Virus record (IMG/VR): IMGVR_UViG_3300043398_000164
Coordinates: 1-53,378 of that record
Source of the DNA: a virus
Taxonomy: Duplodnaviria > Caudoviricetes
Direction: 5' to 3' (one strand)
Length of the DNA: 53,378 bases
Shown: positions 1-53,378 of the stretch, one piece after another
Numbering within the stretch: the stretch's first letter is position 1
Layout of the letters: the number at the start of each line of letters is the position of its first letter
Program-made: the position numbers and the translations under genes
The notes under the pieces: model-generated
Seen by the model: only the letters and a program-made list of their open reading frames with translations
Databases searched by the model: none
Told to the model about the DNA's origin: nothing

Positions 1-127
1 GGAATCCCGCCCGTGTTTGTCTGCCGTTGTTGGAACGGTTGCTCGGGCATGTTCTTGAGTCGTCCCCGTAGCCACCACGGGGGCTGTCCGTAGTAGCCGC
101 CGCCCGGTTGATTGGGGAACGGCCCGC
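1..127. repeat. Terminal direct repeat, copy 1 (circularisation overlap)
   Basis: Identical to 53252-53378. A 127-nt length matches a common assembler k-mer, and it lies inside a CDS. Confidence 0.95.
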
Positions 128-341
128 CGCGACTGCTGGTGCGCATCGGCGGAATCTGTCCGTACTGCGGCGCTGGAGCGGAGCCGTTGCCGCTGTTGGT
201 GAAGTTGCCGTAGCCGATCGTCTTATTGGACGGGAACTGGCCGATGCTGGTCGCTTGCCACGGCGGCAAGGCGTAGCCTGGACCTTGGGGGCCAAGGAGC
301 GTGCTGGGATTGCGACCGTTGTAGTAGTCGGCGTATTGCAT
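1..341 (-). CDS. 5' part of a 159-aa Gly/Pro/Gln-rich protein spanning the circular join (continues to 53113); possible ejection-module protein
   Basis: ATG at 341 with AGGAG RBS. Hand translation MQYADYYNGRNPSTLLGPQGPG...RLKNMPEQPF is stop-free and in frame with the 53113-53301 ORF. Confidence 0.75.
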   Translation of the reverse strand, partial: MQYADYYNGRNPSTLLGPQGPGYALPPWQATSIGQFPSNKTIGYGNFTNSGNGSAPAPQYGQIPPMRTSSRGGPFPNQPGGGYYGQPPWWLRGRLKNMPEQPFQQRQTNTGGI

Positions 342-350
342 GGGTGACTC

Positions 351-1541
351 CTAATCTTCGTAGGGACCAATGAAACCACGGGCACGAATTCGATCTGCCA
401 CTGCCCGATTGGCGTCTCCGGGACGATAGCCAGCGTCGATCCGCTGCTGAATCCGAGCTTGCTTCGCCGCGGCTTCTCGCGCCAAGCGTGCTTGGACGGG
501 ATCAACGGCCATTGGATCGGGCGGCGCGTCGTATCCTTGATCGTAGTAGGCTGGCGGCTGATAGTCAGAACCACCGCCACCGCCGTACATCGCTTGCGCT
601 TGCTGGAGCGGATTGCCGTTGAGCCACATCGGACCACGGCCCTGCGCCCCGTACTGCGGCAATCCATACAACGGCTCGTACCCCGTGCCTTGCTGGTCGA
701 ACTGCCCACCCTGCGGAGTCATTGTTCCAACCGTTCCCTGCCCGTCGCCGCTCGCTCCGTACTGCATCGCCATCTGGAGATACGGCAGGATGTCCGGCGC
801 CACGTCGTTCTGCCGCTCGACGAACCCGGCGAAGTTTCCGCTGAGGCTTTGGTCGTTGTTGATGCGGCGGTCGCTCACCATCTCGGAAAGCCGCTGCTGC
901 TCACGGGCGAGGTCGCTGGCGTTCCGCTGACGGAAGGCGTCAGTGATCGTCGATGACCCCAGGCCGCGCGCCGACAGACTCGCCTGAACGGCTCCCATCG
1001 CTTCCTTGGCGCGTTGTTCGAGGTCCAGCTTGGACGCCTTGCCGTAGTTGTCGATCTCGCCCATCGTGCGGCCGTACAAACCTTCGTTCGTGCCTGGCGT
1101 GCCGAGGACGCCGCGAATCTCTTGGTCGTGTTTGTCATTCGCCGCGTTCGCCTTGTCGATCTTCGCCTGCACTTCCATGAGCAGTTTTTCGAGCTTGGTC
1201 GGCTCGGGCTTCTTCACGCCGAGGTCGCTGCGGTTGAGCGTGTTGGGATCGTTGCTCGCCACGCCGCCACGCCGCATTTCACCGGGACCGGCCGGGCGAC
1301 GCGCGACTGGCGCACTCGCTGCGCCCATTCCGCCGCGCATGGCGATGAACTTGTCTAGGAGTTTGTCGTCGGGCGTGACGCCGTTCTGGATGTTCAATCC
1401 GCCCATCTGTTCGGCCAGCGGTATACTGCGGTCGCCGAGCGCGCCCCACTTCTCGGGGAAGGGTCCGCTGCGAGCTTGGCCCACCCGCGCCAGTTTGGCG
1501 AGTTCCCGACGCATCTGCTCGCGGTATTCGGTTGCTGTCAT
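351..1541 (-). CDS. Putative internal virion (ejection) protein
   Basis: Gly/Gln/Ala-rich helical protein (ARGLGSSTI...) downstream of tail genes; GGAG RBS before ATG 1541. Confidence 0.6.
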   Translation of the reverse strand: MTATEYREQMRRELAKLARVGQARSGPFPEKWGALGDRSIPLAEQMGGLNIQNGVTPDDKLLDKFIAMRGGMGAASAPVARRPAGPGEMRRGGVASNDPNTLNRSDLGVKKPEPTKLEKLLMEVQAKIDKANAANDKHDQEIRGVLGTPGTNEGLYGRTMGEIDNYGKASKLDLEQRAKEAMGAVQASLSARGLGSSTITDAFRQRNASDLAREQQRLSEMVSDRRINNDQSLSGNFAGFVERQNDVAPDILPYLQMAMQYGASGDGQGTVGTMTPQGGQFDQQGTGYEPLYGLPQYGAQGRGPMWLNGNPLQQAQAMYGGGGGSDYQPPAYYDQGYDAPPDPMAVDPVQARLAREAAAKQARIQQRIDAGYRPGDANRAVADRIRARGFIGPYED

Positions 1542-1543
1542 GG

Positions 1544-1978
1544 TCAACTCCAGCCTAAAGCGGCTTTGAAACGGTCGAGCTTCTCGCCCAATTCTAATCG
1601 TTCGTCGAGCTTATTGATCCACTGTTTGCGGGCATTGCAATTGCAGCCAGGAGGAAGTCCCACTGCCGCGCGCACTCCCTGCCATCGCTCTTTGGTAACG
1701 CCCACGGCAGTAAGGGCGGACTCGACACGATCGCCGAGGCGTGTGACGTGTGATGTTCCGCAGACGTGTCCGAGTGGTTCATCGGTCTCCGTAATCGTCG
1801 TCCAGTCGCACGCGCGGCAGCCCCAAATGACCTTGCCTTCCGGCGTGCGGTCGATGATGTAGGTTGATCCCACTTGGCAATTTCGATGTAGTGGACGTTC
1901 ATAATCCCTTGGGAGCGCGTATCCGCAGTGCGTGCATTGGGTTCCTTTTGTCAGCGATGGGAAGATGCAATCGACCAC
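1544..1978 (-). CDS. Cys-rich hypothetical protein (CxxC pairs; LGDRV...GCNCNARKQWIN motif)
   Basis: ORF tightly packed in operon; start uncertain (GTG 1978 chosen). Confidence 0.6.
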   Translation of the reverse strand: MVDCIFPSLTKGTQCTHCGYALPRDYERPLHRNCQVGSTYIIDRTPEGKVIWGCRACDWTTITETDEPLGHVCGTSHVTRLGDRVESALTAVGVTKERWQGVRAAVGLPPGCNCNARKQWINKLDERLELGEKLDRFKAALGWS

Positions 1979-1980
1979 GA

Positions 1981-2556
1981 CTACTGAACTAAGACAGCCC
2001 CTAGAGATGCTACGGGGGTGCAATAACCAACATTAATGACCGCGGCGAGTATTGGATTCAGCATGGCATTGAGCGTTGTCGGAAGCGCGATCGACGTGTA
2101 CCACGTATAGCAAAAACCGCCAACTCGCGCTAACGCCTTGAAGTGCAATATACCGCCCGATGACTCGCAGCCGACCAGGAATCCTAATCCGTCGCAAGTC
2201 GCTAATCCGCACGTTACCGGCGGTGACGGAGGAATGTAGTAGTAGCGATTTGACACGATAGCAAACTGCGGTCCACTTATGCAAAAATTACCAACTGAGA
2301 CGAGCGGGTCGGAGAGTGATGGGGACAGGTTGAATGTTCCAATGAACGCCGTGGCGCAGTTGTCAGGCGGCGTGCAAATTCCGCCGAACGCTGTCCAAAA
2401 TGGTCCGGTGAGTTCGATGTGGTCAACTCCTGCAAAGACTAAATTAGCTTCCGTACAAGTGGCAATTGGCGTATCGCAGGGGCAGGTATCGCAGTTGATG
2501 ATGGCGCCCGTGGCGTCAACGATTGGCTTGCCGGCGGCGTTGACCCAAATACTCAT
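1981..2556 (-). CDS. Cys-rich hypothetical protein, possibly tail-associated
   Basis: 191 aa, abuts neighbours; CDTCPC and further Cys; visibly lower GC. Confidence 0.65.
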   Translation of the reverse strand: MSIWVNAAGKPIVDATGAIINCDTCPCDTPIATCTEANLVFAGVDHIELTGPFWTAFGGICTPPDNCATAFIGTFNLSPSLSDPLVSVGNFCISGPQFAIVSNRYYYIPPSPPVTCGLATCDGLGFLVGCESSGGILHFKALARVGGFCYTWYTSIALPTTLNAMLNPILAAVINVGYCTPVASLGAVLVQ

Positions 2557-3414
2557 CTAGCACTCCGCTTGCGTCACCCATTTAAATACTCCAAAGTCAT
2601 TTTTGAGCCATTGCTCCTGCCCGGCTTCGTAGCCGCTCACTTGCGTCAGGTCCACCGAAATTCCTGCCGAGAAAAGTTCGATGTACGTTCCCGCCTTGCA
2701 TCGCAACTTGCCCGCTGCCCCGGCCACGTCGAACTCCAGGCCCTTGTCCCCTTCGATTTCCACCGCGACAGCGCCGCTGTCGAAGTAAATCCCAGCCCCT
2801 TCCTTGACGCGCAGCTTGCCCGCCGCGCCCGCCACGTCAAACTCCAGCCCCTTGTTGGTTTCGAGTTCCACGTCGATCGTGTCGCCGTCGAAGGCGATGC
2901 CAGCGCCGCCGATTAAGTTTCCCAGGAAGGTTTCCGGGTCAATGTCAATCTGCACCGAGTCGGACCCGGAACTTGTCGTCAGCACAAACCCAACGCCGCC
3001 GATGAGGTTGAGCGTGTCGCCAAACGATTCGGCAACCAAGTCAGTCTGCGGGTTGCCAGTCTGATCGGTAACGTGGATTGTCTTGAACGCCAGCGAGTTG
3101 CAGACGATCAGGCCGCCCGCCGTCGTCATCGTCGTTTCGTCGGCAACCGCTGAGATGACGCCGGCCGTAATGTCGATGCCATCTCCCGCGGTGTACGCGA
3201 CGCCGCCGCCGGCCGCCGAGAGGATTCCGCCTGAACAAACAATCGTCACGTTGTCGATCAGTGGAGTAATCGTCCCCAGCGCCAGTGTAACCGGATCAAT
3301 CCCGCAGCCGGCCGTGTAGGTCGCGCCTGTCACGGTGAGGTTGCTGACGACCGATACGAGCGCGTCAATGCGATCGTCGGGCGAACTACATCCTCGTTTG
3401 GGAACGCCAGCCAT
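2557..3414 (-). CDS. Putative tail fibre protein
   Basis: YTAGDGIDIT-type beta repeats and a tandem ~36-aa duplication containing KGLEFDVAGAAGKLR; follows the nozzle gene. Confidence 0.65.
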   Translation of the reverse strand: MAGVPKRGCSSPDDRIDALVSVVSNLTVTGATYTAGCGIDPVTLALGTITPLIDNVTIVCSGGILSAAGGGVAYTAGDGIDITAGVISAVADETTMTTAGGLIVCNSLAFKTIHVTDQTGNPQTDLVAESFGDTLNLIGGVGFVLTTSSGSDSVQIDIDPETFLGNLIGGAGIAFDGDTIDVELETNKGLEFDVAGAAGKLRVKEGAGIYFDSGAVAVEIEGDKGLEFDVAGAAGKLRCKAGTYIELFSAGISVDLTQVSGYEAGQEQWLKNDFGVFKWVTQAEC

Positions 3415-3416
3415 GC

Positions 3417-4922
3417 TTAACCCTTCTTGCGATTTCCGTCTCCATTAATCGTCAACACGACCTCTTCCGGGCTCCACGCCGCCCCCGACACATCATCCAG
3501 TCGCACGTAGGCCGCCGTGCCATTGACGCGCGGGTTCTCTGTTCCGTTGAACCCGGCCGCCCAATTGGCGCACGTGTAGCTGGCCGTGCCGGACAGCGCG
3601 GCAAACGCCTCTTGCGGACTGTCGCCCACGAAGATGCTCGCCGTCGCCGCCCCCGAACCCTCGGCGAGCGTACCGCAGATTTCCGTGATTTCCGCCTTGC
3701 TGCTGGGTCCGCCTAACGCGATCGGCCCATAGACCAAGTAGCTGTCGATCGTCTCGCTACCGGCGGTGTCGTACTGATAGACGAGTCCGGCGTCGGTCAT
3801 GAGTAACAGCGGGCTGACGGTCGCGCTGCTCTTGTATTTGATGTTGGCTGCCAACTGCATTACCTTGCCGCTGAACGCCATCGGCCAGAAGCTCCCGCCG
3901 TCGCTGAGGAAATAGCGGTAGTACAGGTCAGTCCCGCTCGCCTTGTTGACGATAATGTCCACCGCATCCCACCGCGAACAGTAGCCGAGGCTACACCAGT
4001 CGCCAGCCCCAGGATCAATCCCCTTGAGGTCGTTTGGCAACTGGTTCTGCGAGACAATCACCGGCTCGCTCCCGCACCCTTCCGCCATTGCAAACAACCC
4101 CTGCCGCGTCATGAACATCAGCGTGCCGTTGCCGATATGGCAATGGGCCGATTGCATGAGCGGGCCGACCGGGGCCTTGAGCGGCATGAGTTGCCCGCCC
4201 GCGGCGATGTTGCCGATCAGCAGGTGCATCGAATCGGTTTGACCGATGACCGCGCAGTCGCGGGTGTGCGAGATGAACGACGTGATCGGTTCTTTCACCG
4301 TGAACGCGACGGCCGCCGATTCGTCGGTCTGCGTATAGTCCCAATCGGTCGGCGTTCCGATGCGCGGCGAGTAGACGGTCCAGGGGAAATCACTCGCCCC
4401 GCAGAGATAGAGTCGGTCGCCATGTGTGGCGACGATCCCGCAGTTGGTGGGCGCGGCAATGCCAGCCGTCAGGAGCGAGCCAAGTGCTGCGCCAGCGCCA
4501 GCACCCGCCGGCAAGCTCACGTACAGCGTCGTGCCGCCACTCCGCGCCTGATAGAGCCCTTGAAGGTAGACGGCGCAGGACGAAAACGTGGTCCCCGGCG
4601 CTATCGTAATCATCTCTGTCAGCGTCCACGAACCGCTGGCGTAGTAGATGATGTACGTGCCATTCTCGGTCGTGACCGCGATGCCGCGCCGCAGCGTGCC
4701 GCCGGAGAGATAGGACGCCTCGCAGTAATTGTACGGGGCGCCGATGGTTCCGATCGACGTACCTAGCGGCGGGCGCTGTCCACCACGCTCGCGGCCTGTC
4801 GTGGGATCAACTAGCCACACATTCTGGCAGGAGGGGGTCGTAAATGGCGCTTGCGATTGATAGGCAAACTTGCGACTTAGGCCCCCGGAAGGAAATGTCA
4901 GGGCTTTGGTGCGCTCGGCCAT
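3417..4922 (-). CDS. Putative podovirus tail nozzle / stabilisation protein (beta-propeller-like)
   Basis: 501 aa, beta-rich, with HGDRLYLCG...[14 protein letters not shown] motif; downstream of the adaptor. Confidence 0.6.
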
Positions 4923-4940
4923 CGGAGTTCTGCAATTTAG

Positions 4941-4968
4941 TTGACACAGGAAACCGGCGGGTCATAAT
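4941..4968 (+). promoter_or_regulatory. Sigma70-type promoter of the DUF1559 moron
   Basis: TTGACA-16 nt-CATAAT. Confidence 0.7.
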
Positions 4969-5092
4969 TCAATCGCTGGGTGAGCGTTGCGGGTTCGAAA
5001 CCGCAACGCCAAGCGACGTGCGGCGGGATTGGCTTTCGCCTTCCTGGCCGGTCACGCCGCACGCGGCCCGGCCTAACTGGAGGGCTTCTGCC

Positions 5093-5524
5093 ATGCGTCG
5101 CGCTTTCTCGCTCGTGGAATTGCTCGTTGCTATCTGCATCATCGCTTGCTTGATGGGCCTCTTACTGCCAGCCGTCATGCACGCTCGGGAAGCGGCCCGC
5201 GCCGCAGAATGCCGATCGAATCTCCACCAGATCGGCGTCGACATTTTCCAGCGCGTCGACCGTCGTGGTCGCATTCCGCACTTCCTCAACGGCAGCGCCG
5301 CCAATCTCCGCTGCCCAACCGCCGTGGCAATCTATGGCGATGATCGGGAAATGTTCGAGGACCAGGGGCATTACTTCCAGCTTTTTCAGGACGTTACTCG
5401 GGAGCGGATCATGGATGACCAACAAAAAGCATCAACGGAAATAGCACTTCTTATCGAGGGAGCGCCACTCCACAACGGAGTGGCGTTCGCTCTGTATCTC
5501 GACGGCCATGTGGCCGCACAGTGA
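5093..5524 (+). CDS. Mini prepilin-type N-terminal cleavage/methylation protein, DUF1559/H-X9-DG family (143 aa)
   Basis: [49 protein letters not shown]-terminal [14 protein letters not shown], and GGAGG RBS at 5079-5083. True start is 5093, not 4844. Confidence 0.9.
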
Positions 5525-6490
5525 TTACGTAATCACCAAATCAACAATCTTCGTGTAGAGGATGCGGCAGCCGTACATATACAAAATGTCGGTCGCGTGC
5601 GTGGGGGGCGTCAGCGACACCGTAACGGTGAGGGCGGCATTGGGGACATCGGCCGCCGCGACGGTCCCCGGAGCGACCTTGACGGTCGTGGTCGCAGTGT
5701 CAGTAAGGGCGTCAACAACGTCCGCCCCGCCATCCCAGTTCGTCACCAGAACGGCCGCATTGAAGCTGTTAGTAGTGCCCGCCGAAGCCACGATGAACTG
5801 CACCGTGACATTGGCGGCGCCATTGAAATCTGACGGGAGGCATACGGACGAAGCGATGCGATCCACATTTCCCGTCGCCCAGGCGATTCGCCAAGCGTTC
5901 GTTGTGCCGCCGCCTTCCAGGAATGGCGTTGAGTCGCTGGCCAGGGTACCGCCCACGGCGGCCAGGTTCCCAACGTCGCCATCAGCGTCGACTTCTCGGA
6001 ACGACGACAGCGGAATATCCACGCACCCAGTCGTTCCCAGCGTGGACGAATAGATCGCTTCAAACAGAGCAGCGGCATTATTTGCGATTCCGGCCGCCGT
6101 CAATGCCTGTCCAAAATCCGATGCCGGATCGTCAATCGGCAAATCAGCCGCCGTGTTGATCTCCACCGCCGCGCTCGCCGACAGCAGCACGCCCGACCAC
6201 CCCGAAGTCGTCGTCGAGATGAACTGCGCCGCTTCGCCGCTGGCTAACGTCCCGATCGTCGTCCCGGCGACGTTCGTGAAAATCTGCGCCCCGTCCGCAA
6301 TGGCGTAGAACACGCACCCGGCGCCCTCGGCGATATTCGGCAGGATGTACGTGCCCGCGCCCCAGCCCTTGCCGATGGCGAACTGCTTGCCGCCAAGGTT
6401 AATGACGTTGCCCGTGCCTGGGTCGGGGACGACGGAGAAATTTTTCCGAAGGGCTTCACCTAAAGTGAAATTGGCATTGGAAGCCTGCAT
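5525..6490 (-). CDS. Putative virion structural protein
   Basis: 321 aa, Ala/Thr/Gly-rich, beta-rich; in the head-tail operon; AGGAG RBS. Confidence 0.6.
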   Translation of the reverse strand: MQASNANFTLGEALRKNFSVVPDPGTGNVINLGGKQFAIGKGWGAGTYILPNIAEGAGCVFYAIADGAQIFTNVAGTTIGTLASGEAAQFISTTTSGWSGVLLSASAAVEINTAADLPIDDPASDFGQALTAAGIANNAAALFEAIYSSTLGTTGCVDIPLSSFREVDADGDVGNLAAVGGTLASDSTPFLEGGGTTNAWRIAWATGNVDRIASSVCLPSDFNGAANVTVQFIVASAGTTNSFNAAVLVTNWDGGADVVDALTDTATTTVKVAPGTVAAADVPNAALTVTVSLTPPTHATDILYMYGCRILYTKIVDLVIT

Positions 6491-6569
6491 TTTGATCTAG
6501 CTCCTGTTATTCGTGCCGCTGCGCTGATCCGAGAGCGACACCTTGTTAAGTTGACCGAAACAACTGCGT

Positions 6570-7589
6570 TCAAACATTGACGGAAATCGAGGCATACGGA
6601 ATATCCGCGCGGAGGTCAGCCAGCACATCCTCCAGCAAGTCGTCGTCGGCCGGCGGTCGGCCCAAGGTTTCCACGGCGCTGGTGCGGCGGTCGTAGCCTA
6701 CGCACGACGCCAGGCATTCCAGACGGTCGTTGTTCGCGGCCTGATAGGCACTCGTGTCGGCCCCCTTCACCTTCTTAATCAGTTCCGCCACCACCGCCTT
6801 AATAAGCAGTTCGCCAAACCACGGGCCGCCGTGGTGATACACGTAGGTCGATCCGTCGAGCGTAACCGGGACGATTTCGTAGCGGTACTCGACCGTGCGG
6901 TTCTCGCTGGTCAGCGGGAAAAACTGGACCTGCTGGCGGGCGTCGTTGGACGTGGTGGGGGCGACGTAGGAAAGGGAATACTCGCATGGATACAGGGAGG
7001 CGCCAAAGTCGCGGTCGAGTTCGCGGAGTTCCTTGTCGGGGATGCGTTTGAGTCGCAGCGGACCCAATGTGCTTTCGCGCGGGTACGTGAACCCGTCGTT
7101 CAGCAGCGAGCCGAAGTCGGTCGGCAGCGTGTAGTAGTGCTGGATCAGCGTGTAGCTGGTCCCCGCGGAGGCCGCCACGCTCGTATCGTTGAGCGTGACC
7201 TGCGTGTTGCTGTCGCGGGTGTTGACCGAATAGCGGATCGCGTTGACCCACACATCGCCATCGGCCGCCCAGGAGGGAAACGTCCCGCTGGCGAGCGTCA
7301 CGACTCCCGCGACAATCGTGACCGTGCCCGTCGAGTAGGGGGCGTAGAGCGAGAGCGTCGTGACCTGGCTCGTCATGAACGACCAGATATGTGGCGCTTC
7401 CATGCCGCGGCCGGAATCGCTGCGGAGCACAGGCGGATAGTAGGCCCACCGCTGGCCGCTCTTGAGCGCCGCCGAGAAGTCGGCCGCCTGCGTCGCACTC
7501 CACGAACCGGAGGCTTTACGCCACCCGGCGGCGCGTTGCCCTTCGTCCGCGAGCACCGAGTACGGGACTGCCAGTGTGTTTGCGGCCAT
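6570..7589 (-). CDS. Putative head-tail adaptor protein with inserted beta domain
   Basis: HIWSFM...YYTLPTDF...VQFFP...VEYRY pattern; position after capsid genes. Confidence 0.6.
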   Translation of the reverse strand: MAANTLAVPYSVLADEGQRAAGWRKASGSWSATQAADFSAALKSGQRWAYYPPVLRSDSGRGMEAPHIWSFMTSQVTTLSLYAPYSTGTVTIVAGVVTLASGTFPSWAADGDVWVNAIRYSVNTRDSNTQVTLNDTSVAASAGTSYTLIQHYYTLPTDFGSLLNDGFTYPRESTLGPLRLKRIPDKELRELDRDFGASLYPCEYSLSYVAPTTSNDARQQVQFFPLTSENRTVEYRYEIVPVTLDGSTYVYHHGGPWFGELLIKAVVAELIKKVKGADTSAYQAANNDRLECLASCVGYDRRTSAVETLGRPPADDDLLEDVLADLRADIPYASISVNV

Positions 7590-7823
7590 TTATTTTGCGA
7601 GGGCGGGTGTTTTCTTGGGCGGGTCCACCGGCGTCAGTTTCCGCTGGTACTTCACCGCCAACGGGAAGATCGCCCACTCCTGGAGCGGGCCGGTATGGCA
7701 TTTATGCCACACGTCGAGCGTCTTGAAATACTCTTTGCGGAAGTCGTCGTCGCGCCAGTCGCCGCCAAAGCGATCCATCACGTTGCGATCCGACGCTAAA
7801 ACTTCGCGGTTGTCGTTAGCCAT
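7590..7823 (-). CDS. Hypothetical protein
   Basis: GGAG RBS; abuts the next gene. Confidence 0.65.
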   Translation of the reverse strand: MANDNREVLASDRNVMDRFGGDWRDDDFRKEYFKTLDVWHKCHTGPLQEWAIFPLAVKYQRKLTPVDPPKKTPALAK

Positions 7824-7898
7824 CGTCTGTCTCCGAAGCCCGCCGGGCGGCGGGTGAGAGTGGGGAAAGCCCCGCCGCCCGGCTGAGAGTTGAAAATC

Positions 7899-8672
7899 CT
7901 AGGCGCGCGTGTAGCCGAACGCCCGGTAGGCGCTCAACACAATCGGGTCCGTCGTACCATTGGACTGGCACACTGAGGAACACACGATTGCTCCATCCGG
8001 CGCGTTGCTCTCGGCAACGTCGCTGGTATCGACCTTGGCGCCGTTGACATACACCTTGATGTCTGTGCCGACTTCCCAGCGGAAGCCCCAGCGAAACCAA
8101 GAGGCAGCGGTCACATCGCCGTCAATCGTCGTGTGGGCGGTGTTCGCAGAAATGTCCTGCGTCCCGTCCTCCACGCCGAATTTCAAGGCTGGCGTCCCGT
8201 CAACCGAATACAACCCGATCCAGTCCGCCGCGCTGATGGCGCCGGACGCGATGAGCGTTGTATCGAGCGTCGCCAGTCCGTCGAAGAACTCTGGCCCCGT
8301 GTTGGTGCCGATGTCCTTGAAAATCAGCATCGTCTCGTAGGCGATGATCATGCCGGTGGTCGGATACACACCGAGCCCCGGATACTGGACCTGGATGCCT
8401 TGCGTGTTGGTCGAGCTATTGCAATCCAACTCCAAGACCGACCCCCAGCCAGCAATCGGGCTAGCGATCCACAGCGCCGTGCCGGCCGTGGCTTGCGTCG
8501 AGGTGAAATTTCCGACGCCGCTCTGCCCGTGGTCAACGTGGAAAAAACCGTGGAACGGGTCGTTGACGCCCCTGGAACGGTCGATGCCATTCCAGATTTT
8601 CGTAGTCAGGCCCTGCTTCGAGGTTTGGGTCTGGAGAAACTCCGGCCCAACTACTGCACCATATTCAGCCAT
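7899..8672 (-). CDS. Putative capsid decoration / minor capsid protein (beta-sandwich)
   Basis: Directly after the major capsid gene; WFRWGFRWEVGTDIKVYVNG lectin-like strand pattern. Confidence 0.55.
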   Translation of the reverse strand: MAEYGAVVGPEFLQTQTSKQGLTTKIWNGIDRSRGVNDPFHGFFHVDHGQSGVGNFTSTQATAGTALWIASPIAGWGSVLELDCNSSTNTQGIQVQYPGLGVYPTTGMIIAYETMLIFKDIGTNTGPEFFDGLATLDTTLIASGAISAADWIGLYSVDGTPALKFGVEDGTQDISANTAHTTIDGDVTAASWFRWGFRWEVGTDIKVYVNGAKVDTSDVAESNAPDGAIVCSSVCQSNGTTDPIVLSAYRAFGYTRA

Positions 8673-8721
8673 TTGACAAACTCCAAGTGGAGGTTTAGTT
8701 GAAGGAAAACGTCACGCCAAA

Positions 8722-9804
8722 CTAGGTCGTCGCCTTGTGTCCGACGAAGTTCGAGCGTGGGGACGTGCAGCGATAGTTGATGATCGAGTCCATCCACGTT
8801 ACCCGCAGGTTGTGGCTGTTCCCGGTCGTGATCTCCGACTTCTTCATGAACCACGGACCCTTCTTCATGAAGTCCCAGGTGCTCATGTCGAACCCGTAGA
8901 TCGGTTCCGTCGAGTCGTAGGCTTCGCTCGCGCTGTTGGTCAGCGCGTCCACCCACGTCCAGGGAATCGAGCGGTAGAACACGCTGCCATCCGAGGTCGC
9001 CTTGTACTTGCCCATGTCGCTGCCGCGGTTATCGTTCACGCCGCCCAGCAAGTCCTGGTAGGTTTTCCAGGGCGTGTAGTGCGACGCTAACTTGTACCGC
9101 TGCGCCGGCACGCGCTCGCCCTTCGACGGATAGGGCGGCTTGAAGCCGCTCTTGTTGATCGCGTCGTCGAGCTTCGACAGTCCATCGCTGTCATTGATGG
9201 CGCCGTACACGAACGCCCCGTTCTTGGTGCCCTCGAACGTCGCGTCGGTGCGGTCCAGTCCCGCGACGGAACTGTAGCCACTGGGATTCGAGCCGTTGAA
9301 GCCGAACGCCTGTTGCGCGGTGCTCGTGCTCTTGACGACGTAGTATGGCGCGCCAGAAGGCTTCCGATTCGTCGTGTTCGGGTACACGGGCAGCGTCCAC
9401 CACCAGATTTCGTTCTTGCGCGCGAAACCGTCGAGCATGTCGGAGGCTTGGGCGTCCAGGTGGTTGAGCACCTGATAGTTGCCCAGGCCGCCGCTCATCT
9501 CGCGCACGTCGATGGCGAAGTGCGTTTTCTGGACGGCGTAATACTGCGTGGCCTTCTCCAACAGGTTGATCCGGTTCACCGAATCGTTGTCGAAGAGTTC
9601 CGTCGCCAGGGTGTTGTCCGACGAATCCACCTTGAAATGCCAGGTGAACGTCGGCGCATCGGGGCCTTGCGTCATCCGGCTCTTGAAGAGTTCCTGAACG
9701 ACGAAGAAATTGTTGAAGTCGCGGTCAGCATCCATCCACACGTTGGGCAAATACCCCTCCACGTAGGTGGTCAGCATGTCGCCAATGGCGTCGAGTGCGG
9801 GCAT
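8722..9804 (-). CDS. Major capsid protein (HK97 fold inferred)
   Basis: 360 aa with strong codon bias; terminase-portal-scaffold-capsid synteny. Confidence 0.75.
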   Translation of the reverse strand: MPALDAIGDMLTTYVEGYLPNVWMDADRDFNNFFVVQELFKSRMTQGPDAPTFTWHFKVDSSDNTLATELFDNDSVNRINLLEKATQYYAVQKTHFAIDVREMSGGLGNYQVLNHLDAQASDMLDGFARKNEIWWWTLPVYPNTTNRKPSGAPYYVVKSTSTAQQAFGFNGSNPSGYSSVAGLDRTDATFEGTKNGAFVYGAINDSDGLSKLDDAINKSGFKPPYPSKGERVPAQRYKLASHYTPWKTYQDLLGGVNDNRGSDMGKYKATSDGSVFYRSIPWTWVDALTNSASEAYDSTEPIYGFDMSTWDFMKKGPWFMKKSEITTGNSHNLRVTWMDSIINYRCTSPRSNFVGHKATT

Positions 9805-9805
9805 A

Positions 9806-10720
9806 TTAAGAAACTCCTATCCCTTTTTCCGCCAAGTCCTCGGCCCACTTCTCAGCGCGGGATTTTTGCATCTCGGGCGCTGGTCGTGAGGAACCGCCGC
9901 CGAGTCGGGTTTGAGCCTGCTCGCGGACGACCTGGGAGATTGAGGGTTGTGCGGCTGTCTTGCCGTGACGCAGGGCAATCGCTTGGATCGCCTGCTCCTC
10001 GGTGAAGCCGTGTTGTTCGGTCATGGTTTTGAACGCACGATAATCCTGATCTCGCCGATGCCACTCCGGGCTAACGCCGGGGGTGAGCTTCTTCGAGTCG
10101 CCGAGTTCCTTCACGCCCAGACCGTCGCACAGTTTGTCGAACTCCTGTTGCTTGGCGAGTTCGGCTTTCTGTTGTTCGGTCCTGCCCTTTGTCACGGTGT
10201 ACTCGGCGAGCGCCGTGAACTCTTCCTCTCGCTTGGCGTCGCGTTGTTTGTAGAACGCATGGAGCCGTTCCAGTTCGCGGCGTAGCGGATCGGTCGGAGG
10301 CACTTCATCCTCAGGCCACTCAAACTGGAAGTCGGGGTCCGGCGCGATCTTCTCGGCGGCCGGATTCTCAACGTCCGTGCGGGGGGCCTGGAAGCGCGAG
10401 GCAAGCGTCATGGCGAGTCGCACGTCACGATCGCTGGCGGCGGTCGCTAGTACGTCCTCGGGAATGCCAATCGCTCGCGCGACCGCCAACATATTGTCGG
10501 ACGGTCCTTCGGCGACGACCGCTGCGGCCTCGCCGGGTGCTTCGGGCGTCTCGTCGACGACCGGGGGTTCATCCGCCGTTTCCGGCGGGGTGATTTGTTC
10601 CGGCGCCTCGGCCTTGGGCTGTTCCTCCAAGGGGGCGACTGCGGCTGCGAAGCGCGCGAGGCGCTCGTCAGATGTTTCGGGCGCGACAGGCTGCCCGTTG
10701 GTTTCTTCCAGTCCCATCAC
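9806..10720 (-). CDS. Putative scaffolding protein
   Basis: Acidic Pro/Glu-rich N-terminus, coiled coil, directly before the capsid gene. Confidence 0.65.
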   Translation of the reverse strand: MMGLEETNGQPVAPETSDERLARFAAAVAPLEEQPKAEAPEQITPPETADEPPVVDETPEAPGEAAAVVAEGPSDNMLAVARAIGIPEDVLATAASDRDVRLAMTLASRFQAPRTDVENPAAEKIAPDPDFQFEWPEDEVPPTDPLRRELERLHAFYKQRDAKREEEFTALAEYTVTKGRTEQQKAELAKQQEFDKLCDGLGVKELGDSKKLTPGVSPEWHRRDQDYRAFKTMTEQHGFTEEQAIQAIALRHGKTAAQPSISQVVREQAQTRLGGGSSRPAPEMQKSRAEKWAEDLAEKGIGVS

Positions 10721-10962
10721 TTCACTCCGTCTCGGTTGATGAATCCGCGCAAGTCCTCGACCTTCTTGGCCGTCTTAGATGTGTCCATGTGGAGCACGCC
10801 CGTCTGCGGATCGTGATGCGCGCCAGTGATGCCGTGCCGCCGGTAGTGCTCGTTGAACGCGGCGGCTTGCTCGGGCGCGACGGCCATTGAGACGCTGTGC
10901 TCCTTGCAGTCGCGGTTCCCGCGGCGTAAACGCTCTTGAAACTCTCGTTGCTCTTGGCTCAT
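10717..10962 (-). CDS. Small hypothetical protein between portal and scaffold
   Basis: 4-nt overlaps with both neighbours. Confidence 0.7.
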   Translation of the reverse strand: MSQEQREFQERLRRGNRDCKEHSVSMAVAPEQAAAFNEHYRRHGITGAHHDPQTGVLHMDTSKTAKKVEDLRGFINRDGVK

Positions 10963-12743
10963 GCGGCCTCCGGCGCGGGCGCCATCATCGCCAGCGATTG
11001 CTGCCCTTGATCGACTTGGTTGCCGCTAATGCTGCGATGAACGTACTCGCCGCCGGGCTTGCCGATCTGCGAGGCGCCCTCGCCGCCGCCCATCTCTTGC
11101 GGCATGTTGTTGGACGAAAGCAGCTCGAGGTATTCCGGCATGTTCTCGTAGCGGGCCAGAATCTCCAGATACCGCTGAGGATTGGGCTGCGCGCCGCTCA
11201 TCGCAAAGATTTGCGCGCCGGCCAGAATCTCCTGAAACGTCTGGCGGATGCGTTGAGCGCGAACTTCCGGAGGCTGGTGCTTGGTCGAGCCGACCTCGAA
11301 ATCCAGGTCGTAGTCGTCGAACGCACCGAGCCGCGGCGGAATCGGCGTGCCATCCGGCGCCGTCTGCGTATCATCGGCTGCCCCCAGCCACGTATCGGGC
11401 ACGGTGATCGCCGTGCCGGGGATCGTGAGCGAACCGGGGATTTCCGTGATCTTGTCGTGCCAGATCAGCCGCGCCATCTCATTCATGATGCCGCGGACGG
11501 CGTTGATGAAGCGCAACTGGTAGAAGCCGCGCACGCTGCCGACGCTCGCCGAAATCATCTGTTCCTGTCCGAGCGTGTCCGCCGAGGGGCCGGTTCCCAA
11601 TTGATTATCGAGGTTGCCGGCCTGCTTCGAGAATTGATCGAGGCAATTCAGCGTGAATGCGAACAGGTTTTGATCGGGGCCGCCATAGCGCGCCTTCACG
11701 ACCGCGCCAACGCTCGTGACGACGGGGAACTCGCCATTCTTGGCGTTCTTGATCTTGTTGCCGTCGTCCTCATTGCCGCTCTGGACAAGGTTGATTTCCT
11801 TCATGTCCTTGGCTTGCTGCTCCAACTTGTTGTAGTCGGAGTTCACCAATTGATGCAGCAGCAGTAGCCCCAGGCCCGGCGCACTCGGGTACGAGTTATC
11901 CGGCACGGGGCCAAGGTTGAGATAGTGGTACGGGCCACTCTCGCCGCCCGTCCACTTCTGTTCGGCCAAAGGCTCGCTGTAGAGCGGCGCCCAATCTCCG
12001 TCGATGGGGTAAGTGACTGTCTTGCCTTCGGTCGGAATGAAAATATCCGCCAGCCAGATGCGGTCGATAATATCCTCTTCGTCGACCGCCGGCGCCATAT
12101 TCGAGTCGCCCTCTTGGCGCACGAGACAGGCCCGACCCTTCTCTTTGATCGCGGTGCGAATCTTCGCCGGAATCCGCACGTCATGGACGATGTTCTCGAA
12201 GGGGACCGTGTAGCGGTCGCCGACGAACGCAAACCCATGCGTCCGCTTGGCCTGCGCGTCCCACACCATGTCGTCTTGCGAAATGGCCAGACAACACGGC
12301 ATCCCAGGATCGAGCCATTCATCCGCCTCGACCATCACGGCTGGCGAGTCGCCCATGAAGCACTTGATGACGCCCATGCCGACAAAGGCGTTGCGGGCGA
12401 ACTCCTCGAGGGACTCCTGCAAGTGCGCCCGCTCGGCGTAGCGGTTGATCGCCCGGCTCATATGCTCGGCGAAGCCGCGCAGCTTGGGGTCGTGCGTCGT
12501 GATGAGGCACCGCGGCGAGCCAGCCGCCAGCGTAATCGCTTCGGCGTCGGCCGCTTGACGAAGGAGATTGATAATCTCCTTGCGGCGCTTGTTGTTCGGG
12601 TAGAGCGTGCCCGCAATGGTGCGGATCAGCGTTTCCCGACTCTTGCGGTGCGGCGCGAGCAGCTTGAAATGCTGTGGAACCGCTTGTGTCAGTCGGCGAA
12701 AGTCCAAGAACAGGGCTTCCCCAACTTGCCGCTCCTTACGCAC
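10959..12743 (-). CDS. Portal protein
   Basis: 594 aa directly after TerL; helical, with TLGQEQMI segment and Gln/Pro-rich tail typical of podoviral portals. Confidence 0.75.
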   Translation of the reverse strand: MRKERQVGEALFLDFRRLTQAVPQHFKLLAPHRKSRETLIRTIAGTLYPNNKRRKEIINLLRQAADAEAITLAAGSPRCLITTHDPKLRGFAEHMSRAINRYAERAHLQESLEEFARNAFVGMGVIKCFMGDSPAVMVEADEWLDPGMPCCLAISQDDMVWDAQAKRTHGFAFVGDRYTVPFENIVHDVRIPAKIRTAIKEKGRACLVRQEGDSNMAPAVDEEDIIDRIWLADIFIPTEGKTVTYPIDGDWAPLYSEPLAEQKWTGGESGPYHYLNLGPVPDNSYPSAPGLGLLLLHQLVNSDYNKLEQQAKDMKEINLVQSGNEDDGNKIKNAKNGEFPVVTSVGAVVKARYGGPDQNLFAFTLNCLDQFSKQAGNLDNQLGTGPSADTLGQEQMISASVGSVRGFYQLRFINAVRGIMNEMARLIWHDKITEIPGSLTIPGTAITVPDTWLGAADDTQTAPDGTPIPPRLGAFDDYDLDFEVGSTKHQPPEVRAQRIRQTFQEILAGAQIFAMSGAQPNPQRYLEILARYENMPEYLELLSSNNMPQEMGGGEGASQIGKPGGEYVHRSISGNQVDQGQQSLAMMAPAPEAA

Positions 12744-12784
12744 AAGCTATCGGGAGTATTGCAATCCTGACTAAATCGGTCAAG

Positions 12785-15625
12785 TCACCACTCGCACGAC
12801 ATGGCATTGGCCTCTTCGCGCCCTGCCGCGTAAATCCGGCTTCCCAAACTCCCCTCGGGGGCCTGATGCAGCCGTTCCCAGTCGGAAATTTGCTGTTGAG
12901 CGGCCATCTTACGGGCATCCAGCGCCCGGACGGCGATGGCCGCCCCGACCGCCCGATCGCCGTGGTTCTCTCCGGCCTCGGAGGCGTCAAACGCCGTGCG
13001 GCTCTTGGGATGCTCGATCTTCCCGCCCACCCCATCGACAAAAATGTACTCGCCGCATTCCAAGATCAGCGGCAAACTGAGGATTTCCACCGCATCGTCG
13101 TTCATGGCGATCATCAGTGGCCGCATCGTCTCGGCCTTATTGCTGTTGTGATACCCAGGCAGCACGCCCGGCTTGGCATACGGCCGAAACTCATCCCCTT
13201 CGGCCTGATAGTAGAGGTTCGGGTAGCCCAGTTCGACGATCTTGGACGTGAAAATCGACCCCGGCAGGGCATTCCGCTCCCAATTGAGCACCGGCCACGT
13301 CAAATCCCCCCCGAACCACGCGCAGATCGCATAGATGTACTCGGCGAAATGGTCCGCATACATGTCGTTGCGCACGACTTCCGCGACCTGCCGCCGCGTG
13401 GACAGGTCAAAGAAGATGGCCGTCGAATTGCTTGAGCCGGAACCCCCCGTTCCGCCGCCCAAGTCACACCCGACGGCCAATCTCAGCCGCGGCGGACGCC
13501 CATCGACCACCGGAACCCATAGGGAAATCGGCCCCCGATCGACAGTTTGCCACGACGAGTCCTTGAGATTCGCCGGATTGGCTTGTAAATCCCCCCGGAC
13601 CATTGGCTCGACGCACCGCGCCTTATATCGCTCAATGGTCGCGGGGTTGAACGGCTTGCCCGACGCCCCGCCAAAGTCCATGTCGTATTCGCGCGACATG
13701 TACTTCGCGTTGTCGCCCGATTCGCGCCACTTACGGTCGTACCAGACGCTCCGCACCCGACCATCCAAAATAAACTCGTAGTCGGGCGGGAACTCATAGT
13801 CATCGAGCTGCTGGACTTTCCCCTTCTTGGCGGTGTATTTGCCAATCCGATGAACCGGATTGTCTTTCCAGTCCAGCGTGTACGTGAGCCACGGGCCGGG
13901 ATTCTCCAGTTTGCGAAAGTGCTCGGTATTCTCATCATTACTGGACGAAATCAGCAGAATTTGATTCGTCGTCGCCAGCAGATTCACAATCGCCTTCGTG
14001 TCGTAGCCCTTCATGAAGAAGCCGGCTTCGTCCAGAAAGAACGACGTGTACCGATCCGAGCGCCCGATATTCTCCGTGGCGCTTTCGGCATACAGCAGCG
14101 CCCCCGTGTCGGGATTCTCCCAGGTATGGGCGGTGACGCGGCGATGCACGTCGGGATTCCACTTCCGGGGGAGCATCCAGCCGGGGAGATTCTTCAAGAG
14201 GAAGTCGAACTTCCACCCCAGCGACCCATGCCGCGCGGGATCGTCCGCCTTCTGCATCGTCTCGCTGCCCATCCCCAGCACGCAGCCATGCTTGCGGAAC
14301 AGCCACGCCCAGCAGTACGCCGCCAGCACCATCCACGACGCGCCCTGCTCGCGACTCTTGCGCTCGACAATGTGCCGCTGGCCAAAGTAATGCTGCAAGC
14401 CAGCAATCAGCGGGTCTTGATGCTCCCACGTATTGAAGGGGATGGCGCCATAGACCGGATTGCCTAACGCATCGGTAATCCCATCCCGCGGCTCGTAAAT
14501 CCAGCAGTTGTGAACCAACAGCGGTTCACCATTTCCGTCGATGACGGTAAAGCAACGATTAGGTCCGCAATTCAAGAGATCGTAGACAACCGCCGTCCGT
14601 GAATCCCCGGAGCAAGTAACCGATCGCCCGTCAGACCCATGCGAATGCGGTATTGAATTGCCGCCTTGGTCACGCCCGCAATCGCCGCCGCTTCGGTCAG
14701 CGTCAACCTGCCGAGCGTCGCGTTGATAATCACATTGCGGCGCGTATTGTTGGCTTGCTCTTTTCTCGTGGCCCAGCGACAGTTCATCGGGTAGTAGCCG
14801 AAGTTGTTGTCGATCCGTTCGAGCGTCAAGCCAGGAGGGCGCTCGCCCATATCTTGGAGGAAATTCTCGAACGTCAGCCACCTCGCACAGACTTCGATTT
14901 CCCTGCCGCCGTAGCGATGATAGCTGGCATTGTTGGGATTGCTGCAACGATCGTGCATCGACATCCAAATCGTATAAATTGATTCCCCTGAGCGGCCGTG
15001 CGTCTTTCTTCCGCCTTGCTTGCATCCCTTGCGACCGCAGCTTTTTTGCTTGCCGCGGCGAAGATTGTCTCCGCTCACAATCCGCTCGTTCCCGCACTCG
15101 CAGCGGCAAAGCCACGCCGCCTGTGTCGTCGTGCGGTAAAACCCCTCGCGCCGAATAACCGTCAGGCAGTCGAACTGGAGCCCGGTCAAGTCGATCACCT
15201 GCGTCTTTCCAGCCATGTTTCGTCCACACTAAATGGTCGTGCGTGAGGTAAATCTTATACGCAAAGATAACAGACTTACGACCCTTGCACAACGCACCGC
15301 CTTGGCTCACCCAGTTCTCGCCGTCCCACACGAGATCATCGCTGGTCACGCACTCGATCGGGACAAGTCCTCGATCTGTCACCACGGGCGTACCGACAGC
15401 AAGGCAGAATGCATTGATGTAAAACAGCAGGTCGGAAGCACACGCTTCCAGAAGAGATTGCTGAAACGCCTTGTCCTCGGCCGCCCGCTCGGCGAGCATG
15501 ACCCGATACTCGAAGTGCGCCAGCGGGTCTTTAGGGACCGTCCCATACCACGGCGCCGCAGCGACCAGGGGATGAATCGTCCCCGGCTCAAACTGCAAAG
15601 TTTCGCCAACCGGCCAATCTCGCAC
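12785..15625 (-). CDS. terL: Terminase large subunit precursor containing an intein
   Basis: Walker A-like RKSREQGASW, Walker B FFLDEAG, nuclease VGCDLGGG and HGDRAVG. Start uncertain (GTG 15625 or TTG 15598). Confidence 0.92.
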   Translation of the reverse strand: MRDWPVGETLQFEPGTIHPLVAAAPWYGTVPKDPLAHFEYRVMLAERAAEDKAFQQSLLEACASDLLFYINAFCLAVGTPVVTDRGLVPIECVTSDDLVWDGENWVSQGGALCKGRKSVIFAYKIYLTHDHLVWTKHGWKDAGDRLDRAPVRLPDGYSARGVLPHDDTGGVALPLRVRERADCERRQSSPRQAKKLRSQGMQARRKKDARPLRGINLYDLDVDARSLQQSQQCQLSSLRRQGNRSLCEVADVREFPPRYGRAPSWLDARTDRQQLRLLPDELSLGHEKRASQQYAPQCDYQRDARQVDADRSGGDCGRDQGGNSIPHSHGSDGRSVTCSGDSRTAVVYDLLNCGPNRCFTVIDGNGEPLLVHNCWIYEPRDGITDALGNPVYGAIPFNTWEHQDPLIAGLQHYFGQRHIVERKSREQGASWMVLAAYCWAWLFRKHGCVLGMGSETMQKADDPARHGSLGWKFDFLLKNLPGWMLPRKWNPDVHRRVTAHTWENPDTGALLYAESATENIGRSDRYTSFFLDEAGFFMKGYDTKAIVNLLATTNQILLISSSNDENTEHFRKLENPGPWLTYTLDWKDNPVHRIGKYTAKKGKVQQLDDYEFPPDYEFILDGRVRSVWYDRKWRESGDNAKYMSREYDMDFGGASGKPFNPATIERYKARCVEPMVRGDLQANPANLKDSSWQTVDRGPISLWVPVVDGRPPRLRLAVGCDLGGGTGGSGSSNSTAIFFDLSTRRQVAEVVRNDMYADHFAEYIYAICAWFGGDLTWPVLNWERNALPGSIFTSKIVELGYPNLYYQAEGDEFRPYAKPGVLPGYHNSNKAETMRPLMIAMNDDAVEILSLPLILECGEYIFVDGVGGKIEHPKSRTAFDASEAGENHGDRAVGAAIAVRALDARKMAAQQQISDWERLHQAPEGSLGSRIYAAGREEANAMSCEW
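14507..15406 (-). mobile_element. Intein, 300 aa, in TerL
   Basis: Block A CLAVGTPVVTDRG, block B LTHDH, block F VYDLLNCGPNRCFTV, block G LVHN followed by Cys+1. Splicing restores INAF|CWIYEPR. Confidence 0.92.
14572..15216 (-). CDS. HNH-type homing endonuclease nested in an alternative frame within the intein
   Basis: IDLTGLQFDCLTV..WLCRCECG..SCG..HG..WMSMHDRC..YGGREIEVCARW..LERIDNNFGYYPMNCRWAT; own ATG and TGA, offset +1 from the intein frame. Confidence 0.9.
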   Translation of the reverse strand: MAGKTQVIDLTGLQFDCLTVIRREGFYRTTTQAAWLCRCECGNERIVSGDNLRRGKQKSCGRKGCKQGGRKTHGRSGESIYTIWMSMHDRCSNPNNASYHRYGGREIEVCARWLTFENFLQDMGERPPGLTLERIDNNFGYYPMNCRWATRKEQANNTRRNVIINATLGRLTLTEAAAIAGVTKAAIQYRIRMGLTGDRLLAPGIHGRRLSTIS

Positions 15626-15648
15626 AAACCACCCAGTGGCAACCGCTC

Positions 15649-15984
15649 CTAGGCCGGCATTGTAACAGGCCAGCACAGCGAAACGGCAGGTCCATCCGGC
15701 GAGCCGCATGGATGCTCGCAAAAAGTCAGACCGTACCAAGATTTCGCCCGCCCCACGTCTCCGTCCACCGGCTCCCTGTAGCAATTGAATAAATCCGTCA
15801 GCGAGTCAACAAGACCGCTGCAAAGATGCAGCGTTCGGTCGCCGACGCGAATCACCGCCGGACGACCGCACCGCTCGCACACCAATCGCGTCTCCAATTC
15901 CTCAACATGACCCCAACCGGCCTTGTCAATCAGAAACGACACATGGCACAGCTCAATGTGCGAAATCTCCTGACTACTTGGCAT
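15649..15984 (-). CDS. Cys-rich hypothetical protein
   Basis: ORF between the TerS candidate and TerL; CERCG motif. Confidence 0.55.
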   Translation of the reverse strand: MPSSQEISHIELCHVSFLIDKAGWGHVEELETRLVCERCGRPAVIRVGDRTLHLCSGLVDSLTDLFNCYREPVDGDVGRAKSWYGLTFCEHPCGSPDGPAVSLCWPVTMPA

Positions 15985-16678
15985 TGACCTTCTCCGCCCT
16001 CGCCTTGAGCGCCGCCAAATCCCCCTTCAAGTCCTCGACCCGCTTCTGCTCCTCGGTGAGCTTCCCATCCGAAACATTCGATTGCTTGATGCTCTTGGCC
16101 GACTCCTCCAAAAGCTTGTGCAACAGCGCCGGCTTCTGCTGGCACTGCTGAAAGAGCGTCAGCGCCGCATCGTTGGGAGCCGGATTGACCCGCTCGTACT
16201 GCTTCACGCACGCCCGCTGCACCGGATCAAGATTGAACCGCCCGCACTCCGAACACACCCCCGGCCGAGCGTCCTTGGGCAACTGAAAGATCGGGTGCTG
16301 CACCACCCACCGCACATGCGGCTGCATATGCGACAACTCCATCTGCTGGCGCAACATCGGCGTGAGCGTCTCACCGCTCTTGGTCATCCGCGCCTCAAGA
16401 AATCGCGTCACGATCTTCGACGCCACATCCCGCCGATCCGTCACCCCCATCCGCATCGCATCGAGCTTCGCCTGCCGAACCCACATCTGCGCCGCCACCT
16501 TCTGCCCAGCCGCCGAATACCGCGCCAACAACCGCCCCCAAGGCTGGTTGCCCCAATCCTCCACGGAGAGCCCCTCCGACTCCAACCACGCCACCAACTC
16601 GGGGGTCCGCTCGGCAATAATCCGCTTCGCCTCCGCGGTGTTCTCTTCACGCGTAAATCCGGGAATGACCTTACCCAT
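15974..16678 (-). CDS. Hypothetical protein, terminase small subunit candidate
   Basis: GGAGG RBS; upstream of TerL; C-terminal coiled coil. Function by position only. Confidence 0.45.
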   Translation of the reverse strand: MGKVIPGFTREENTAEAKRIIAERTPELVAWLESEGLSVEDWGNQPWGRLLARYSAAGQKVAAQMWVRQAKLDAMRMGVTDRRDVASKIVTRFLEARMTKSGETLTPMLRQQMELSHMQPHVRWVVQHPIFQLPKDARPGVCSECGRFNLDPVQRACVKQYERVNPAPNDAALTLFQQCQQKPALLHKLLEESAKSIKQSNVSDGKLTEEQKRVEDLKGDLAALKARAEKVNAK

Positions 16679-16950
16679 TACTTCGTCCCCTCCTGAACCC
16701 TCAACTCCAGAAACATCGCATCCCAGGTCGTCGTGTGAGAACCCGTGAGCCGGTTATAGGCCGACGACTCAAGGCTGGAACCGATGATCCACCACAGCAG
16801 CACCCCCACAAAGAAGATTCCGATAGAAATAACGGCCCCAGTGACGTGATCTTGGGATTCCTTCCGAAACCGCTCCTTCATGGCTGAATGCTCGGCAGCC
16901 CATTTCTCAGCTAATTGCACACTTAACCTCCAAGAGACGCTCCATCTCAC
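16678..16950 (-). CDS. Small membrane protein
   Basis: One hydrophobic helix (AVISIGIFFVGVLLWWIIG); start uncertain. Confidence 0.6.
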   Translation of the reverse strand: MRWSVSWRLSVQLAEKWAAEHSAMKERFRKESQDHVTGAVISIGIFFVGVLLWWIIGSSLESSAYNRLTGSHTTTWDAMFLELRVQEGTK

Positions 16951-17220
16951 TCACTGGACAGTTTTGTAAACGGGAATAAGCGACATCTTATACCCATCCG
17001 GGCGGCGGGTTTCCGGTTTCGGTGCATGCTCGCCGCAGAAGTCCGATGAGTCAGTCGTTGGCCAGTAGGGCATGATGTCCTCAGTGACTTCGCCAATCTC
17101 AAATGTCCGCCAAATAGGAATCGGCGGGTATCGGCGACACTCCGAAGTCCCCGACTCTAGGACCTCAGCCTCATCAGCCCTCCACCACCGACACGTCTCG
17201 CACGTCCGATTGTCAGCCAT
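16951..17220 (-). CDS. Cys-motif hypothetical protein (CxxC...CRRYPP...WP...DFCGEH)
   Basis: Common small phage protein pattern, possibly metal-binding. Confidence 0.7.
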   Translation of the reverse strand: MADNRTCETCRWWRADEAEVLESGTSECRRYPPIPIWRTFEIGEVTEDIMPYWPTTDSSDFCGEHAPKPETRRPDGYKMSLIPVYKTVQ

Positions 17221-17273
17221 CGTCCCTAATCCCCATCACTGCAATGAGTTAAGCGGCCACCGCATCCAAAAAA

Positions 17274-17406
17274 GCCGCGGGGAGGGCTCGAACCTCCACT
17301 CCTGTGATCCAGCAGCGGCACGTGGCTGGCCATGTCACAGCCCCTTGGACTCGTGGTGTTCCACTGCTCAATCGTCGGGGCTCTAGCCATTTGAGCCTAC
17401 CGCGGC
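17274..17406 (-). ncRNA. tRNA-like RNA with enlarged central arms
   Basis: 7-bp acceptor stem GCCGCGG/CCGCGGC, D arm GCTC-AAATGGCTA-GAGC, T arm GGAGG-TTCGAGC-CCTCC. About 80 nt lie between the D and T arms; no CCA; followed by T6. Confidence 0.65.
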
Positions 17407-18287
17407 AATAAACCAAACCACCGCTCATTCTCCCGACGCTCCGCCTCATCCAACTTACACTCAAGCCACTTCCGGTCCTCCTCCGCAAGATACGCCAAGA
17501 TCAACGCCTCGCCAGAGCCCCTGGGAGGCTCACTGTGGCGTTCGGAATCCGAGTGGCTGTCTGACACTGTTGTTGTTGCGGAAATGTGCGTAGCGAGGTG
17601 TGGGGACTAATAACGCTTCTACGCTGGCGAAGCCGCCGGGGTCGCATCCAAAAACTACGCGAACCAGGTAAAGGGACTCCTGATCGGCCCCAGTTGCACG
17701 CAACCGATGATCTACGCTGTTGAGACTGTGCGTATGTCCTTACGCATCATGTACTTGCGTTGTGCGTTTGTGATGTGCTACCCTACCCCGCTGGTGGGTG
17801 GGGTGGGGGTGGACTGTGGGCGCACGTGGTGGTGGGAGCTGGGCGAGGCAGGGCTGGTGATACTAACCCCTGCCTCACTCACACCTATCCGTTGATCGTC
17901 GGGCATTGCTCCCCTATTCTTTCGACCAGCCCTTGGCGCGCGGCCGGCAACTCATGCTTGGAAGCGTAGAGCCGTATCCGGTCAGACCTAGCGGTTGCTA
18001 GGCTGGTTGCGTCTATCCCCGGCCGTGCAATTGGCACAACACGAGCCGGATCAACTAGGCGGCCATTTGTGCGTCGCGTTGTTTGCCCGCAGGCCCATCG
18101 GTGCAACATCCGTATCCCGCAGGACTGGCCCAATTGCAGCATGGCCTATTTGTGCGCTGACAGTCCTGTTGTCGGCGTAGCGGCGCAGGGCCGCCCGGTT
18201 GGTGTTGCCGGCATTGTGTACGCGACACCGAGCGGCCGAGATTGACCCTTTAGAACGTCGAGTACACCGCGGCAAACACCGTCCCAA

Positions 18288-18512
18288 CTATTCGCCAGTC
18301 CCCTGCCCCTGGTCAAGGTCCGCGGCAACGATCTTCCGCTTGCGCCTGGCGGATCGACCAAGCGCCGCCCTGATCCACGCCGATAGACTCATCCCCTCGG
18401 CGTGCGCTCGCAGCCTGTATCGCTCCCAATCGGCATCAGACACCCTGACGTTTCTGTATCGCAGCGGACTGTCCGTCCTGGGCCGACCAGCTTTTCCTAG
18501 ATTATTTTCCAT
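18288..18512 (-). CDS. Ribbon-helix-helix (Arc/CopG-like) DNA-binding protein, likely repressor
   Basis: RNVRVSDADWERYRLRAHAEGMSLSAWIRAAL; divergent from the early operon. Confidence 0.8.
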   Translation of the reverse strand: MENNLGKAGRPRTDSPLRYRNVRVSDADWERYRLRAHAEGMSLSAWIRAALGRSARRKRKIVAADLDQGQGTGE

Positions 18513-18516
18513 GCCG

Positions 18517-18546
18517 TAATTGTTGTGGGGCAATGCTTTCCGTCAA
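18517..18546 (-). promoter_or_regulatory. Leftward promoter for the RHH gene, probably leaderless
   Basis: TTGACG-16 nt-AACAAT ending about 6 nt before ATG 18512; no SD. Confidence 0.45.
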
Positions 18547-18568
18547 GTGCTTAGATATTTGTGGTAGA

Positions 18569-18603
18569 GTTGTGTTGACACAACAATTAGGCGTCGATAT
18601 TCT
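18569..18603 (+). promoter_or_regulatory. Early sigma70 promoter with a palindromic operator over the -35
   Basis: TTGACA(18575)-17 nt-TATTCT; inverted repeat GTTGTGT-TG-ACACAAC (18569-18584). Confidence 0.8.
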
Positions 18604-18653
18604 TCATTCATGCGGCGCCCACACCGGGGCCGAGCCTAGTAATTGGGGAAGCC

Positions 18654-19079
18654 ATGAGAACCGCCACACGCAAGCCGACCACATCCGCCAGTGTTTACGA
18701 TCAACTCGAATCGTTGTGTCTGCCGCATATCGAGGCTTACCACGCGGACTTGACGACGCACGACCGGAAATTCATTGCCGACAATCCGGACGTGCCGTTT
18801 CTCCACTTCACGCGATCCTGCGGGACGCATATCGCGCCGCTCATTCCCGCCGAGCAGTACCCGCGCAAGGGGGAGCGCATCCCCTACTTGTTTGGCACGG
18901 CCGACCGCGAACACGTCCTTGACGGCACGAAAAGCATCGTTTCCTACGCCGTGCGGAGCGAAGTGACGCAATTGGCCATTTATTACGATGGCGCACGCGT
19001 CAGGGTCATCGAGCCCGCAAAGGCGCTGGAGATTGTGGACCGATACGCGGCCGGCATCCGTCGGCAATGGCAAGCCTAG
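18654..19079 (+). CDS. Early hypothetical protein
   Basis: GGGGAA leader; first gene after the early promoter. Confidence 0.75.
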   Translation: MRTATRKPTTSASVYDQLESLCLPHIEAYHADLTTHDRKFIADNPDVPFLHFTRSCGTHIAPLIPAEQYPRKGERIPYLFGTADREHVLDGTKSIVSYAVRSEVTQLAIYYDGARVRVIEPAKALEIVDRYAAGIRRQWQA

Positions 19080-19165
19080 ATCGACCCCCGTAGGGCGGCG
19101 CCTAGCAAGCGCCCCCCAGCAGCGGCCGACCATCTGACGCCGAGCCTAGTACAAGGGGAAAGACA

Positions 19166-19639
19166 ATGGAAACGACTCAGGTATGCCGCGTGGTATCGTT
19201 TGGACTCGGTGGCCACTCGGAAGATTATTGCTCGCGCAAGTGCGGCTCGCTGCAATATGGCCCATCGTCGTTAAGCGGATACGATCGACCGCACAATTGG
19301 GCGCCTCGCGCCAATACGGACTACTCCCGCGCTGTCGTGATTGACAAGCGCGAAGCCGTCGAGACTCCCGCGGGCTATTCATGGGTCTTTAAGGGGCCGA
19401 TGGTATCGGCGGACCTTGAACCAGGTGAACTCGACGCGCTGCCCGAAGTCTCGCCCATCATGGCCGGTGCAATGGCCGAGAATCCCTATGGCGGACTCTT
19501 GGCCGTCGCCGAGTCGCAGCGTGGCAAGGTACGCGCGGGCGCCCTGGACCACGTTTCCCCAGAAGAGTATGCGGCTGGCTGGCGCGACCATGGCGCGCGT
19601 ATCGGGCGCGTCGAGAGCGGCGCCATTGTTTGGGAGTAA
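19166..19639 (+). CDS. Early hypothetical protein
   Basis: AGGGGAAA leader. Confidence 0.75.
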   Translation: METTQVCRVVSFGLGGHSEDYCSRKCGSLQYGPSSLSGYDRPHNWAPRANTDYSRAVVIDKREAVETPAGYSWVFKGPMVSADLEPGELDALPEVSPIMAGAMAENPYGGLLAVAESQRGKVRAGALDHVSPEEYAAGWRDHGARIGRVESGAIVWE

Positions 19640-19728
19640 CACTACGGCTCGCGCCCCTTGCCAAGCGCCGGGGGCGCATGCCGCGGCCCTTATTTCGAGG
19701 GCCGAGAAAAGTGTTTAGGGGAATCACA

Positions 19729-20292
19729 ATGGCCAAGCAAGTAACGAAAACCGAAACGCTATACCGATTCGATGAATTGGAAGAGTGCGCGCAAGATAAG
19801 GTGCGCGAAATGTTCATGGAAGAATACAACTGGGCCGGCGAGGCAATGGATTCGCTCAAGGCACTGGCCGCGCATTTTGGCGGGCGCTTGGCGGACTGGT
19901 CGATTGACTGGGCCGACTACAACCGAAGCAGCGCCAAGTTTGATATGCCGGAAATGGGCTATGCCGAAGCGCGGGAGTTGATGGAACAACTCGGCAGCTA
20001 CAACCCGCAAACACTCAAGGGCAATGGCGACTGCAAGCTCACGGGCGTTTGCCACGACGAGGATGCGATTGACGGCGCGCGGCAATGGCTTTACGCGCAA
20101 CCTCTTCCCCCCGCACCTGAGGACGACGAGGACGACGAGACAATCGACCTTGGCGAAATGATGGACGAGGCTTTTGATTCTTGGATGCGTGCGTGCAGCC
20201 GCGACTATGAATCGCAAGGGGATGATGAACAAGTGCGCGACTCGTGCGAGGCTAACGACTACTGGTTTTACGCCAACGGTCGGTTGGCTTAG
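19729..20292 (+). CDS. Acidic early protein
   Basis: TAGGGGAA leader; LYRFDEL...EANDYWFYANG pattern; Asp/Glu-rich. Confidence 0.8.
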   Translation: MAKQVTKTETLYRFDELEECAQDKVREMFMEEYNWAGEAMDSLKALAAHFGGRLADWSIDWADYNRSSAKFDMPEMGYAEARELMEQLGSYNPQTLKGNGDCKLTGVCHDEDAIDGARQWLYAQPLPPAPEDDEDDETIDLGEMMDEAFDSWMRACSRDYESQGDDEQVRDSCEANDYWFYANGRLA

Positions 20293-20385
20293 CGGACCGC
20301 AACAGAGCGCGCCTAGCTCCGGCTCGGCGCGCTTAGTCGCGGCCCTCACTCCGAGGATCGTAACCAAGTACTAGGGGAAACTACC

Positions 20386-20868
20386 GTGCGAACGAAACGC
20401 AAGCGCGGCGCGCGAGGATCAACGCGACCGCACAATCCGGCAATGCTAGCGGCCAAACGAGCCGCCCGTGCATTGGGAATCAATTGGGCTGACGTGTGCG
20501 AAGAGCGCGACCGATTACGCGCCGACGACTGCGCGCAGCGCGACTATCTGGAAACGGCGCGGCAGATCGCGTGGAGCTCGTTTGGGGGTCATCCGGCATT
20601 TTGGCGGAATGGCTTTTCTAAGCGGTTCGGCGCGAGAATGGCCAGGGGCGCCGATTACACCGTGATTCGCGGCCACGACGAAATAGCCTCGGCCGTGCGG
20701 TGCAGCGTGCCGGAGTTTGCCGACGTGGAAACCGGCGAGCTATTCGAGCTGCTGCTGGCGCCGTATGAGCCGCGCACGAGTACCGATGCGCTCTACACAA
20801 TGGCTTTGGCGAATGTTCTCGCCGGCCGGGCGCGCGTCGCGCTCCACACCAATCCGCAACCGTTCTAG
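20386..20868 (+). CDS. Early hypothetical protein
   Basis: TAGGGGAAA leader. Confidence 0.7.
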   Translation: MRTKRKRGARGSTRPHNPAMLAAKRAARALGINWADVCEERDRLRADDCAQRDYLETARQIAWSSFGGHPAFWRNGFSKRFGARMARGADYTVIRGHDEIASAVRCSVPEFADVETGELFELLLAPYEPRTSTDALYTMALANVLAGRARVALHTNPQPF

Positions 20869-20877
20869 GGGAAAATC

Positions 20878-21135
20878 ATGGTCACAATTCACAGTAACCG
20901 CGAAGGTTGGTTCGCCAACGACGATGAAACGGGCGCGACCACCGAGTACTATCCGAGCCGCGATAGCGTGCGGCTGGCGCTGGCGCATGACGCCGTAGCG
21001 TTTAGTGGGGGATTTGAGTTGCGAAACGATCCGCCCGCGCCCAAGCGCCAGCGGTTTGAGAATGGGGATCAAACGCGACAAAAAGTGTTGATCGAGGGTA
21101 TGGCGTGTCTGCCGAATCAACTAGACCTGTTTTAA
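20878..21135 (+). CDS. Early hypothetical protein ending QLDLF
   Basis: TAGGGGAAA leader; C-terminal QLDLF matches the beta-clamp-binding consensus QL[SD]LF. Confidence 0.7.
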   Translation: MVTIHSNREGWFANDDETGATTEYYPSRDSVRLALAHDAVAFSGGFELRNDPPAPKRQRFENGDQTRQKVLIEGMACLPNQLDLF

Positions 21136-21145
21136 GGGGATTACC

Positions 21146-21466
21146 ATGAAAATCGACCAGGAAATCCGCGAGTATCTCGCCGATCGCTACGACTGCGATC
21201 CCAACACGGACATTGAGACAGAGGGGCAGCACGTGCATGTAACGGCCATCATGCCCAACACCAGCGAATACGGGCAGTTTTACGCGGGCGATTTGGCGGA
21301 CATCCAGCGCGATCTAGAGAGCGACCGGTACACGAAAGACAAGCAAGCCTATCGCTGGGCCTGCGATCAACAGGGATTTGTTGGCAACTACGAAAAATGG
21401 GTTTGCTTGCCGGCCGAAGAACGCGCCGAGTATGAGGCCGGCGCAGCAGGATTTGGAACGATCTAA
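21146..21466 (+). CDS. Acidic early hypothetical protein
   Basis: AAGGGGA leader. Confidence 0.75.
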   Translation: MKIDQEIREYLADRYDCDPNTDIETEGQHVHVTAIMPNTSEYGQFYAGDLADIQRDLESDRYTKDKQAYRWACDQQGFVGNYEKWVCLPAEERAEYEAGAAGFGTI

Positions 21467-21555
21467 CGCCCCCAGCTCCGGGGCCGTGGCAACACGACCC
21501 CGGGGACAGTGGACGTTGCTTTGACGGACACGCTAAGTGCTAGGGGAATCGAACC

Positions 21556-21870
21556 ATGAACGCGAAACATACGCCGGGACCGTGGAGCGTACACGGAGAC
21601 TCGCATACGCTGATCGGCGCCGACGATGGCAAGATGATGTTGGCCAGTGCGTTTCACAAGCACGCTGTATGCGAGTGGCAACGCACGCAAGCCGAGGCAC
21701 AAGCTAACGCCCGCCTGATCGCAGCCGCGCCGGAACTGCTGGCCGCGCTGCAATTGGCGTGGAAGTATTACAACGATCCGACCTATCAGGACGACTTGAC
21801 GGAAATTGCTTTCGCCGATGACGTAGTGGCCGCGCTGGAGAAGGCCACCGGCGAGCCGTGCGAAGTCTAA
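21556..21870 (+). CDS. Phage protein of the KHTPGPW...ANARLIAAAPELL type
   Basis: Recognisable widespread phage motif; TAGGGGAA leader. Confidence 0.8.
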   Translation: MNAKHTPGPWSVHGDSHTLIGADDGKMMLASAFHKHAVCEWQRTQAEAQANARLIAAAPELLAALQLAWKYYNDPTYQDDLTEIAFADDVVAALEKATGEPCEV

Positions 21871-21962
21871 TCGCCCCCCGGCGCATCGGCCGCGCAGGTT
21901 GTGCGACCGATCGCCAGCGGGCGCCAGTTCGGCGAACGTGCTTTGTAATGGGGAAATGAGCC

Positions 21963-22184
21963 ATGAACGCCAGCGACATTGAAACTATTACGGCGATTTC
22001 ACACGGATGGTTAGCTTTTCCAGATGAGTCCCGCGGCAATGGGTGGCACAAGTATCGTCGCAGAAACACAAGCCTCTGGCACACCGGACGCATTTGGGTA
22101 TCTGCTGAACTCAATGACGGAAAATACGAGAACCACCGCAAGTACGATACATTCGCCGAGGCGATTGAAGGGGAGGGAAACTAA
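21963..22184 (+). CDS. Hypothetical protein
   Basis: GGGGAAA leader. Confidence 0.65.
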   Translation: MNASDIETITAISHGWLAFPDESRGNGWHKYRRRNTSLWHTGRIWVSAELNDGKYENHRKYDTFAEAIEGEGN

Positions 22185-22185
22185 C

Positions 22186-22704
22186 ATGACAATCCTTGAC
22201 CTACTCGACAAGATCGACGAGACAGCGCCGCGAAGTTGCCAGACATGCGTATTTATGGCGACGCACGAGAAGTGCGACAACTGCCTCTGCGATCCTGGCG
22301 ATTACCAGATGAAGCCGCGGCCAGAGTTTCGCTATCGACACTGGACGCCGGGCAATTGGCTGCGCCATGGGCACGAGGCGCAACTAGCGGGAAAGAAAAA
22401 CATCGTTGTTGGCGGCATCGGTGAGGCCGAGGTTAACGCAAACGCTACGCCCGCCGAGGCCGCGAAGCACTTGAACTACACGGCCGGCGAGTGCGGGTAC
22501 TATTCCGAGAACCTGACCCGTAGCGAAGTGTTCGACGTGAAATACAACGCCGTTGTGACCGAGGCCCGCAAGCATTACCACACGTCAGAAGGGCATTTTC
22601 TGATTGTGTGGATCAATGAGCGGCTCGACCGCATCGACCGCATTGGAAACGAAGGTCAAGTCGCTTGCACAACCTGGAGCCGGCACACACCACTGCCGGA
22701 ATAG
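22186..22704 (+). CDS. Cys-containing hypothetical protein
   Basis: GGAGGGAAA leader, start MTILDLL; CxxC...CxxC. Confidence 0.65.
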   Translation: MTILDLLDKIDETAPRSCQTCVFMATHEKCDNCLCDPGDYQMKPRPEFRYRHWTPGNWLRHGHEAQLAGKKNIVVGGIGEAEVNANATPAEAAKHLNYTAGECGYYSENLTRSEVFDVKYNAVVTEARKHYHTSEGHFLIVWINERLDRIDRIGNEGQVACTTWSRHTPLPE

Positions 22705-22705
22705 T

Positions 22706-23041
22706 GTGGAACTTTCCGACTACGAGAAACGCAAGGCGGTTACGATCCTTGAGCGGATTGACGCCGTGGTCGATGTTATTTACAGCGACATGCCGACCAC
22801 GGCAGAGCTTGGCGCCGCGTTCGAGGCGTTGGCCGACGCGGCTGGATTGCTTGACAAGTTTTGTCGGATGTACGGAATCAATCACAATTGGAAGGGAAAC
22901 GACCATGACATTCGGAGAAGCGTGCGGGCGATCTGCTGTCCGCTCTGCGGTCAGACGCAAATCAGACCCGGCAAAGAAATACTGGAAAAACGACCCGATC
23001 AGTCTCCTAATGCGCGTCCCTCTCCAAGATCAGATGGCTGA
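22706..23041 (+). CDS. Hypothetical protein
   Basis: GTG start right after the upstream stop; overlaps an alternative ORF 22905-23108. Confidence 0.45.
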   Translation: MELSDYEKRKAVTILERIDAVVDVIYSDMPTTAELGAAFEALADAAGLLDKFCRMYGINHNWKGNDHDIRRSVRAICCPLCGQTQIRPGKEILEKRPDQSPNARPSPRSDG

Positions 23042-23192
23042 CGACTGGGAGGAATACGACCCACGCGAACACGAAGAGTGCGCGGAGTTCAACGAAACCC
23101 CCGCCTAACCAAGTCCCCGGCGGACCCCCTCCGCGCACGTAGCCGCTTGTAGCGGCCAGCGACGCGGGGCGGGGCCGCTTTACTGGTGCGAT

Positions 23193-23894
23193 ATGCGAAA
23201 CGCAATCATTTACTTGAGGGTTAGCACCAAGGGCCAGGCCGAGAATGGCGTGAGCTTCGCAGATGGCGACGACTCCGGCTTTCAGGAGATGAAATGCCGT
23301 GAACTCTGCGAGCGCAAGGGGTGGATCATCCAAGGGGTCCACGGCGACCCAGTGAGCGGGCGCCGGATGCACAACCGGCCAGGACTCAAGGCAGCACTAG
23401 CCGGCGTCTGTGCGTGTCGTGGCGTGCTGGTGTTCTATTCCGTCTCTCGGCTAGCGCGCTCGACCCGCGACCTATGCAACATTGCCGCTGAGCTTGAGGA
23501 GCACCGGGCGCACTTCGCCAGCGCGACCGAGGATTTTGATACGACCACCGCAATGGGCCGGGCATTCTTCGGAATTCTTGGCGTGCTGGCGCAGCTCGAA
23601 TCCGATCAAACAGGCGAGCGCGTCAAAGCGGCCAACGCGCATATCGTCGCGCAACTGGGCTATCGCACATTCGGCGAGCAGCGATATGGGTGGACGATTA
23701 AGGCCGGCGTGCGCGTTGAAGTACCCGAGGAACAGGCCCACATTCGCAGCGTGCTAGCAGTCGTGGAACAAAACGGCCGCTCGCCGGAAGGGATTTGCGA
23801 GTACCTCAATGGGGCCGGCATCACCACGCCCAAGGGGCTGATGTGGACGCCGAAGCGCTTGGGGCGGTTTGTCGCCACGCACCACAACTTATAG
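23193..23894 (+). CDS. Serine recombinase (resolvase catalytic domain plus short recombinase-type C-terminus)
   Basis: YLRVSTKGQ catalytic Ser, SG..NRPGL, SRLARS, DTTTAMGRAFFGILGVLAQLE. Confidence 0.92.
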   Translation: MRNAIIYLRVSTKGQAENGVSFADGDDSGFQEMKCRELCERKGWIIQGVHGDPVSGRRMHNRPGLKAALAGVCACRGVLVFYSVSRLARSTRDLCNIAAELEEHRAHFASATEDFDTTTAMGRAFFGILGVLAQLESDQTGERVKAANAHIVAQLGYRTFGEQRYGWTIKAGVRVEVPEEQAHIRSVLAVVEQNGRSPEGICEYLNGAGITTPKGLMWTPKRLGRFVATHHNL

Positions 23895-23929
23895 CGTAGT
23901 GTTGTGCTAAGAATTCGACTCGATACAAT
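23883..23929 (+). promoter_or_regulatory. Putative middle promoter with CACAAC/GTTGTG inverted repeat
   Basis: TTGTGC-16 nt-TACAAT; CACAAC (23883) and GTTGTG (23901) match the half-sites at the early promoter. Confidence 0.5.
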
Positions 23930-24131
23930 ACGGGCATGTCACGCCGCCCGACCAGCAACGCACACTAAATCCCGCCGCGCGGGGGTCGTTCTGCCAGGGC
24001 TGCGTGACAACAACTCTCGGCTCCGATCCCCCGCGGCATTTACAACCCACCCCCCCGCCCCTCGCTGTTATCAGGGCAGCGAGCCAGGCAGCCGCTCTTG
24101 TGGAGCGGCGGGGATTTTATTCGAGGCACTC

Positions 24132-24941
24132 ATGTGTAATTTTCTCAGCGGCATCGCATTCAAGAACGGCGACGTAACGTGTCTCCCCGAGTACACGCAC
24201 TCGCACAGTGACCTCATCCGACACTTATGCCTCATCGATGAGAATCCAGAACTTCGCTCGTGGTGTCGCGTGGAATTCTCCCCGCCGGCGGCGCATGAAC
24301 TCGACGAAGTAGACAAGTACAAGCTGATCGTCGACGACGTGGCCCCATCATGGTGGGCCGACGTGCAAGAGGGCGTCGAAAAGAACATGCGGCGGATCGT
24401 GACGCAAATCATCATCGCCGAGGACCGCGATTTCGTGCTGGGCGGTTTCTGGATCGTTGGCAAGGGAATCAAGATCAACGTCGCCAAAGCGGCGCGCATC
24501 CATGTGATGTTGGACTCCTCGCAGGTCGGCAAGATGTTGGGCTCCTCGCATGTCGGCGAGATGCGGGGCTCCTCGCAGGTCGGCAAGATGTGGGACTCCT
24601 CGCAGGTCGGCGAGATGTGGGGCTCCTCGCATGTCGGCGAGATGCGGGGCTCCTCGCAGGTCGGCGAGATGTTGGGCTCCTCGCAGGTCGGCGAGATGTG
24701 GGACTCCTCGCAGGTCGGCAAGATGTGGGGCTCCTCGCAGGTCGGCAAGATGTGGGACTCCTCGCAGGTCGGCGAGATGTTGGGCTCCTCGCAGGTCGGC
24801 GAGATGTTGGACTCCTCGCAGGTCGGCAAGATGTGGGGCTCCTCGCATGTCGGCGAGATGCGGGACTCCTCGCAGGTCGGCGAGATGTGTGGCTCCTCGC
24901 ATGTGCGTTGTGACAAACGCAACGGGTCTAAACGCAACTAA
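24132..24941 (+). CDS. Beta-solenoid repeat protein (15 x 9-aa repeats)
   Basis: GAGG RBS, start MCNFLSG...HSHSDLI; C-terminal M[LWR][DG]SS[QH]VG[KE] repeats. Confidence 0.85.
   Translation: MCNFLSGIAFKNGDVTCLPEYTHSHSDLIRHLCLIDENPELRSWCRVEFSPPAAHELDEVDKYKLIVDDVAPSWWADVQEGVEKNMRRIVTQIIIAEDRDFVLGGFWIVGKGIKINVAKAARIHVMLDSSQVGKMLGSSHVGEMRGSSQVGKMWDSSQVGEMWGSSHVGEMRGSSQVGEMLGSSQVGEMWDSSQVGKMWGSSQVGKMWDSSQVGEMLGSSQVGEMLDSSQVGKMWGSSHVGEMRDSSQVGEMCGSSHVRCDKRNGSKRN
24507..24911 (+). repeat. 27-bp coding tandem repeat, 15 copies
   Basis: Consensus ATG YKG GRC TCC TCG CAK GTC GGC RAG. Confidence 0.95.
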
Positions 24942-24953
24942 CACGAGGCACGC

Positions 24954-25271
24954 ATGAGCACCGGATTCCCCGCGAACTTCTCCAACTACCCGCCAGGCGT
25001 CACGCACGAGCCGAACGACGGATACGACTCGCTCTGTGCTGACATTGAAGCGGCGATTACGTACGCCATTCGCCGAGCCGTGATGGGGTCCGGCGTCAAG
25101 CTCGCCGGTCAGATCGTGCAGGTGGAGCGCGTCGAGACCGTTCCGTTCTGCGACCGCAAGGAGATTATGGTCCGGCCGTGTTTCGTGTTGACGCGAGACG
25201 GCGGCGACCTGGACGAGATTGTGGCGCACGTCGGGTGTGCGTTGGCGGAAGTGTTTTCTCGCGTTCAGTAG
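24954..25271 (+). CDS. Hypothetical protein (SNYPPGV motif)
   Basis: GAGG RBS. Confidence 0.7.
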   Translation: MSTGFPANFSNYPPGVTHEPNDGYDSLCADIEAAITYAIRRAVMGSGVKLAGQIVQVERVETVPFCDRKEIMVRPCFVLTRDGGDLDEIVAHVGCALAEVFSRVQ

Positions 25272-25288
25272 GTCGAAGGATCATCTCA

Positions 25289-25921
25289 ATGGAAGCGTGT
25301 CTTAGCAAGGTTTGTATTTCATGCAAGCAATTACTTCCATTTGAAGAGTTCGGAAATGCCTCGAACAATAAGAACGGAAAGAAGGGTTCGTGCAAGGAGT
25401 GTTCACGCAAGCGATTGAAAGCGTGGTGCCAGAAGAACAGGGATTACTACAACAGAAGGCAGCGTGAATATCGTGAAAGGCGACGACAGGAAGGGAATCC
25501 AGTTAAGGGCAGATACATTCAGTCGATTTGGTGGGCAATGGTATCTAGATGCCACAACCCAAAAGACAAATGGTTCAAGGACTATGGAGGCAGGGGCATT
25601 GTTGTTTGCGATCGGTGGCGGAATTCTTCAGCAGACTTTGAGTCTGACATGGGGCCGCGTCCTACCAGTAAGCACTCTATCGACCGCATTGATAACGACG
25701 GTAACTACGAACCCGGCAACTGTCGGTGGGCGACTGAGTTTCAGCAAAAGCGCAACACTAGAAAAACGGTGATGCTTACTTATGGCGGCATAACGATGTG
25801 CCAATTGGATTGGGCTAAAAAGGTTGGCATGTCCAACGCAGCACTGATACGAAGGCTGCGGCGAATGTCGGTTGAGATGGCCCTGACAATCCCACCTAAA
25901 CGCACCAAGGTGCAGCGATGA
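25289..25921 (+). CDS. Free-standing HNH homing endonuclease
   Basis: N-terminal CxxC..CxxC; WWAMVSRC..YGGRGIVVCDRW..SIDRIDNDGNYEPGNCRWAT; AT-richer than flanks. Confidence 0.9.
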   Translation: MEACLSKVCISCKQLLPFEEFGNASNNKNGKKGSCKECSRKRLKAWCQKNRDYYNRRQREYRERRRQEGNPVKGRYIQSIWWAMVSRCHNPKDKWFKDYGGRGIVVCDRWRNSSADFESDMGPRPTSKHSIDRIDNDGNYEPGNCRWATEFQQKRNTRKTVMLTYGGITMCQLDWAKKVGMSNAALIRRLRRMSVEMALTIPPKRTKVQR

Positions 25922-26262
25922 GCGAACCGAAGTTTAGCCAAGTGTCTTGCGTTGGATTCCCGCCTCCTAAGTCGTGGGACGATTATGACGAAGGCTGCCA
26001 GTTGACCTACAGCGGCGGCCACCACGAGAAGGAAGCACGCGACGCATTCAAGCATGGCATGGGGACCGTGTTCAATCTGCTGCGAGCAGAATTCCCGCCC
26101 GCCGAAATGTGCAAAGCCGCCCCAGCCCTGTACGCCGCGTGCCAAGCACTTGTGAAACAAATCCGCGACTACCAGTACGACCCTGACGCGGTGTTGTTCT
26201 TGCCTGACCCGCAAACTGTAGCCAACGCCGAACACGCCCTCGCCCTCGCCAACCCGCAGTAG
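25918..26262 (+). CDS. Hypothetical protein
   Basis: ATGA overlap with the HNH gene. Confidence 0.7.
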   Translation: MSEPKFSQVSCVGFPPPKSWDDYDEGCQLTYSGGHHEKEARDAFKHGMGTVFNLLRAEFPPAEMCKAAPALYAACQALVKQIRDYQYDPDAVLFLPDPQTVANAEHALALANPQ

Positions 26263-26266
26263 AGCC

Positions 26267-27163
26267 ATGAGCACCTTATTCATCACGCAACCAACAGCCG
26301 TCTACACGACGCGAGATGCGTGGCGTCGCGCTCGTCAGTCGTTCATCGGCGCGAGCGATGCCGCGGCTATCTGGGGCGTCTCCGGTTATTCATCGCCCTA
26401 TGCGTGCTGGTATCACAAGGTGACGCCGCTGGAGCAAGAGGAATCGGACATCCTGCAACGCATCGGTCACGCCCTGGAGCCGCTGATTACTGAACTGTTC
26501 CACGAGGCGACTGGCGTTGAGGTCTATGACCCCGGCGACTTCGCCGTTTATCGGCACCGCGAAGTCGAGTGCATGGGCTGCACGCCAGACCGACTGACCT
26601 ACGATGGCTCGGCAATTGTCGAACTCAAGACGGCAGGCTTTGGCGCTGCGGACGAGTGGAAGACACGCATCCCGCTCGCGTACCAAACACAACTCCAGCA
26701 CGCGATGCTCTGCGTTGGCGTCGAGCGTGCATACATCGCGGTCCTGATTAACAGCACGCAATTTAAGCACCACGAGATGCATCTGTCGCCGAACTTCGCA
26801 CGGCGGCATATCGCCAAGTGCAAGGCGTTTTGGGAACAGCATGTTTTAACCAAGGAAGCGCCGCCGCCGGACTGGTCGCACGCGACTTCACAGGCGCTGG
26901 CCAAGCAGTTCATGGCGAGTCGCCGCAAGGTGGTTGACCTGCCGGTTGAGTTCGACGGCATCGGCGCACGCTACGACCGAATATCAAAGTTCATCGCGGC
27001 GGCTGAACGACACCAGAACGAAATCAAGAACCGCGTGAAAGCGGTGATGGGCGAGAACGAATTGGGACGGCTGCCAACAGGCGATGGTTTCGCCTGGGCG
27101 GGCAAGAACGGTTCGCGGCGGTTTACTCGAAAGGCTAAGGAAATTCATGGCGACCTCGAATAA
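26267..27163 (+). CDS. YqaJ-like viral recombinase / exonuclease
   Basis: WRRARQSFIGASDAAAIWG, GHALEP, CTPDRL, VELKT, YQTQLQH. Confidence 0.92.
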   Translation: MSTLFITQPTAVYTTRDAWRRARQSFIGASDAAAIWGVSGYSSPYACWYHKVTPLEQEESDILQRIGHALEPLITELFHEATGVEVYDPGDFAVYRHREVECMGCTPDRLTYDGSAIVELKTAGFGAADEWKTRIPLAYQTQLQHAMLCVGVERAYIAVLINSTQFKHHEMHLSPNFARRHIAKCKAFWEQHVLTKEAPPPDWSHATSQALAKQFMASRRKVVDLPVEFDGIGARYDRISKFIAAAERHQNEIKNRVKAVMGENELGRLPTGDGFAWAGKNGSRRFTRKAKEIHGDLE

Positions 27164-27905
27164 CGGCGGGCAATTGGCGGTGACGCAACCGCAACAGAAA
27201 CTCGTCAATGCCGGGCAACGCGGGCTTGTGCTCGGCGACATGGACGCGATGTGGCGATTCGCTGGGGCAATCTCAGCGAGCGGCGTGGCTCCGCGTGGAC
27301 TCAAGACGCGTGAACAGATTCTTGTGGCGCTCCAGTACGGCGCTGAGCTCGGACTGCGACCGATGCAGGCGATGGCGTCTGTCATGGTAATCAACGGGCG
27401 TCCTGCCCTGTACGGCGATGGGATGCTGGCGGTGGCGCAGGCGAGCGGGTTTCTCGTTGACATCAAGGAATCACTGGAGGGCAACCCGGACAAGCTAGAG
27501 ACGCTGGCGGCGGTCTGCGAAGTGAAACGACTAGGACGCCCGACGCCTTCGCTGTGTCGCTTCTCGTGGAAGGATGCCCAGCGTGCGGGCCTGTCTGGCA
27601 AGGACCTCTACAAGCAGCACCCCGGCCGGATGCTCAAAGCCCGTGCCCGTGCGTTCGCGTTGCGTGATGCCTTCCCGGACGTGCTGTGCGGCGTGCTATC
27701 GACGGACGAGGCTGACGACCTGCCGGCGGATGGCGCGTCGCCGGTATTTGTTGACGGGGCGACGCAAGCGCCGACGGACCTGGAGACGCTAATGCAAACG
27801 GACGCCGTCGTGGAAGGCGAAGTCGTGGACGATACGCCAGCCACAAGCGGCGAGTTATTCGACGAACCCGACATGATGGACCTGCCAGTGCAGGAGTGGA
27901 AGTGA
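27147..27905 (+). CDS. RecT/Redbeta-like single-strand annealing protein
   Basis: GAELGLRPMQA..VINGRPALYGD..RMLKARARAFALRDAFPDVLCG; acidic tail; follows YqaJ. Confidence 0.85.
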   Translation: MATSNNGGQLAVTQPQQKLVNAGQRGLVLGDMDAMWRFAGAISASGVAPRGLKTREQILVALQYGAELGLRPMQAMASVMVINGRPALYGDGMLAVAQASGFLVDIKESLEGNPDKLETLAAVCEVKRLGRPTPSLCRFSWKDAQRAGLSGKDLYKQHPGRMLKARARAFALRDAFPDVLCGVLSTDEADDLPADGASPVFVDGATQAPTDLETLMQTDAVVEGEVVDDTPATSGELFDEPDMMDLPVQEWK

Positions 27906-27981
27906 ATTAGCCATCGCAGACCGGCGCGCAGGTACGCGAGCCGGCAGGAATCTTTTGGCAACGGATTCACGGAGGCTTGCC

Positions 27982-28410
27982 ATGAGCGCGACCCGCACTC
28001 CCCAGGGCGTCGAAATCGTCTGGGAACGCTACCTGTTCGACGACGATACGCACCACTGCTGCGTCATCGACTGCGGCTTCAAGAAGTGGGCGCTGTGGTT
28101 CGACGACATCCAAGAACTCGGCGAGATGCTTGCCGAGGCTGTTCGTCACAAGAGCCTGCCGGTGTACGCGGCGGTTGTCGCCCAATCACGAGTGGCTGAA
28201 TGGTTCGGCCGATACGACGCCGAGGAAGCGGCGGCGCAGGAACCTATCGCAGCATCCCCGACATGGAGACCCGCACGGACGCCGGGGGCTGCGCTTTCCG
28301 ACCCGCCGGCGCCGGCGGGGCCGGGGTGGGTTGCGTGCCCGTGGCTGGAGCGTGGGCTGCTGGCGGCGATTGTAGGCGTGTGCCTCGTGACGTGGTGGGC
28401 GCTGCGATGA
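27982..28410 (+). CDS. Hypothetical protein with C-terminal TM helix
   Basis: GGAGG RBS. Confidence 0.65.
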   Translation: MSATRTPQGVEIVWERYLFDDDTHHCCVIDCGFKKWALWFDDIQELGEMLAEAVRHKSLPVYAAVVAQSRVAEWFGRYDAEEAAAQEPIAASPTWRPARTPGAALSDPPAPAGPGWVACPWLERGLLAAIVGVCLVTWWALR

Positions 28411-28706
28411 ACCAACTCGATATGTTCTCCGAAGCGCTGCCGCGACATTGCCAGCCCCTGCACCAGCCCATCGCCACCGGCCCCGCCAAGCAGCGAGCCA
28501 AGTTTGACGGCGACTGCAAGCGGCTGCTGGACGTGCTTAGGCTGCGTCCACTGTTCAACTACGAACTGCCGGAATTTGCTGGCCTGAATGGTCGGGCAAG
28601 GGTCAGCGATTTACGGCGTGCCGGCTACGTCATCGAGAACAAAGCGGTAAAGTCAGACAGGCCCGGCACGACCATGTACACGCTCATTGGCGAGCCCCAG
28701 GAGTAG
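28407..28706 (+). CDS. Winged HTH protein
   Basis: RARVSDLRRAGYVIE pattern; ATGA overlap. Confidence 0.7.
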   Translation: MNQLDMFSEALPRHCQPLHQPIATGPAKQRAKFDGDCKRLLDVLRLRPLFNYELPEFAGLNGRARVSDLRRAGYVIENKAVKSDRPGTTMYTLIGEPQE

Positions 28707-28710
28707 AGCC

Positions 28711-28950
28711 ATGACGAACGCAGAAATTCTCAAGCATCACATCGCCGTCTGCGACGCCGTCTGCATGGATACGTTCACGCAGCACGTTGACTTAGCTCGC
28801 TCGCTGCTCGCGGACCTCAAGCAGCGCGACAAGCTGCTGGAGGCGGCGAAGTCTGTGGTAGCCCAATTCTCGGTTCACCCGTCTGCTCATGCCACATACG
28901 TCGCAATCAACAAGCTCAAGGCCGCACTGTCGGCGGGAGGGGAGGGATGA
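28711..28950 (+). CDS. Hypothetical protein
   Basis: ORF packed in operon. Confidence 0.6.
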   Translation: MTNAEILKHHIAVCDAVCMDTFTQHVDLARSLLADLKQRDKLLEAAKSVVAQFSVHPSAHATYVAINKLKAALSAGGEG

Positions 28951-29162
28951 ACGAAGGCATCGACCTAGAAGTGTTCTGCGGCATCGTGAAGGTGTTCGAG
29001 AAGCGATACCCGAACAAGGCGTGCGGAATGCAATTGAACAACCTCATTCCGATCCTTCGCCAACTCGATGAAATGTTCGCGTCGCTGCCGGAGATGCCGC
29101 CAAAGAAAAGTAGACGCGGCAAACCAAAAGCGGAGGACGCCCCATGCCCGACGACGAACTAG
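28947..29162 (+). CDS. Hypothetical protein
   Basis: GGAGG RBS, ATGA overlap. Confidence 0.6.
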   Translation: MNEGIDLEVFCGIVKVFEKRYPNKACGMQLNNLIPILRQLDEMFASLPEMPPKKSRRGKPKAEDAPCPTTN

Positions 29163-29359
29163 ACGCTTGGGGCGACCCCATCCCCGACGACGAGGGCTAC
29201 GAGGACGGAGACTGGGGGCTGTGCGAACGCTGCGGCACGAAGCTCCACAGCCACGAAGCTGCCGGTGGAATCTGCGGCAACTGCGCCATCGACATGATGG
29301 ACTTGGAGGACGAATGAACCACCGCCGCGACGACTTACGCGAAGATTTCGAGGACTGAC

Positions 29360-29584
29360 ATGAACGCGAACCTAGCCAAGATTAAAGCCGCCACCGAGCC
29401 CGCACGCTTTGTCAACGCGGCGGTGCTGTCGCCCACGGACCCGGACATGGATTGCAGCAAGGAAGCCGAAGAGGCGTTGAAGCGTGAGCGATACAGGCTC
29501 GTGTGCGGAGACTTGCGACCGCGGGAAGTGAAACGGGCTTTACGTTGCGAGATGGCGATTAGGAACATTAGGGCACGGCGCTAG
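29360..29584 (+). CDS. Hypothetical protein
   Basis: GAGGA RBS. Confidence 0.6.
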   Translation: MNANLAKIKAATEPARFVNAAVLSPTDPDMDCSKEAEEALKRERYRLVCGDLRPREVKRALRCEMAIRNIRARR

Positions 29585-29600
29585 GGCACGGCGCTAGGGA
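29569..29600. repeat. 13-bp tandem repeat TAGGGCACGGCGC x2 plus a partial copy
   Basis: Read directly; upstream of the replication gene. Confidence 0.7.
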
Positions 29601-29663
29601 CACCAGCCCGAGCACCGGCTGGCGGCGCTGTGCGGCCTCAACTAGCACGACGGAGCGATTGGC

Positions 29664-30509
29664 ATGAAGCGGGAGACTCTACGGCATCCCAAGACTTTCG
29701 ACCTCGCCTCGAGGCTAGGGATAGACCGTGCTCGAGCACTGGGCATTCTGACGCTGCTGTGGGACTGGACGACCGAAGTGGCTGTGCAGGGCGATATTGG
29801 TAAATGGTCCAACGGGTCGATAGCTCGAGCTTGCGAATGGACAGATGACCCAGATGCATTTGTAGCCGCTCTAGTCGGAGCTGTATGGCTCGATGAGGAC
29901 GAGATGCATCGCCTGATAATCCACGACTGGCCCGACCATTGCGAGCGTTGGGTTCGCAGCAAACTGAAGTCAATGAAGCTCGAGTTTTTGCCCTGCTACG
30001 GAGATGTACCTAAGTCTGCATCGGGAGATGCATCTCGGGATGTATCCGCCGATCCCCCGCACGACCGAACCGAACCGAACCTACCCGAACCAAACCGAAC
30101 CGAACGGACGGCGGATCGGTCGGACGTTCGGCCGGCCGAGATTTGCTTGGAGCCTGGAGGGGACCGGATCGTTCTTGGCTCAACCCGTTGGCGTGAATCG
30201 GCACCGACTCGAGAGCGAATTGCTCGAGTCGTTAGCGGCGACCCCGGCATCACCGCAAAAAAACTCCGGCCGGCCGACCTCGAGCTGTGCATCCGGGCGG
30301 CGGCTGTTGCCCACTACGCATTTGACCTCGAGTGGCTGGGTAAGATTCTCTCGAGTATGCAGGCCCGCAGAACTCCGCTCGAGAACCGGTGGGCGTTTTT
30401 CCGAACTGCCCTCATCGAATCTGCCAAACGAATGGGGCGAGATTACCACGCAGCCGAGGACTCGGTGGTGATTCCCTCGAGGCAGCTTTCCGCGGAGGCG
30501 ACCACATGA
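29664..30509 (+). CDS. Putative replication initiator protein
   Basis: HPK..LA..LG..A.G.L..LW.W...IHDW.DH N-terminal domain; low-complexity linker with CCGAA repeats (30065-30105). Confidence 0.7.
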   Translation: MKRETLRHPKTFDLASRLGIDRARALGILTLLWDWTTEVAVQGDIGKWSNGSIARACEWTDDPDAFVAALVGAVWLDEDEMHRLIIHDWPDHCERWVRSKLKSMKLEFLPCYGDVPKSASGDASRDVSADPPHDRTEPNLPEPNRTERTADRSDVRPAEICLEPGGDRIVLGSTRWRESAPTRERIARVVSGDPGITAKKLRPADLELCIRAAAVAHYAFDLEWLGKILSSMQARRTPLENRWAFFRTALIESAKRMGRDYHAAEDSVVIPSRQLSAEATT

Positions 30510-31047
30510 GAACTCCCACTGGATGCGCGCGATTTTGTTTTTCACACCCCAGAAGGCGGCGGTGGAGGGCAGATGGGCGTTATCGTCCGAGCCTGAGCGC
30601 ATCGACCCCACGAGGGGGCCGACGCGGCAAGATGGGAAAGTGCGTCACCGCCCTTCGCCCTCGCTACCGCCCAGCACTTAATTTTTCGTCGCTGCTGGAT
30701 TTCACCCACGACGCCAGCGCCCATGTACCCGCCGCCGTTCGTCGTCACCTTGCGCCGGGGGCTACTGGTTGGTTGACGATTCTTGCGGGCTGTGCTTTCG
30801 CCTCGGCCGCTTCGGCGATCGTCGTGGTTGCCGTTGGCTTCGATGCCATCCAGGCGCAAGAAAAGCCGCCTGGCTTGCTCTGCTGGACTGACGCCCAACG
30901 CCAGGCGGCTTTGATTCGTGGCCGCAATTTGAGATGGACAGTCAGCGTAGCAGAGCATCCTAATTGTACGCGAGAGGAGGAAATCGGACAACCCGCTGGC
31001 CATCCTTCCGCCGCTAGTTTGACCGCCCCCACCCAAGGACGCGAGCC

Positions 31048-31422
31048 GTGAACTACGCCATCCGACTCGACTACCCGCCGACCGTTAACACCTACTATCG
31101 AAGTGGGCCAAAGGGGATGTACCTCTCCAAGTCGGGGCGTGAGTTCAAAGAGTTCGTCAAACTGACATGCGAAGTGCAGGTTGAAATGGTTCCGCTCAAG
31201 GGCCGCATCGGCGTGCAGATTGAACTCGCGTCGCCCAATCAGACGCGCAACACGGACATCGACAATCGCGTTAAGGCGGTGCTCGATTCGCTGGAGGGCA
31301 TCGCATTCGAGAACGACCGGCAGGTTGACGAGTTGATTGTGCGTCGCCTGCCAGTGGACGTTGGCGGCGACGGATTCGCGGACGTGATCATTTCCGAACT
31401 AGGAGGCGCGAGCGATGGCTGA
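31048..31422 (+). CDS. rusA: RusA-family Holliday junction resolvase
   Basis: YPPTVNTYYR, DIDNRVKAVLDSL, FENDRQVD. Confidence 0.92.
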   Translation: MNYAIRLDYPPTVNTYYRSGPKGMYLSKSGREFKEFVKLTCEVQVEMVPLKGRIGVQIELASPNQTRNTDIDNRVKAVLDSLEGIAFENDRQVDELIVRRLPVDVGGDGFADVIISELGGASDG

Positions 31423-31699
31423 GAACTGCCCGAAGTGCGGCGGCGAATTTGAGTACACGGCATTTCAGTACGAGCGCAGGTGTTCTAACGGGAGCTTGTT
31501 CACGGCAAGACAGGGCGGCGGCTGGGACTTGTGCGCGCAGTCTATCGGCTGCAAGCAAGCAACGGAGGTCCGCGAACTCAAACGCACCCTCGCCGCAGTG
31601 ACGGCCGAGCGCGACGCACTGCGGGAAGAGAACGTCGCGTTAGTTGGGCGCTGTCACCACATGACCATCAACCGCCAGGAGCCGCCCGATGCCCTATAG
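31415..31699 (+). CDS. Zn-ribbon/coiled-coil hypothetical protein
   Basis: CPKCG; AVTAERD motif shared with the next gene. Confidence 0.65.
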   Translation: MAENCPKCGGEFEYTAFQYERRCSNGSLFTARQGGGWDLCAQSIGCKQATEVRELKRTLAAVTAERDALREENVALVGRCHHMTINRQEPPDAL

Positions 31700-31892
31700 A
31701 GACGATCTCTACGACGAGTGGTGCCAGCAGCGTTACAAAATCCGCGACCTCACCGACCAACTCGCCGCAGTCACCGCCGAGCGCGACAAGCTGCGGGCGG
31801 CGGTGAAGGAAGTTCTCCCGACGCTCAACTGCAAGATGTTCGAGCAACTTCACGACAGGCTATCAGCCGCTCTCTCGCAGGGAGGGGCGTGA
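31689..31892 (+). CDS. Coiled-coil hypothetical protein
   Basis: AGGAG RBS; LAAVTAERD motif. Confidence 0.65.
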   Translation: MPYRDDLYDEWCQQRYKIRDLTDQLAAVTAERDKLRAAVKEVLPTLNCKMFEQLHDRLSAALSQGGA

Positions 31893-31912
31893 TGGCAAAC
31901 CAAGGAGTCACC

Positions 31913-32407
31913 ATGACCACCGAACCAACGACCGCCGACAAGTACCTGATACTGGCGTCTGAAATGATGGAAGAGTTGAATTGGAACTACGACGGGATTC
32001 CAGAACTTGGGGATGCCATGCGGAAGCGAAAGATACTCGACACCCCCGCCGTCACGCCAGCGGAGTGCGCCGGTTGGCGTGCTGTTCCAACTGGCTACGA
32101 AGGCTCATCCATTCCCGTACCCGCTCCCACGTCAGCGGAGTGCGAGCGACTGAGGGAAGAGATAGACCGTCAGGCAAAATCACTCAAGGGCTACACCGCT
32201 CGCATCGCCGCGCTGGAAGCTGAGTTGAGGGAGGCGAAGCCAAAAGCAGAAGCGGCACAGAAGCTCATGGACATGCTCAATGAGAAAAGTTTGTTCTTCA
32301 AGACTCCGTACAGCGAAGTGCAAAAGGGAGCACTGGAGACGTTTTTGGCAATCCGCGACCGCTTACGAGAGTTGCTCGCCACCACTGCGAAGGAGGCCGC
32401 CGAGTGA
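31913..32407 (+). CDS. Coiled-coil hypothetical protein
   Basis: AAGGAG RBS. Confidence 0.65.
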   Translation: MTTEPTTADKYLILASEMMEELNWNYDGIPELGDAMRKRKILDTPAVTPAECAGWRAVPTGYEGSSIPVPAPTSAECERLREEIDRQAKSLKGYTARIAALEAELREAKPKAEAAQKLMDMLNEKSLFFKTPYSEVQKGALETFLAIRDRLRELLATTAKEAAE

Positions 32408-32904
32408 GCGTCACGGTGTTGATCACGGGTTACAAGCAGCCCGCGCGAATCTCAAATGGGATGCGCAAGATTCGCAACGGCATCCTAGCCAAGCAGCCGG
32501 ACGCCGACGTGCGCGTGTACAGTTACAAGCAATTCGAGGACAAGTCGTTTGCGTACCACCTTGCCACGGAGCTTGCCGCAACAGGCGACCCGATTGTGGG
32601 AGCGGCGCATTCGTGGGGATCGTGGGCATGGTGTAAACTGGCTGATGTACTCCCCTTTCAGTCAGTGGCTAACCTGTTCCTCGCGGACCCGGTTTCGCGC
32701 CCGCCCGGCGGCACGCTGGAGATTCCCGGCGCCGTCTGTCGGCTGCACACATGGCGTAAGAAATCGGGTTTGATTCCCACCGCCGTACTGTCGCTCGACG
32801 AGGGCGTGGAACACGAGACGGACGCGGTGGTGGACGTGAGCCATCCGAAAGTTGACGACGACGCGAACTTTATTGCGGCGGTTGTTTACGCCGCCACAAC
32901 GTAA
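32404..32904 (+). CDS. Minimal alpha/beta-hydrolase-fold protein
   Basis: Nucleophile elbow AHSWG, LFLADPV, late His (VSHPKVD). Confidence 0.65.
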   Translation: MSVTVLITGYKQPARISNGMRKIRNGILAKQPDADVRVYSYKQFEDKSFAYHLATELAATGDPIVGAAHSWGSWAWCKLADVLPFQSVANLFLADPVSRPPGGTLEIPGAVCRLHTWRKKSGLIPTAVLSLDEGVEHETDAVVDVSHPKVDDDANFIAAVVYAATT

Positions 32905-32920
32905 GTGGGATGCGTGGACG

Positions 32921-33256
32921 ATGACTAAGATTGCCTCAAGTACAAGGCGTGCCATCCTCGCTAAACGCCGCTTCGGATTCAGACCGTCCGCCATCGCCAA
33001 GGAACTCAAGGTTGACGATTCGGTCGTGCGCCACGTACTATCCAGCGACACAAGGCAACGCGACAACGCCTTTCTGGTCGTTCACCGAAAGGCATATCGA
33101 ACGCGCAAACCTCGGGCAGATAGAGAAGCAAGCGAAATCGACTGGCAGCACATCGAACGCCTCATTGCCCTGCACCAAGGTATCGGAGATTTTTTGCGGC
33201 GCGATTTGTTGGTTGGTATTCGTGAATTGAAGCGGCTTTCACAAGGACAATTGTAG
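32921..33256 (+). CDS. HTH protein
   Basis: PSAIAKELKVDDSVVRHVL. Confidence 0.65.
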   Translation: MTKIASSTRRAILAKRRFGFRPSAIAKELKVDDSVVRHVLSSDTRQRDNAFLVVHRKAYRTRKPRADREASEIDWQHIERLIALHQGIGDFLRRDLLVGIRELKRLSQGQL

Positions 33257-33264
33257 AGGAACGC

Positions 33265-33615
33265 ATGAACTCCTACCGCGAAAGACTACTGGACGCGCTG
33301 AAATTGAATCAGTACAGCACCGCGAAAACCGCCGCCACGTTGGGCATCAGCAGTCAAGCGTGTAGGGATGCGAAGAAACGCTTGCGAGCCGCCGGCTACC
33401 ATGTCCCCAAAGACCCGGACCTCGGTTGCCCGTGCGGCCATCAAACCAACATCGACCCGACGCCGGAAGAAATCGCGGCGATGTGCGAGCAGTTCCGCGA
33501 GTCGTGGAATGAAGAGCGGAAGCGGCGTTACGAAGGGCCGCCGGCGGTTGTGTTGCACGCGCACACCACGGGCAGGATGGGGCGGGAGAGAATCTACTCA
33601 GTGAGGCAAGCATGA
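33265..33615 (+). CDS. Fis-like HTH protein
   Basis: LLDALKLNQYSTAKTAATLGIS; DPTPEEIAAMC motif. Confidence 0.7.
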   Translation: MNSYRERLLDALKLNQYSTAKTAATLGISSQACRDAKKRLRAAGYHVPKDPDLGCPCGHQTNIDPTPEEIAAMCEQFRESWNEERKRRYEGPPAVVLHAHTTGRMGRERIYSVRQA

Positions 33616-34346
33616 CGTTCGGGAGCTTGTTCGCCGGTATTGGTGGCTTCGACTTAGGACTTGAGCGAGCCGGCATGGAGTGCAAGTGGCAGGTTGAGAT
33701 TGACCCGTATTGCCAGCGCGTGCTGGCGAAGCATTGGCCGAACGTGAGGCGCCACGATGACGTTAGAACCTTCCCCCCCACCGATGCCGACGACTGGCGA
33801 GTTGACGTTATCTGCGGAGGGTTCCCGTGCCAGGGAATCTCTCGTGCCAACCACGCAGCTGCTGGCCTGGAAGATGCGCGCTCCGGTCTTTGGGTGGAGT
33901 TTGCCAGGGTGGTTCGCTTTATTCGACCACGCTACGTCGTCGTTGAGAACACGACAGAGATTACTTATCGAGGACTCACAAAGGTGCTTGGAGACCTTGC
34001 CGCTTGCGGGTTCGATGCAGAGTGGGCGCCTGTATCAGCCTCTCAGTTGGGAGCGCCCCATACACGGCAACGAATCTTCGTTGTGGCCTACGCCAACGGC
34101 AAGCCAGGACCACAAGATGATTCGCCAGCAATGCCCGAGCGAGCGCGATGGCCTCCACGGAACGATGCTTGTTGCGTCAGTTGGAACGGCCGCCCCTCAG
34201 TTCATCGGATGGTATCTGAATCCGACGTTCTGCGAGTGGCTAATGGGGTTCCCTCAAGGACACACCGACTGCGAGGACTCGGCAACGCCGTCGTTCCCCA
34301 AGTCGCCGAGTGGATCGGACGGAGATTGATGGAGGCTACGGCATGA
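33612..34346 (+). CDS. DNA (cytosine-5) methyltransferase, main polypeptide
   Basis: Motif I SLFAGIGG, IV GGFPCQ, VI VENT, VIII HTRQRIF, X GNAVVPQV; no motif IX in this frame. Confidence 0.92.
   Translation: MTFGSLFAGIGGFDLGLERAGMECKWQVEIDPYCQRVLAKHWPNVRRHDDVRTFPPTDADDWRVDVICGGFPCQGISRANHAAAGLEDARSGLWVEFARVVRFIRPRYVVVENTTEITYRGLTKVLGDLAACGFDAEWAPVSASQLGAPHTRQRIFVVAYANGKPGPQDDSPAMPERARWPPRNDACCVSWNGRPSVHRMVSESDVLRVANGVPSRTHRLRGLGNAVVPQVAEWIGRRLMEATA
33757..34329 (+). CDS. Overlapping-frame ORF, putative methyltransferase beta polypeptide carrying motif IX
   Basis: LWPTPTAS...YLNPTFCEWLMGFPQGHT resembles motif IX; start codon uncertain. Confidence 0.6.
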   Translation: MTLEPSPPPMPTTGELTLSAEGSRARESLVPTTQLLAWKMRAPVFGWSLPGWFALFDHATSSLRTRQRLLIEDSQRCLETLPLAGSMQSGRLYQPLSWERPIHGNESSLWPTPTASQDHKMIRQQCPSERDGLHGTMLVASVGTAAPQFIGWYLNPTFCEWLMGFPQGHTDCEDSATPSFPKSPSGSDGD

Positions 34347-34633
34347 GCGACCCCGCCGACCGCCCGCACTGCGTCGTGGAAGTCAGCGGCGACTACGAGA
34401 AACGCGAATTCGATGACGGTGGCGTGGGCTGGTATCTCAGGGACGTTCAACCGCAGCAGGAGGCTTCATGCCCGACCACCAAGCCGGAGTGACCGTCCAC
34501 GTCCCGCAGGGCGAGTTCCTGCTGTGCCCGGAGCGGAGCTTGGCCCGCTACCTGTTCACACAGCGGGGGCGGGATTACTACCGCGTCCAGAAGGTTGGCA
34601 AGAGCGTCAAAAGCCGAGTCAAGCGGCGTAGGT

Positions 34634-34663
34634 TTGACGAACGCGGGAATCGACACGTACAAT
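34634..34663 (+). promoter_or_regulatory. Sigma70-type promoter (putative late promoter)
   Basis: TTGACG-18 nt-TACAAT. Confidence 0.65.
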
Positions 34664-34812
34664 GACCGCGTGATGAATCGCGGCCAGCGTCGCGTTCCTG
34701 AAACCCCCGATTATGTCAGGGCTCTGGCTTTGGTCCAGGTCTGCTACGGCAGCTAGGGGGCGTTGGCGCTGGCTCTTTACAACTTAAACGTCCGGCAGGA
34801 CTGCCGCCGCAT

Positions 34813-34852
34813 AGGCGAGATGAACTCTACGGAGTTTGTCTCGCCTTTTTTT
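34813..34852 (+). terminator. Intrinsic terminator
   Basis: AGGCGAGATGAACTC-TACG-GAGTTTGTCTCGCCT followed by a T run. Confidence 0.85.
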
Positions 34853-34914
34853 CGTTGGCACTCATGCCCAAGCATTTTCACATTCACGTCCACATTCCCG
34901 GACTGGAGACAATC

Positions 34915-35136
34915 ATGGCCGCGCTCGACGACTTGAACGCCAAACTCTCCGCGATCCAAACCAACCTCACCGAGCAGGCTGATGAAGTGGCCCGCATCGG
35001 CACGCTCATCGCAGACATCCGCACGCAGCTTGAGGGCGGGCTGTCGGCCGAACAAGCGGCGACGCTCGGCGCCAGCCTCGACGAGTTGGTGACGCGCACG
35101 CAGACGGTTGAGGATTCGCTGCGTTCCACAACCTAA
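34915..35136 (+). CDS. Coiled-coil protein
   Basis: GGAG RBS before MAALDDLNAKL. Confidence 0.7.
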   Translation: MAALDDLNAKLSAIQTNLTEQADEVARIGTLIADIRTQLEGGLSAEQAATLGASLDELVTRTQTVEDSLRSTT

Positions 35137-35148
35137 CCCCGAGGCACG

Positions 35149-35398
35149 CATGGCGAAGCAGACATTCACGTCCGCCGAAGAAAAAGAAGCGGTCAAGCGC
35201 ATCCGCGCCAAGCTCTCGAAACGCAACCTCAAGAAGTTCGACGCGCTATCGAGCGAGGAACAAGAGGAAGTCGCCGGCAAGTTTCTCGCCAAGTTCGGCA
35301 AGCGCAACAAGGTGGGCGCGATTGACTGGGAAGCCTTCACCAAGTTTCTCGTGACGATTCTGAATCTGCTGCTGCCGCTGTTCATGAAGAAAAGCTGA
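35149..35398 (+). CDS. Small basic protein with C-terminal amphipathic/TM helix
   Basis: GAGG RBS; IDWEAFTKFLVTILNLLLPLF. Confidence 0.7.
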
Positions 35399-35479
35399 CC
35401 CTCCGCGGGCCGTGCTGATTGCGACGCCTCCCCTCTCTCGGAATCTCGCGGCCCGCATTTCAATCAAGGAACCCGCCCG

Positions 35480-35752
35480 ATGAAAGCCGTACTCGCCGCC
35501 CTTGATTACGCCATCGCGGAAATCGAAGCCATCCTGGCTCAAGCGGAAGCCATCGGCTCGCAGGTCGATGCGTTCGTCCGCGAGAAGCTCGACAACCTCA
35601 AGGCCCTGCGCGAGCGGCTCACGATGACGTTCGGCGCCAGCCCGGATGCCGCTGCGGCGTGCCCGGTGTACTCGACGCTGAGCACGGCACGGCAAGAGAA
35701 GGCGGCAGACCTTGCGGATGTGTTGCGGGAACTTTGCAGCACCGCGGAGTAA
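35480..35752 (+). CDS. Helical hypothetical protein
   Basis: AAGGA RBS. Confidence 0.7.
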   Translation: MKAVLAALDYAIAEIEAILAQAEAIGSQVDAFVREKLDNLKALRERLTMTFGASPDAAAACPVYSTLSTARQEKAADLADVLRELCSTAE

Positions 35753-35755
35753 TCC

Positions 35756-36757
35756 ATGTCTGACCGCCGAGCGATCCACACCGCCGCCGGAATCTATCTC
35801 GCCCTGTGGCTGGCGGGCATCGCCGGCGTGTCGGCCATCGTACCGTGCGACGCGACCAACTCGGTGCTCGCCCAAGAGCCAGCACCCGAGCCGCAGCCCG
35901 CGCCGGAAATCACCGCCGAGATTGTGGCGCCAGAAGTTGCCGAGCCGGGCACGTTCGTGCCGATCAGCCTCAAGACCAACGGCAGCAAGGTCAACGTCCG
36001 GTGGCTGTTCGACGGCAAGGCGGACCCCGCGCACTTCCGCCCAGTCAACGGCCGCTCAGCCGTCGTGACGGCGCTCGCCGGCCAGCACACCGTGGCCATC
36101 TTCGGAGTGATTGACGAGACGCCGGTGCTGGTTCAGCAGACGGTGAAGTTTGGCGAGCCGGATCCGCCGACGCCGCCCACGCCGATTTCGCAGCTTGTGA
36201 CCGGCGAGACGGCCACGAAGCTCGCGGTGCTGTACCGGGCGATGGCCACGCTATTGCCGCCCGGCGACTTCTGGACTGAGCACAACGCGGCCGTGGCTGG
36301 CCAGGGCATCGTGCTAAGCGACGACGCCGTGAAAGAACTTCATCGACGTCTAGGCCCCGTGGTGAGCGATCCGGCGAAGCTGGCGACCGAACTAGTCAAG
36401 ATCGCGGATGAGTTGGCGAAGTCGCCCAGCCCAACCCCAGGTCCGGCGCCAATCCCGGTTGCTGGATTGCACGTCCTCATCATCGAAGAAACCGACGACC
36501 GCAACAAGATCCCACAGGGGCAACTTGCCGCACTGCAATCCACGCTCATCCCCGCCGAGGTGAAGGCGAAGGGCGGGCAGTTCCGCCAGTACGACGACGA
36601 CCCGCCAATCGCTGACCCGCTGTGGTCGGCGGCCCGCTCCCGCCCGCGGACTTCGCTGCCGTGGATCATTGTCAGCAACGGCACGGGCGGATTCGAGGGA
36701 CCGCTGCCGGCTTCGATTGACGACACGTTGGCACTGATTCGGAGGTTTGAGCAATGA
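35756..36757 (+). CDS. Exported/membrane-anchored multidomain protein with possible thioredoxin-like C-terminal domain
   Basis: N-terminal hydrophobic helix, Pro linkers, VLIIEET...SLPWIIVSNG..FEGPLP. Confidence 0.65.
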   Translation: MSDRRAIHTAAGIYLALWLAGIAGVSAIVPCDATNSVLAQEPAPEPQPAPEITAEIVAPEVAEPGTFVPISLKTNGSKVNVRWLFDGKADPAHFRPVNGRSAVVTALAGQHTVAIFGVIDETPVLVQQTVKFGEPDPPTPPTPISQLVTGETATKLAVLYRAMATLLPPGDFWTEHNAAVAGQGIVLSDDAVKELHRRLGPVVSDPAKLATELVKIADELAKSPSPTPGPAPIPVAGLHVLIIEETDDRNKIPQGQLAALQSTLIPAEVKAKGGQFRQYDDDPPIADPLWSAARSRPRTSLPWIIVSNGTGGFEGPLPASIDDTLALIRRFEQ

Positions 36758-37557
36758 CCTACGTGTCAGACATTCAGGGCCGATTCATCATCGACGAAGC
36801 GGTGAGCCGCTACGATCCTGGCGCCAAGACGCCACAGGGATTGAGCACCGGCTACATGCGTCGGGATTACAACCTATTCCCCGAAGGCGTGTTCGCCGCT
36901 CCGTTTCCGCTGCCGCTCATCGACTGGGCGGAAATGCCCGAACGCATCAAGGACATGACCGAGCAGAAGCGATGGCCCAAGGACCACAAGCAACTGTCTG
37001 GCTTCAAGTCGCTCGACCAAAATGGAACCAACTATTGCTGGATCAACGCCCCCGTCCAGTGCATCCATTACGTGCGAGCCATTCATGGCGAGCCGCACGT
37101 TGCACTTTCGCCGGCTAGCGTCGGAGCCATCATCAAAAACTATCGCAACGTCGGCGGCTGGGGTTCGCAGGGTTTGCTCTACATGACGGAGAACGGCGTC
37201 GCTCCGCAGTCGATGTGGCCGGCGAACGCCATCAAGAAGCAGTACGACACCGCCGAGAGCCGTGCCGAGCGCAAGAAGTACATCGTCGATGAGTGGTGGG
37301 AACTCAAGCCGAATAATTTCCAGCAGCTTTGCAGTTGCTTGTTATTAGGATTCCCCGTCGCCATTGGACTTTCGTGGTGGTCGCATGAAGTGACGGCGTG
37401 TGCGTTGGCGATTCGTGGCAGCGACCCGCAGAGTGACATTCTCACAGACATCGACAATTCGTGGGGCACCGATTACGGAGACGATGGCCACGCTTTGCTC
37501 GTTCGCAGCAAGGCAACTCCTGATGATGCGGTTGTTCCGCGCGTCGTGATTACGTGA
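36754..37557 (+). CDS. Papain-like (C1) cysteine peptidase
   Basis: DQNGTNYCW (oxyanion Gln, catalytic Cys), WWSHEV (His), DNSWG (Asn). Confidence 0.85.
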   Translation: MTYVSDIQGRFIIDEAVSRYDPGAKTPQGLSTGYMRRDYNLFPEGVFAAPFPLPLIDWAEMPERIKDMTEQKRWPKDHKQLSGFKSLDQNGTNYCWINAPVQCIHYVRAIHGEPHVALSPASVGAIIKNYRNVGGWGSQGLLYMTENGVAPQSMWPANAIKKQYDTAESRAERKKYIVDEWWELKPNNFQQLCSCLLLGFPVAIGLSWWSHEVTACALAIRGSDPQSDILTDIDNSWGTDYGDDGHALLVRSKATPDDAVVPRVVIT

Positions 37558-37565
37558 GGCCCGCC

Positions 37566-38117
37566 ATGCAAAACGCAAACCGCCTCAAGGCCATCGCACT
37601 CGCGGCGCTGCTGCTCGTGCTGTCGCTGGCGGCCTACTCGCTGAGCGCCGAGCCGGACTACCAGTATCAGCTTGCTTTGCGGCTCAAGATCGAACAGGCG
37701 GGGAGTACAAGCCCCGCCCTGCCGGCGCCGGTAACGCCCGCGAAACACGATGATACCGCGAGCGTGCAGGAACCTACCCCGCCGGTGCCGGTCGTTATCA
37801 AGGCCGCTCCCAAGTGGCCCGCCTACCCTAACCGCTCCGTCAGCGGATCGCACTGGCAATACAACGGCGGCCAAATCACCGCAGCCCACCTCGCGGACCC
37901 TCGCGGCCACCACGCGCATGAGCACTTCAATCGGACGTGGTTGAACACGCTTAGTCAATCGCAGTTGACCGCCCTTGGGAGCGACGCCCACGAGGGGCGC
38001 GTGCGGGAAGCCTACGTTGTTCGCGGCACGTCAGTGAAGGCTGCCGGCCATTGGGAGACTCGGAAGTTTTGTACGTCGCGCGGCTGTACGTACCGCCGCG
38101 TTTGGATTGCCGATTAA
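37566..38117 (+). CDS. Exported hypothetical protein
   Basis: Signal-peptide-like N-terminus; His-rich C-terminal part. Confidence 0.7.
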   Translation: MQNANRLKAIALAALLLVLSLAAYSLSAEPDYQYQLALRLKIEQAGSTSPALPAPVTPAKHDDTASVQEPTPPVPVVIKAAPKWPAYPNRSVSGSHWQYNGGQITAAHLADPRGHHAHEHFNRTWLNTLSQSQLTALGSDAHEGRVREAYVVRGTSVKAAGHWETRKFCTSRGCTYRRVWIAD

Positions 38118-38132
38118 CCACGGAGTTTAGTT

Positions 38133-38495
38133 ATGTCCCGCATAGTCACACTGACCCTGTTGTCCTTGCTAACTATCACCGGCCTCGCCCTCGCGGCTCC
38201 CGAAGCCAACGCGGAGCACGCATCCGGTTGTTCGGCTGCCGCTGAGCACGCCTCGTGCGCCGGCAGTCACCGCACCTGGCTCCCGTGGCGCGCCGCTCGC
38301 GTCGAACGGCGTCATGCCCGGCAAGAGGCCCGGTTGTCGCGTCGGCTGGCTCGCCATGCCGGCTGCGGCGAAGCGGCGAGTTGCTCCGCACCTGCTGCGG
38401 CGCCAGCCTGCCCGGATTGCCCCCAGGTCGCCACGGCGACGACGCCATTGTGTCCAGACGGCAACTGCCCGAACCCCAACGCACCGCGGCTTTAG
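38133..38495 (+). CDS. Exported Cys-rich small protein
   Basis: Signal peptide; CPDCP, CPDGNCP. Confidence 0.7.
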   Translation: MSRIVTLTLLSLLTITGLALAAPEANAEHASGCSAAAEHASCAGSHRTWLPWRAARVERRHARQEARLSRRLARHAGCGEAASCSAPAAAPACPDCPQVATATTPLCPDGNCPNPNAPRL

Positions 38496-38576
38496 TTCAC
38501 GCTGGCGGCCGGCTGTCGGAATCCAGAACTCTCGCCGACAGTCGGCCAGCCTTAAACCACTTGTGAGGCCACCGCA

Positions 38577-38912
38577 ATGACCGACGAAGCGAAAGGCATG
38601 GTGTGGGGAATCGGCGTGGAGTTCGTCAAGACCGTCGGTTTCCCAATCACGGTGGCGTTGGTGCTGCTGTGGATCGGCCGCGAGCAGATGAACGCCTCCA
38701 TGCTACGCGAGTCGCAATTCACCACGTTCGTGACCACGCAACTCAGCGAGAGCCTGTCCACCACGCGGGAGCTTGTGCAGAACAACGGGGCGATGATCAC
38801 ATCGCTGCAAAAAGTCGTCGAGACGAAGATGGAAGCGATCGACAAGAACACGGACGCCATCATTGGGTTGGAGCAAGCGATCAAACAACTGAGCGCGGGG
38901 GTTGGCCGATGA
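38577..38912 (+). CDS. Holin-like membrane protein
   Basis: VKTVGFPITVALVLLW TM helix plus coiled coil. Confidence 0.6.
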   Translation: MTDEAKGMVWGIGVEFVKTVGFPITVALVLLWIGREQMNASMLRESQFTTFVTTQLSESLSTTRELVQNNGAMITSLQKVVETKMEAIDKNTDAIIGLEQAIKQLSAGVGR

Positions 38913-39316
38913 GCGAACCCGACGAAACGCCCGCTGTGAAAACCGCCAAGGCCGATTGGGTCAAGCTCATGATGGGCGGCGGCTTTGCGGTCGTCGTCGG
39001 CATCTGGCTGGTCAAGTACATGATGGCCGAGGGGTCAACCAACGGCGAGTTTCAACGCACCACGATCAAGGAATCTACGGCGGCAATGGTCAAGGCGGCC
39101 GACGCGATGGACGACCTGGCCACGGCGGTCAACACTTCGGTCGATGAGCAGCGGGAACTACGGACAGACTTGGCGCCGCTCGTGAAGCAACTCGACCGAG
39201 TGGCGGACTCGTTGACCGATTCGATTGAGCAGCAGGCGGCTGCGGAGAAGGCGAAACTCGAACGCATCGCGGCGAAGGAATTGCAGCGGGCGGATGCTGA
39301 GGCGGAAGCGAAATGA
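38909..39316 (+). CDS. Holin-like / membrane-anchored coiled-coil protein
   Basis: ATGA overlap; GGGFAVVVGIWLV TM helix plus coiled coil. Confidence 0.55.
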   Translation: MSEPDETPAVKTAKADWVKLMMGGGFAVVVGIWLVKYMMAEGSTNGEFQRTTIKESTAAMVKAADAMDDLATAVNTSVDEQRELRTDLAPLVKQLDRVADSLTDSIEQQAAAEKAKLERIAAKELQRADAEAEAK

Positions 39317-40599
39317 GCCAGTTCAGAGATGTATTGCCGCTCTACTCAAACGTCATGGTGTCGATTGAGGACTATGGGGCCGTCTCGCTCTACGACTCAG
39401 CGGGATACAACAGCACTTCAGCGCTACAGGACTGGATTGACGCCTACGGCATCACGGAATTTCGTGGGCTTTATATCCCCGGCAAGCCCTATGGGATTGA
39501 TGCTGGCGAGATTGTGTTTCCGACGCGCACCGGATACACAATTTTTGCCGGTGGCGGCGCCACTGACGTGCGCGGCGAAGCAGAGTATCTAAACCCAACC
39601 AGCGGAACCAACGTCGGCGGTTGTCCTGCCCGCCTGTGCCGGCTTAGCGGATCGGGAGCAATGCTCCAATTCCTAGGGTCTACGGGAGTGGAAATTACAG
39701 GAACACTCAGCATCCAAGGCTACTACAACGCTGCCGCATCGCGGGGGCAACTCATTGCTGACAGCAGTAATTTCGCTGACATCGGCGTTTGGTTTACTGA
39801 AAACACATTAGGTAATCGAGGCGCTGACGGCGCGCGTATTGATGCGCTCCACACATCGCTCTGCAATATCGGAATCCAGCAGGGCGTCGATGCAACAGAC
39901 ATTAACTCCAACGGACTGAGCATCCAAAGCTGTGGCGCAGCGTACTGTAATAAGGGCTTCTACGGACTAGGAAATCAAACGGTCAACAATTGGTTCGGGC
40001 GCTACGTGTCCTATGGTGATCTTGCGGACGACCCGAATCAAATTGCCATGCACTCGGCGTTTGGTGGAGATTGGCAGATTGATTTTGTGTCGCACGAAAT
40101 CCCAAAACTATTTCTCAAATGTGATTTGCAGTCAGCAAGCGGCCCTTCGTTTGACATTGGAATCATGGCCGTCGATTCAGCGGCGAACGGCGGCGCGTTA
40201 TTTGAGATTACGGCTGACGGCGGCCCTCATCTTTTTAATACCGCGACGTATATCAAAGTGCGTAGCTTAAACCTCGATGCGTTCTACGCAACAGAAGTGT
40301 GGGCCACGCTCCGCGCTGCTTCCATTCTAGAATTTGGCGGATCAGGTCATTACAACAACTGCATTCGCACAATTGCGGTGACTGACGGCGACACTTTTAC
40401 GCCCAACGTGATTGCCAACGGCGTGCGGTTCCGCAATGGAGTCGCAAGCCTAGCCCTTGGTGCTGCCACCGGAAACACTGGCCGCAGCGATTTCCGCTAT
40501 CGCAACTGCTGTAAGTACGCGGGCCAGTTCTTTGCAGATACCGACCAGTCGCGGACTGGCGATGCCGCTCCAACTACGCTTACCTATACGCCCGCATGA
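39313..40599 (+). CDS. Putative tailspike (right-handed beta-helix)
   Basis: VSIEDYGAV...STSALQDWID...LYIP N-terminal pectate-lyase-like cap; lower GC. Confidence 0.65.
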   Translation: MSQFRDVLPLYSNVMVSIEDYGAVSLYDSAGYNSTSALQDWIDAYGITEFRGLYIPGKPYGIDAGEIVFPTRTGYTIFAGGGATDVRGEAEYLNPTSGTNVGGCPARLCRLSGSGAMLQFLGSTGVEITGTLSIQGYYNAAASRGQLIADSSNFADIGVWFTENTLGNRGADGARIDALHTSLCNIGIQQGVDATDINSNGLSIQSCGAAYCNKGFYGLGNQTVNNWFGRYVSYGDLADDPNQIAMHSAFGGDWQIDFVSHEIPKLFLKCDLQSASGPSFDIGIMAVDSAANGGALFEITADGGPHLFNTATYIKVRSLNLDAFYATEVWATLRAASILEFGGSGHYNNCIRTIAVTDGDTFTPNVIANGVRFRNGVASLALGAATGNTGRSDFRYRNCCKYAGQFFADTDQSRTGDAAPTTLTYTPA

Positions 40600-43199
40600 T
40601 CCGCGGCTACTCCGTCATCCCGACGCCGGCAACCGACGCCCCGATTATTACGGCGGCCAACGCTCAGTTTGTGGCTAATGGCGGTGCGCTAAGCTTCACT
40701 CCCACATTGACGCAGGGAACGGGAGTTACGTGGACCGCCTCCGGCCTGCCCGGCTGGGCAAGCATCAACAGCAGCACGGGCGAGATCACTGGCACGGCGT
40801 CAACAGGCGGAACGACGGTCAAGGTCACGGCGACCAATAGCGCCGGTTCCGACACAACCTCGGTGCGCATTGTTTGCCACACTTCCACGGCAAATATCAG
40901 CAGCGGCGACACATTTCCGCTGTCGCTGGCGACAGCAAACCGCAAGTACACGCTCACGTCAGACGTGACCTGCGACAGCACGGCGCTCATCGTCGCGGCG
41001 GCCAACGTCGCCGTTGATTTGGACGGCCACACGATCACCTACGACAACGCCGCGCAGCCAACGATGAGCAACACGGGCTTTGAGACGGCAGGCGGCAGCG
41101 CGACTTTGGCGGCCAATTGGTCAGCGAGTGGATCGCATATCCTGCGCACAGCCCGTACAACGGTCGGCCTGTTTGGTTCGTGGGTGATGCGCGCCACCGG
41201 CTATACAGGCGCCGGCGAGTATATCCTGTCGGATGCGATTACGCTGCCGAATACAAATCAACAATATCAGGCGTGCGTGTTTTGCAAAGGATCTGATAGT
41301 ACAAGCGTGACAATCGCCATCGTTGACGCCACCACGCCATCGACCGTCTACGCCTCGCAGGTCAGCAACAACGCCAACTTAGGATTCGCTGCGCGTGTAA
41401 CGTGGAATCATCAGGTGGGAGATGCAACGTCGGTTAAGATCAAGATTACGCCCAACCTTCCCGCTGCTGCCTATATCGACCTCGACTTTGCGACGCTGCG
41501 CCGCTCTGGATGCGTTGGCATCTGGGCAACAGCGGACATGTACGATCAGTGGGGCGATTCGATTGAGGATGGGTCTGCAAGTGCCCCGGAGCAACTGATT
41601 GGCTACACCATCAACGCTGGCAGCGACTTTACTTTGGCCGACACCGTAGGAAGTGGAGGCGTCATTCAGGCGGGACGCAGCCATCGAAGCCATGCACTCT
41701 ATGGCTTCGCCGCCAAGGTCAGCGCAGTTGGCAGTTACACACTCGCAACGAACGGGATGGAGTGCTCATCAATCTATTCCCGCTATTGCATGGCAGGCAC
41801 TTTGGCGCAGCAGGTCACATGCACTGGCGATCAAGAGGGAATCCAGCACCGCACAGTTGCTCTCGCAGTGATTGATTGTGCCAATGCCGAGGGCGATTTA
41901 ATTATTAGGGGCTGCCACATTTCCGGATCAGGCTGGACCTGCATTAGCATCGGGACTGCTGGAGCAACTCCAATCGACAATGTGTTAATTGAAGAGAACA
42001 ACATCATCGACTGGTACAGCTTAGGAACGGACGGGTACGGCATTATCTGCTGCGGCTTGAGCAATTCGACGTGTCGCCGCAACAAGATCGTTGCGGCCAA
42101 TGGACGCGGCATCCTCATCGACGAGTACGGCGACACCGCTTGCTCAAGCCTGACGATTGGCTCGGCAGACGAGACTGATGCAAACAGCATTAACGAGTGG
42201 TGGGGCGACCCTGGGGCGCCGAACGACCCGGATTCATTGGAGCCCGGCGACGGCAATTACATCGAAGCCCGCGAGCGGCAGAACATCGAATTCCCCCGCA
42301 CGTCGCTTGAGGCGACGGCGCTGCGAATTCGCTATTACGACGACCCGCACCAGAATATAAAAATCATCGGCAACTACTTCTACGCCGAGACAGATTCAGC
42401 GGACGGCTCAACAGCCGACGCCGATCAGTGGGTCTGGGCTGCTTTCGCTGCGCGCATCGGAACCTCCAATTCGCAGACAAGCGCCAGCCAATACCACATC
42501 CACAACAACACTTTCAAGGCGATTGTCCTCAACTCAGAAAGCATCAGTGGTACGCAAAACGAGGCAGTCTCCTTGTGCATAACATCGCAGGGAGGAAATG
42601 CGTACACCGAAGGCGATATTACAAACAACACGCTGGAGACAAATCACATCGCCGTCCTAATTGGCGATAACGACGCCTACGGCATGACCATTGGGCCGGT
42701 GACGATGTACGACACGGAAATTATCAGCAGCAGCGACGGCGATCAGTCGCTTGATTTTGATTCGTACCGCATCGGCGCGTGGAACGACGTGTGCGACAAG
42801 CTCACAATGGTGACGACGACCTACTCCGGCGGCGCCACGGAGGCGATCCAGTGGGGCGATCCAGGCGGTTCCACGCCGCCAACAGGACAAGAAGTTGATT
42901 TCGCCAATCGCATCACCACGCACGTCACAACAAGCGCCCCGGCGGACATTAGCGACGCTTCGGTGACGATCCTGAATAACCAGGGTGTGACCGTATTTAG
43001 CGGCAGCACGGACTCCAGCGGACTCACGACGGCTGCGACGTGTCCGCGCATTTCTTGGATGCACAACGGTACATCGGCGTCCAGCGTTGACCACAACCCA
43101 TTTGATATTTCCGCAAGCAAGAGCGGCTATGCCACAAACTCAGACTTGAATTACTCGCTTTCGACTGACGCCACTCGCACCATTATCCTGTCGCCGTAA
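40596..43199 (+). CDS. Large adhesin/depolymerase: putative Ig domain, carbohydrate-binding-like insert, beta-helix
   Basis: WTASGLPGWASINSSTGEITGT (Ig), VDLDGHTITY, NTGFE..W, Asn-ladder strands. Confidence 0.7.
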   Translation: MIRGYSVIPTPATDAPIITAANAQFVANGGALSFTPTLTQGTGVTWTASGLPGWASINSSTGEITGTASTGGTTVKVTATNSAGSDTTSVRIVCHTSTANISSGDTFPLSLATANRKYTLTSDVTCDSTALIVAAANVAVDLDGHTITYDNAAQPTMSNTGFETAGGSATLAANWSASGSHILRTARTTVGLFGSWVMRATGYTGAGEYILSDAITLPNTNQQYQACVFCKGSDSTSVTIAIVDATTPSTVYASQVSNNANLGFAARVTWNHQVGDATSVKIKITPNLPAAAYIDLDFATLRRSGCVGIWATADMYDQWGDSIEDGSASAPEQLIGYTINAGSDFTLADTVGSGGVIQAGRSHRSHALYGFAAKVSAVGSYTLATNGMECSSIYSRYCMAGTLAQQVTCTGDQEGIQHRTVALAVIDCANAEGDLIIRGCHISGSGWTCISIGTAGATPIDNVLIEENNIIDWYSLGTDGYGIICCGLSNSTCRRNKIVAANGRGILIDEYGDTACSSLTIGSADETDANSINEWWGDPGAPNDPDSLEPGDGNYIEARERQNIEFPRTSLEATALRIRYYDDPHQNIKIIGNYFYAETDSADGSTADADQWVWAAFAARIGTSNSQTSASQYHIHNNTFKAIVLNSESISGTQNEAVSLCITSQGGNAYTEGDITNNTLETNHIAVLIGDNDAYGMTIGPVTMYDTEIISSSDGDQSLDFDSYRIGAWNDVCDKLTMVTTTYSGGATEAIQWGDPGGSTPPTGQEVDFANRITTHVTTSAPADISDASVTILNNQGVTVFSGSTDSSGLTTAATCPRISWMHNGTSASSVDHNPFDISASKSGYATNSDLNYSLSTDATRTIILSP

Positions 43200-43204
43200 G
43201 ATAT

Positions 43205-43876
43205 ATGGCCATTGCTCACGTAATTTCGACAAGCGCGGCCGGAGCTGATAGTGCGACGGTCACGACGAGCGCCGTAGACACGACAGGCGCGAATCTGATT
43301 GTACTGGCGGTGGCGCGCTATCAGGGCGGAACTGGAGTAACAGTTTCGGACAGCAAAGGCAATACGTGGACCGCGCTCACTGACCACCCGACCGCCACTG
43401 ATCCGGCTATCCGGCTTTATTACTGTCTCGCTCCAACTGTTGGAAGCGGTCACACGTTTCAGATGTCGGGAACGGGAGTGTACCCGTCCGTTTCCATGTC
43501 CGCCTTCAGCGGCGCAAGTGCTTACGACAGTCAGCAAAACGGCAACGCCAGCGACTCAAGCGCCACGTCGGGGCAGCCCGGTTCGATCACGCCGTCAGAA
43601 AATAATTGCGTTGCCGTAACGGGCGCCGTGACAAACGGCACATCATTAGTTGTAGATGGCGATTATAGCGCCCATGCGACTGTTTCCTCCCCTGGCGCCG
43701 GCTATACCAGCGGCATCGCCTATTCAATTCAGACCACGGCTGCGGCTACAAATCCAACGTGGTCTTGGACTGGCGGCAGCTCACATGCCGAGGCGATTGC
43801 CAGTTTTCGGGCTACCGCCGGCGGTTCCGTATTCACCCCCTACTTCTACCGCACGCATGTTGCGAGGCAGCCTTAG
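43205..43876 (+). CDS. Ser/Thr/Ala-rich beta protein, putative virion-surface protein
   Basis: [23 protein letters not shown] pattern. Confidence 0.7.
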
Positions 43877-44496
43877 TGATTATTTCGCTGCGACCAACTG
43901 TATTTAGCGGCGCAACTTGTGGAGCAAGTTGCCTGGGTGCTTTTCTGCCTTGCGGGAACAAACTCTTGTCCGCAATTGGCGCATCGGCGCGTATTTTCCG
44001 AAACAAACTTTTCGCGTTTGCCGGCGAAATAACACGCCCTATTACAGTGAATTTGTTCCTTGTATCCGGCATGGCGCACAAACATTACCCCGCAGATAGG
44101 ACACTTTTGCGGCTTGAGCCGTCGTTCTGGATGCGGTCGCTTTCCTTGTGCCTTAAGTCTCGCAACAAGCTCTCTTTTCCATTTAGCCCTAGCCGTTGGC
44201 GAAAGGTAAAAGCCAATCGGCGCGCGGTTCTTAGCCTGTTCGGCCCTTGTCGCCCAGCGGCAATTATCGGGACTGTAGCCAAGGTCATTGTCAATCCTTT
44301 CCAGCGTCATTCCGTCTGGCCGTGGAGACATATCCTCAACGAACGAAGCGACGGAATCCATCCATCGCTGACATACAGAAATGCCGCGCCCGCCATACCA
44401 GCGGTAATACGGATGCTCCTTGTCCGTACATCGCCTGCGCATCTGATCCCAGATTTTGTAAAGCGGGTGCCTGGAAAGCCCATGAGTCTTTTTCAT
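43873..44496 (-). CDS. Free-standing HNH homing endonuclease inserted antisense
   Basis: [50 protein letters not shown] plus C-terminal CxxC..CSxxC repeats. Confidence 0.9.
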
Positions 44497-44507
44497 AGGA
44501 CAATTCT

Positions 44508-46070
44508 ATGTTCCGTAATGTAGCAAGTCAAAAGTTTTACGTGTTCGCCTTTGACGCCACTACCAATGTACCAAAAGTTTCGGACGCCGCGCAAATCACC
44601 GCCTACGTTGCTAAGGACTTTGGCAGCGCCACGGTCCTGTCCGATACGTCCGCCACAGAAGTTGATGCGACCAACGCGCCGGGATACTACGTGTTCGACG
44701 CCGCCCAGGCCGAGACGAACGCGGATACTTTGCTCGTGTCTGCCAAGTCGTCCACGGCGAACATCAAGGTGCTTGGTGCTCCGGCTGTCATCTTCCCCAC
44801 GCCCGCCAACTTCTCCACGCTGTCGGTGGACTCGAACGGTCGCGTTGACGTTATCAAAGTAGCTGGCACAACTCAGACAGCCCGCGACCTCGGCACAAGC
44901 GTACTCTTGTCGAGCGGTACGGGAACTGGTCAGGTCAGCCTTTCGAGCGGCACGGTCACTATCACCGACGCCTCGCTCACGTCGGCCAAGTTTGGATCAG
45001 GGGCCATCACCGCAACAGTCGTCGCCGACGGCGCCATCGACCGCGCCACGTTCGCCGCCGACACCGGCCTCCAGTCGATCCGCAGCAACACAGCGCAGGC
45101 TGGAGCGGCGGGCACGATCACCCTGGATGCCTCAGCCAGCGCCACGACCGACTTCTACAAGGGCGCCGGCATCTACCTCACGGGCGGTACGGGCGTCGGT
45201 CAGAACAGAATTTGCTCGGCCTACAACGGCTCGACCAAGGTGGCTACGATCAGCCCGAACTGGGCGACGAACCCCGACAATACCTCGACGTTCGCAATCA
45301 TTCCCGCGGGCGGCGTACTGACGAGCGGCGACATTGCCGACGCGGTATGGGACGAGGACTTGAGCGGCCACACAACGGCCAGCACGGCCGGCAAGTACCT
45401 CGGCGACCTTGGCACGGTTTCCGTCGCGAACAACGCCCTGGCCGCCAATCTCACTCGCGTAGCCGGCAGTGCCTTGTCTACGTCGTCCGCTCAGATCGGA
45501 GTCAACGTGGTCAACATGGGCGGCAGCGCGCTGTCCACAACATCAGCCCAGGTTGGCGTCAACGTGGTGCAACTTAGCACCGATGCGACGGCCGCCGACA
45601 ATGCGGAATCGTTCTTTGACGGAACGGGCTACGCGGGCACGGGCAATGTGATTCCCACGGTGACGACGCTCACGGGCCATACGGCACAGACGGGCGACGC
45701 CTACGCGAGAATCGGCGCCCCCGTCGGCGCTTCCATCTCGGCGGACATTGCCGCGGGCATCACATCGACCATTGACGGTGTGCTCGACGGAGTTCGCATC
45801 CAGAAGAACACGCAGCTTGCCGCGTTCCCGTTTGTCATGCGGGATTCGACCAATCACGCTCCAGCGACCGGCCTGACCGTTACTGCGACGCGCAGTTTGG
45901 ACGGTGCGGCGTTCGCATCATGCGCCAACTCGGTTGCGGAGGTTGCAAACGGCTGGTACAAGATCACGCTCGCTACAACGGACTTGAACGCCGATACGGT
46001 CGCACTGAAGTTCACGGCGACCGGCGCTGACGCGACCAACATCACAATTATTACCCAGCCGAAAGACTAG
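44508..46070 (+). CDS. Putative tail fibre / structural protein
   Basis: 520 aa, Ala/Thr-rich; IADAVWDE motif; similar N- and C-terminal domains. Confidence 0.7.
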   Translation: MFRNVASQKFYVFAFDATTNVPKVSDAAQITAYVAKDFGSATVLSDTSATEVDATNAPGYYVFDAAQAETNADTLLVSAKSSTANIKVLGAPAVIFPTPANFSTLSVDSNGRVDVIKVAGTTQTARDLGTSVLLSSGTGTGQVSLSSGTVTITDASLTSAKFGSGAITATVVADGAIDRATFAADTGLQSIRSNTAQAGAAGTITLDASASATTDFYKGAGIYLTGGTGVGQNRICSAYNGSTKVATISPNWATNPDNTSTFAIIPAGGVLTSGDIADAVWDEDLSGHTTASTAGKYLGDLGTVSVANNALAANLTRVAGSALSTSSAQIGVNVVNMGGSALSTTSAQVGVNVVQLSTDATAADNAESFFDGTGYAGTGNVIPTVTTLTGHTAQTGDAYARIGAPVGASISADIAAGITSTIDGVLDGVRIQKNTQLAAFPFVMRDSTNHAPATGLTVTATRSLDGAAFASCANSVAEVANGWYKITLATTDLNADTVALKFTATGADATNITIITQPKD

Positions 46071-46072
46071 CC

Positions 46073-46573
46073 ATGTTGCTCGTCTGGAATCCACAAGAGG
46101 CAAGCGTCCTGGGCGGCGGTGGACTCACCGTACTGCAAGAGTCGCTCTACGGAACTGTCGGCGGGAACCAAGCGCCAACGGCTGTGCTGCTGTCGAATAC
46201 CACCGTCCCCAACGCCACGGATACCACGGGCGGCTACATCGTTGGGACGCTTTCCTTCACGGACCCCGACCCAGGGGCAACCGGCACGTTCTCAATTATC
46301 GGCGGGGCGGATCAGGCGAACTTTACCACAGATAATCCTCAGGATGACTGGCTGCTCCTCTTGGATGACGGCGTGCTCGACATTGGCGCGCAGGCATCCT
46401 ATGCCGTGACCGTGCGATTCACAGATCAGGGGGCGTTGACGAAAGATCAGGCGTTTACGATTACCGTCGTTGCCGCCGGCTCGCCGGGCGGCGCCATGCC
46501 GGGCGGAGTCAGCGCTTCGCTCCACGGCGGACTCGCGGCGGCGGACTCCCGGCTCATCGTCCTCAGCTTTTAG
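46073..46573 (+). CDS. Cadherin-like domain protein
   Basis: NQAPT..VGTLSFTDPD..FSIIGGAD..YAVTVRFTDQG. Confidence 0.75.
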   Translation: MLLVWNPQEASVLGGGGLTVLQESLYGTVGGNQAPTAVLLSNTTVPNATDTTGGYIVGTLSFTDPDPGATGTFSIIGGADQANFTTDNPQDDWLLLLDDGVLDIGAQASYAVTVRFTDQGALTKDQAFTITVVAAGSPGGAMPGGVSASLHGGLAAADSRLIVLSF

Positions 46574-46575
46574 AT

Positions 46576-47001
46576 GTGGCAATCCCTACCAACACGTCCG
46601 TTCCGACATTCACCGGCAGCCCTGTCGTGGGGCAGTTGCTTTCCGGCGCCAATGGTTCGTGGACCGGCGCGCCGCTCAGTTACGCCTACCAATGGCAGTC
46701 CGCTGAACCAGTCTACGACAACGGCAGCATTGTTACGGACGACGGCGAGATCGTTGTTGACGAGTGGGCGAGCATTGGCGGCGCTACGTCGATCAACCTT
46801 ACCGTGGCTGCTGCGCAACTCGGACTCATGCTGCGGCTCAGCGTCATTGCCACCAACGGTGATGGTGCGAGCGCTCCCGCGTACTCGACTCAAGCCGGAC
46901 CAGTCGCGGCTATCTCGACTTCTGGCACTGGTTTGTCCGCGGCATTTCCCGCCGGCCTGTCCGCCTACGATCGCCGGCTCATTCTCTTGATAGGAAACTA
47001 A
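46576..47001 (+). CDS. Ig-like domain protein
   Basis: PTNTSVPTFTGSPVVGQLLS..GSWTG..YAYQW..VIATN. Confidence 0.75.
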   Translation: MAIPTNTSVPTFTGSPVVGQLLSGANGSWTGAPLSYAYQWQSAEPVYDNGSIVTDDGEIVVDEWASIGGATSINLTVAAAQLGLMLRLSVIATNGDGASAPAYSTQAGPVAAISTSGTGLSAAFPAGLSAYDRRLILLIGN

Positions 47002-47004
47002 GCC

Positions 47005-47373
47005 ATGCTCCCCATCCCGAAATCCACCGCCACCAGCGGCAAGACGGACCTGCTCACTGGCGAGACTTCTCGCGTGTGGGAGTGCGTCGGCAACTGGTTC
47101 ACCCTCTATCTCCGCGAGGGTTCCACGAACGCCAACGGCTTTCACGCCAGCGACTTATCGCTGTTGAGTTGCCCGATCCGCGACGGCACCTTCAACGCCC
47201 ATGTCGTGAAGAACGAGACGGGAACGCCCACGGCGCAGGTGTTCACTGACGGCTCCGAAAACCTGCTGCATGTGTTCATCGCACCGGGCATGTTCTTCAA
47301 GCTGTCGATGGAAGCGGCCAACACACCGAACATCGACGCTTGGGTGGACGGCCCGGTCGTCAAGATTCACTAG
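47005..47373 (+). CDS. Hypothetical beta-rich protein
   Basis: AGGA RBS; last gene of the rightward arm. Confidence 0.7.
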   Translation: MLPIPKSTATSGKTDLLTGETSRVWECVGNWFTLYLREGSTNANGFHASDLSLLSCPIRDGTFNAHVVKNETGTPTAQVFTDGSENLLHVFIAPGMFFKLSMEAANTPNIDAWVDGPVVKIH

Positions 47374-47397
47374 AAAATCCCCGGCCGGGGCGATTTT
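47374..47397. terminator. Possible bidirectional terminator between converging arms
   Basis: AAAATC-CCCG-GC-CGGG-GC-GATTTT inverted repeat right after the stop. Confidence 0.45.
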
Positions 47398-47467
47398 GGC
47401 CTGCCGAGAGACGCATTACGCTCCAAAACTCTCGCAGACTGGCCGCGTGGCCTGCCCGGCCGGGGTG

Positions 47468-50400
47468 TTATTTCTTTTTCTTGTCGTATATCTGCACGCC
47501 TTCTCCGAACGTGTTGAGTATCGATAGGGCCGTGCCGGTCGGGATGCCCTGCTCCTTGTAGATGTTCAGAATGTCGCGGGTGTTGATGGGCGCGACGAGT
47601 CCAGCGCCTAGATTCCAGCCGCCTTCAAGCGAAGTGACATTGACGGGCCGGTTGCTAATATCAGAACCCGTTGACAAGTTAATCAGAGAACTCAAGAGCG
47701 GTGACGACTTACCGCGAGCGAACCGCACTTCCTCTTGCAGCTTGTCATAGGGCGACATCTTCTTCACACGCCCACGCTCATCGACGGTTTTGCTGGAGAA
47801 CATGCGGATCGCAAATCGAGTCAGTTGCGAGATGCCTGCGAGCGGATCAATGCGCGTACGGCCAAGTCGAATCTTGCCGAAGTCGGAAGAGCGCGGGTCG
47901 AGCGTGATCGAGAAGTCGTCGCGGTTGCCGAACGCCAGTCCATAGAGGCCGTACCACATCGCCGCCCCGAGCATCGAACGGGCGTATTCTTTAGCAACGA
48001 TCTTCTTGATCGTGCGGTCGCTGCGCCAGAACGGTTCGCCAAGTTCGTACTGAATGCGGCTAAGCAGGAACCGCGGGGCAAATAGAACGAGTCCGGCGCT
48101 GTGCATGTGTTTGTCGGCCGCCCTGAGCGTTCCGCGTCCGGTGCCGACGTTGATAGCATGGCCGAGCATTTTGTACTGGTCGTAAGACAATCCCATTTTG
48201 CCGCCTTGAATGTCGGCAAGCGCGTCGAACGTGTCCGCTCGCATGAGATTGATGTACGTCCTGTAGGCCCGCTGCGATCCAGCCACAAGCGGCACTTTCT
48301 TAAGAAACTCCGACGCCACAAATTCCTCGCGCGATTCCAATGGCATATCGCGTCTGAGGATCGTCATGCCAAGATCGTAGAGGCGGGCGTTGGGCCGCGA
48401 CAGAATCTCTTTCTCAATCGCGTAGTCCGCGCGATCTGACGCGAACGAACGCAACATGGGCTTGAGGTTTTGTGCCGCAATGAGCGGGTGACTCCATAGT
48501 GAATACTTCGACTGGCGCAACACAGCCGATAAGTCCGTTGACGTAATCAGGCCCATGCTTACGTCTTTAACGTCGCCGAGTATTCCCCAAAGAGTCTTGG
48601 GCTTGAGCGCGTCGATGGCGTGGCGAATCTCTTGATGCGTCTTGTCGAGATCGTAGTTGAGCTTGGTCCGCTGCTCGCTCATCACGTCGGCGTGCTTGCC
48701 GTGGCTGGGCAACTTGGTAATCTCGCCGGACTGAATCTTCCGCAGCGTTTCTTGCGCGGCGGCCAATCGCTTCTCCAACGCGACGGTGCGACGAATCTCT
48801 GCGAGCGCGTCGTTGGACGTGGCGATTTCCTGATTCAGTCTGGCGCGTTCCTGGCTGGCTACGTCGGCAAGTCGTGACCGCTGCTGCGGCGATACGTCGC
48901 GGTTCTCGACGCGGTTATTGATGTCATCCAGCTTCTTTTGCAGGGCCGCGATCTTCTTTTGCTCAACCTCTGCGGAACTGCGAATCCCCTTGCGCTCGTT
49001 GATGACCTTGCGCACGGCGCCAATCGCATCGTCGAGATTGGAGACTTCGATTTCGGACGGGCGGTTGTGAACGCGCTCGGGGCTGATTAAGTCCTTGTCC
49101 AATGAGTTCTCGGCCTCGCGGAGCTTCTCGCGGATCACGTCGAGTTCCGCCCGGTTCTTGTCCGTCAGGCCCGGCACGGCGGCGTTCGCTTCCGAGATTT
49201 CATCGAGACCAAGTTGCTTGCGGATTGACGCGACGGCGCTCTTAATCCGCGAGACTTCGCGGTGCTTGACCTTCTTGTCTTTCTTATCGAGCGACTCCAG
49301 CCGCTTCTTGGCACGCTCGCCCTTGTTGGTGAGCGACGCCAGTTTGGCGCGTTCCTCGGGAGTTGGCGCAGTCCCCTTGGCAATCTTGGCCCGCGTGACA
49401 ACGGAGGCGAGGTCGTAGTCCTGGTTGATCGTGAGTTTCTGGGCGGCCAGCGCCCGACCCTTTTCGGTTCCACTCGCACGGGTGGCGCGAGTGAGTGTGT
49501 CGAGGTCGGTTTCGACCTGATTCAGTTCCCCAGTGTCGGCTCGCGTCGGTTCCTTGGCGGCCTTAATCCGCTCAGTCAAGGCGGCGTGTTTGTTCTTAAG
49601 TTCCGCCATGCGAATCACGACGCCAGCCGTCTCGTCGGGAGTAAACGCCCGTGGCTTGTCGAGGACTTCGTTAGCCAATCCCAAGGCACTTTCGGGGATG
49701 CCGTCCCGTTTGGCGTTCAGGAGATTCTCGGCCCAGCCTTGCGTCTCGGCGTCGGGGATTTCCTCCAGGCCCAGCAAGGACCGGTCCCGGTCCACGAAAG
49801 CACGCTTGGCGGCGGTCAGGTTGTCGGTGGACGGCGGCGGTTCCGTTATCGCTGGCGGCTCAACGGGCGGCTCTGGGCGTGCGCCGACAGTCGCAGACGG
49901 CGGCTGCGGAGATTCAACTGGCTGGACGGTCGGTTGGACTGCCTCCACGGGCGGGGCCGCTACGGGGGCTGTGGGGGATTCTGTGACTGGCAGAGGAGGC
50001 GGCAATACATTCCCACTATCCGCTCGTTGTTGATTTAGGCGATTTCCAGTGAATAGGTCATTTTGCACATTGACGGCGCCCTTGGGGCGAACGCCGACAA
50101 GTTCGAGCAGTCTATCTATCCAATCATCAATACGCGAAAGCAAACCACGATTACCACCCCAGGCCTCGGTTGCTTGCGCGGCGAACTCCTCAATCTCCAA
50201 TCCAGTTTGTGGTCGGCGCTTTCCAGGCCTTAGGTACTTGTCTGTAAGTTTCAGGAGTTCAGCGTGAGTAAATAATCCGGTGCGAGTTGCAAGATGAACT
50301 AATTCATGCCGCAAAACATCGTGTTGCGTGCGCCCATCAGCCATCTGCTGCTTGATCCGAATGAGCCCCAACCCGTCATATCGAGTTCCGTCTTTTGCAA

Positions 50401-51895
50401 TAAGAGCACCGCGCCCCGTTTCATACGACCCCTGAACGTCCTCAAATACCTTTCTGTTTTCGGGCGTGTCATCTAGACCGTAATTTTTTAGGTTGTAGGC
50501 AATGCCTTGCTCGGACGTTGCAATCTTGTGTTCTTCAACAAGCCGAACATCACCGGCAGGAAACTTGAGAATGAAACCGCCTTCTGGGTGTTGTGTTATA
50601 TCGACCTTGGCATTTGGCACCGCGCGCTTAACTATCTCGCTAATTCTGGCAACTTCCTGGTGTATCGGAGATTCCTTAATCGCTTCCGCCAGTGCCCGTC
50701 GCTCTTTGTCCGTCTTGGCAATCTCATCGACGCCGGCCGCCCTGGCGGTTGAGCGGGATGGATGTTCGGCGAACGCGCCGATCTTCTCTTGGACTGAACG
50801 CGGCAGTTCCTCCATTCGCTTCGATATGGTATCGACCACCTTGCCCATGAAGGCGTGGACGGCAGGACCAGCGGCGCCAGCTAGAACGGATGGCCCGGCG
50901 ATGGCCTTCATCTGTGCTAGAAGTTCATCGCCGTTGTACTCATGCTCGCCGCCAGCAACGCCTACCATGTACTGCGAAATGGCCTGCCCTTCGCCTTGGG
51001 CCAGTTGCCCAGTAGCTCCACCGGCAATCTTCGCGGGCCACGCTGGGAGTTTGTATTTTTCGGCAACCTTCTGCGCCAACTTACCAACAATGTTGTCCCC
51101 CTCAGCACCGACGAGTTTCGAGAGTCCTGCCCCGAATATCTTTCCACCGGCAATCGTCCACGCGGCATCAACAAGTCCGTGTGCGGCGCCTTGCAGGTAG
51201 GCGTCCGTCGCGGATGTTCCTTGGGCGCGGGCTTGTGCGACATGATTAGCCGCCGTCGTGCCGCCGAAGAACGCCGCCATGCCACTGAGTGTGCCGCCGC
51301 CAACCGCCGCACCATAGATCGACGTAGCCAGCATGTCCACGCCATCTTGAATTGTGTTCTTGACGGCGCTGCCCTGATTGAGATACTCCCGCTTGGCGGC
51401 GTTGGCGCGGCCCGTCGATTGCATTTGCTCGACGGTTTCTCTGGCTCCTGGAAAACCAACCTCGGCGAGTAGCGAACCAACCGCCCCACCAACCGTGTGG
51501 CCGATGGCCTTACCCGCGCCAGCAATTGTCTGGGCTGGAAATGAATTGGTTAGGGCGTTGCCCTCTTCGGCCGCCGCCTGTCCGACTAAATCCATGTTGT
51601 GCTTGTAAATATCAACGCCCGCTTCACGCATGGCATTGTTCTTCGCCAAGAGGCCAGCGTACCAGTCATCCATGCCGGCCATCGGATCGGCAGGCTTTGG
51701 CGGCTCAGCGACATCCGCACCGCCTCCGAATGATTGCGGCGCTGGCGGTGCGGCGACTTCGACAGGCGCACCACCAAATGATTCTTCTGACGATGGGGAT
51801 GTGGCATCAAGTACAATTCCACCAAACCGATCGCGGCCAGACGCGGCTGGCGGCGCGTCGAGAATCATGCCTCCAAAGCGGTCGCCCTGTGCCAT
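47468..51895 (-). CDS. Large ejection / polyvalent protein with zincin-like HExxH domain
   Basis: 1475 aa; N-terminal FGG repeats, Gly/Ala hydrophobic region, RHELVH...EEFAA, coiled coils, DPRSSDFGKIRLG C-terminal region. Confidence 0.75.
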   Translation of the reverse strand: MAQGDRFGGMILDAPPAASGRDRFGGIVLDATSPSSEESFGGAPVEVAAPPAPQSFGGGADVAEPPKPADPMAGMDDWYAGLLAKNNAMREAGVDIYKHNMDLVGQAAAEEGNALTNSFPAQTIAGAGKAIGHTVGGAVGSLLAEVGFPGARETVEQMQSTGRANAAKREYLNQGSAVKNTIQDGVDMLATSIYGAAVGGGTLSGMAAFFGGTTAANHVAQARAQGTSATDAYLQGAAHGLVDAAWTIAGGKIFGAGLSKLVGAEGDNIVGKLAQKVAEKYKLPAWPAKIAGGATGQLAQGEGQAISQYMVGVAGGEHEYNGDELLAQMKAIAGPSVLAGAAGPAVHAFMGKVVDTISKRMEELPRSVQEKIGAFAEHPSRSTARAAGVDEIAKTDKERRALAEAIKESPIHQEVARISEIVKRAVPNAKVDITQHPEGGFILKFPAGDVRLVEEHKIATSEQGIAYNLKNYGLDDTPENRKVFEDVQGSYETGRGALIAKDGTRYDGLGLIRIKQQMADGRTQHDVLRHELVHLATRTGLFTHAELLKLTDKYLRPGKRRPQTGLEIEEFAAQATEAWGGNRGLLSRIDDWIDRLLELVGVRPKGAVNVQNDLFTGNRLNQQRADSGNVLPPPLPVTESPTAPVAAPPVEAVQPTVQPVESPQPPSATVGARPEPPVEPPAITEPPPSTDNLTAAKRAFVDRDRSLLGLEEIPDAETQGWAENLLNAKRDGIPESALGLANEVLDKPRAFTPDETAGVVIRMAELKNKHAALTERIKAAKEPTRADTGELNQVETDLDTLTRATRASGTEKGRALAAQKLTINQDYDLASVVTRAKIAKGTAPTPEERAKLASLTNKGERAKKRLESLDKKDKKVKHREVSRIKSAVASIRKQLGLDEISEANAAVPGLTDKNRAELDVIREKLREAENSLDKDLISPERVHNRPSEIEVSNLDDAIGAVRKVINERKGIRSSAEVEQKKIAALQKKLDDINNRVENRDVSPQQRSRLADVASQERARLNQEIATSNDALAEIRRTVALEKRLAAAQETLRKIQSGEITKLPSHGKHADVMSEQRTKLNYDLDKTHQEIRHAIDALKPKTLWGILGDVKDVSMGLITSTDLSAVLRQSKYSLWSHPLIAAQNLKPMLRSFASDRADYAIEKEILSRPNARLYDLGMTILRRDMPLESREEFVASEFLKKVPLVAGSQRAYRTYINLMRADTFDALADIQGGKMGLSYDQYKMLGHAINVGTGRGTLRAADKHMHSAGLVLFAPRFLLSRIQYELGEPFWRSDRTIKKIVAKEYARSMLGAAMWYGLYGLAFGNRDDFSITLDPRSSDFGKIRLGRTRIDPLAGISQLTRFAIRMFSSKTVDERGRVKKMSPYDKLQEEVRFARGKSSPLLSSLINLSTGSDISNRPVNVTSLEGGWNLGAGLVAPINTRDILNIYKEQGIPTGTALSILNTFGEGVQIYDKKKK

Positions 51896-53103
51896 TACTG
51901 CTTCCTGCCGCGAGTACCGGTTTGGGCGTCAATGTATTCTTCGCCGGGAGCGAGGGCGTCATACTCGGCTTGTGTGTTGATTCTCTTGGATCCGCCAGTC
52001 GGCTGCTGACTTCCATCAAGCTGCGCCACCCGCGCCTCGGCTTCCGCCTGCATCTTCAAGAGTGATGGCGTTACAAAGTCGCTTTCAAGCGGCATGGCTG
52101 GCATAGGTCCGCGCGGCGTGCCATCAACGCGGGCCTTGGTTTCAGCGGCGGCAATGCTGGTATTCCACTTCTGAACTTCTCTGCCAAACGCAATGCGAGC
52201 ATCGTTGACGGCCTTCATGGCTGCATAGGCTTGTGAGCGTGCAAACTTAACGGCTTCCTGCTGAATCCTCTGCGACGCCATATCGTCATTGCGTGCTAGG
52301 TCGGCAATGTGGGCATCGTTCTTTCGCACATCTTCATTGAATCCAGTTGTCCTATCCCACTCGTCCTTCTTGGCCTTGAGCGAGGCCGTCAGTAAGTCCT
52401 TCTGAATCCTGGGAACGTCTTTAATCTCTCCACCCGCTTCCAGATATGACGAGATGGCATCGACAGATAGAACTGGCGCTCCTGTGTCTGGTTCTCTCAC
52501 CATATTGGCGAGATTCGCCAATCGCTGTTGCTGCGCCGCGTCGTTCTCCTGATTCGCCAGTTGATCCGGCAGCCCCCACGCCATCCCGTTCTGTTGCTCC
52601 CAGCCTTGGATCGCCGCCTGCATCCCTTGCTCGGTCAGCTTGCCGTTCCGCTGATAATCCAATATCGCCTCGCGGTCGGCCATCGCCTTCTCAAACTGCT
52701 GCGTCTGCCGGAGTTTGGCGATTTGCGCCAATTGCGTGTCGGCGTTCCGCTGCGTGGCTTGCTGCTGGTAGGCGGCGTAGCCCTGATTCTGCATGTCTTG
52801 CTGGGCCAATCCGCCCATGATGCCAAGTTCTTTGGCGTACACGTCGGCCTGCAAGCCTTGCTGGAACTGGTCGGCTCGCTGGGCCATCTGGTCGTAGCCG
52901 AACTGGCGATCAAGTCCGCTCTGCTGCAAGCGGGCCGCCAGCCCGAGGTCATACTGCCGCTGCGATTCGCCAAGCTGCGCGTAGCGCAGTTGCGCCTCGC
53001 GGTTGAGTTGCTGGAGTTCGCGCAGGAGATTGCCGCGTCCCGTGTCAGCGGCAATGCCGCCGGCCAGCGTGGCGTCAGGCGTGTAGACTCGCGTGATGGG
53101 CAC
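51895..53103 (-). CDS. Gln-rich ejection protein
   Basis: Coiled-coil Q/A-rich; C-terminal EYDALAPGEEYID motif; 1-nt overlap with the next gene. Confidence 0.65.
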   Translation of the reverse strand: MPITRVYTPDATLAGGIAADTGRGNLLRELQQLNREAQLRYAQLGESQRQYDLGLAARLQQSGLDRQFGYDQMAQRADQFQQGLQADVYAKELGIMGGLAQQDMQNQGYAAYQQQATQRNADTQLAQIAKLRQTQQFEKAMADREAILDYQRNGKLTEQGMQAAIQGWEQQNGMAWGLPDQLANQENDAAQQQRLANLANMVREPDTGAPVLSVDAISSYLEAGGEIKDVPRIQKDLLTASLKAKKDEWDRTTGFNEDVRKNDAHIADLARNDDMASQRIQQEAVKFARSQAYAAMKAVNDARIAFGREVQKWNTSIAAAETKARVDGTPRGPMPAMPLESDFVTPSLLKMQAEAEARVAQLDGSQQPTGGSKRINTQAEYDALAPGEEYIDAQTGTRGRKQ

Positions 53104-53112
53104 AGTCGTCTC

Positions 53113-53378
53113 CTAGAAGCCGTAGCGTGGGTATGTGTGCTGGCGGCCTAACCGATTGAACTTGTGATTGGGCTGGAGAAGATATTGCCCGTCGCCCGCC
53201 ACGCCTTGAGCCAGCGGCGTCGGCGCTGCGATGGGACCGTTGCCGTACAGAGGAATCCCGCCCGTGTTTGTCTGCCGTTGTTGGAACGGTTGCTCGGGCA
53301 TGTTCTTGAGTCGTCCCCGTAGCCACCACGGGGGCTGTCCGTAGTAGCCGCCGCCCGGTTGATTGGGGAACGGCCCGC
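53113..53378 (-). CDS. 3' part of the join-spanning 159-aa protein
   Basis: In-frame continuation of the ORF starting at 341; ends ...HTYPRYGF*. Confidence 0.75.
   Translation of the reverse strand, partial: GPFPNQPGGGYYGQPPWWLRGRLKNMPEQPFQQRQTNTGGIPLYGNGPIAAPTPLAQGVAGDGQYLLQPNHKFNRLGRQHTYPRYGF
53252..53378. repeat. Terminal direct repeat, copy 2
   Basis: Identical to 1-127. Confidence 0.95.

What the first reader, a model, noticed from the sequence alone, without database searches (positions are those of the whole stretch)
4941..5524. Phage-borne miniature DUF1559/H-X9-DG pilin-like gene as an autonomous moron
Seen: a 143-aa ORF with a type IV prepilin-like N-terminus ([10 protein letters not shown]), the LLLPAVxxAREAARxxxCxxNLxQIG signature and terminal H-X9-DG. 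It sits antisense inside the virion operon with its own TTGACA/CATAAT promoter and GGAGG RBS, and its stop abuts the neighbour's stop. Established: this family is greatly expanded in Planctomycetes and related phyla, has unknown function, and is typically about twice this size. Inference: a lysogeny-expressed decoy or alternative pilin that alters or blocks the host pilus (superinfection exclusion or receptor masking).
Basis: partly seen in the sequence, partly recalled or inferred. Interest (0 to 1): 0.82.

Follow-up and report, generated by a model that had tools for sequence, protein, structure and literature searches.

The report
Compact pilin-like gene kept by phages
An uncultured phage, probably of planctomycetes, carries a small but intact pilin-like gene that its distant relatives keep at the same spot, next to a variable virion surface protein, which suggests the phage tampers with its host's pilus-like fibres.

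Summary
Window 5093..5524 (+) encodes an intact 143-aa protein with a prepilin-type N-terminus ([11 protein letters not shown]), the LLLPAV..AREAAR..C..NLHQIG block and a terminal H-X9-DG. It lies antisense between virion genes. Upstream sits the best sigma-70-like site of the whole 53-kb genome, plus a GGAGG. Its stop abuts the neighbour's stop. The AlphaFold model (pLDDT 93.5) has a type IV pilin fold.

The 'autonomous moron, lysogeny-expressed' reading is not supported. Three other phage genomes (two of them close relatives of each other), whose structural proteins are only 23-40% identical to this one's, carry the same compact gene at the same place and in the same orientation. A further lineage lacks it. 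About 70 such compact forms exist among 1.84 billion protein representatives, against about 170,000 DUF1559-type proteins. I found no integrase of a usual phage type and no prophage copy, and no RNA data.

New point: between two closely related phages, similarity collapses only over the C-terminal head of the pilin and the abutting C-terminal lectin-like domain of the neighbouring virion protein. The two form one exchangeable cassette.

Best reading, inferred only: a long-kept phage pilin that enters the host's type IV filament machinery and alters or blocks the fibres involved in adsorption. New variant of a known kind; interest 0.6.

The parts
4941..4968 (+). Sigma-70-like promoter site: TTGACA, 16 nt, CATAAT
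   Evidence: 11 of 12 consensus positions. It is the only site of 11/12 or better among 17 in the whole window. A TTGACT hexamer lies upstream of the gene in L008, L061 and L220 too. This is a consensus match only; no transcript data exist.
4975..5078 (+). Predicted structured 5' leader made of two hairpins
   Evidence: (fold of 4975-5095): minimum free energy -66.5 kcal/mol, z = -4.3, and 0 of 200 shuffles fold as well. No Rfam family reaches its threshold. The leaders of the relatives are much shorter, so this is not a conserved feature.
5079..5083 (+). GGAGG ribosome-binding site, 9 nt before the ATG
   Evidence: Read directly from the sequence. It is left unpaired in the predicted leader fold.
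5093..5524 (+). Compact type IV pilin-like gene (143 aa, P0001). Leader peptide MRRA is 5093-5104. The mature protein starts at F5, with E9 at position +5.
   Evidence: HMM scores; homologues; invariant F5, E9, P26, R32, R36, Y94, H127, D137; pilin fold.
5471..5506 (+). H-X9-DG motif (H127 to G138), followed by H139 and V140
   Evidence: Sequence. H127 and D137 are invariant and H139 and V140 are at least 90% conserved in 37 sequences. TIGR04294 scores 12.2 bits, below its cut-off of 19.
5525..6490 (-). Convergent neighbour: a 321-aa virion surface protein. It has a cement-protein-like N-domain (about residues 1-105), a helix (132-151) and a C-terminal jelly-roll, carbohydrate-binding-module-like domain (residues 154-315, about 5546-6031).
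   Evidence: 2 of 36 family members hit PF09956 Phage_cement_2 (best E 2.5e-8); model with pLDDT 83.6. CBM36/CBM6/CBM35 matches with Z 10-11 over residues 154-315; matches to phage tail-fibre and minor-tail proteins in BFVD; the L163 homologue is only the 108-aa N-domain.
3417..4922 (-). Divergent neighbour: a 501-aa conserved virion protein, with a lead to a P22 gp10-like tail hub
   Evidence: 58 viral stretches encode relatives; nearest Atlas clusters are 89-100% viral, and one carries PF11134 Phage_stabilise on 17% of members (a lead only). The gp10 identification of PF11134 is recalled. The pilin gene travels with this gene in the trees.
1..127 (.). 127-bp exact terminal repeat (also at 53252-53378), so the assembly closes on itself
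   Evidence: It may be an assembler overlap of a circular or circularly permuted genome (my inference).

Best explanation
Window 5093..5524 is a functional gene for a compact type IV pilin-like protein. It keeps the DUF1559-type N-terminal block and the H-X9-DG end but lacks the roughly 200-aa middle of its cellular relatives. It is a long-kept component of this uncultured phage lineage, not a recent add-on.

Shown here:
- The prepilin-type signal, the pilin fold and the conserved residues.
- The same position and orientation in three other genomes.
- Absence in one related lineage.
- A promoter-like site of its own.
- Together with the abutting C-terminal lectin-like domain of the neighbouring virion protein, it forms the one stretch that has been replaced between two otherwise similar phages.

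Inferred:
- It is transcribed separately from the virion genes by host RNA polymerase, probably early.
- The host prepilin peptidase removes MRRA.
- The mature protein enters the host's type IV filament machinery (pilus, pseudopilus or DUF1559 fibres) through its conserved N-terminal helix.
- There it caps, dilutes or replaces host subunits. The fibres or surface the phage uses for adsorption are changed, which shields the infected cell and its debris from further virions.
- Its variable head tracks the host's fibre type, just as the virion protein's variable domain tracks the host's surface.
For: Gene and fold:
- Intact ORF. PF07963 and TIGR02532 score above their cut-offs.
- F(+1) and E(+5) are invariant in 37 sequences.
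- The model has pLDDT 93.5.
- 15 of the 16 best VIA-align rows are type IV pilins or pseudopilins: 6xxd PilA4 Z 6.6, rmsd 3.2 over 107 residues; PilV Z 5.5; EpsG Z 4.9.
- PDB sequence hits are all pilins or pseudopilins (16 of 16).

Selection:
- dN/dS is about 0.32 among L008, L061 and L220. dS is 1.6-2.0, so this is approximate.

Long-kept in the lineage:
- Same site and strand in L008, L061 and L220.
- The 501-aa neighbour forms a clade of six with 100/100 support that holds all four carriers.

Discrete compact family:
- 75 representatives reach E<=1e-30. Of these, 70 are at most 193 aa with one full-length stretch. This compares with 171,662 representatives at E<=1e-10.
- The nearest Atlas cluster has 61 members, labelled 'Viruses 50%' with phylum known for 6.
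- Two planctomycete genomes gave 128 and 39 matches at E<=1e-10. None of the 149 of these that were listed spans the compact model; 18 were not listed.

Own expression signals.

Cassette (L061 vs L220):
- DNA is 77-82% identical on both sides. No alignment is found over L220 8690-9736, which is the C-terminal part of the 3xx-aa protein plus the pilin head.
- Protein identity is 87% for the 501-aa gene, 50% for the pilin (67% for residues 1-55, 39% for the rest) and 44% for the 3xx-aa protein (63% for residues 1-98, 34% for the rest).
- dS is 1.55 and 1.35 in the cassette against 0.75 in the flank. That points to replacement by recombination rather than faster change in place.

Linkage elsewhere:
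- Three pairs of metagenomic homologues of the two genes share source and longest-contig length: 74284, 3417 and 12185. This is suggestive only.

Precedent:
- T5 Llp, an early receptor-blocking protein encoded adjacent to the receptor-binding protein gene pb5 (PMC9586334, passages read).
- Phage proteins that shut down type IV pili for exclusion: D3112 Gp05 and DMS3 Aqs1, both acting on PilB (PMC11436027, passages read).
Against: - There is no transcript, protein or phenotype data. No RNA run holds the stretch, so timing, processing and any effect on fibres are all inference.
- The host is unknown. 'Planctomycetota' rests on the pilin's nearest cellular relatives and Atlas taxa. Short DUF1559 forms also occur in a cluster labelled 94% Bacteria, so the compact form is not proven to be phage-only.
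- The neighbouring virion protein's N-domain resembles capsid cement proteins, so it may decorate the head rather than act as the receptor-binding protein. That weakens the T5 Llp/pb5 analogy.
- Joint replacement of two abutting 3' ends could be a by-product of a single recombination event, without functional coupling.
- The cassette contrast rests on one close pair (L061/L220).
- GC3 of the gene (0.65) is below its neighbours' (0.74-0.88). That fits lower expression or foreign origin.
- Sigma-70 consensus scanning may not apply to the host.
Confidence: 0.45

Rival explanations
1. One reading: a recently acquired, self-contained moron expressed from a prophage, acting as a decoy or alternative pilin for lysogenic conversion or superinfection exclusion.
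For: - A promoter-like site of its own.
- Lower GC3 than its neighbours, 0.65 vs 0.74-0.88.
- Absent from the L163/L164/L165 lineage.
- The genome has a resolvase-family recombinase and a YqaJ/RecT-like pair.
Against: - Same site and strand in three genomes whose flanking proteins are only 32-40% identical to the window's.
- No terminator-like site after it.
- No usual phage integrase or CI-type repressor in the 40 proteins scanned against Pfam.
- The window and L220's contig both close on themselves.
- 0 of 401 Planctomycetota genomes had a match, with 10 candidates scored per genome.
- Only 1 genome-collection locus encodes the 501-aa neighbour, and that is a free phage-size contig.
Confidence: 0.1
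2. A host-function gene kept for the phage's benefit. The compact pilin builds or maintains a fibre during infection, for example for attachment or polymer uptake by the infected cell, rather than blocking one.
For: - It has the size and fold of a major pilin or pseudopilin: Thermus PilA4 125 aa, and the GspG model has 134 positions.
- DUF1559 proteins are the largest paralogue group in Planctopirus limnophila (68 genes, two of them essential), so they matter to the host (PMC10632474, passage read).
- The conserved C40/C74 pair and the H/D/H motif suggest a stably folded, exported subunit (inference).
Against: - Hosts already carry tens to more than a hundred paralogues: 128 and 39 matches in two genomes. 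One more copy would seem to add little.
- Replacement of the head together with a virion surface domain fits specificity or antagonism better than housekeeping.
Confidence: 0.15
3. A membrane-anchored periplasmic protein with a non-filament role, such as part of the lysis or envelope-crossing apparatus. It would use a pilin-derived signal-anchor only for targeting.
For: - A single N-terminal hydrophobic helix followed by a small periplasmic domain.
- No lysis genes were recognised among the 40 proteins scanned against Pfam, so this role is vacant in my annotation.
Against: - The residues specific to prepilin processing and filament packing, F(+1) and E(+5), are invariant.
- The whole protein, not only the anchor, matches pilin folds.
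- The position among tail and head genes is not a typical lysis cassette.
Confidence: 0.08
4. An assembly factor or chaperone for the variable C-terminal domain of the neighbouring 321-aa virion protein. Tail-fibre assembly proteins likewise sit next to, and co-vary with, fibre tips.
For: The two C-terminal parts are replaced together between L061 and L220. The genes abut or overlap at their stops in all four genomes.
Against: - A prepilin-type signal sends the protein to the membrane and periplasm, whereas virions assemble in the cytoplasm (established knowledge of type IV pilins).
- The gene is on the opposite strand behind its own promoter-like site.
- The related lectin-like domain occurs in L341 without a pilin gene.
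Confidence: 0.05

Closest known systems
DUF1559 / 'prepilin-type processing-associated H-X9-DG' proteins of Planctomycetota and related phyla (PF07596 with TIGR02532 and TIGR04294)
   Same: - Prepilin-type leader, and an N-terminal 50-60 residues that are 52-69% identical to the cellular proteins.
- The same AREAAR..C..NL.Q.G block and the same terminal H-X9-DG.
- The compact model matches long proteins at both ends, at model positions 1-65 and about 117-138.
   Different: - 143 aa against a median of 332 aa. The roughly 200-aa middle of PF07596 is missing, and the Pfam and TIGR04294 scores fall below their cut-offs.
- In every case where I could see the context, it is encoded in phage genomes.
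- It forms a small discrete group: 75 representatives against about 170,000.
Classical small type IV pilins and pseudopilins (Thermus PilA4, GspG/EpsG, Neisseria minor pilin PilV)
   Same: Size, the long N-terminal helix followed by a small beta-sheet head, and the class III signal with F(+1)/E(+5).
   Different: - Head-domain sequence identity is only 9-15% and Z is at most 6.6.
- It carries an H-X9-DG end and a C40/C74 pair instead of the usual C-terminal disulfide loop (the comparison is from general knowledge).
- It is not in a pilus or secretion operon.
T5 Llp beside the receptor-binding protein gene pb5 (early receptor-blocking exclusion protein)
   Same: A small envelope-targeted protein encoded directly beside a virion host-recognition gene. 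The proposed role is to stop adsorption to infected cells and debris (PMC9586334, passages read).
   Different: - Llp is a lipoprotein that binds FhuA, not a pilin homologue.
- Here neither the receptor nor any binding is known.
- The neighbour may be a head decoration protein rather than the receptor-binding protein.
Phage inhibitors of type IV pili used for superinfection exclusion (D3112 Gp05/Tip, DMS3 Aqs1, vB_Pae_QDWS Gp21)
   Same: Phage-encoded interference with the host's type IV pilus (PMC11436027, passages read). It is the same proposed outcome.
   Different: Those proteins act on the PilB ATPase or on expression and are not pilin homologues. Here the phage carries a pilin-like subunit itself. 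I found no report of that in seven literature searches.
Morons of temperate phages
   Same: An extra gene on the opposite strand within a late operon, with a promoter-like site and lower GC3.
   Different: No terminator, conserved across deep divergence, no evidence of lysogeny, and its absence in relatives comes with truncation of the neighbouring gene.

Membership tests
Type IV pilin-like proteins (class III signal peptide; PF07963 / TIGR02532) | HMM score at or above the curated cut-off | tested here: met
   PF07963 scores 21.5 bits against a cut-off of 21.2. TIGR02532 scores 17.6 against 16.3.
Type IV pilin-like proteins (class III signal peptide; PF07963 / TIGR02532) | Short basic leader ending in G or A, F or M at +1, E at +5, followed by about 20 hydrophobic residues | tested here: met
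   [25 protein letters not shown]. F5 and E9 are invariant in 37 sequences. The -1 residue is A in 25 and G in 12 of 37 compact forms, and A in 45 and G in 50 of 95 long cellular forms.
Type IV pilin-like proteins (class III signal peptide; PF07963 / TIGR02532) | Pilin fold: long alpha-1 helix packed on a small beta-sheet | tested here: met
   The model has pLDDT 93.5, with helix 7-53 and four strands. 15 of the 16 best VIA-align rows are pilins or pseudopilins, with a best Z of 6.6, which is a modest value. Foldseek gave no match at E<=0.001, and its top rows are pilins at TM 0.34-0.48.
Type IV pilin-like proteins (class III signal peptide; PF07963 / TIGR02532) | Cleavage and N-methylation by a prepilin peptidase, and assembly into a filament | not testable with these tools
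   Needs expression in a host. No prepilin peptidase or other prepilin-type motif was found in the window: 1 motif in six frames.
DUF1559 (PF07596, SBP_bac_10) | HMM score at or above the gathering cut-off, over the domain | tested here: not met
   22.0 bits against 23.3, and only residues 30-49 align to positions 2-21 of 268. Many homologues carry a precomputed PF07596 hit. It shares the family's N-terminal block but lacks most of the domain.
H-X9-DG C-terminal domain (TIGR04294) | Literal H-X9-D-G near the C-terminus of a prepilin-type protein | tested here: met
   H127, [10 protein letters not shown]137-G138. H127 and D137 are invariant.
H-X9-DG C-terminal domain (TIGR04294) | HMM score at or above the cut-off | tested here: not met
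   12.2 bits against 19, E 0.12.
Moron (independent transcription unit added to a phage genome) | Own promoter and own terminator | tested here: inconclusive
   A promoter-like site is present at 11/12. No terminator-like site follows the stop, which abuts the neighbour's stop. Both tests are consensus scans only.
Moron (independent transcription unit added to a phage genome) | Inserted between genes that are adjacent in related phages, with patchy and recent distribution | tested here: not met
   Present at the same site in L008, L061 and L220 despite 32-40% identity of the flanking proteins. In L163/L164/L165 the gene is absent, but the neighbour is also cut to 108 aa.
Moron (independent transcription unit added to a phage genome) | Expressed from the prophage | not testable with these tools
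   No RNA run was listed and no prophage copy was found.
Receptor-blocking exclusion protein paired with a host-recognition gene (T5 Llp type; functional analogy only) | Encoded beside the virion's host-recognition gene and varying with it | tested here: inconclusive
   It is adjacent to, and replaced together with, the lectin-like domain of the 321-aa virion protein in the one close pair available. Whether that protein is the receptor-binding protein is unknown.

The most novel reading that the evidence does not exclude
The compact pilin head and the lectin-like domain of the neighbouring virion protein are a matched pair. The phage would adsorb to fibres built from the host's DUF1559-type pilins (or to their glycans). 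Its own stripped-down pilin would enter the same machinery, using the conserved N-terminal helix, to cap or poison those fibres. If so, this phage lineage would identify the enigmatic, hugely expanded DUF1559 family as subunits of a surface fibre that serves as a phage receptor. It would also be the first case of a phage using a pilin homologue itself as an exclusion device.
Probability: 0.2. Interest if true: 0.85.

Novelty: new variant of a known kind. Interest (0 to 1): 0.6.

Why it matters
DUF1559/H-X9-DG proteins are the largest paralogue family in planctomycetes: 68 genes in Planctopirus limnophila, two of them essential, with function unknown (PMC10632474, passage read). A phage lineage that has kept a minimal version of this protein for a long time, and swaps its head together with a virion surface domain, gives two things.

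First, it defines the minimal folded core of the family: a pilin module with the H-X9-DG end.

Second, it offers an experimental handle. Expressing a 143-aa phage protein and watching what happens to fibres, uptake and virion binding could show what the cellular family does.

For phage biology it would add a new class of host-surface manipulation. Here the phage supplies a pilin subunit, whereas the known cases use an inhibitor of the pilus motor.

Tried and rejected
- C-terminal-only alignments to fish for compact-family genes. 
- Degenerate DNA pattern for H-x5-[AV]L[YF]LDGHV in metagenome contigs. Most of the loci held ordinary long H-X9-DG genes; only two (L279, L224) held compact-like ORFs of 164-171 aa. 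None carried this phage's structural genes. It gave no context for the metagenomic compact homologues.
- GenBank phage records: no match for the pilin or for the portal-position protein.
- PHROGs: no family for the pilin or for 8 of the 9 flanking proteins tested. Only the terminase matched.
The narrower A6 found only L341, which has the lectin-like domain alone and no pilin gene.
- Complex prediction of the lectin-like domain (residues 150-321) with the pilin head (28-143): 'no answer', score 0.00 against a mark of 0.32. This is not evidence either way.
- Sequencing runs: no RNA holder was listed. This is no evidence on expression.
- 401 Planctomycetota genomes: no match at E<=1e-32, but only 10 candidates per genome were scored and the tool itself warns that an empty answer shows little.
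- Rfam on 4700-5700: nothing near a gathering score.
The contigs of the roughly 70 compact-family proteins could therefore not be inspected.
- Paper supplements were not consulted. The InterPro architecture tables of PMC8179133 may list DUF1559-type modular pilins.
- Considered and dropped: the longer 226-aa ORF from ATG 4844. It overlaps the neighbour's start and the promoter-like site, and all homologues begin at the MRR leader.
Full report
**What the window is.** The window is a whole IMG/VR virus record of 53,378 bp. It has an exact 127-bp terminal repeat, GC 0.60 and no tRNA genes.

The minus-strand block from about 15.8 kb down to 0.35 kb continues across the repeat into 47.5-53.1 kb and holds the virion genes.
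- A 999-aa large terminase was recognised (phrog_2, E 1.1e-15).
- Proteins of 594, 304, 360, 257, 339, 321, 501 and 285 aa follow it.
- For these, Pfam and PHROGs gave nothing at their thresholds apart from a weak Laminin_G_3 hit.
- The 594-, 360- and 501-aa proteins have relatives in other viral contigs in the same order.

The plus-strand block at 19-46 kb holds:
- a resolvase-family recombinase (E 4.6e-31);
- a YqaJ exonuclease;
- a weak RecT match;
- a C5 DNA methylase;
- an 867-aa protein with a weak beta-helix match.

**The observation.** The ORF runs from ATG 5093 to TGA 5524 and encodes 143 aa.
- The N_methyl models pass their cut-offs (PF07963 21.5/21.2; TIGR02532 17.6/16.3).
- The DUF1559 model falls just short (22.0/23.3) and aligns only to residues 30-49.
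- The H-X9-DG model scores 12.2/19, although the literal motif H127-X9-D137-G138 is there.
- The promoter-like site at 4941-4968 matches 11 of 12 consensus positions. It is the best of the 17 such sites in the whole genome, whose total number is no higher than in shuffled sequence.
- The window holds only one prepilin-type motif in all six frames.

**Not an artefact.** Two runs of the likely source sample carry the 3400-6600 stretch in single contigs without differences. That is not independent support. A run from a different study (X3) has short contigs that cover 4761-4957 and 5283-5551 with no differences. These two contigs span both junctions of the gene. Three other assemblies also show the same gene order (below).

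**A discrete compact family.**
- A word-seeded search of 5.8 billion proteins found 68 homologues. About 40 are full-length, 131-165 aa and 37-57% identical.
- An alignment of 37 of them (A1) shows invariant F5, E9, L20, L23, P26, R32, R36, L44, Y94, H127, L136 and D137.
- C40, C74, P75, H139 and V140 are at least 90% conserved in that alignment.
- A profile search of 1.84 billion representatives gave 303,233 proteins at E<=0.001, 171,662 at E<=1e-10 and only 75 at E<=1e-30.
- 70 of those 75 are at most 193 aa with a single full-length match.
- Cellular relatives are about 330 aa. In 160 loci from the viral and genome collections, the 179 N-terminal matches give a median of 332 aa.
- Cellular proteins match the compact model only at its two ends: positions 1-65, and in many also about 117-138.

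The compact protein is thus the family's two conserved ends joined by about 50 residues instead of about 250.

**Fold.** With A1 as the alignment, AlphaFold2 gives mean pLDDT 93.5 and pTM 0.82. The model has a helix over residues 7-53 and a small head with four strands.
- Foldseek against the PDB found nothing at E<=0.001. Its first rows are pilins at TM 0.34-0.48.
- VIA-align against 48,161 chains puts type IV pilins, minor pilins and pseudopilins in 15 of the first 16 rows: Thermus PilA4 Z 6.6 (rmsd 3.2, 107 aligned), PilV Z 5.5, a Shewanella pilin Z 5.1, EpsG Z 4.9.
- These Z values are modest by the tool's own guidance. The consistency of the hits, and the sequence matches to 16 of 16 pilin or pseudopilin chains, make a pilin fold the clear reading.

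In size and shape this is an ordinary small pilin. The long cellular proteins look like pilins with an extra module. That matches the 'modular pilin' idea of PMC8179133 (passages read). That paper does not discuss DUF1559 in the passages I saw.

**Where else the gene sits.** Among the 80 best of 228 IMG/VR stretches that encode relatives of A1, only L008 (46.8-kb contig) and L061 (38.8-kb contig) match the compact model end to end. Both turned out to be relatives of the window's phage.
- Homologues of the 398-, 501-, 339-, 360- and 594-aa proteins and of the terminase lie in the same order.
- The compact gene sits between the 501-aa homologue (divergent) and a gene of about 300 aa (convergent), as in the window.

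A profile of the 501-aa protein found 58 viral stretches and one genome-collection locus.
- An HMM of the compact family hit 3 of these 58 loci (57 viral plus L220): L166 (the same contig as L008), L181 (the same contig as L061) and L220.
- L220 lies on a 54,036-bp contig binned into a Gemmatimonadota MAG.
- That contig has an exact 123-bp terminal repeat.
- It holds the only match to the compact model in that 3.1-Mb genome.
- I therefore read it as a free phage genome that was mis-binned.

In all four genomes the stops of the two convergent genes abut, overlap or lie a few bases apart:
- window: 0 bases apart;
- L061: 2-base overlap;
- L220: 4-base overlap;
- L008: 3 bases apart.

**Relatives without it.** L163, L164 and L165 are near-identical to one another and have GC 0.52. 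Their capsid-position, portal-position and 501-aa proteins are the closest to the window's (39-41% identity), yet they lack the gene.
- There, the ORF between the 339-aa and 501-aa homologues is only 108 aa.
- That ORF aligns to residues 6-107 of the window's 321-aa protein (E 2e-8).
- So the difference between 'with' and 'without' is the compact pilin gene plus the C-terminal two thirds of its neighbour.

In a maximum-likelihood tree of the 501-aa protein, the six genomes form one clade (100/100) with three branches: window; L163+L164; and L008+(L061, L220). The order of the branches is unresolved. One gain at or near the base followed by retention, with or without one loss, explains this.

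In the portal-position and capsid-position trees, L008 falls outside this clade. The pilin gene therefore travels with the module that holds the 501-aa gene rather than with the head genes.

**Divergence and selection.**
- The window's pilin is 41-44% identical to the three others. Its 501-aa neighbour is 35-40% identical and its 321-aa neighbour 32-40%.
- Among L008, L061 and L220, dN/dS for the pilin is about 0.32. dS is 1.6-2.0, near saturation, so the figure is rough.
- There is no sign of decay in any copy: no stops, and all invariant residues are kept.

**The cassette.** L061 and L220 are close relatives. DNA is 77-82% identical over most of 20 kb and the 501-aa protein is 87% identical.
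- BLASTN finds no alignment between L220 8690 and 9736, and similarity resumes at 9736-9866.
- That gap is the part of the roughly 300-aa gene after its first 65 codons, plus the part of the pilin gene after its first 50 codons.

| Protein, L061 vs L220 | N-terminal part | Remainder |
|---|---|---|
| Pilin | 36/54 identical (residues 1-55) | 33/84 |
| Roughly 300-aa protein | 62/98 identical (residues 1-98) | 63/187 |

- dS is 1.55 and 1.35 in these two genes against 0.75 in the 501-aa gene.
- That pattern points to replacement by recombination with a more distant relative rather than faster change in place.
- The conserved 5' parts of two convergent genes would serve as the flanks for such an exchange (my inference).
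- This rests on one close pair.

**The neighbour.**
- The 321-aa protein has 36 homologues at E<=0.001, none with a name from its source.
- Two of 36 aligned family members hit PF09956 Phage_cement_2 (best E 2.5e-8).
- Its model (pLDDT 83.6) has a beta N-domain, a helix at 132-151 and a C-terminal beta-sandwich.
- The sandwich (residues 154-315) matches carbohydrate-binding modules at Z 10-11 (CBM36, CBM6, CBM35, CBM15). It also matches parts of phage tails: the crAss001 muzzle at Z 9.4 and the HFTV1 tail at Z 9.2.
- In BFVD the best matches include tail-fibre, minor-tail and C1q-like proteins, with 462 matches at E<=0.001.

I read it as a virion surface protein, either a head decoration with a projecting domain or a short fibre. 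Its outer domain probably binds a host surface ligand, possibly a glycan.

Three of its metagenomic homologues share source and longest-contig length with three compact-pilin homologues: 74,284 (jgi), 3,417 (lgn) and 12,185 (lgn). This suggests further linked pairs, but the contigs could not be fetched.

**Host and lifestyle.**
- All 80 genome-collection loci kept for A1 carry record titles of planctomycete taxa, by my reading of the names.
- The N-terminal 48-62 residues are 52-69% identical to those proteins.
- A Singulisphaera genome gave 128 matches at E<=1e-10 and a Laterigemmans genome 39. The 149 of these that the tool listed are all N-terminal matches in frames of 162-738 aa; 18 matches were not listed.
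- Atlas clusters of short DUF1559 forms are labelled half viral (61 members) or 94% bacterial, mostly Planctomycetota (88 members). The compact form may therefore not be exclusive to phages.

A planctomycete host is likely but unproven.

For lysogeny I found only a 233-aa resolvase-type recombinase.
- There was no prophage copy in the genome collection.
- None of 401 Planctomycetota genomes had a match, with 10 candidates scored per genome.
- Two genomes of the lineage close on themselves.
- No RNA run holds the stretch.

**Expression signals.**
- Besides the window's TTGACA-16-CATAAT, a TTGACT hexamer stands upstream of the gene in L008, L061 and L220.
- In L008 and L061 it is followed by GGCGCC-containing palindromes that might be operator sites. 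This is unexplored.
- The window's 5' leader is about 120 nt and is predicted to fold unusually well (z -4.3). The relatives' leaders are short, so this is not a family feature.
- No terminator-like site follows the gene. A transcript would run antisense into the neighbour. That fits expression at a different time from the virion genes (inference).

**How it most likely works.** The invariant F(+1) and E(+5), the hydrophobic helix and the pilin fold argue that the protein is handled like any prepilin. It would be inserted in the inner membrane, cleaved by the host peptidase and offered to a type IV filament machine.

Its N-terminal helix is the part most like the host's DUF1559 proteins, so it should compete for the same machinery. 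Its head is small and variable.

A phage gains from such a protein if the fibres, or what they display, serve adsorption. A subunit that caps, dilutes or replaces host subunits would protect the infected cell and keep progeny from sticking to debris. T5 Llp does this by blocking FhuA (PMC9586334). D3112 Gp05 and DMS3 Aqs1 do it by stopping PilB (PMC11436027).

The joint replacement of the pilin head and a virion surface domain fits a pair of host-specificity determinants. All steps after 'pilin-like protein encoded and conserved' are inference. I put 0.45 on this reading as a whole, and about 0.9 on the parts that were shown: a real gene, a pilin fold, long-kept in the lineage, and not a recent moron.

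**Novelty.**
- Four papers in the library mention DUF1559 and none of their titles concerns phages. I read the DUF1559 passage of one of them, PMC10632474.
- Six further searches combining phage, pilin, prepilin, planctomycete and exclusion terms returned nothing on phage-borne pilin homologues of this kind.
- PHROGs v4 has no family for it and GenBank phages have no match.

I file it as a new variant of a known kind: a known protein superfamily in a new, compact, phage-linked form with a distinctive genomic arrangement.

Noticed in passing
L220 (contig C159 of G002, 54,036 bp; ends in L346/L347): A contig binned in a Gemmatimonadota MAG is a phage-size genome with an exact 123-bp terminal repeat. 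It holds that genome's only match to the compact pilin model, so it is probably a mis-binned free phage genome.
   Followed up: partly
window 12785..15784 (-): The large terminase is unusually long at 999 aa. Besides the terminase match at residues 362-956, it has a weak match to an endonuclease family (phrog_93, residues 145-196). This suggests an N-terminal extra domain or an inserted element.
   Followed up: no
window 4975..5095 (+): The 5' leader of the pilin gene is predicted to form two long hairpins (-66.5 kcal/mol, z -4.3, 0 of 200 shuffles as stable). There is no Rfam match, and the leader is not shared by the three relatives, whose leaders are short.
   Followed up: partly
L008 9915..9975 and L061 9905..9950: Directly after the conserved TTGACT, both relatives carry GGCGCC-containing inverted repeats (GGCGCCTTTT...AAAAGGCGCC in L008). 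These may be operator sites for a regulator of the pilin gene.
   Followed up: no
window 23193..23894 (+), 26267..27163 (+), 27084..27905 (+), 33612..34346 (+): A resolvase-family serine recombinase (233 aa), a YqaJ exonuclease, a weak RecT-like match and a C5 cytosine methylase. No usual phage integrase or CI-type repressor was seen among the 40 proteins scanned.
   Followed up: partly
window 2557..3414 (-): A 285-aa protein with an internal repeat (..GLEFDVAGAAGKLR.. occurs twice), probably a fibre-like virion protein. Its C-terminal part is shared with L061 and L220.
   Followed up: no
L341 5073..5564: The lectin-like C-terminal domain of the 321-aa protein (47% identity over residues 155-319) occurs in another viral contig (GC 0.65). 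That contig has neither the pilin gene nor any other gene of this phage, so the domain is a mobile module.
   Followed up: partly
IMG/VR loci L002-L081: 228 IMG/VR stretches encode DUF1559-type relatives. The 80 kept loci hold 75 long forms, many on contigs of 90-230 kb. These may be host fragments or prophage flanks rather than phage genes, and this was not sorted out.
   Followed up: no
window 5093..5524 vs neighbours: GC3 of the pilin gene is 0.65 against 0.74-0.88 for five neighbouring virion genes. This is a codon-usage difference of unknown meaning.
   Followed up: no

Follow-up and report, generated by a model that had tools for sequence, protein, structure and literature searches.

The gene for the large terminase subunit (TerL) in this phage very probably carries a mobile class-1 intein whose homing endonuclease, instead of being one of its domains, is encoded by an independent gene that overlaps it in the +1 frame. 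Ribosomes translating the TerL frame would produce the N-extein, a Hint N-lobe, a disordered linker of ~185 aa, a Hint C-lobe and the C-extein, and the two Hint lobes would associate to splice TerL at INAF/CWIYEPR. Ribosomes initiating at the internal ATG at 15216 would instead make a 214-aa HNH-like nuclease. The nuclease presumably cuts intein-less TerL alleles in co-infection, and repair would then copy the entire cassette. The features are listed in Table 1 by their positions in the window, the whole 53,378-nt stretch of DNA that was analysed.

Table 1. Features of the TerL intein locus in the window
Feature	Position	Strand	Basis or remark
TerL precursor ORF, 999 codons counted from the first TTG	12785..15784	-	ORF list; phrog_2 terminase large subunit, E 1.1e-15
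N-extein, ~73 aa, C-terminal end ...LLFYINAF	15407..15625	-	Empty-site relatives
Class-1 intein, 300 aa	14507..15406	-	Blocks, invariant columns in 54 homologues, mini-intein fold matches, empty-site relatives
N-terminal splicing lobe, intein residues 1-85, blocks A and B	15152..15406	-	Beta-rich, pLDDT 95-98
Intein-frame linker, residues 86-269	14600..15151	-	-1-frame read-through of the HNH gene; disorder predicted
C-terminal splicing lobe, residues 270-300, blocks F and G	14507..14599	-	pLDDT 95-96, three beta strands
C-extein, 573 aa and stop, first residue the +1 Cys (CWIYEPR)	12785..14506	-	
Nested HNH-like (His-Me finger) endonuclease gene, +1 frame, 214 aa and TGA	14572..15216	-	phrog_374, model, conserved columns
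Start ATG of the HNH ORF	15214..15216	-	Falls within the His-Gly codons of the intein, directly after block B

The terminase intein and the gene inside it

On the minus strand, the TerL ORF reads ...FYINAF/CLAVGTPVV...LTHDH...VVYDLLNCGPNRCFTV...PLLVHN/CWIYEPR, and the insert between the exteins is exactly 300 codons long (14507-15406). Both class-1 nucleophiles are present, C1 in CLAVG and the +1 Cys in CWIYEPR. Block B contains T55-x-x-H58 (LTHDH), block F contains D276, N279, G281 and F286, and the intein ends in H299-N300. C1, T55, H58 and N300 do not vary in the alignment of 54 homologues, and at least 90% of the sequences share H299. The original prediction of a 300-codon TerL insert with all canonical splicing blocks is thus confirmed by the blocks read in the sequence. 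It had also called for an alignment of intein-less TerL homologues, and this gives exact empty sites: allele L001 reads FFINAF/CWIDEPR and allele P0002, with a TerL 84% identical to that of the window, reads FYINSF/CFIYEPR, each precisely without the insert. As TerL is an essential phage gene and the blocks are intact, the intein is expected to splice at INAF/CWIYEPR. The motif KSREQGAS, ~50 residues downstream of the insertion site, is a putative TerL P-loop, and on this basis the insertion would lie upstream of Walker A. One uninterrupted ORF spans the whole intein, rather than the two host-gene ORFs of a split intein or fractured gene. The true TerL start is likely the GTG at 15625, since TerL of P0002 (647 aa) starts at the aligned position; the precursor would then have 946 aa and the spliced product 646 aa. 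The annotated TerL product of the source record (P0001, 596 aa) begins within the intein.

In the AlphaFold model of the intein frame, both splicing lobes have pLDDT above 95 (95-98 for the 10-residue blocks of residues 1-80). The top rows of a Foldseek search with the lobes are mini-inteins (DnaX, DnaB, gp41-1 and RecA; probability 1.00, E from 1.8e-3). The linker between them, ~185 aa long, has pLDDT 44-57 and no secondary structure.

The nested ORF runs from ATG 15216 to the TGA at 14574-14572, and its stop falls in the block F codons L-L-N. It is the complete 214-aa +1 ORF that had been proposed, with its ATG after block B and its TGA in block F. It matches PHROG 374 ('HNH endonuclease') with E 2.8e-62, its N-terminus is typical of the family and it retains all columns that are invariant across the 54 aligned sequences. 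Scans against Pfam and NCBIfam (E <= 0.1 and E <= 1) gave no match for TerL, for the intein or for the nested ORF.

The predicted nuclease and its conservation

The HNH ORF is modelled by AlphaFold with pLDDT 90.2. The model begins with a Cys-rich beta domain, followed by a beta-beta-alpha core (~79-160) and, towards the C-terminus, a helix-turn-helix (~163-201); the core includes strands 131-134 and 146-149 and helix 151-156. The best VIA-align match is the restriction enzyme PacI (3m7k), to which the core aligns with weak similarity (Z 6.2, rmsd 2.4 over 76 residues). A Foldseek search of the PDB gave nothing at E <= 0.001, with I-HmuI at rank 23 and probability 0.15. The HNH profile aligns with I-HmuI (1u3e) over the HNH motif at only E 0.021.

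The canonical general-base His of the first strand is absent. Where I-HmuI has the His of its 'DH' motif, the alignment places R134, which is invariant; none of the His residues is shared by all 54 HNH homologues aligned. N145 and N157 are invariant in the same 54 sequences and align with N...N of I-HmuI. Y141 is invariant too and lies in the loop that joins the two strands. The His-less PacI group is described as using a loop Tyr (PMC5714182), and PacI likewise has no catalytic His. By analogy, Y141 might have a catalytic role. PacI is a restriction enzyme and not a homing enzyme, whereas the window protein is a predicted homing nuclease. The initial identification as an HNH endonuclease is qualified by the lack of the canonical catalytic His, which is replaced by an invariant Arg.

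Intein queries fetched 112 loci, 96 of them with a full-length intein match (97 counting the window), and the family has at least 346 metagenomic relatives. An HNH homologue lies in the +1 frame in 96/96 of the loci with a full-length match. Selection was analysed in 10 clusters with 29 sequences; sites were pooled, and omega is crude, without a transition/transversion model. These are other members of the family, because no relative of the window intein with at least 75% nucleotide identity was found. Variable sites inside the overlap number 84/65/211 by HNH codon position, and those outside the overlap 61/37/146 by intein codon position. Changes that are synonymous in HNH and nonsynonymous in the intein frame make up 206 of 360, compared with 18% of possible changes. 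Among close relatives within the family, crude omega is ~0.18 for HNH and ~1.5 for the intein-frame linker. The comparison of dN/dS in each frame, recommended earlier, finds substitutions that track the HNH codon phase. Mean pairwise identity is 0.21 for the linker and 0.41 for HNH; between the window and its nearest relatives, identity is 0.43-0.64 in the HNH frame and 0.25-0.41 in the intein frame of the same DNA. The nuclease protein is under purifying selection in the family. The linker is constrained only against stop codons, and this ban is strict: dual coding is seen as an intein frame with 0 stops in 97/97 loci over an HNH gene of such low omega.

The nested gene of this particular phage could be an inactive relic, in which case the element would now be passed on vertically as a de facto mini-intein with a long spacer. 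Four observations would suit a relic: the HNH is broken in nine related loci whose intein frame is open, mini-intein derivatives occur, the window has a weak start signal and the canonical catalytic His is missing. However, the window ORF is full-length (214 aa) with all invariant columns kept, its model is confident, the HNH frame is under purifying selection across the family, and the absence of the intein from a TerL 84% identical points to recent gain or loss. We consider a relic unlikely, and favor a functional nuclease gene.

Mobility of the cassette and openness of the host frame

The intein and HNH cassette is found in TerL, DNA polymerase A (PolA) and helicase genes, at many insertion sites and junctions, and its presence among close TerL relatives is sporadic. 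HNH distances correlate with splicing-lobe distances (Mantel r 0.63, 0/2000 permutations), indicating that intein and HNH are an old co-diverging unit that moves between genes. An unrooted HNH tree of 132 rows (FastTree; limited to rows of at least 140 aa and free of stops) needs 4 changes of the nested state, at least 2 of them forced by well-supported branches. It is compatible with one origin or several, and with invasion as well as escape of the nested gene. The nuclease is a separate, complete +1 gene, as originally proposed, but the proposed invasion of a mini-intein did not take place in the window TerL: intein and HNH are an old co-diverging unit found at many sites. The nine loci with a broken HNH, the mini-inteins and one internal deletion found among the relatives are decay stages compatible with a homing cycle. 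One locus, L019, is labelled free-standing, yet it falls within a nested clade and has a weak intein-frame match (E 3e-8) over the HNH region.

An HNH-like protein might also have been recruited for a phage function other than homing, for example as a terminase-associated packaging nuclease. Many phages are reported to have an HNH endonuclease next to the terminase genes (PMC3592412), and here it lies inside TerL. But the identical cassette type also occurs in DNA polymerase A and helicase genes, is sporadic and decays in some lineages; since several host genes, sporadic presence and decay are all typical of a selfish element, such an element is favored and recruitment is very unlikely.

A start codon stands at the beginning of HNH homology in 97/97 loci (ATG in 53, GTG in 32 and TTG in 12), and the median distance between the two is 0 codons. 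Of the 13 loci listed, 12 have an ATG exactly where the window has its own, 190 nt from C1. In several relatives a GAGGA-like motif precedes the nested ATG by 7-11 nt, while that of the window is weak (GTGGAC). A consensus promoter scan, which carries little weight, found no promoter-like minus-strand site upstream of ATG 15216. The nuclease could in principle arise by programmed frameshifting, which would join N-extein, Hint N-lobe and HNH in one protein. This was raised only because both frames share one mRNA and found no support. A TAG closes the HNH frame four codons before ATG 15216, and with the start codons placed as above, frameshifting is extremely unlikely compared with internal initiation.

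The open intein frame over the HNH ORF is not due to chance. When the HNH ORF was permuted synonymously 20,000 times, the intein frame had a mean of 9.6 stops and was stop-free in 0/20,000. The third frame over the HNH ORF contains 12 stops. The equivalent frame of the exteins has 17 stops per 700 codons, giving a chance of an open frame of only ~0.5%. A codon ending in T stands before 0/48 of the HNH codons that could create a stop, against 37/166 elsewhere in the ORF. Across 76 distinct nested genes of the family, 0/3689 such risk codons follow a T, compared with 27% of 4283 in 78 free-standing genes. The 80 HNH relatives fetched as free-standing have a mean of 14.5 stops in the intein-equivalent frame. 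Two of the 80 have none, and these are nested in another TerL intein, so that 78/78 truly free-standing relatives have stops. Selection had been suggested to hold the intein frame open, and the contrast between 97/97 open frames and 78/78 interrupted ones bears this out.

The layout is also not an assembly error. Two Logan assemblies of the probable source sample show 0 differences and 0 gaps against the window at a depth of 25-30x. An independent study yields fragments of the same sequence wherever they overlap the stretch, with 14676-15380 lying outside the contigs of that run (X3). A pair of compensating indels, named in advance as a finding that would overturn the layout, is not seen in the re-assemblies. 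Spurious long ORFs are common at the 60% GC of the window, but an artefact (two compensating indels hiding an in-frame HNH intein) or a lucky ORF has virtually no probability left, being refuted as far as the data go by the shuffles, the identical re-assemblies, the same +1 register in 96 independent loci that span 41 to 65% GC and include some at 41-45%, and an HNH with its own family-typical N-terminus and an ATG four codons after a stop.

The ban on stops costs the nuclease nothing, because in this register any stop must take the form NNT/AA, NNT/AG or NNT/GA and is removed by the synonymous change of NNT to NNC. This zero cost may be why the +1 register prevails. We tentatively propose a wider reading, for which the balance of evidence falls a little short of even: that nesting is an old and stable cohabitation of intein and nuclease rather than a rare, transient accident. 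One cassette of Hint lobes and +1 HNH would have come to occupy terminase, polymerase and helicase genes in phages with very different hosts, for example freshwater phages and others from metagenomes, APSE of aphid symbionts, phages of Caulobacter and prophages of Gardnerella. Among the registers, +1 would prevail as the sole one where synonymous NNT-to-NNC changes erase every host-frame stop, and a sister lineage that includes the Jerseyvirus polymerase intein would use the costlier +2.

A splicing element and a nuclease gene can long stay co-inherited and never fuse into one protein, which is relevant to the idea that inteins arose 'splicing first, nuclease later'. The hundreds of loci form a large natural data set in which selection on overlapping frames can be studied. 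Of interest for engineering is that a disordered linker of ~185 residues between the splicing lobes seems to be tolerated in these inteins, and they bring a compact, possibly site-specific predicted nuclease. In one Caulobacter phage record, the nested gene is unannotated. Gene callers mishandle such loci, as in P0001, the Caulobacter phage and P46 of APSE-1.

Comparison with known systems

An annotated member of the family is found in phage APSE-1 (NC_000935.1 / AF157835.1). Its P45 carries an intein of the same family (30.7% identity over 300 aa) with the same +1 HNH, and the GenBank record already annotates P46 inside P45 as 'HNH endonuclease'. The host gene is DNA polymerase A (P45) in APSE-1 and TerL in the window. 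P46 is annotated with 141 aa, although its frame extends from an upstream ATG.

Out-of-frame and antisense endonucleases in actinophage inteins are described in a preprint (Gosselin, Arsenault and Gogarten 2025, bioRxiv 10.1101/2025.01.02.630785). There too, the host frame keeps the splicing domain and its middle part is unstructured, and the same DNA encodes the endonuclease in another frame or on the other strand; the hosts include TerL and DNA polymerase. The preprint proposes an origin in which a free-standing endonuclease gene invaded, and calls the layouts rare (63 of 784 inteins). As presented in its accessible text, the endonucleases are endonuclease VII-like in frame 3, antisense LAGLIDADG and VSR-like, and the HNH inteins are in frame. 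By contrast, the window family is PHROG-374 HNH-like, lies in frame 2 (+1), occurs outside actinophages and has the metagenomic relatives counted above.

Two further systems share part of the layout. The ShiLan domain of a phage methylase (PMC11855218) likewise conceals an HNH gene, which lies in another frame of an insert whose host frame is free of stops, and translation of its hidden gene poses the same question as here. According to its authors, however, that insert lacks a detectable splicing domain and is presumably retained in the protein, whereas canonical blocks flank the overlap in the window. Fractured genes (Dassa et al. 2009, PMC2677866) likewise place a free-standing endonuclease gene at the position of the intein endonuclease domain. 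Their host gene is split into two ORFs with trans-splicing, unlike the one continuous ORF of the window.

Searches of largely open-access literature for inteins that contain an HNH in another frame returned the two Gogarten-lab papers and none that describes the +1 HNH family. The novelty was rated too high in the original prediction, as both the preprint and the annotated P45/P46 pair precede it. An out-of-frame intein endonuclease is already known; what is added here is a large and widespread +1 HNH-like family.

The terminase intein and its nested nuclease gene

The window of 53,378 bp has direct terminal repeats at its ends. Its TerL ORF reads ...LLFYINAF/CLAVGTPVVTDRG...YLTHDHLVWT...AVVYDLLNCGPNRCFTVIDGNGEPLLVHN/CWIYEPR..., with slashes marking the junctions of the intein, and the original prediction of an intein with canonical blocks agrees with the class-1 residues found over its 300 codons. 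The boundaries are exact, because the nearest intein-less relatives align over the junction without an insert: locus L001 reads FFINAF/CWIDEPR and P0002, a TerL protein 84% identical to that of the window, reads FYINSF/CFIYEPR. GTG 15625 aligns with the first position of P0002 and is probably the true TerL start; from there the spliced TerL would have 646 aa, compared with 647 aa in P0002. The gene call of the source record, P0001, has the end of the intein as the first 23 residues of its product, and therefore the automatic annotation cut TerL short at the overlap.

The complete 214-aa ORF originally proposed in the +1 frame is also present. Its ATG lies four codons past a TAG, its TGA falls within the codons of intein block F, and the third frame has 12 stops across the same span. 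The ORF matches PHROG 374 'HNH endonuclease' (E 2.8e-62), and ~200-aa proteins from 162 virus-contig stretches align with it end to end; Pfam and NCBIfam scans of the ORF give no match. The ATG is at the same offset in 12 of 13 listed loci, and HNH homology begins at a start codon in 97 of 97. A GAGGA-like motif lies 7–11 nt 5' of the nested start in several relatives and is weak in the window, and no promoter-like site was found upstream of ATG 15216. The phage also carries two paralogues of this HNH-like family, which are free-standing, since their neighbouring frames are closed; the nested copy may be related to them or derive from one of them.

Coordinates of features in the window and in loci (L) of relatives
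Feature	Coordinates	Strand	Remark
TerL ORF, 999 codons	12785-15784	-	PHROG 2 terminase large subunit, E 1.1e-15
Intein, 300 codons between junctions	14507-15406	-	Canonical class-1 intein residues
Nested HNH ORF, 214 codons	ATG 15216 to TGA 14574-14572	-	+1 frame
TerL gene call P0001	12785-14575	-	596 aa
HNH-like paralogue	25049-25921	+	Free-standing
HNH-like paralogue	43873-44505	-	Free-standing
L019, HNH labelled free-standing	3001-3585
L066 and L067, different TerL intein	1917-4682		+1 HNH homologue in middle
L109, PolA mini-intein with free-standing HNH homologue	3579-4163
L200, internal deletion in the nested layout	2501-3060
L203, DNA polymerase intein	2855-3760		+2 HNH-like ORF
L205 (APSE-1), region of P46	1721-2353		+1 frame
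L207 (Jerseyvirus jersey MT588083.1), polymerase intein	2001-3000		+2 HNH-like ORF

Layout, open frame and selection across the family

With TerL as query, 77 proteins were found; in 19 of them an insert aligns over the full 300 residues of the intein, 'junk' middle included. These inserts occupy more than one site in TerL, several in all, and DNA polymerases have related inserts that align less completely. With the intein or a six-sequence intein alignment as query, 112 DNA loci were obtained: 19 from IMG/VR, 80 metagenome loci kept out of at least 346 confirmed relatives, and 13 from genomes, among them complete Gardnerella chromosomes, Acidaminococcus and Clostridiales. The intein match is full-length in 96 loci. 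Every one of these has its HNH homologue within the intein and in +1; neither the intein's own frame nor +2 is used in any of them. Ranking on the intein-frame match is biased toward the +1 layout, and for this reason each of the 16 partial matches was inspected individually. Four have the same full-length layout (+1 verified in L104, L105 and L199; L197 is near-identical), seven are mini-inteins without the middle (L106, L108-L111, L171 and L201), L200 has an internal deletion of the catalytic part of the nested gene with both frames still open, L203 has a related nuclease in +2, and two are fragments.

In 97 of 97 loci, window included, the intein frame is free of stops from end to end, at 41–65% GC. 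In a control of 80 HNH relatives fetched as free-standing, the corresponding frame has 14.5 stops on average. Only L066 and L067 are stop-free, and both turned out to be nested in a different intein (CLTPDTRV...VLTHN/C) of a different terminase family; stops are therefore present in 78 of 78 truly free-standing HNH genes. For a stop to arise in the intein frame, an HNH codon with T as its last base must stand before one starting with AA, AG or GA. The 48 such risk codons of the window follow C (31), A (9) or G (8), never T, while T precedes 37 of its other 166 HNH codons; across 76 distinct nested genes a T comes before 0 of 3689 risk codons, compared with 27% of 4283 in free-standing genes.

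An open frame by chance is improbable under each control. Permutation of synonymous codons within the HNH ORF gives a mean of 9.6 stops (0 of 20,000 stop-free), and codons sampled from extein usage give 10.1 on average, none stop-free. A harsher control, the equivalent frame of the exteins, has 17 stops per 700 codons, and by our own arithmetic the chance at this rate is about 0.5%. Compensating indel errors, named originally as a possible refutation, are not borne out: the sample that is probably the source has two Logan re-assemblies, which show 0 differences and 0 gaps over 14300–15700 at 25–30x depth, and in an independent study three fragments have the identical sequence over the part that they cover, which excludes 14676–15380.

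Selection was followed in 10 pooled clusters of 29 close relatives (at least 75% nucleotide identity). Biallelic sites at HNH codon positions 1/2/3 number 84/65/211 in the overlap, and those at intein codon positions number 61/37/146 in the splicing lobes. Changes synonymous in HNH and nonsynonymous in the intein make up 206 of 360 overlap changes, compared with 18% of possible changes; the reverse kind makes up 52 of 360, compared with 20.5%. The per-frame check suggested with the original prediction agrees: crude omega is ~0.18 for HNH and ~1.5 for the linker between the lobes, with clusters pooled, no transition/transversion model and the window's copy not included. Identity of the window to its nearest relatives is 0.43–0.64 in the HNH frame, 0.25–0.41 in the intein frame of the same DNA and 0.54–0.80 in the splicing lobes.

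Mobility, probable mechanism and choice of register

The cassette is found at four or more junction types in TerL, at several junctions (two motifs) in DNA polymerase A, and in a DNA helicase. Distances between HNH sequences covary with those between splicing lobes (Mantel r 0.63, 0 of 2000 permutations), thus the two parts travel together. For the nested state, 4 changes suffice on an unrooted FastTree phylogeny (132 HNH sequences), compared with 44 when shuffled. The L019 gene is placed within a nested clade and has a weak intein-frame match on the same DNA, in a frame that has stops, and may represent a nested copy that has decayed. In nine loci the HNH frame is broken and that of the intein intact, and together with the mini-inteins these loci fit the usual invasion-decay cycle. 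The L109 homologue, ~0.7 kb 3' of a PolA mini-intein and just beyond the polymerase gene, may be an escaped or not-yet-nested state. Two inteins are present in the TerL proteins P0005 (1601 aa) and P0024 (1192 aa) and in PolA P0066 (1293 aa); those of P0005 belong to the window's intein family, and it has a third insert with a LAGLIDADG domain (PF14528).

Translation of TerL would continue through the overlap, and the splicing lobes would dock over a disordered tether and then splice. The nuclease would be made separately, from ATG 15216 of the same mRNA, and would cut empty alleles, into which repair would copy the cassette. An open host frame is free of cost to the nuclease, because NNT and NNC codons specify the same residue throughout the genetic code. 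In the other register a TGA cannot be avoided wherever Ile, Met, Thr, Asn or Lys comes after Met, and a pair of this kind occurs at least once in 76% of the free-standing relatives. This difference may explain the prevalence of the +1 register; descent from few founders would explain it equally.

Nuclease type and comparison with known systems

Structures were predicted with 54-sequence alignments as input. In the intein frame two lobes have pLDDT above 95 and match solved mini-inteins with probability 1.00, and residues 86–268 between them have pLDDT 44–57 and no secondary structure. The +1 ORF (mean pLDDT 90.2) folds into a β-rich N-terminal domain, a ββα core and C-terminal helices. The nested nuclease is HNH with some qualification. 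Its profile matches I-HmuI weakly (E 0.021), with the alignment on the HNH motif; Arg134 is invariant at the position expected for the catalytic His, and no His is invariant in the HNH alignment. PacI is the best VIA-align match of the model (Z 6.2, rmsd 2.4, 76 residues). According to PMC5714182, that His is absent from PacI, in which a Tyr of the inter-strand loop is used instead; the nested nuclease is similar, with Tyr141 invariant in this loop, and Tyr141 may by analogy be catalytic.

The family has members in cultured phages. In APSE-1, P46 'HNH endonuclease' is annotated in the +1 frame within DNA polymerase P45. The annotated P46 has 141 aa; from an upstream ATG (MHHRAKD...) the frame gives ~230 aa, and this reading matches the full-length family. 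Four Caulobacter phages match the window's intein at full length; of these GB2A was examined, and its HNH gene lies in +1 and is unannotated. The related ORFs of the L207 and L203 polymerase inteins are in +2. About 140 Salmonella phage records, one of them inspected, match the N-lobe of the window's intein. No description of the +1 HNH family was found in the literature searched, a scope outside which the 1999 APSE-1 paper and supplements fall.

The nested-nuclease observation is real and robust. The mechanism first proposed, a separate HNH gene within an intein whose frame is kept open by selection, is essentially right; three of its steps are inferred, namely protein splicing, translation of the nuclease and DNA cleavage. 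Alternative-frame endonucleases in phage inteins, raised with the original prediction, are already in print, and novelty is lower than first rated: Gosselin, Arsenault and Gogarten, on actinophage inteins (bioRxiv 10.1101/2025.01.02.630785), describe endonuclease VII-like genes in frame 3 and antisense LAGLIDADG and VSR-like genes, propose invasion by free-standing genes as their origin and term such out-of-frame layouts rare. An out-of-frame HNH within an insert without splicing blocks is described in PMC11855218. In the actinophage study the HNH inteins are in frame, whereas the HNH of the window's family is in +1; this family is a new, very large lineage within a recently described kind of out-of-frame intein endonuclease.
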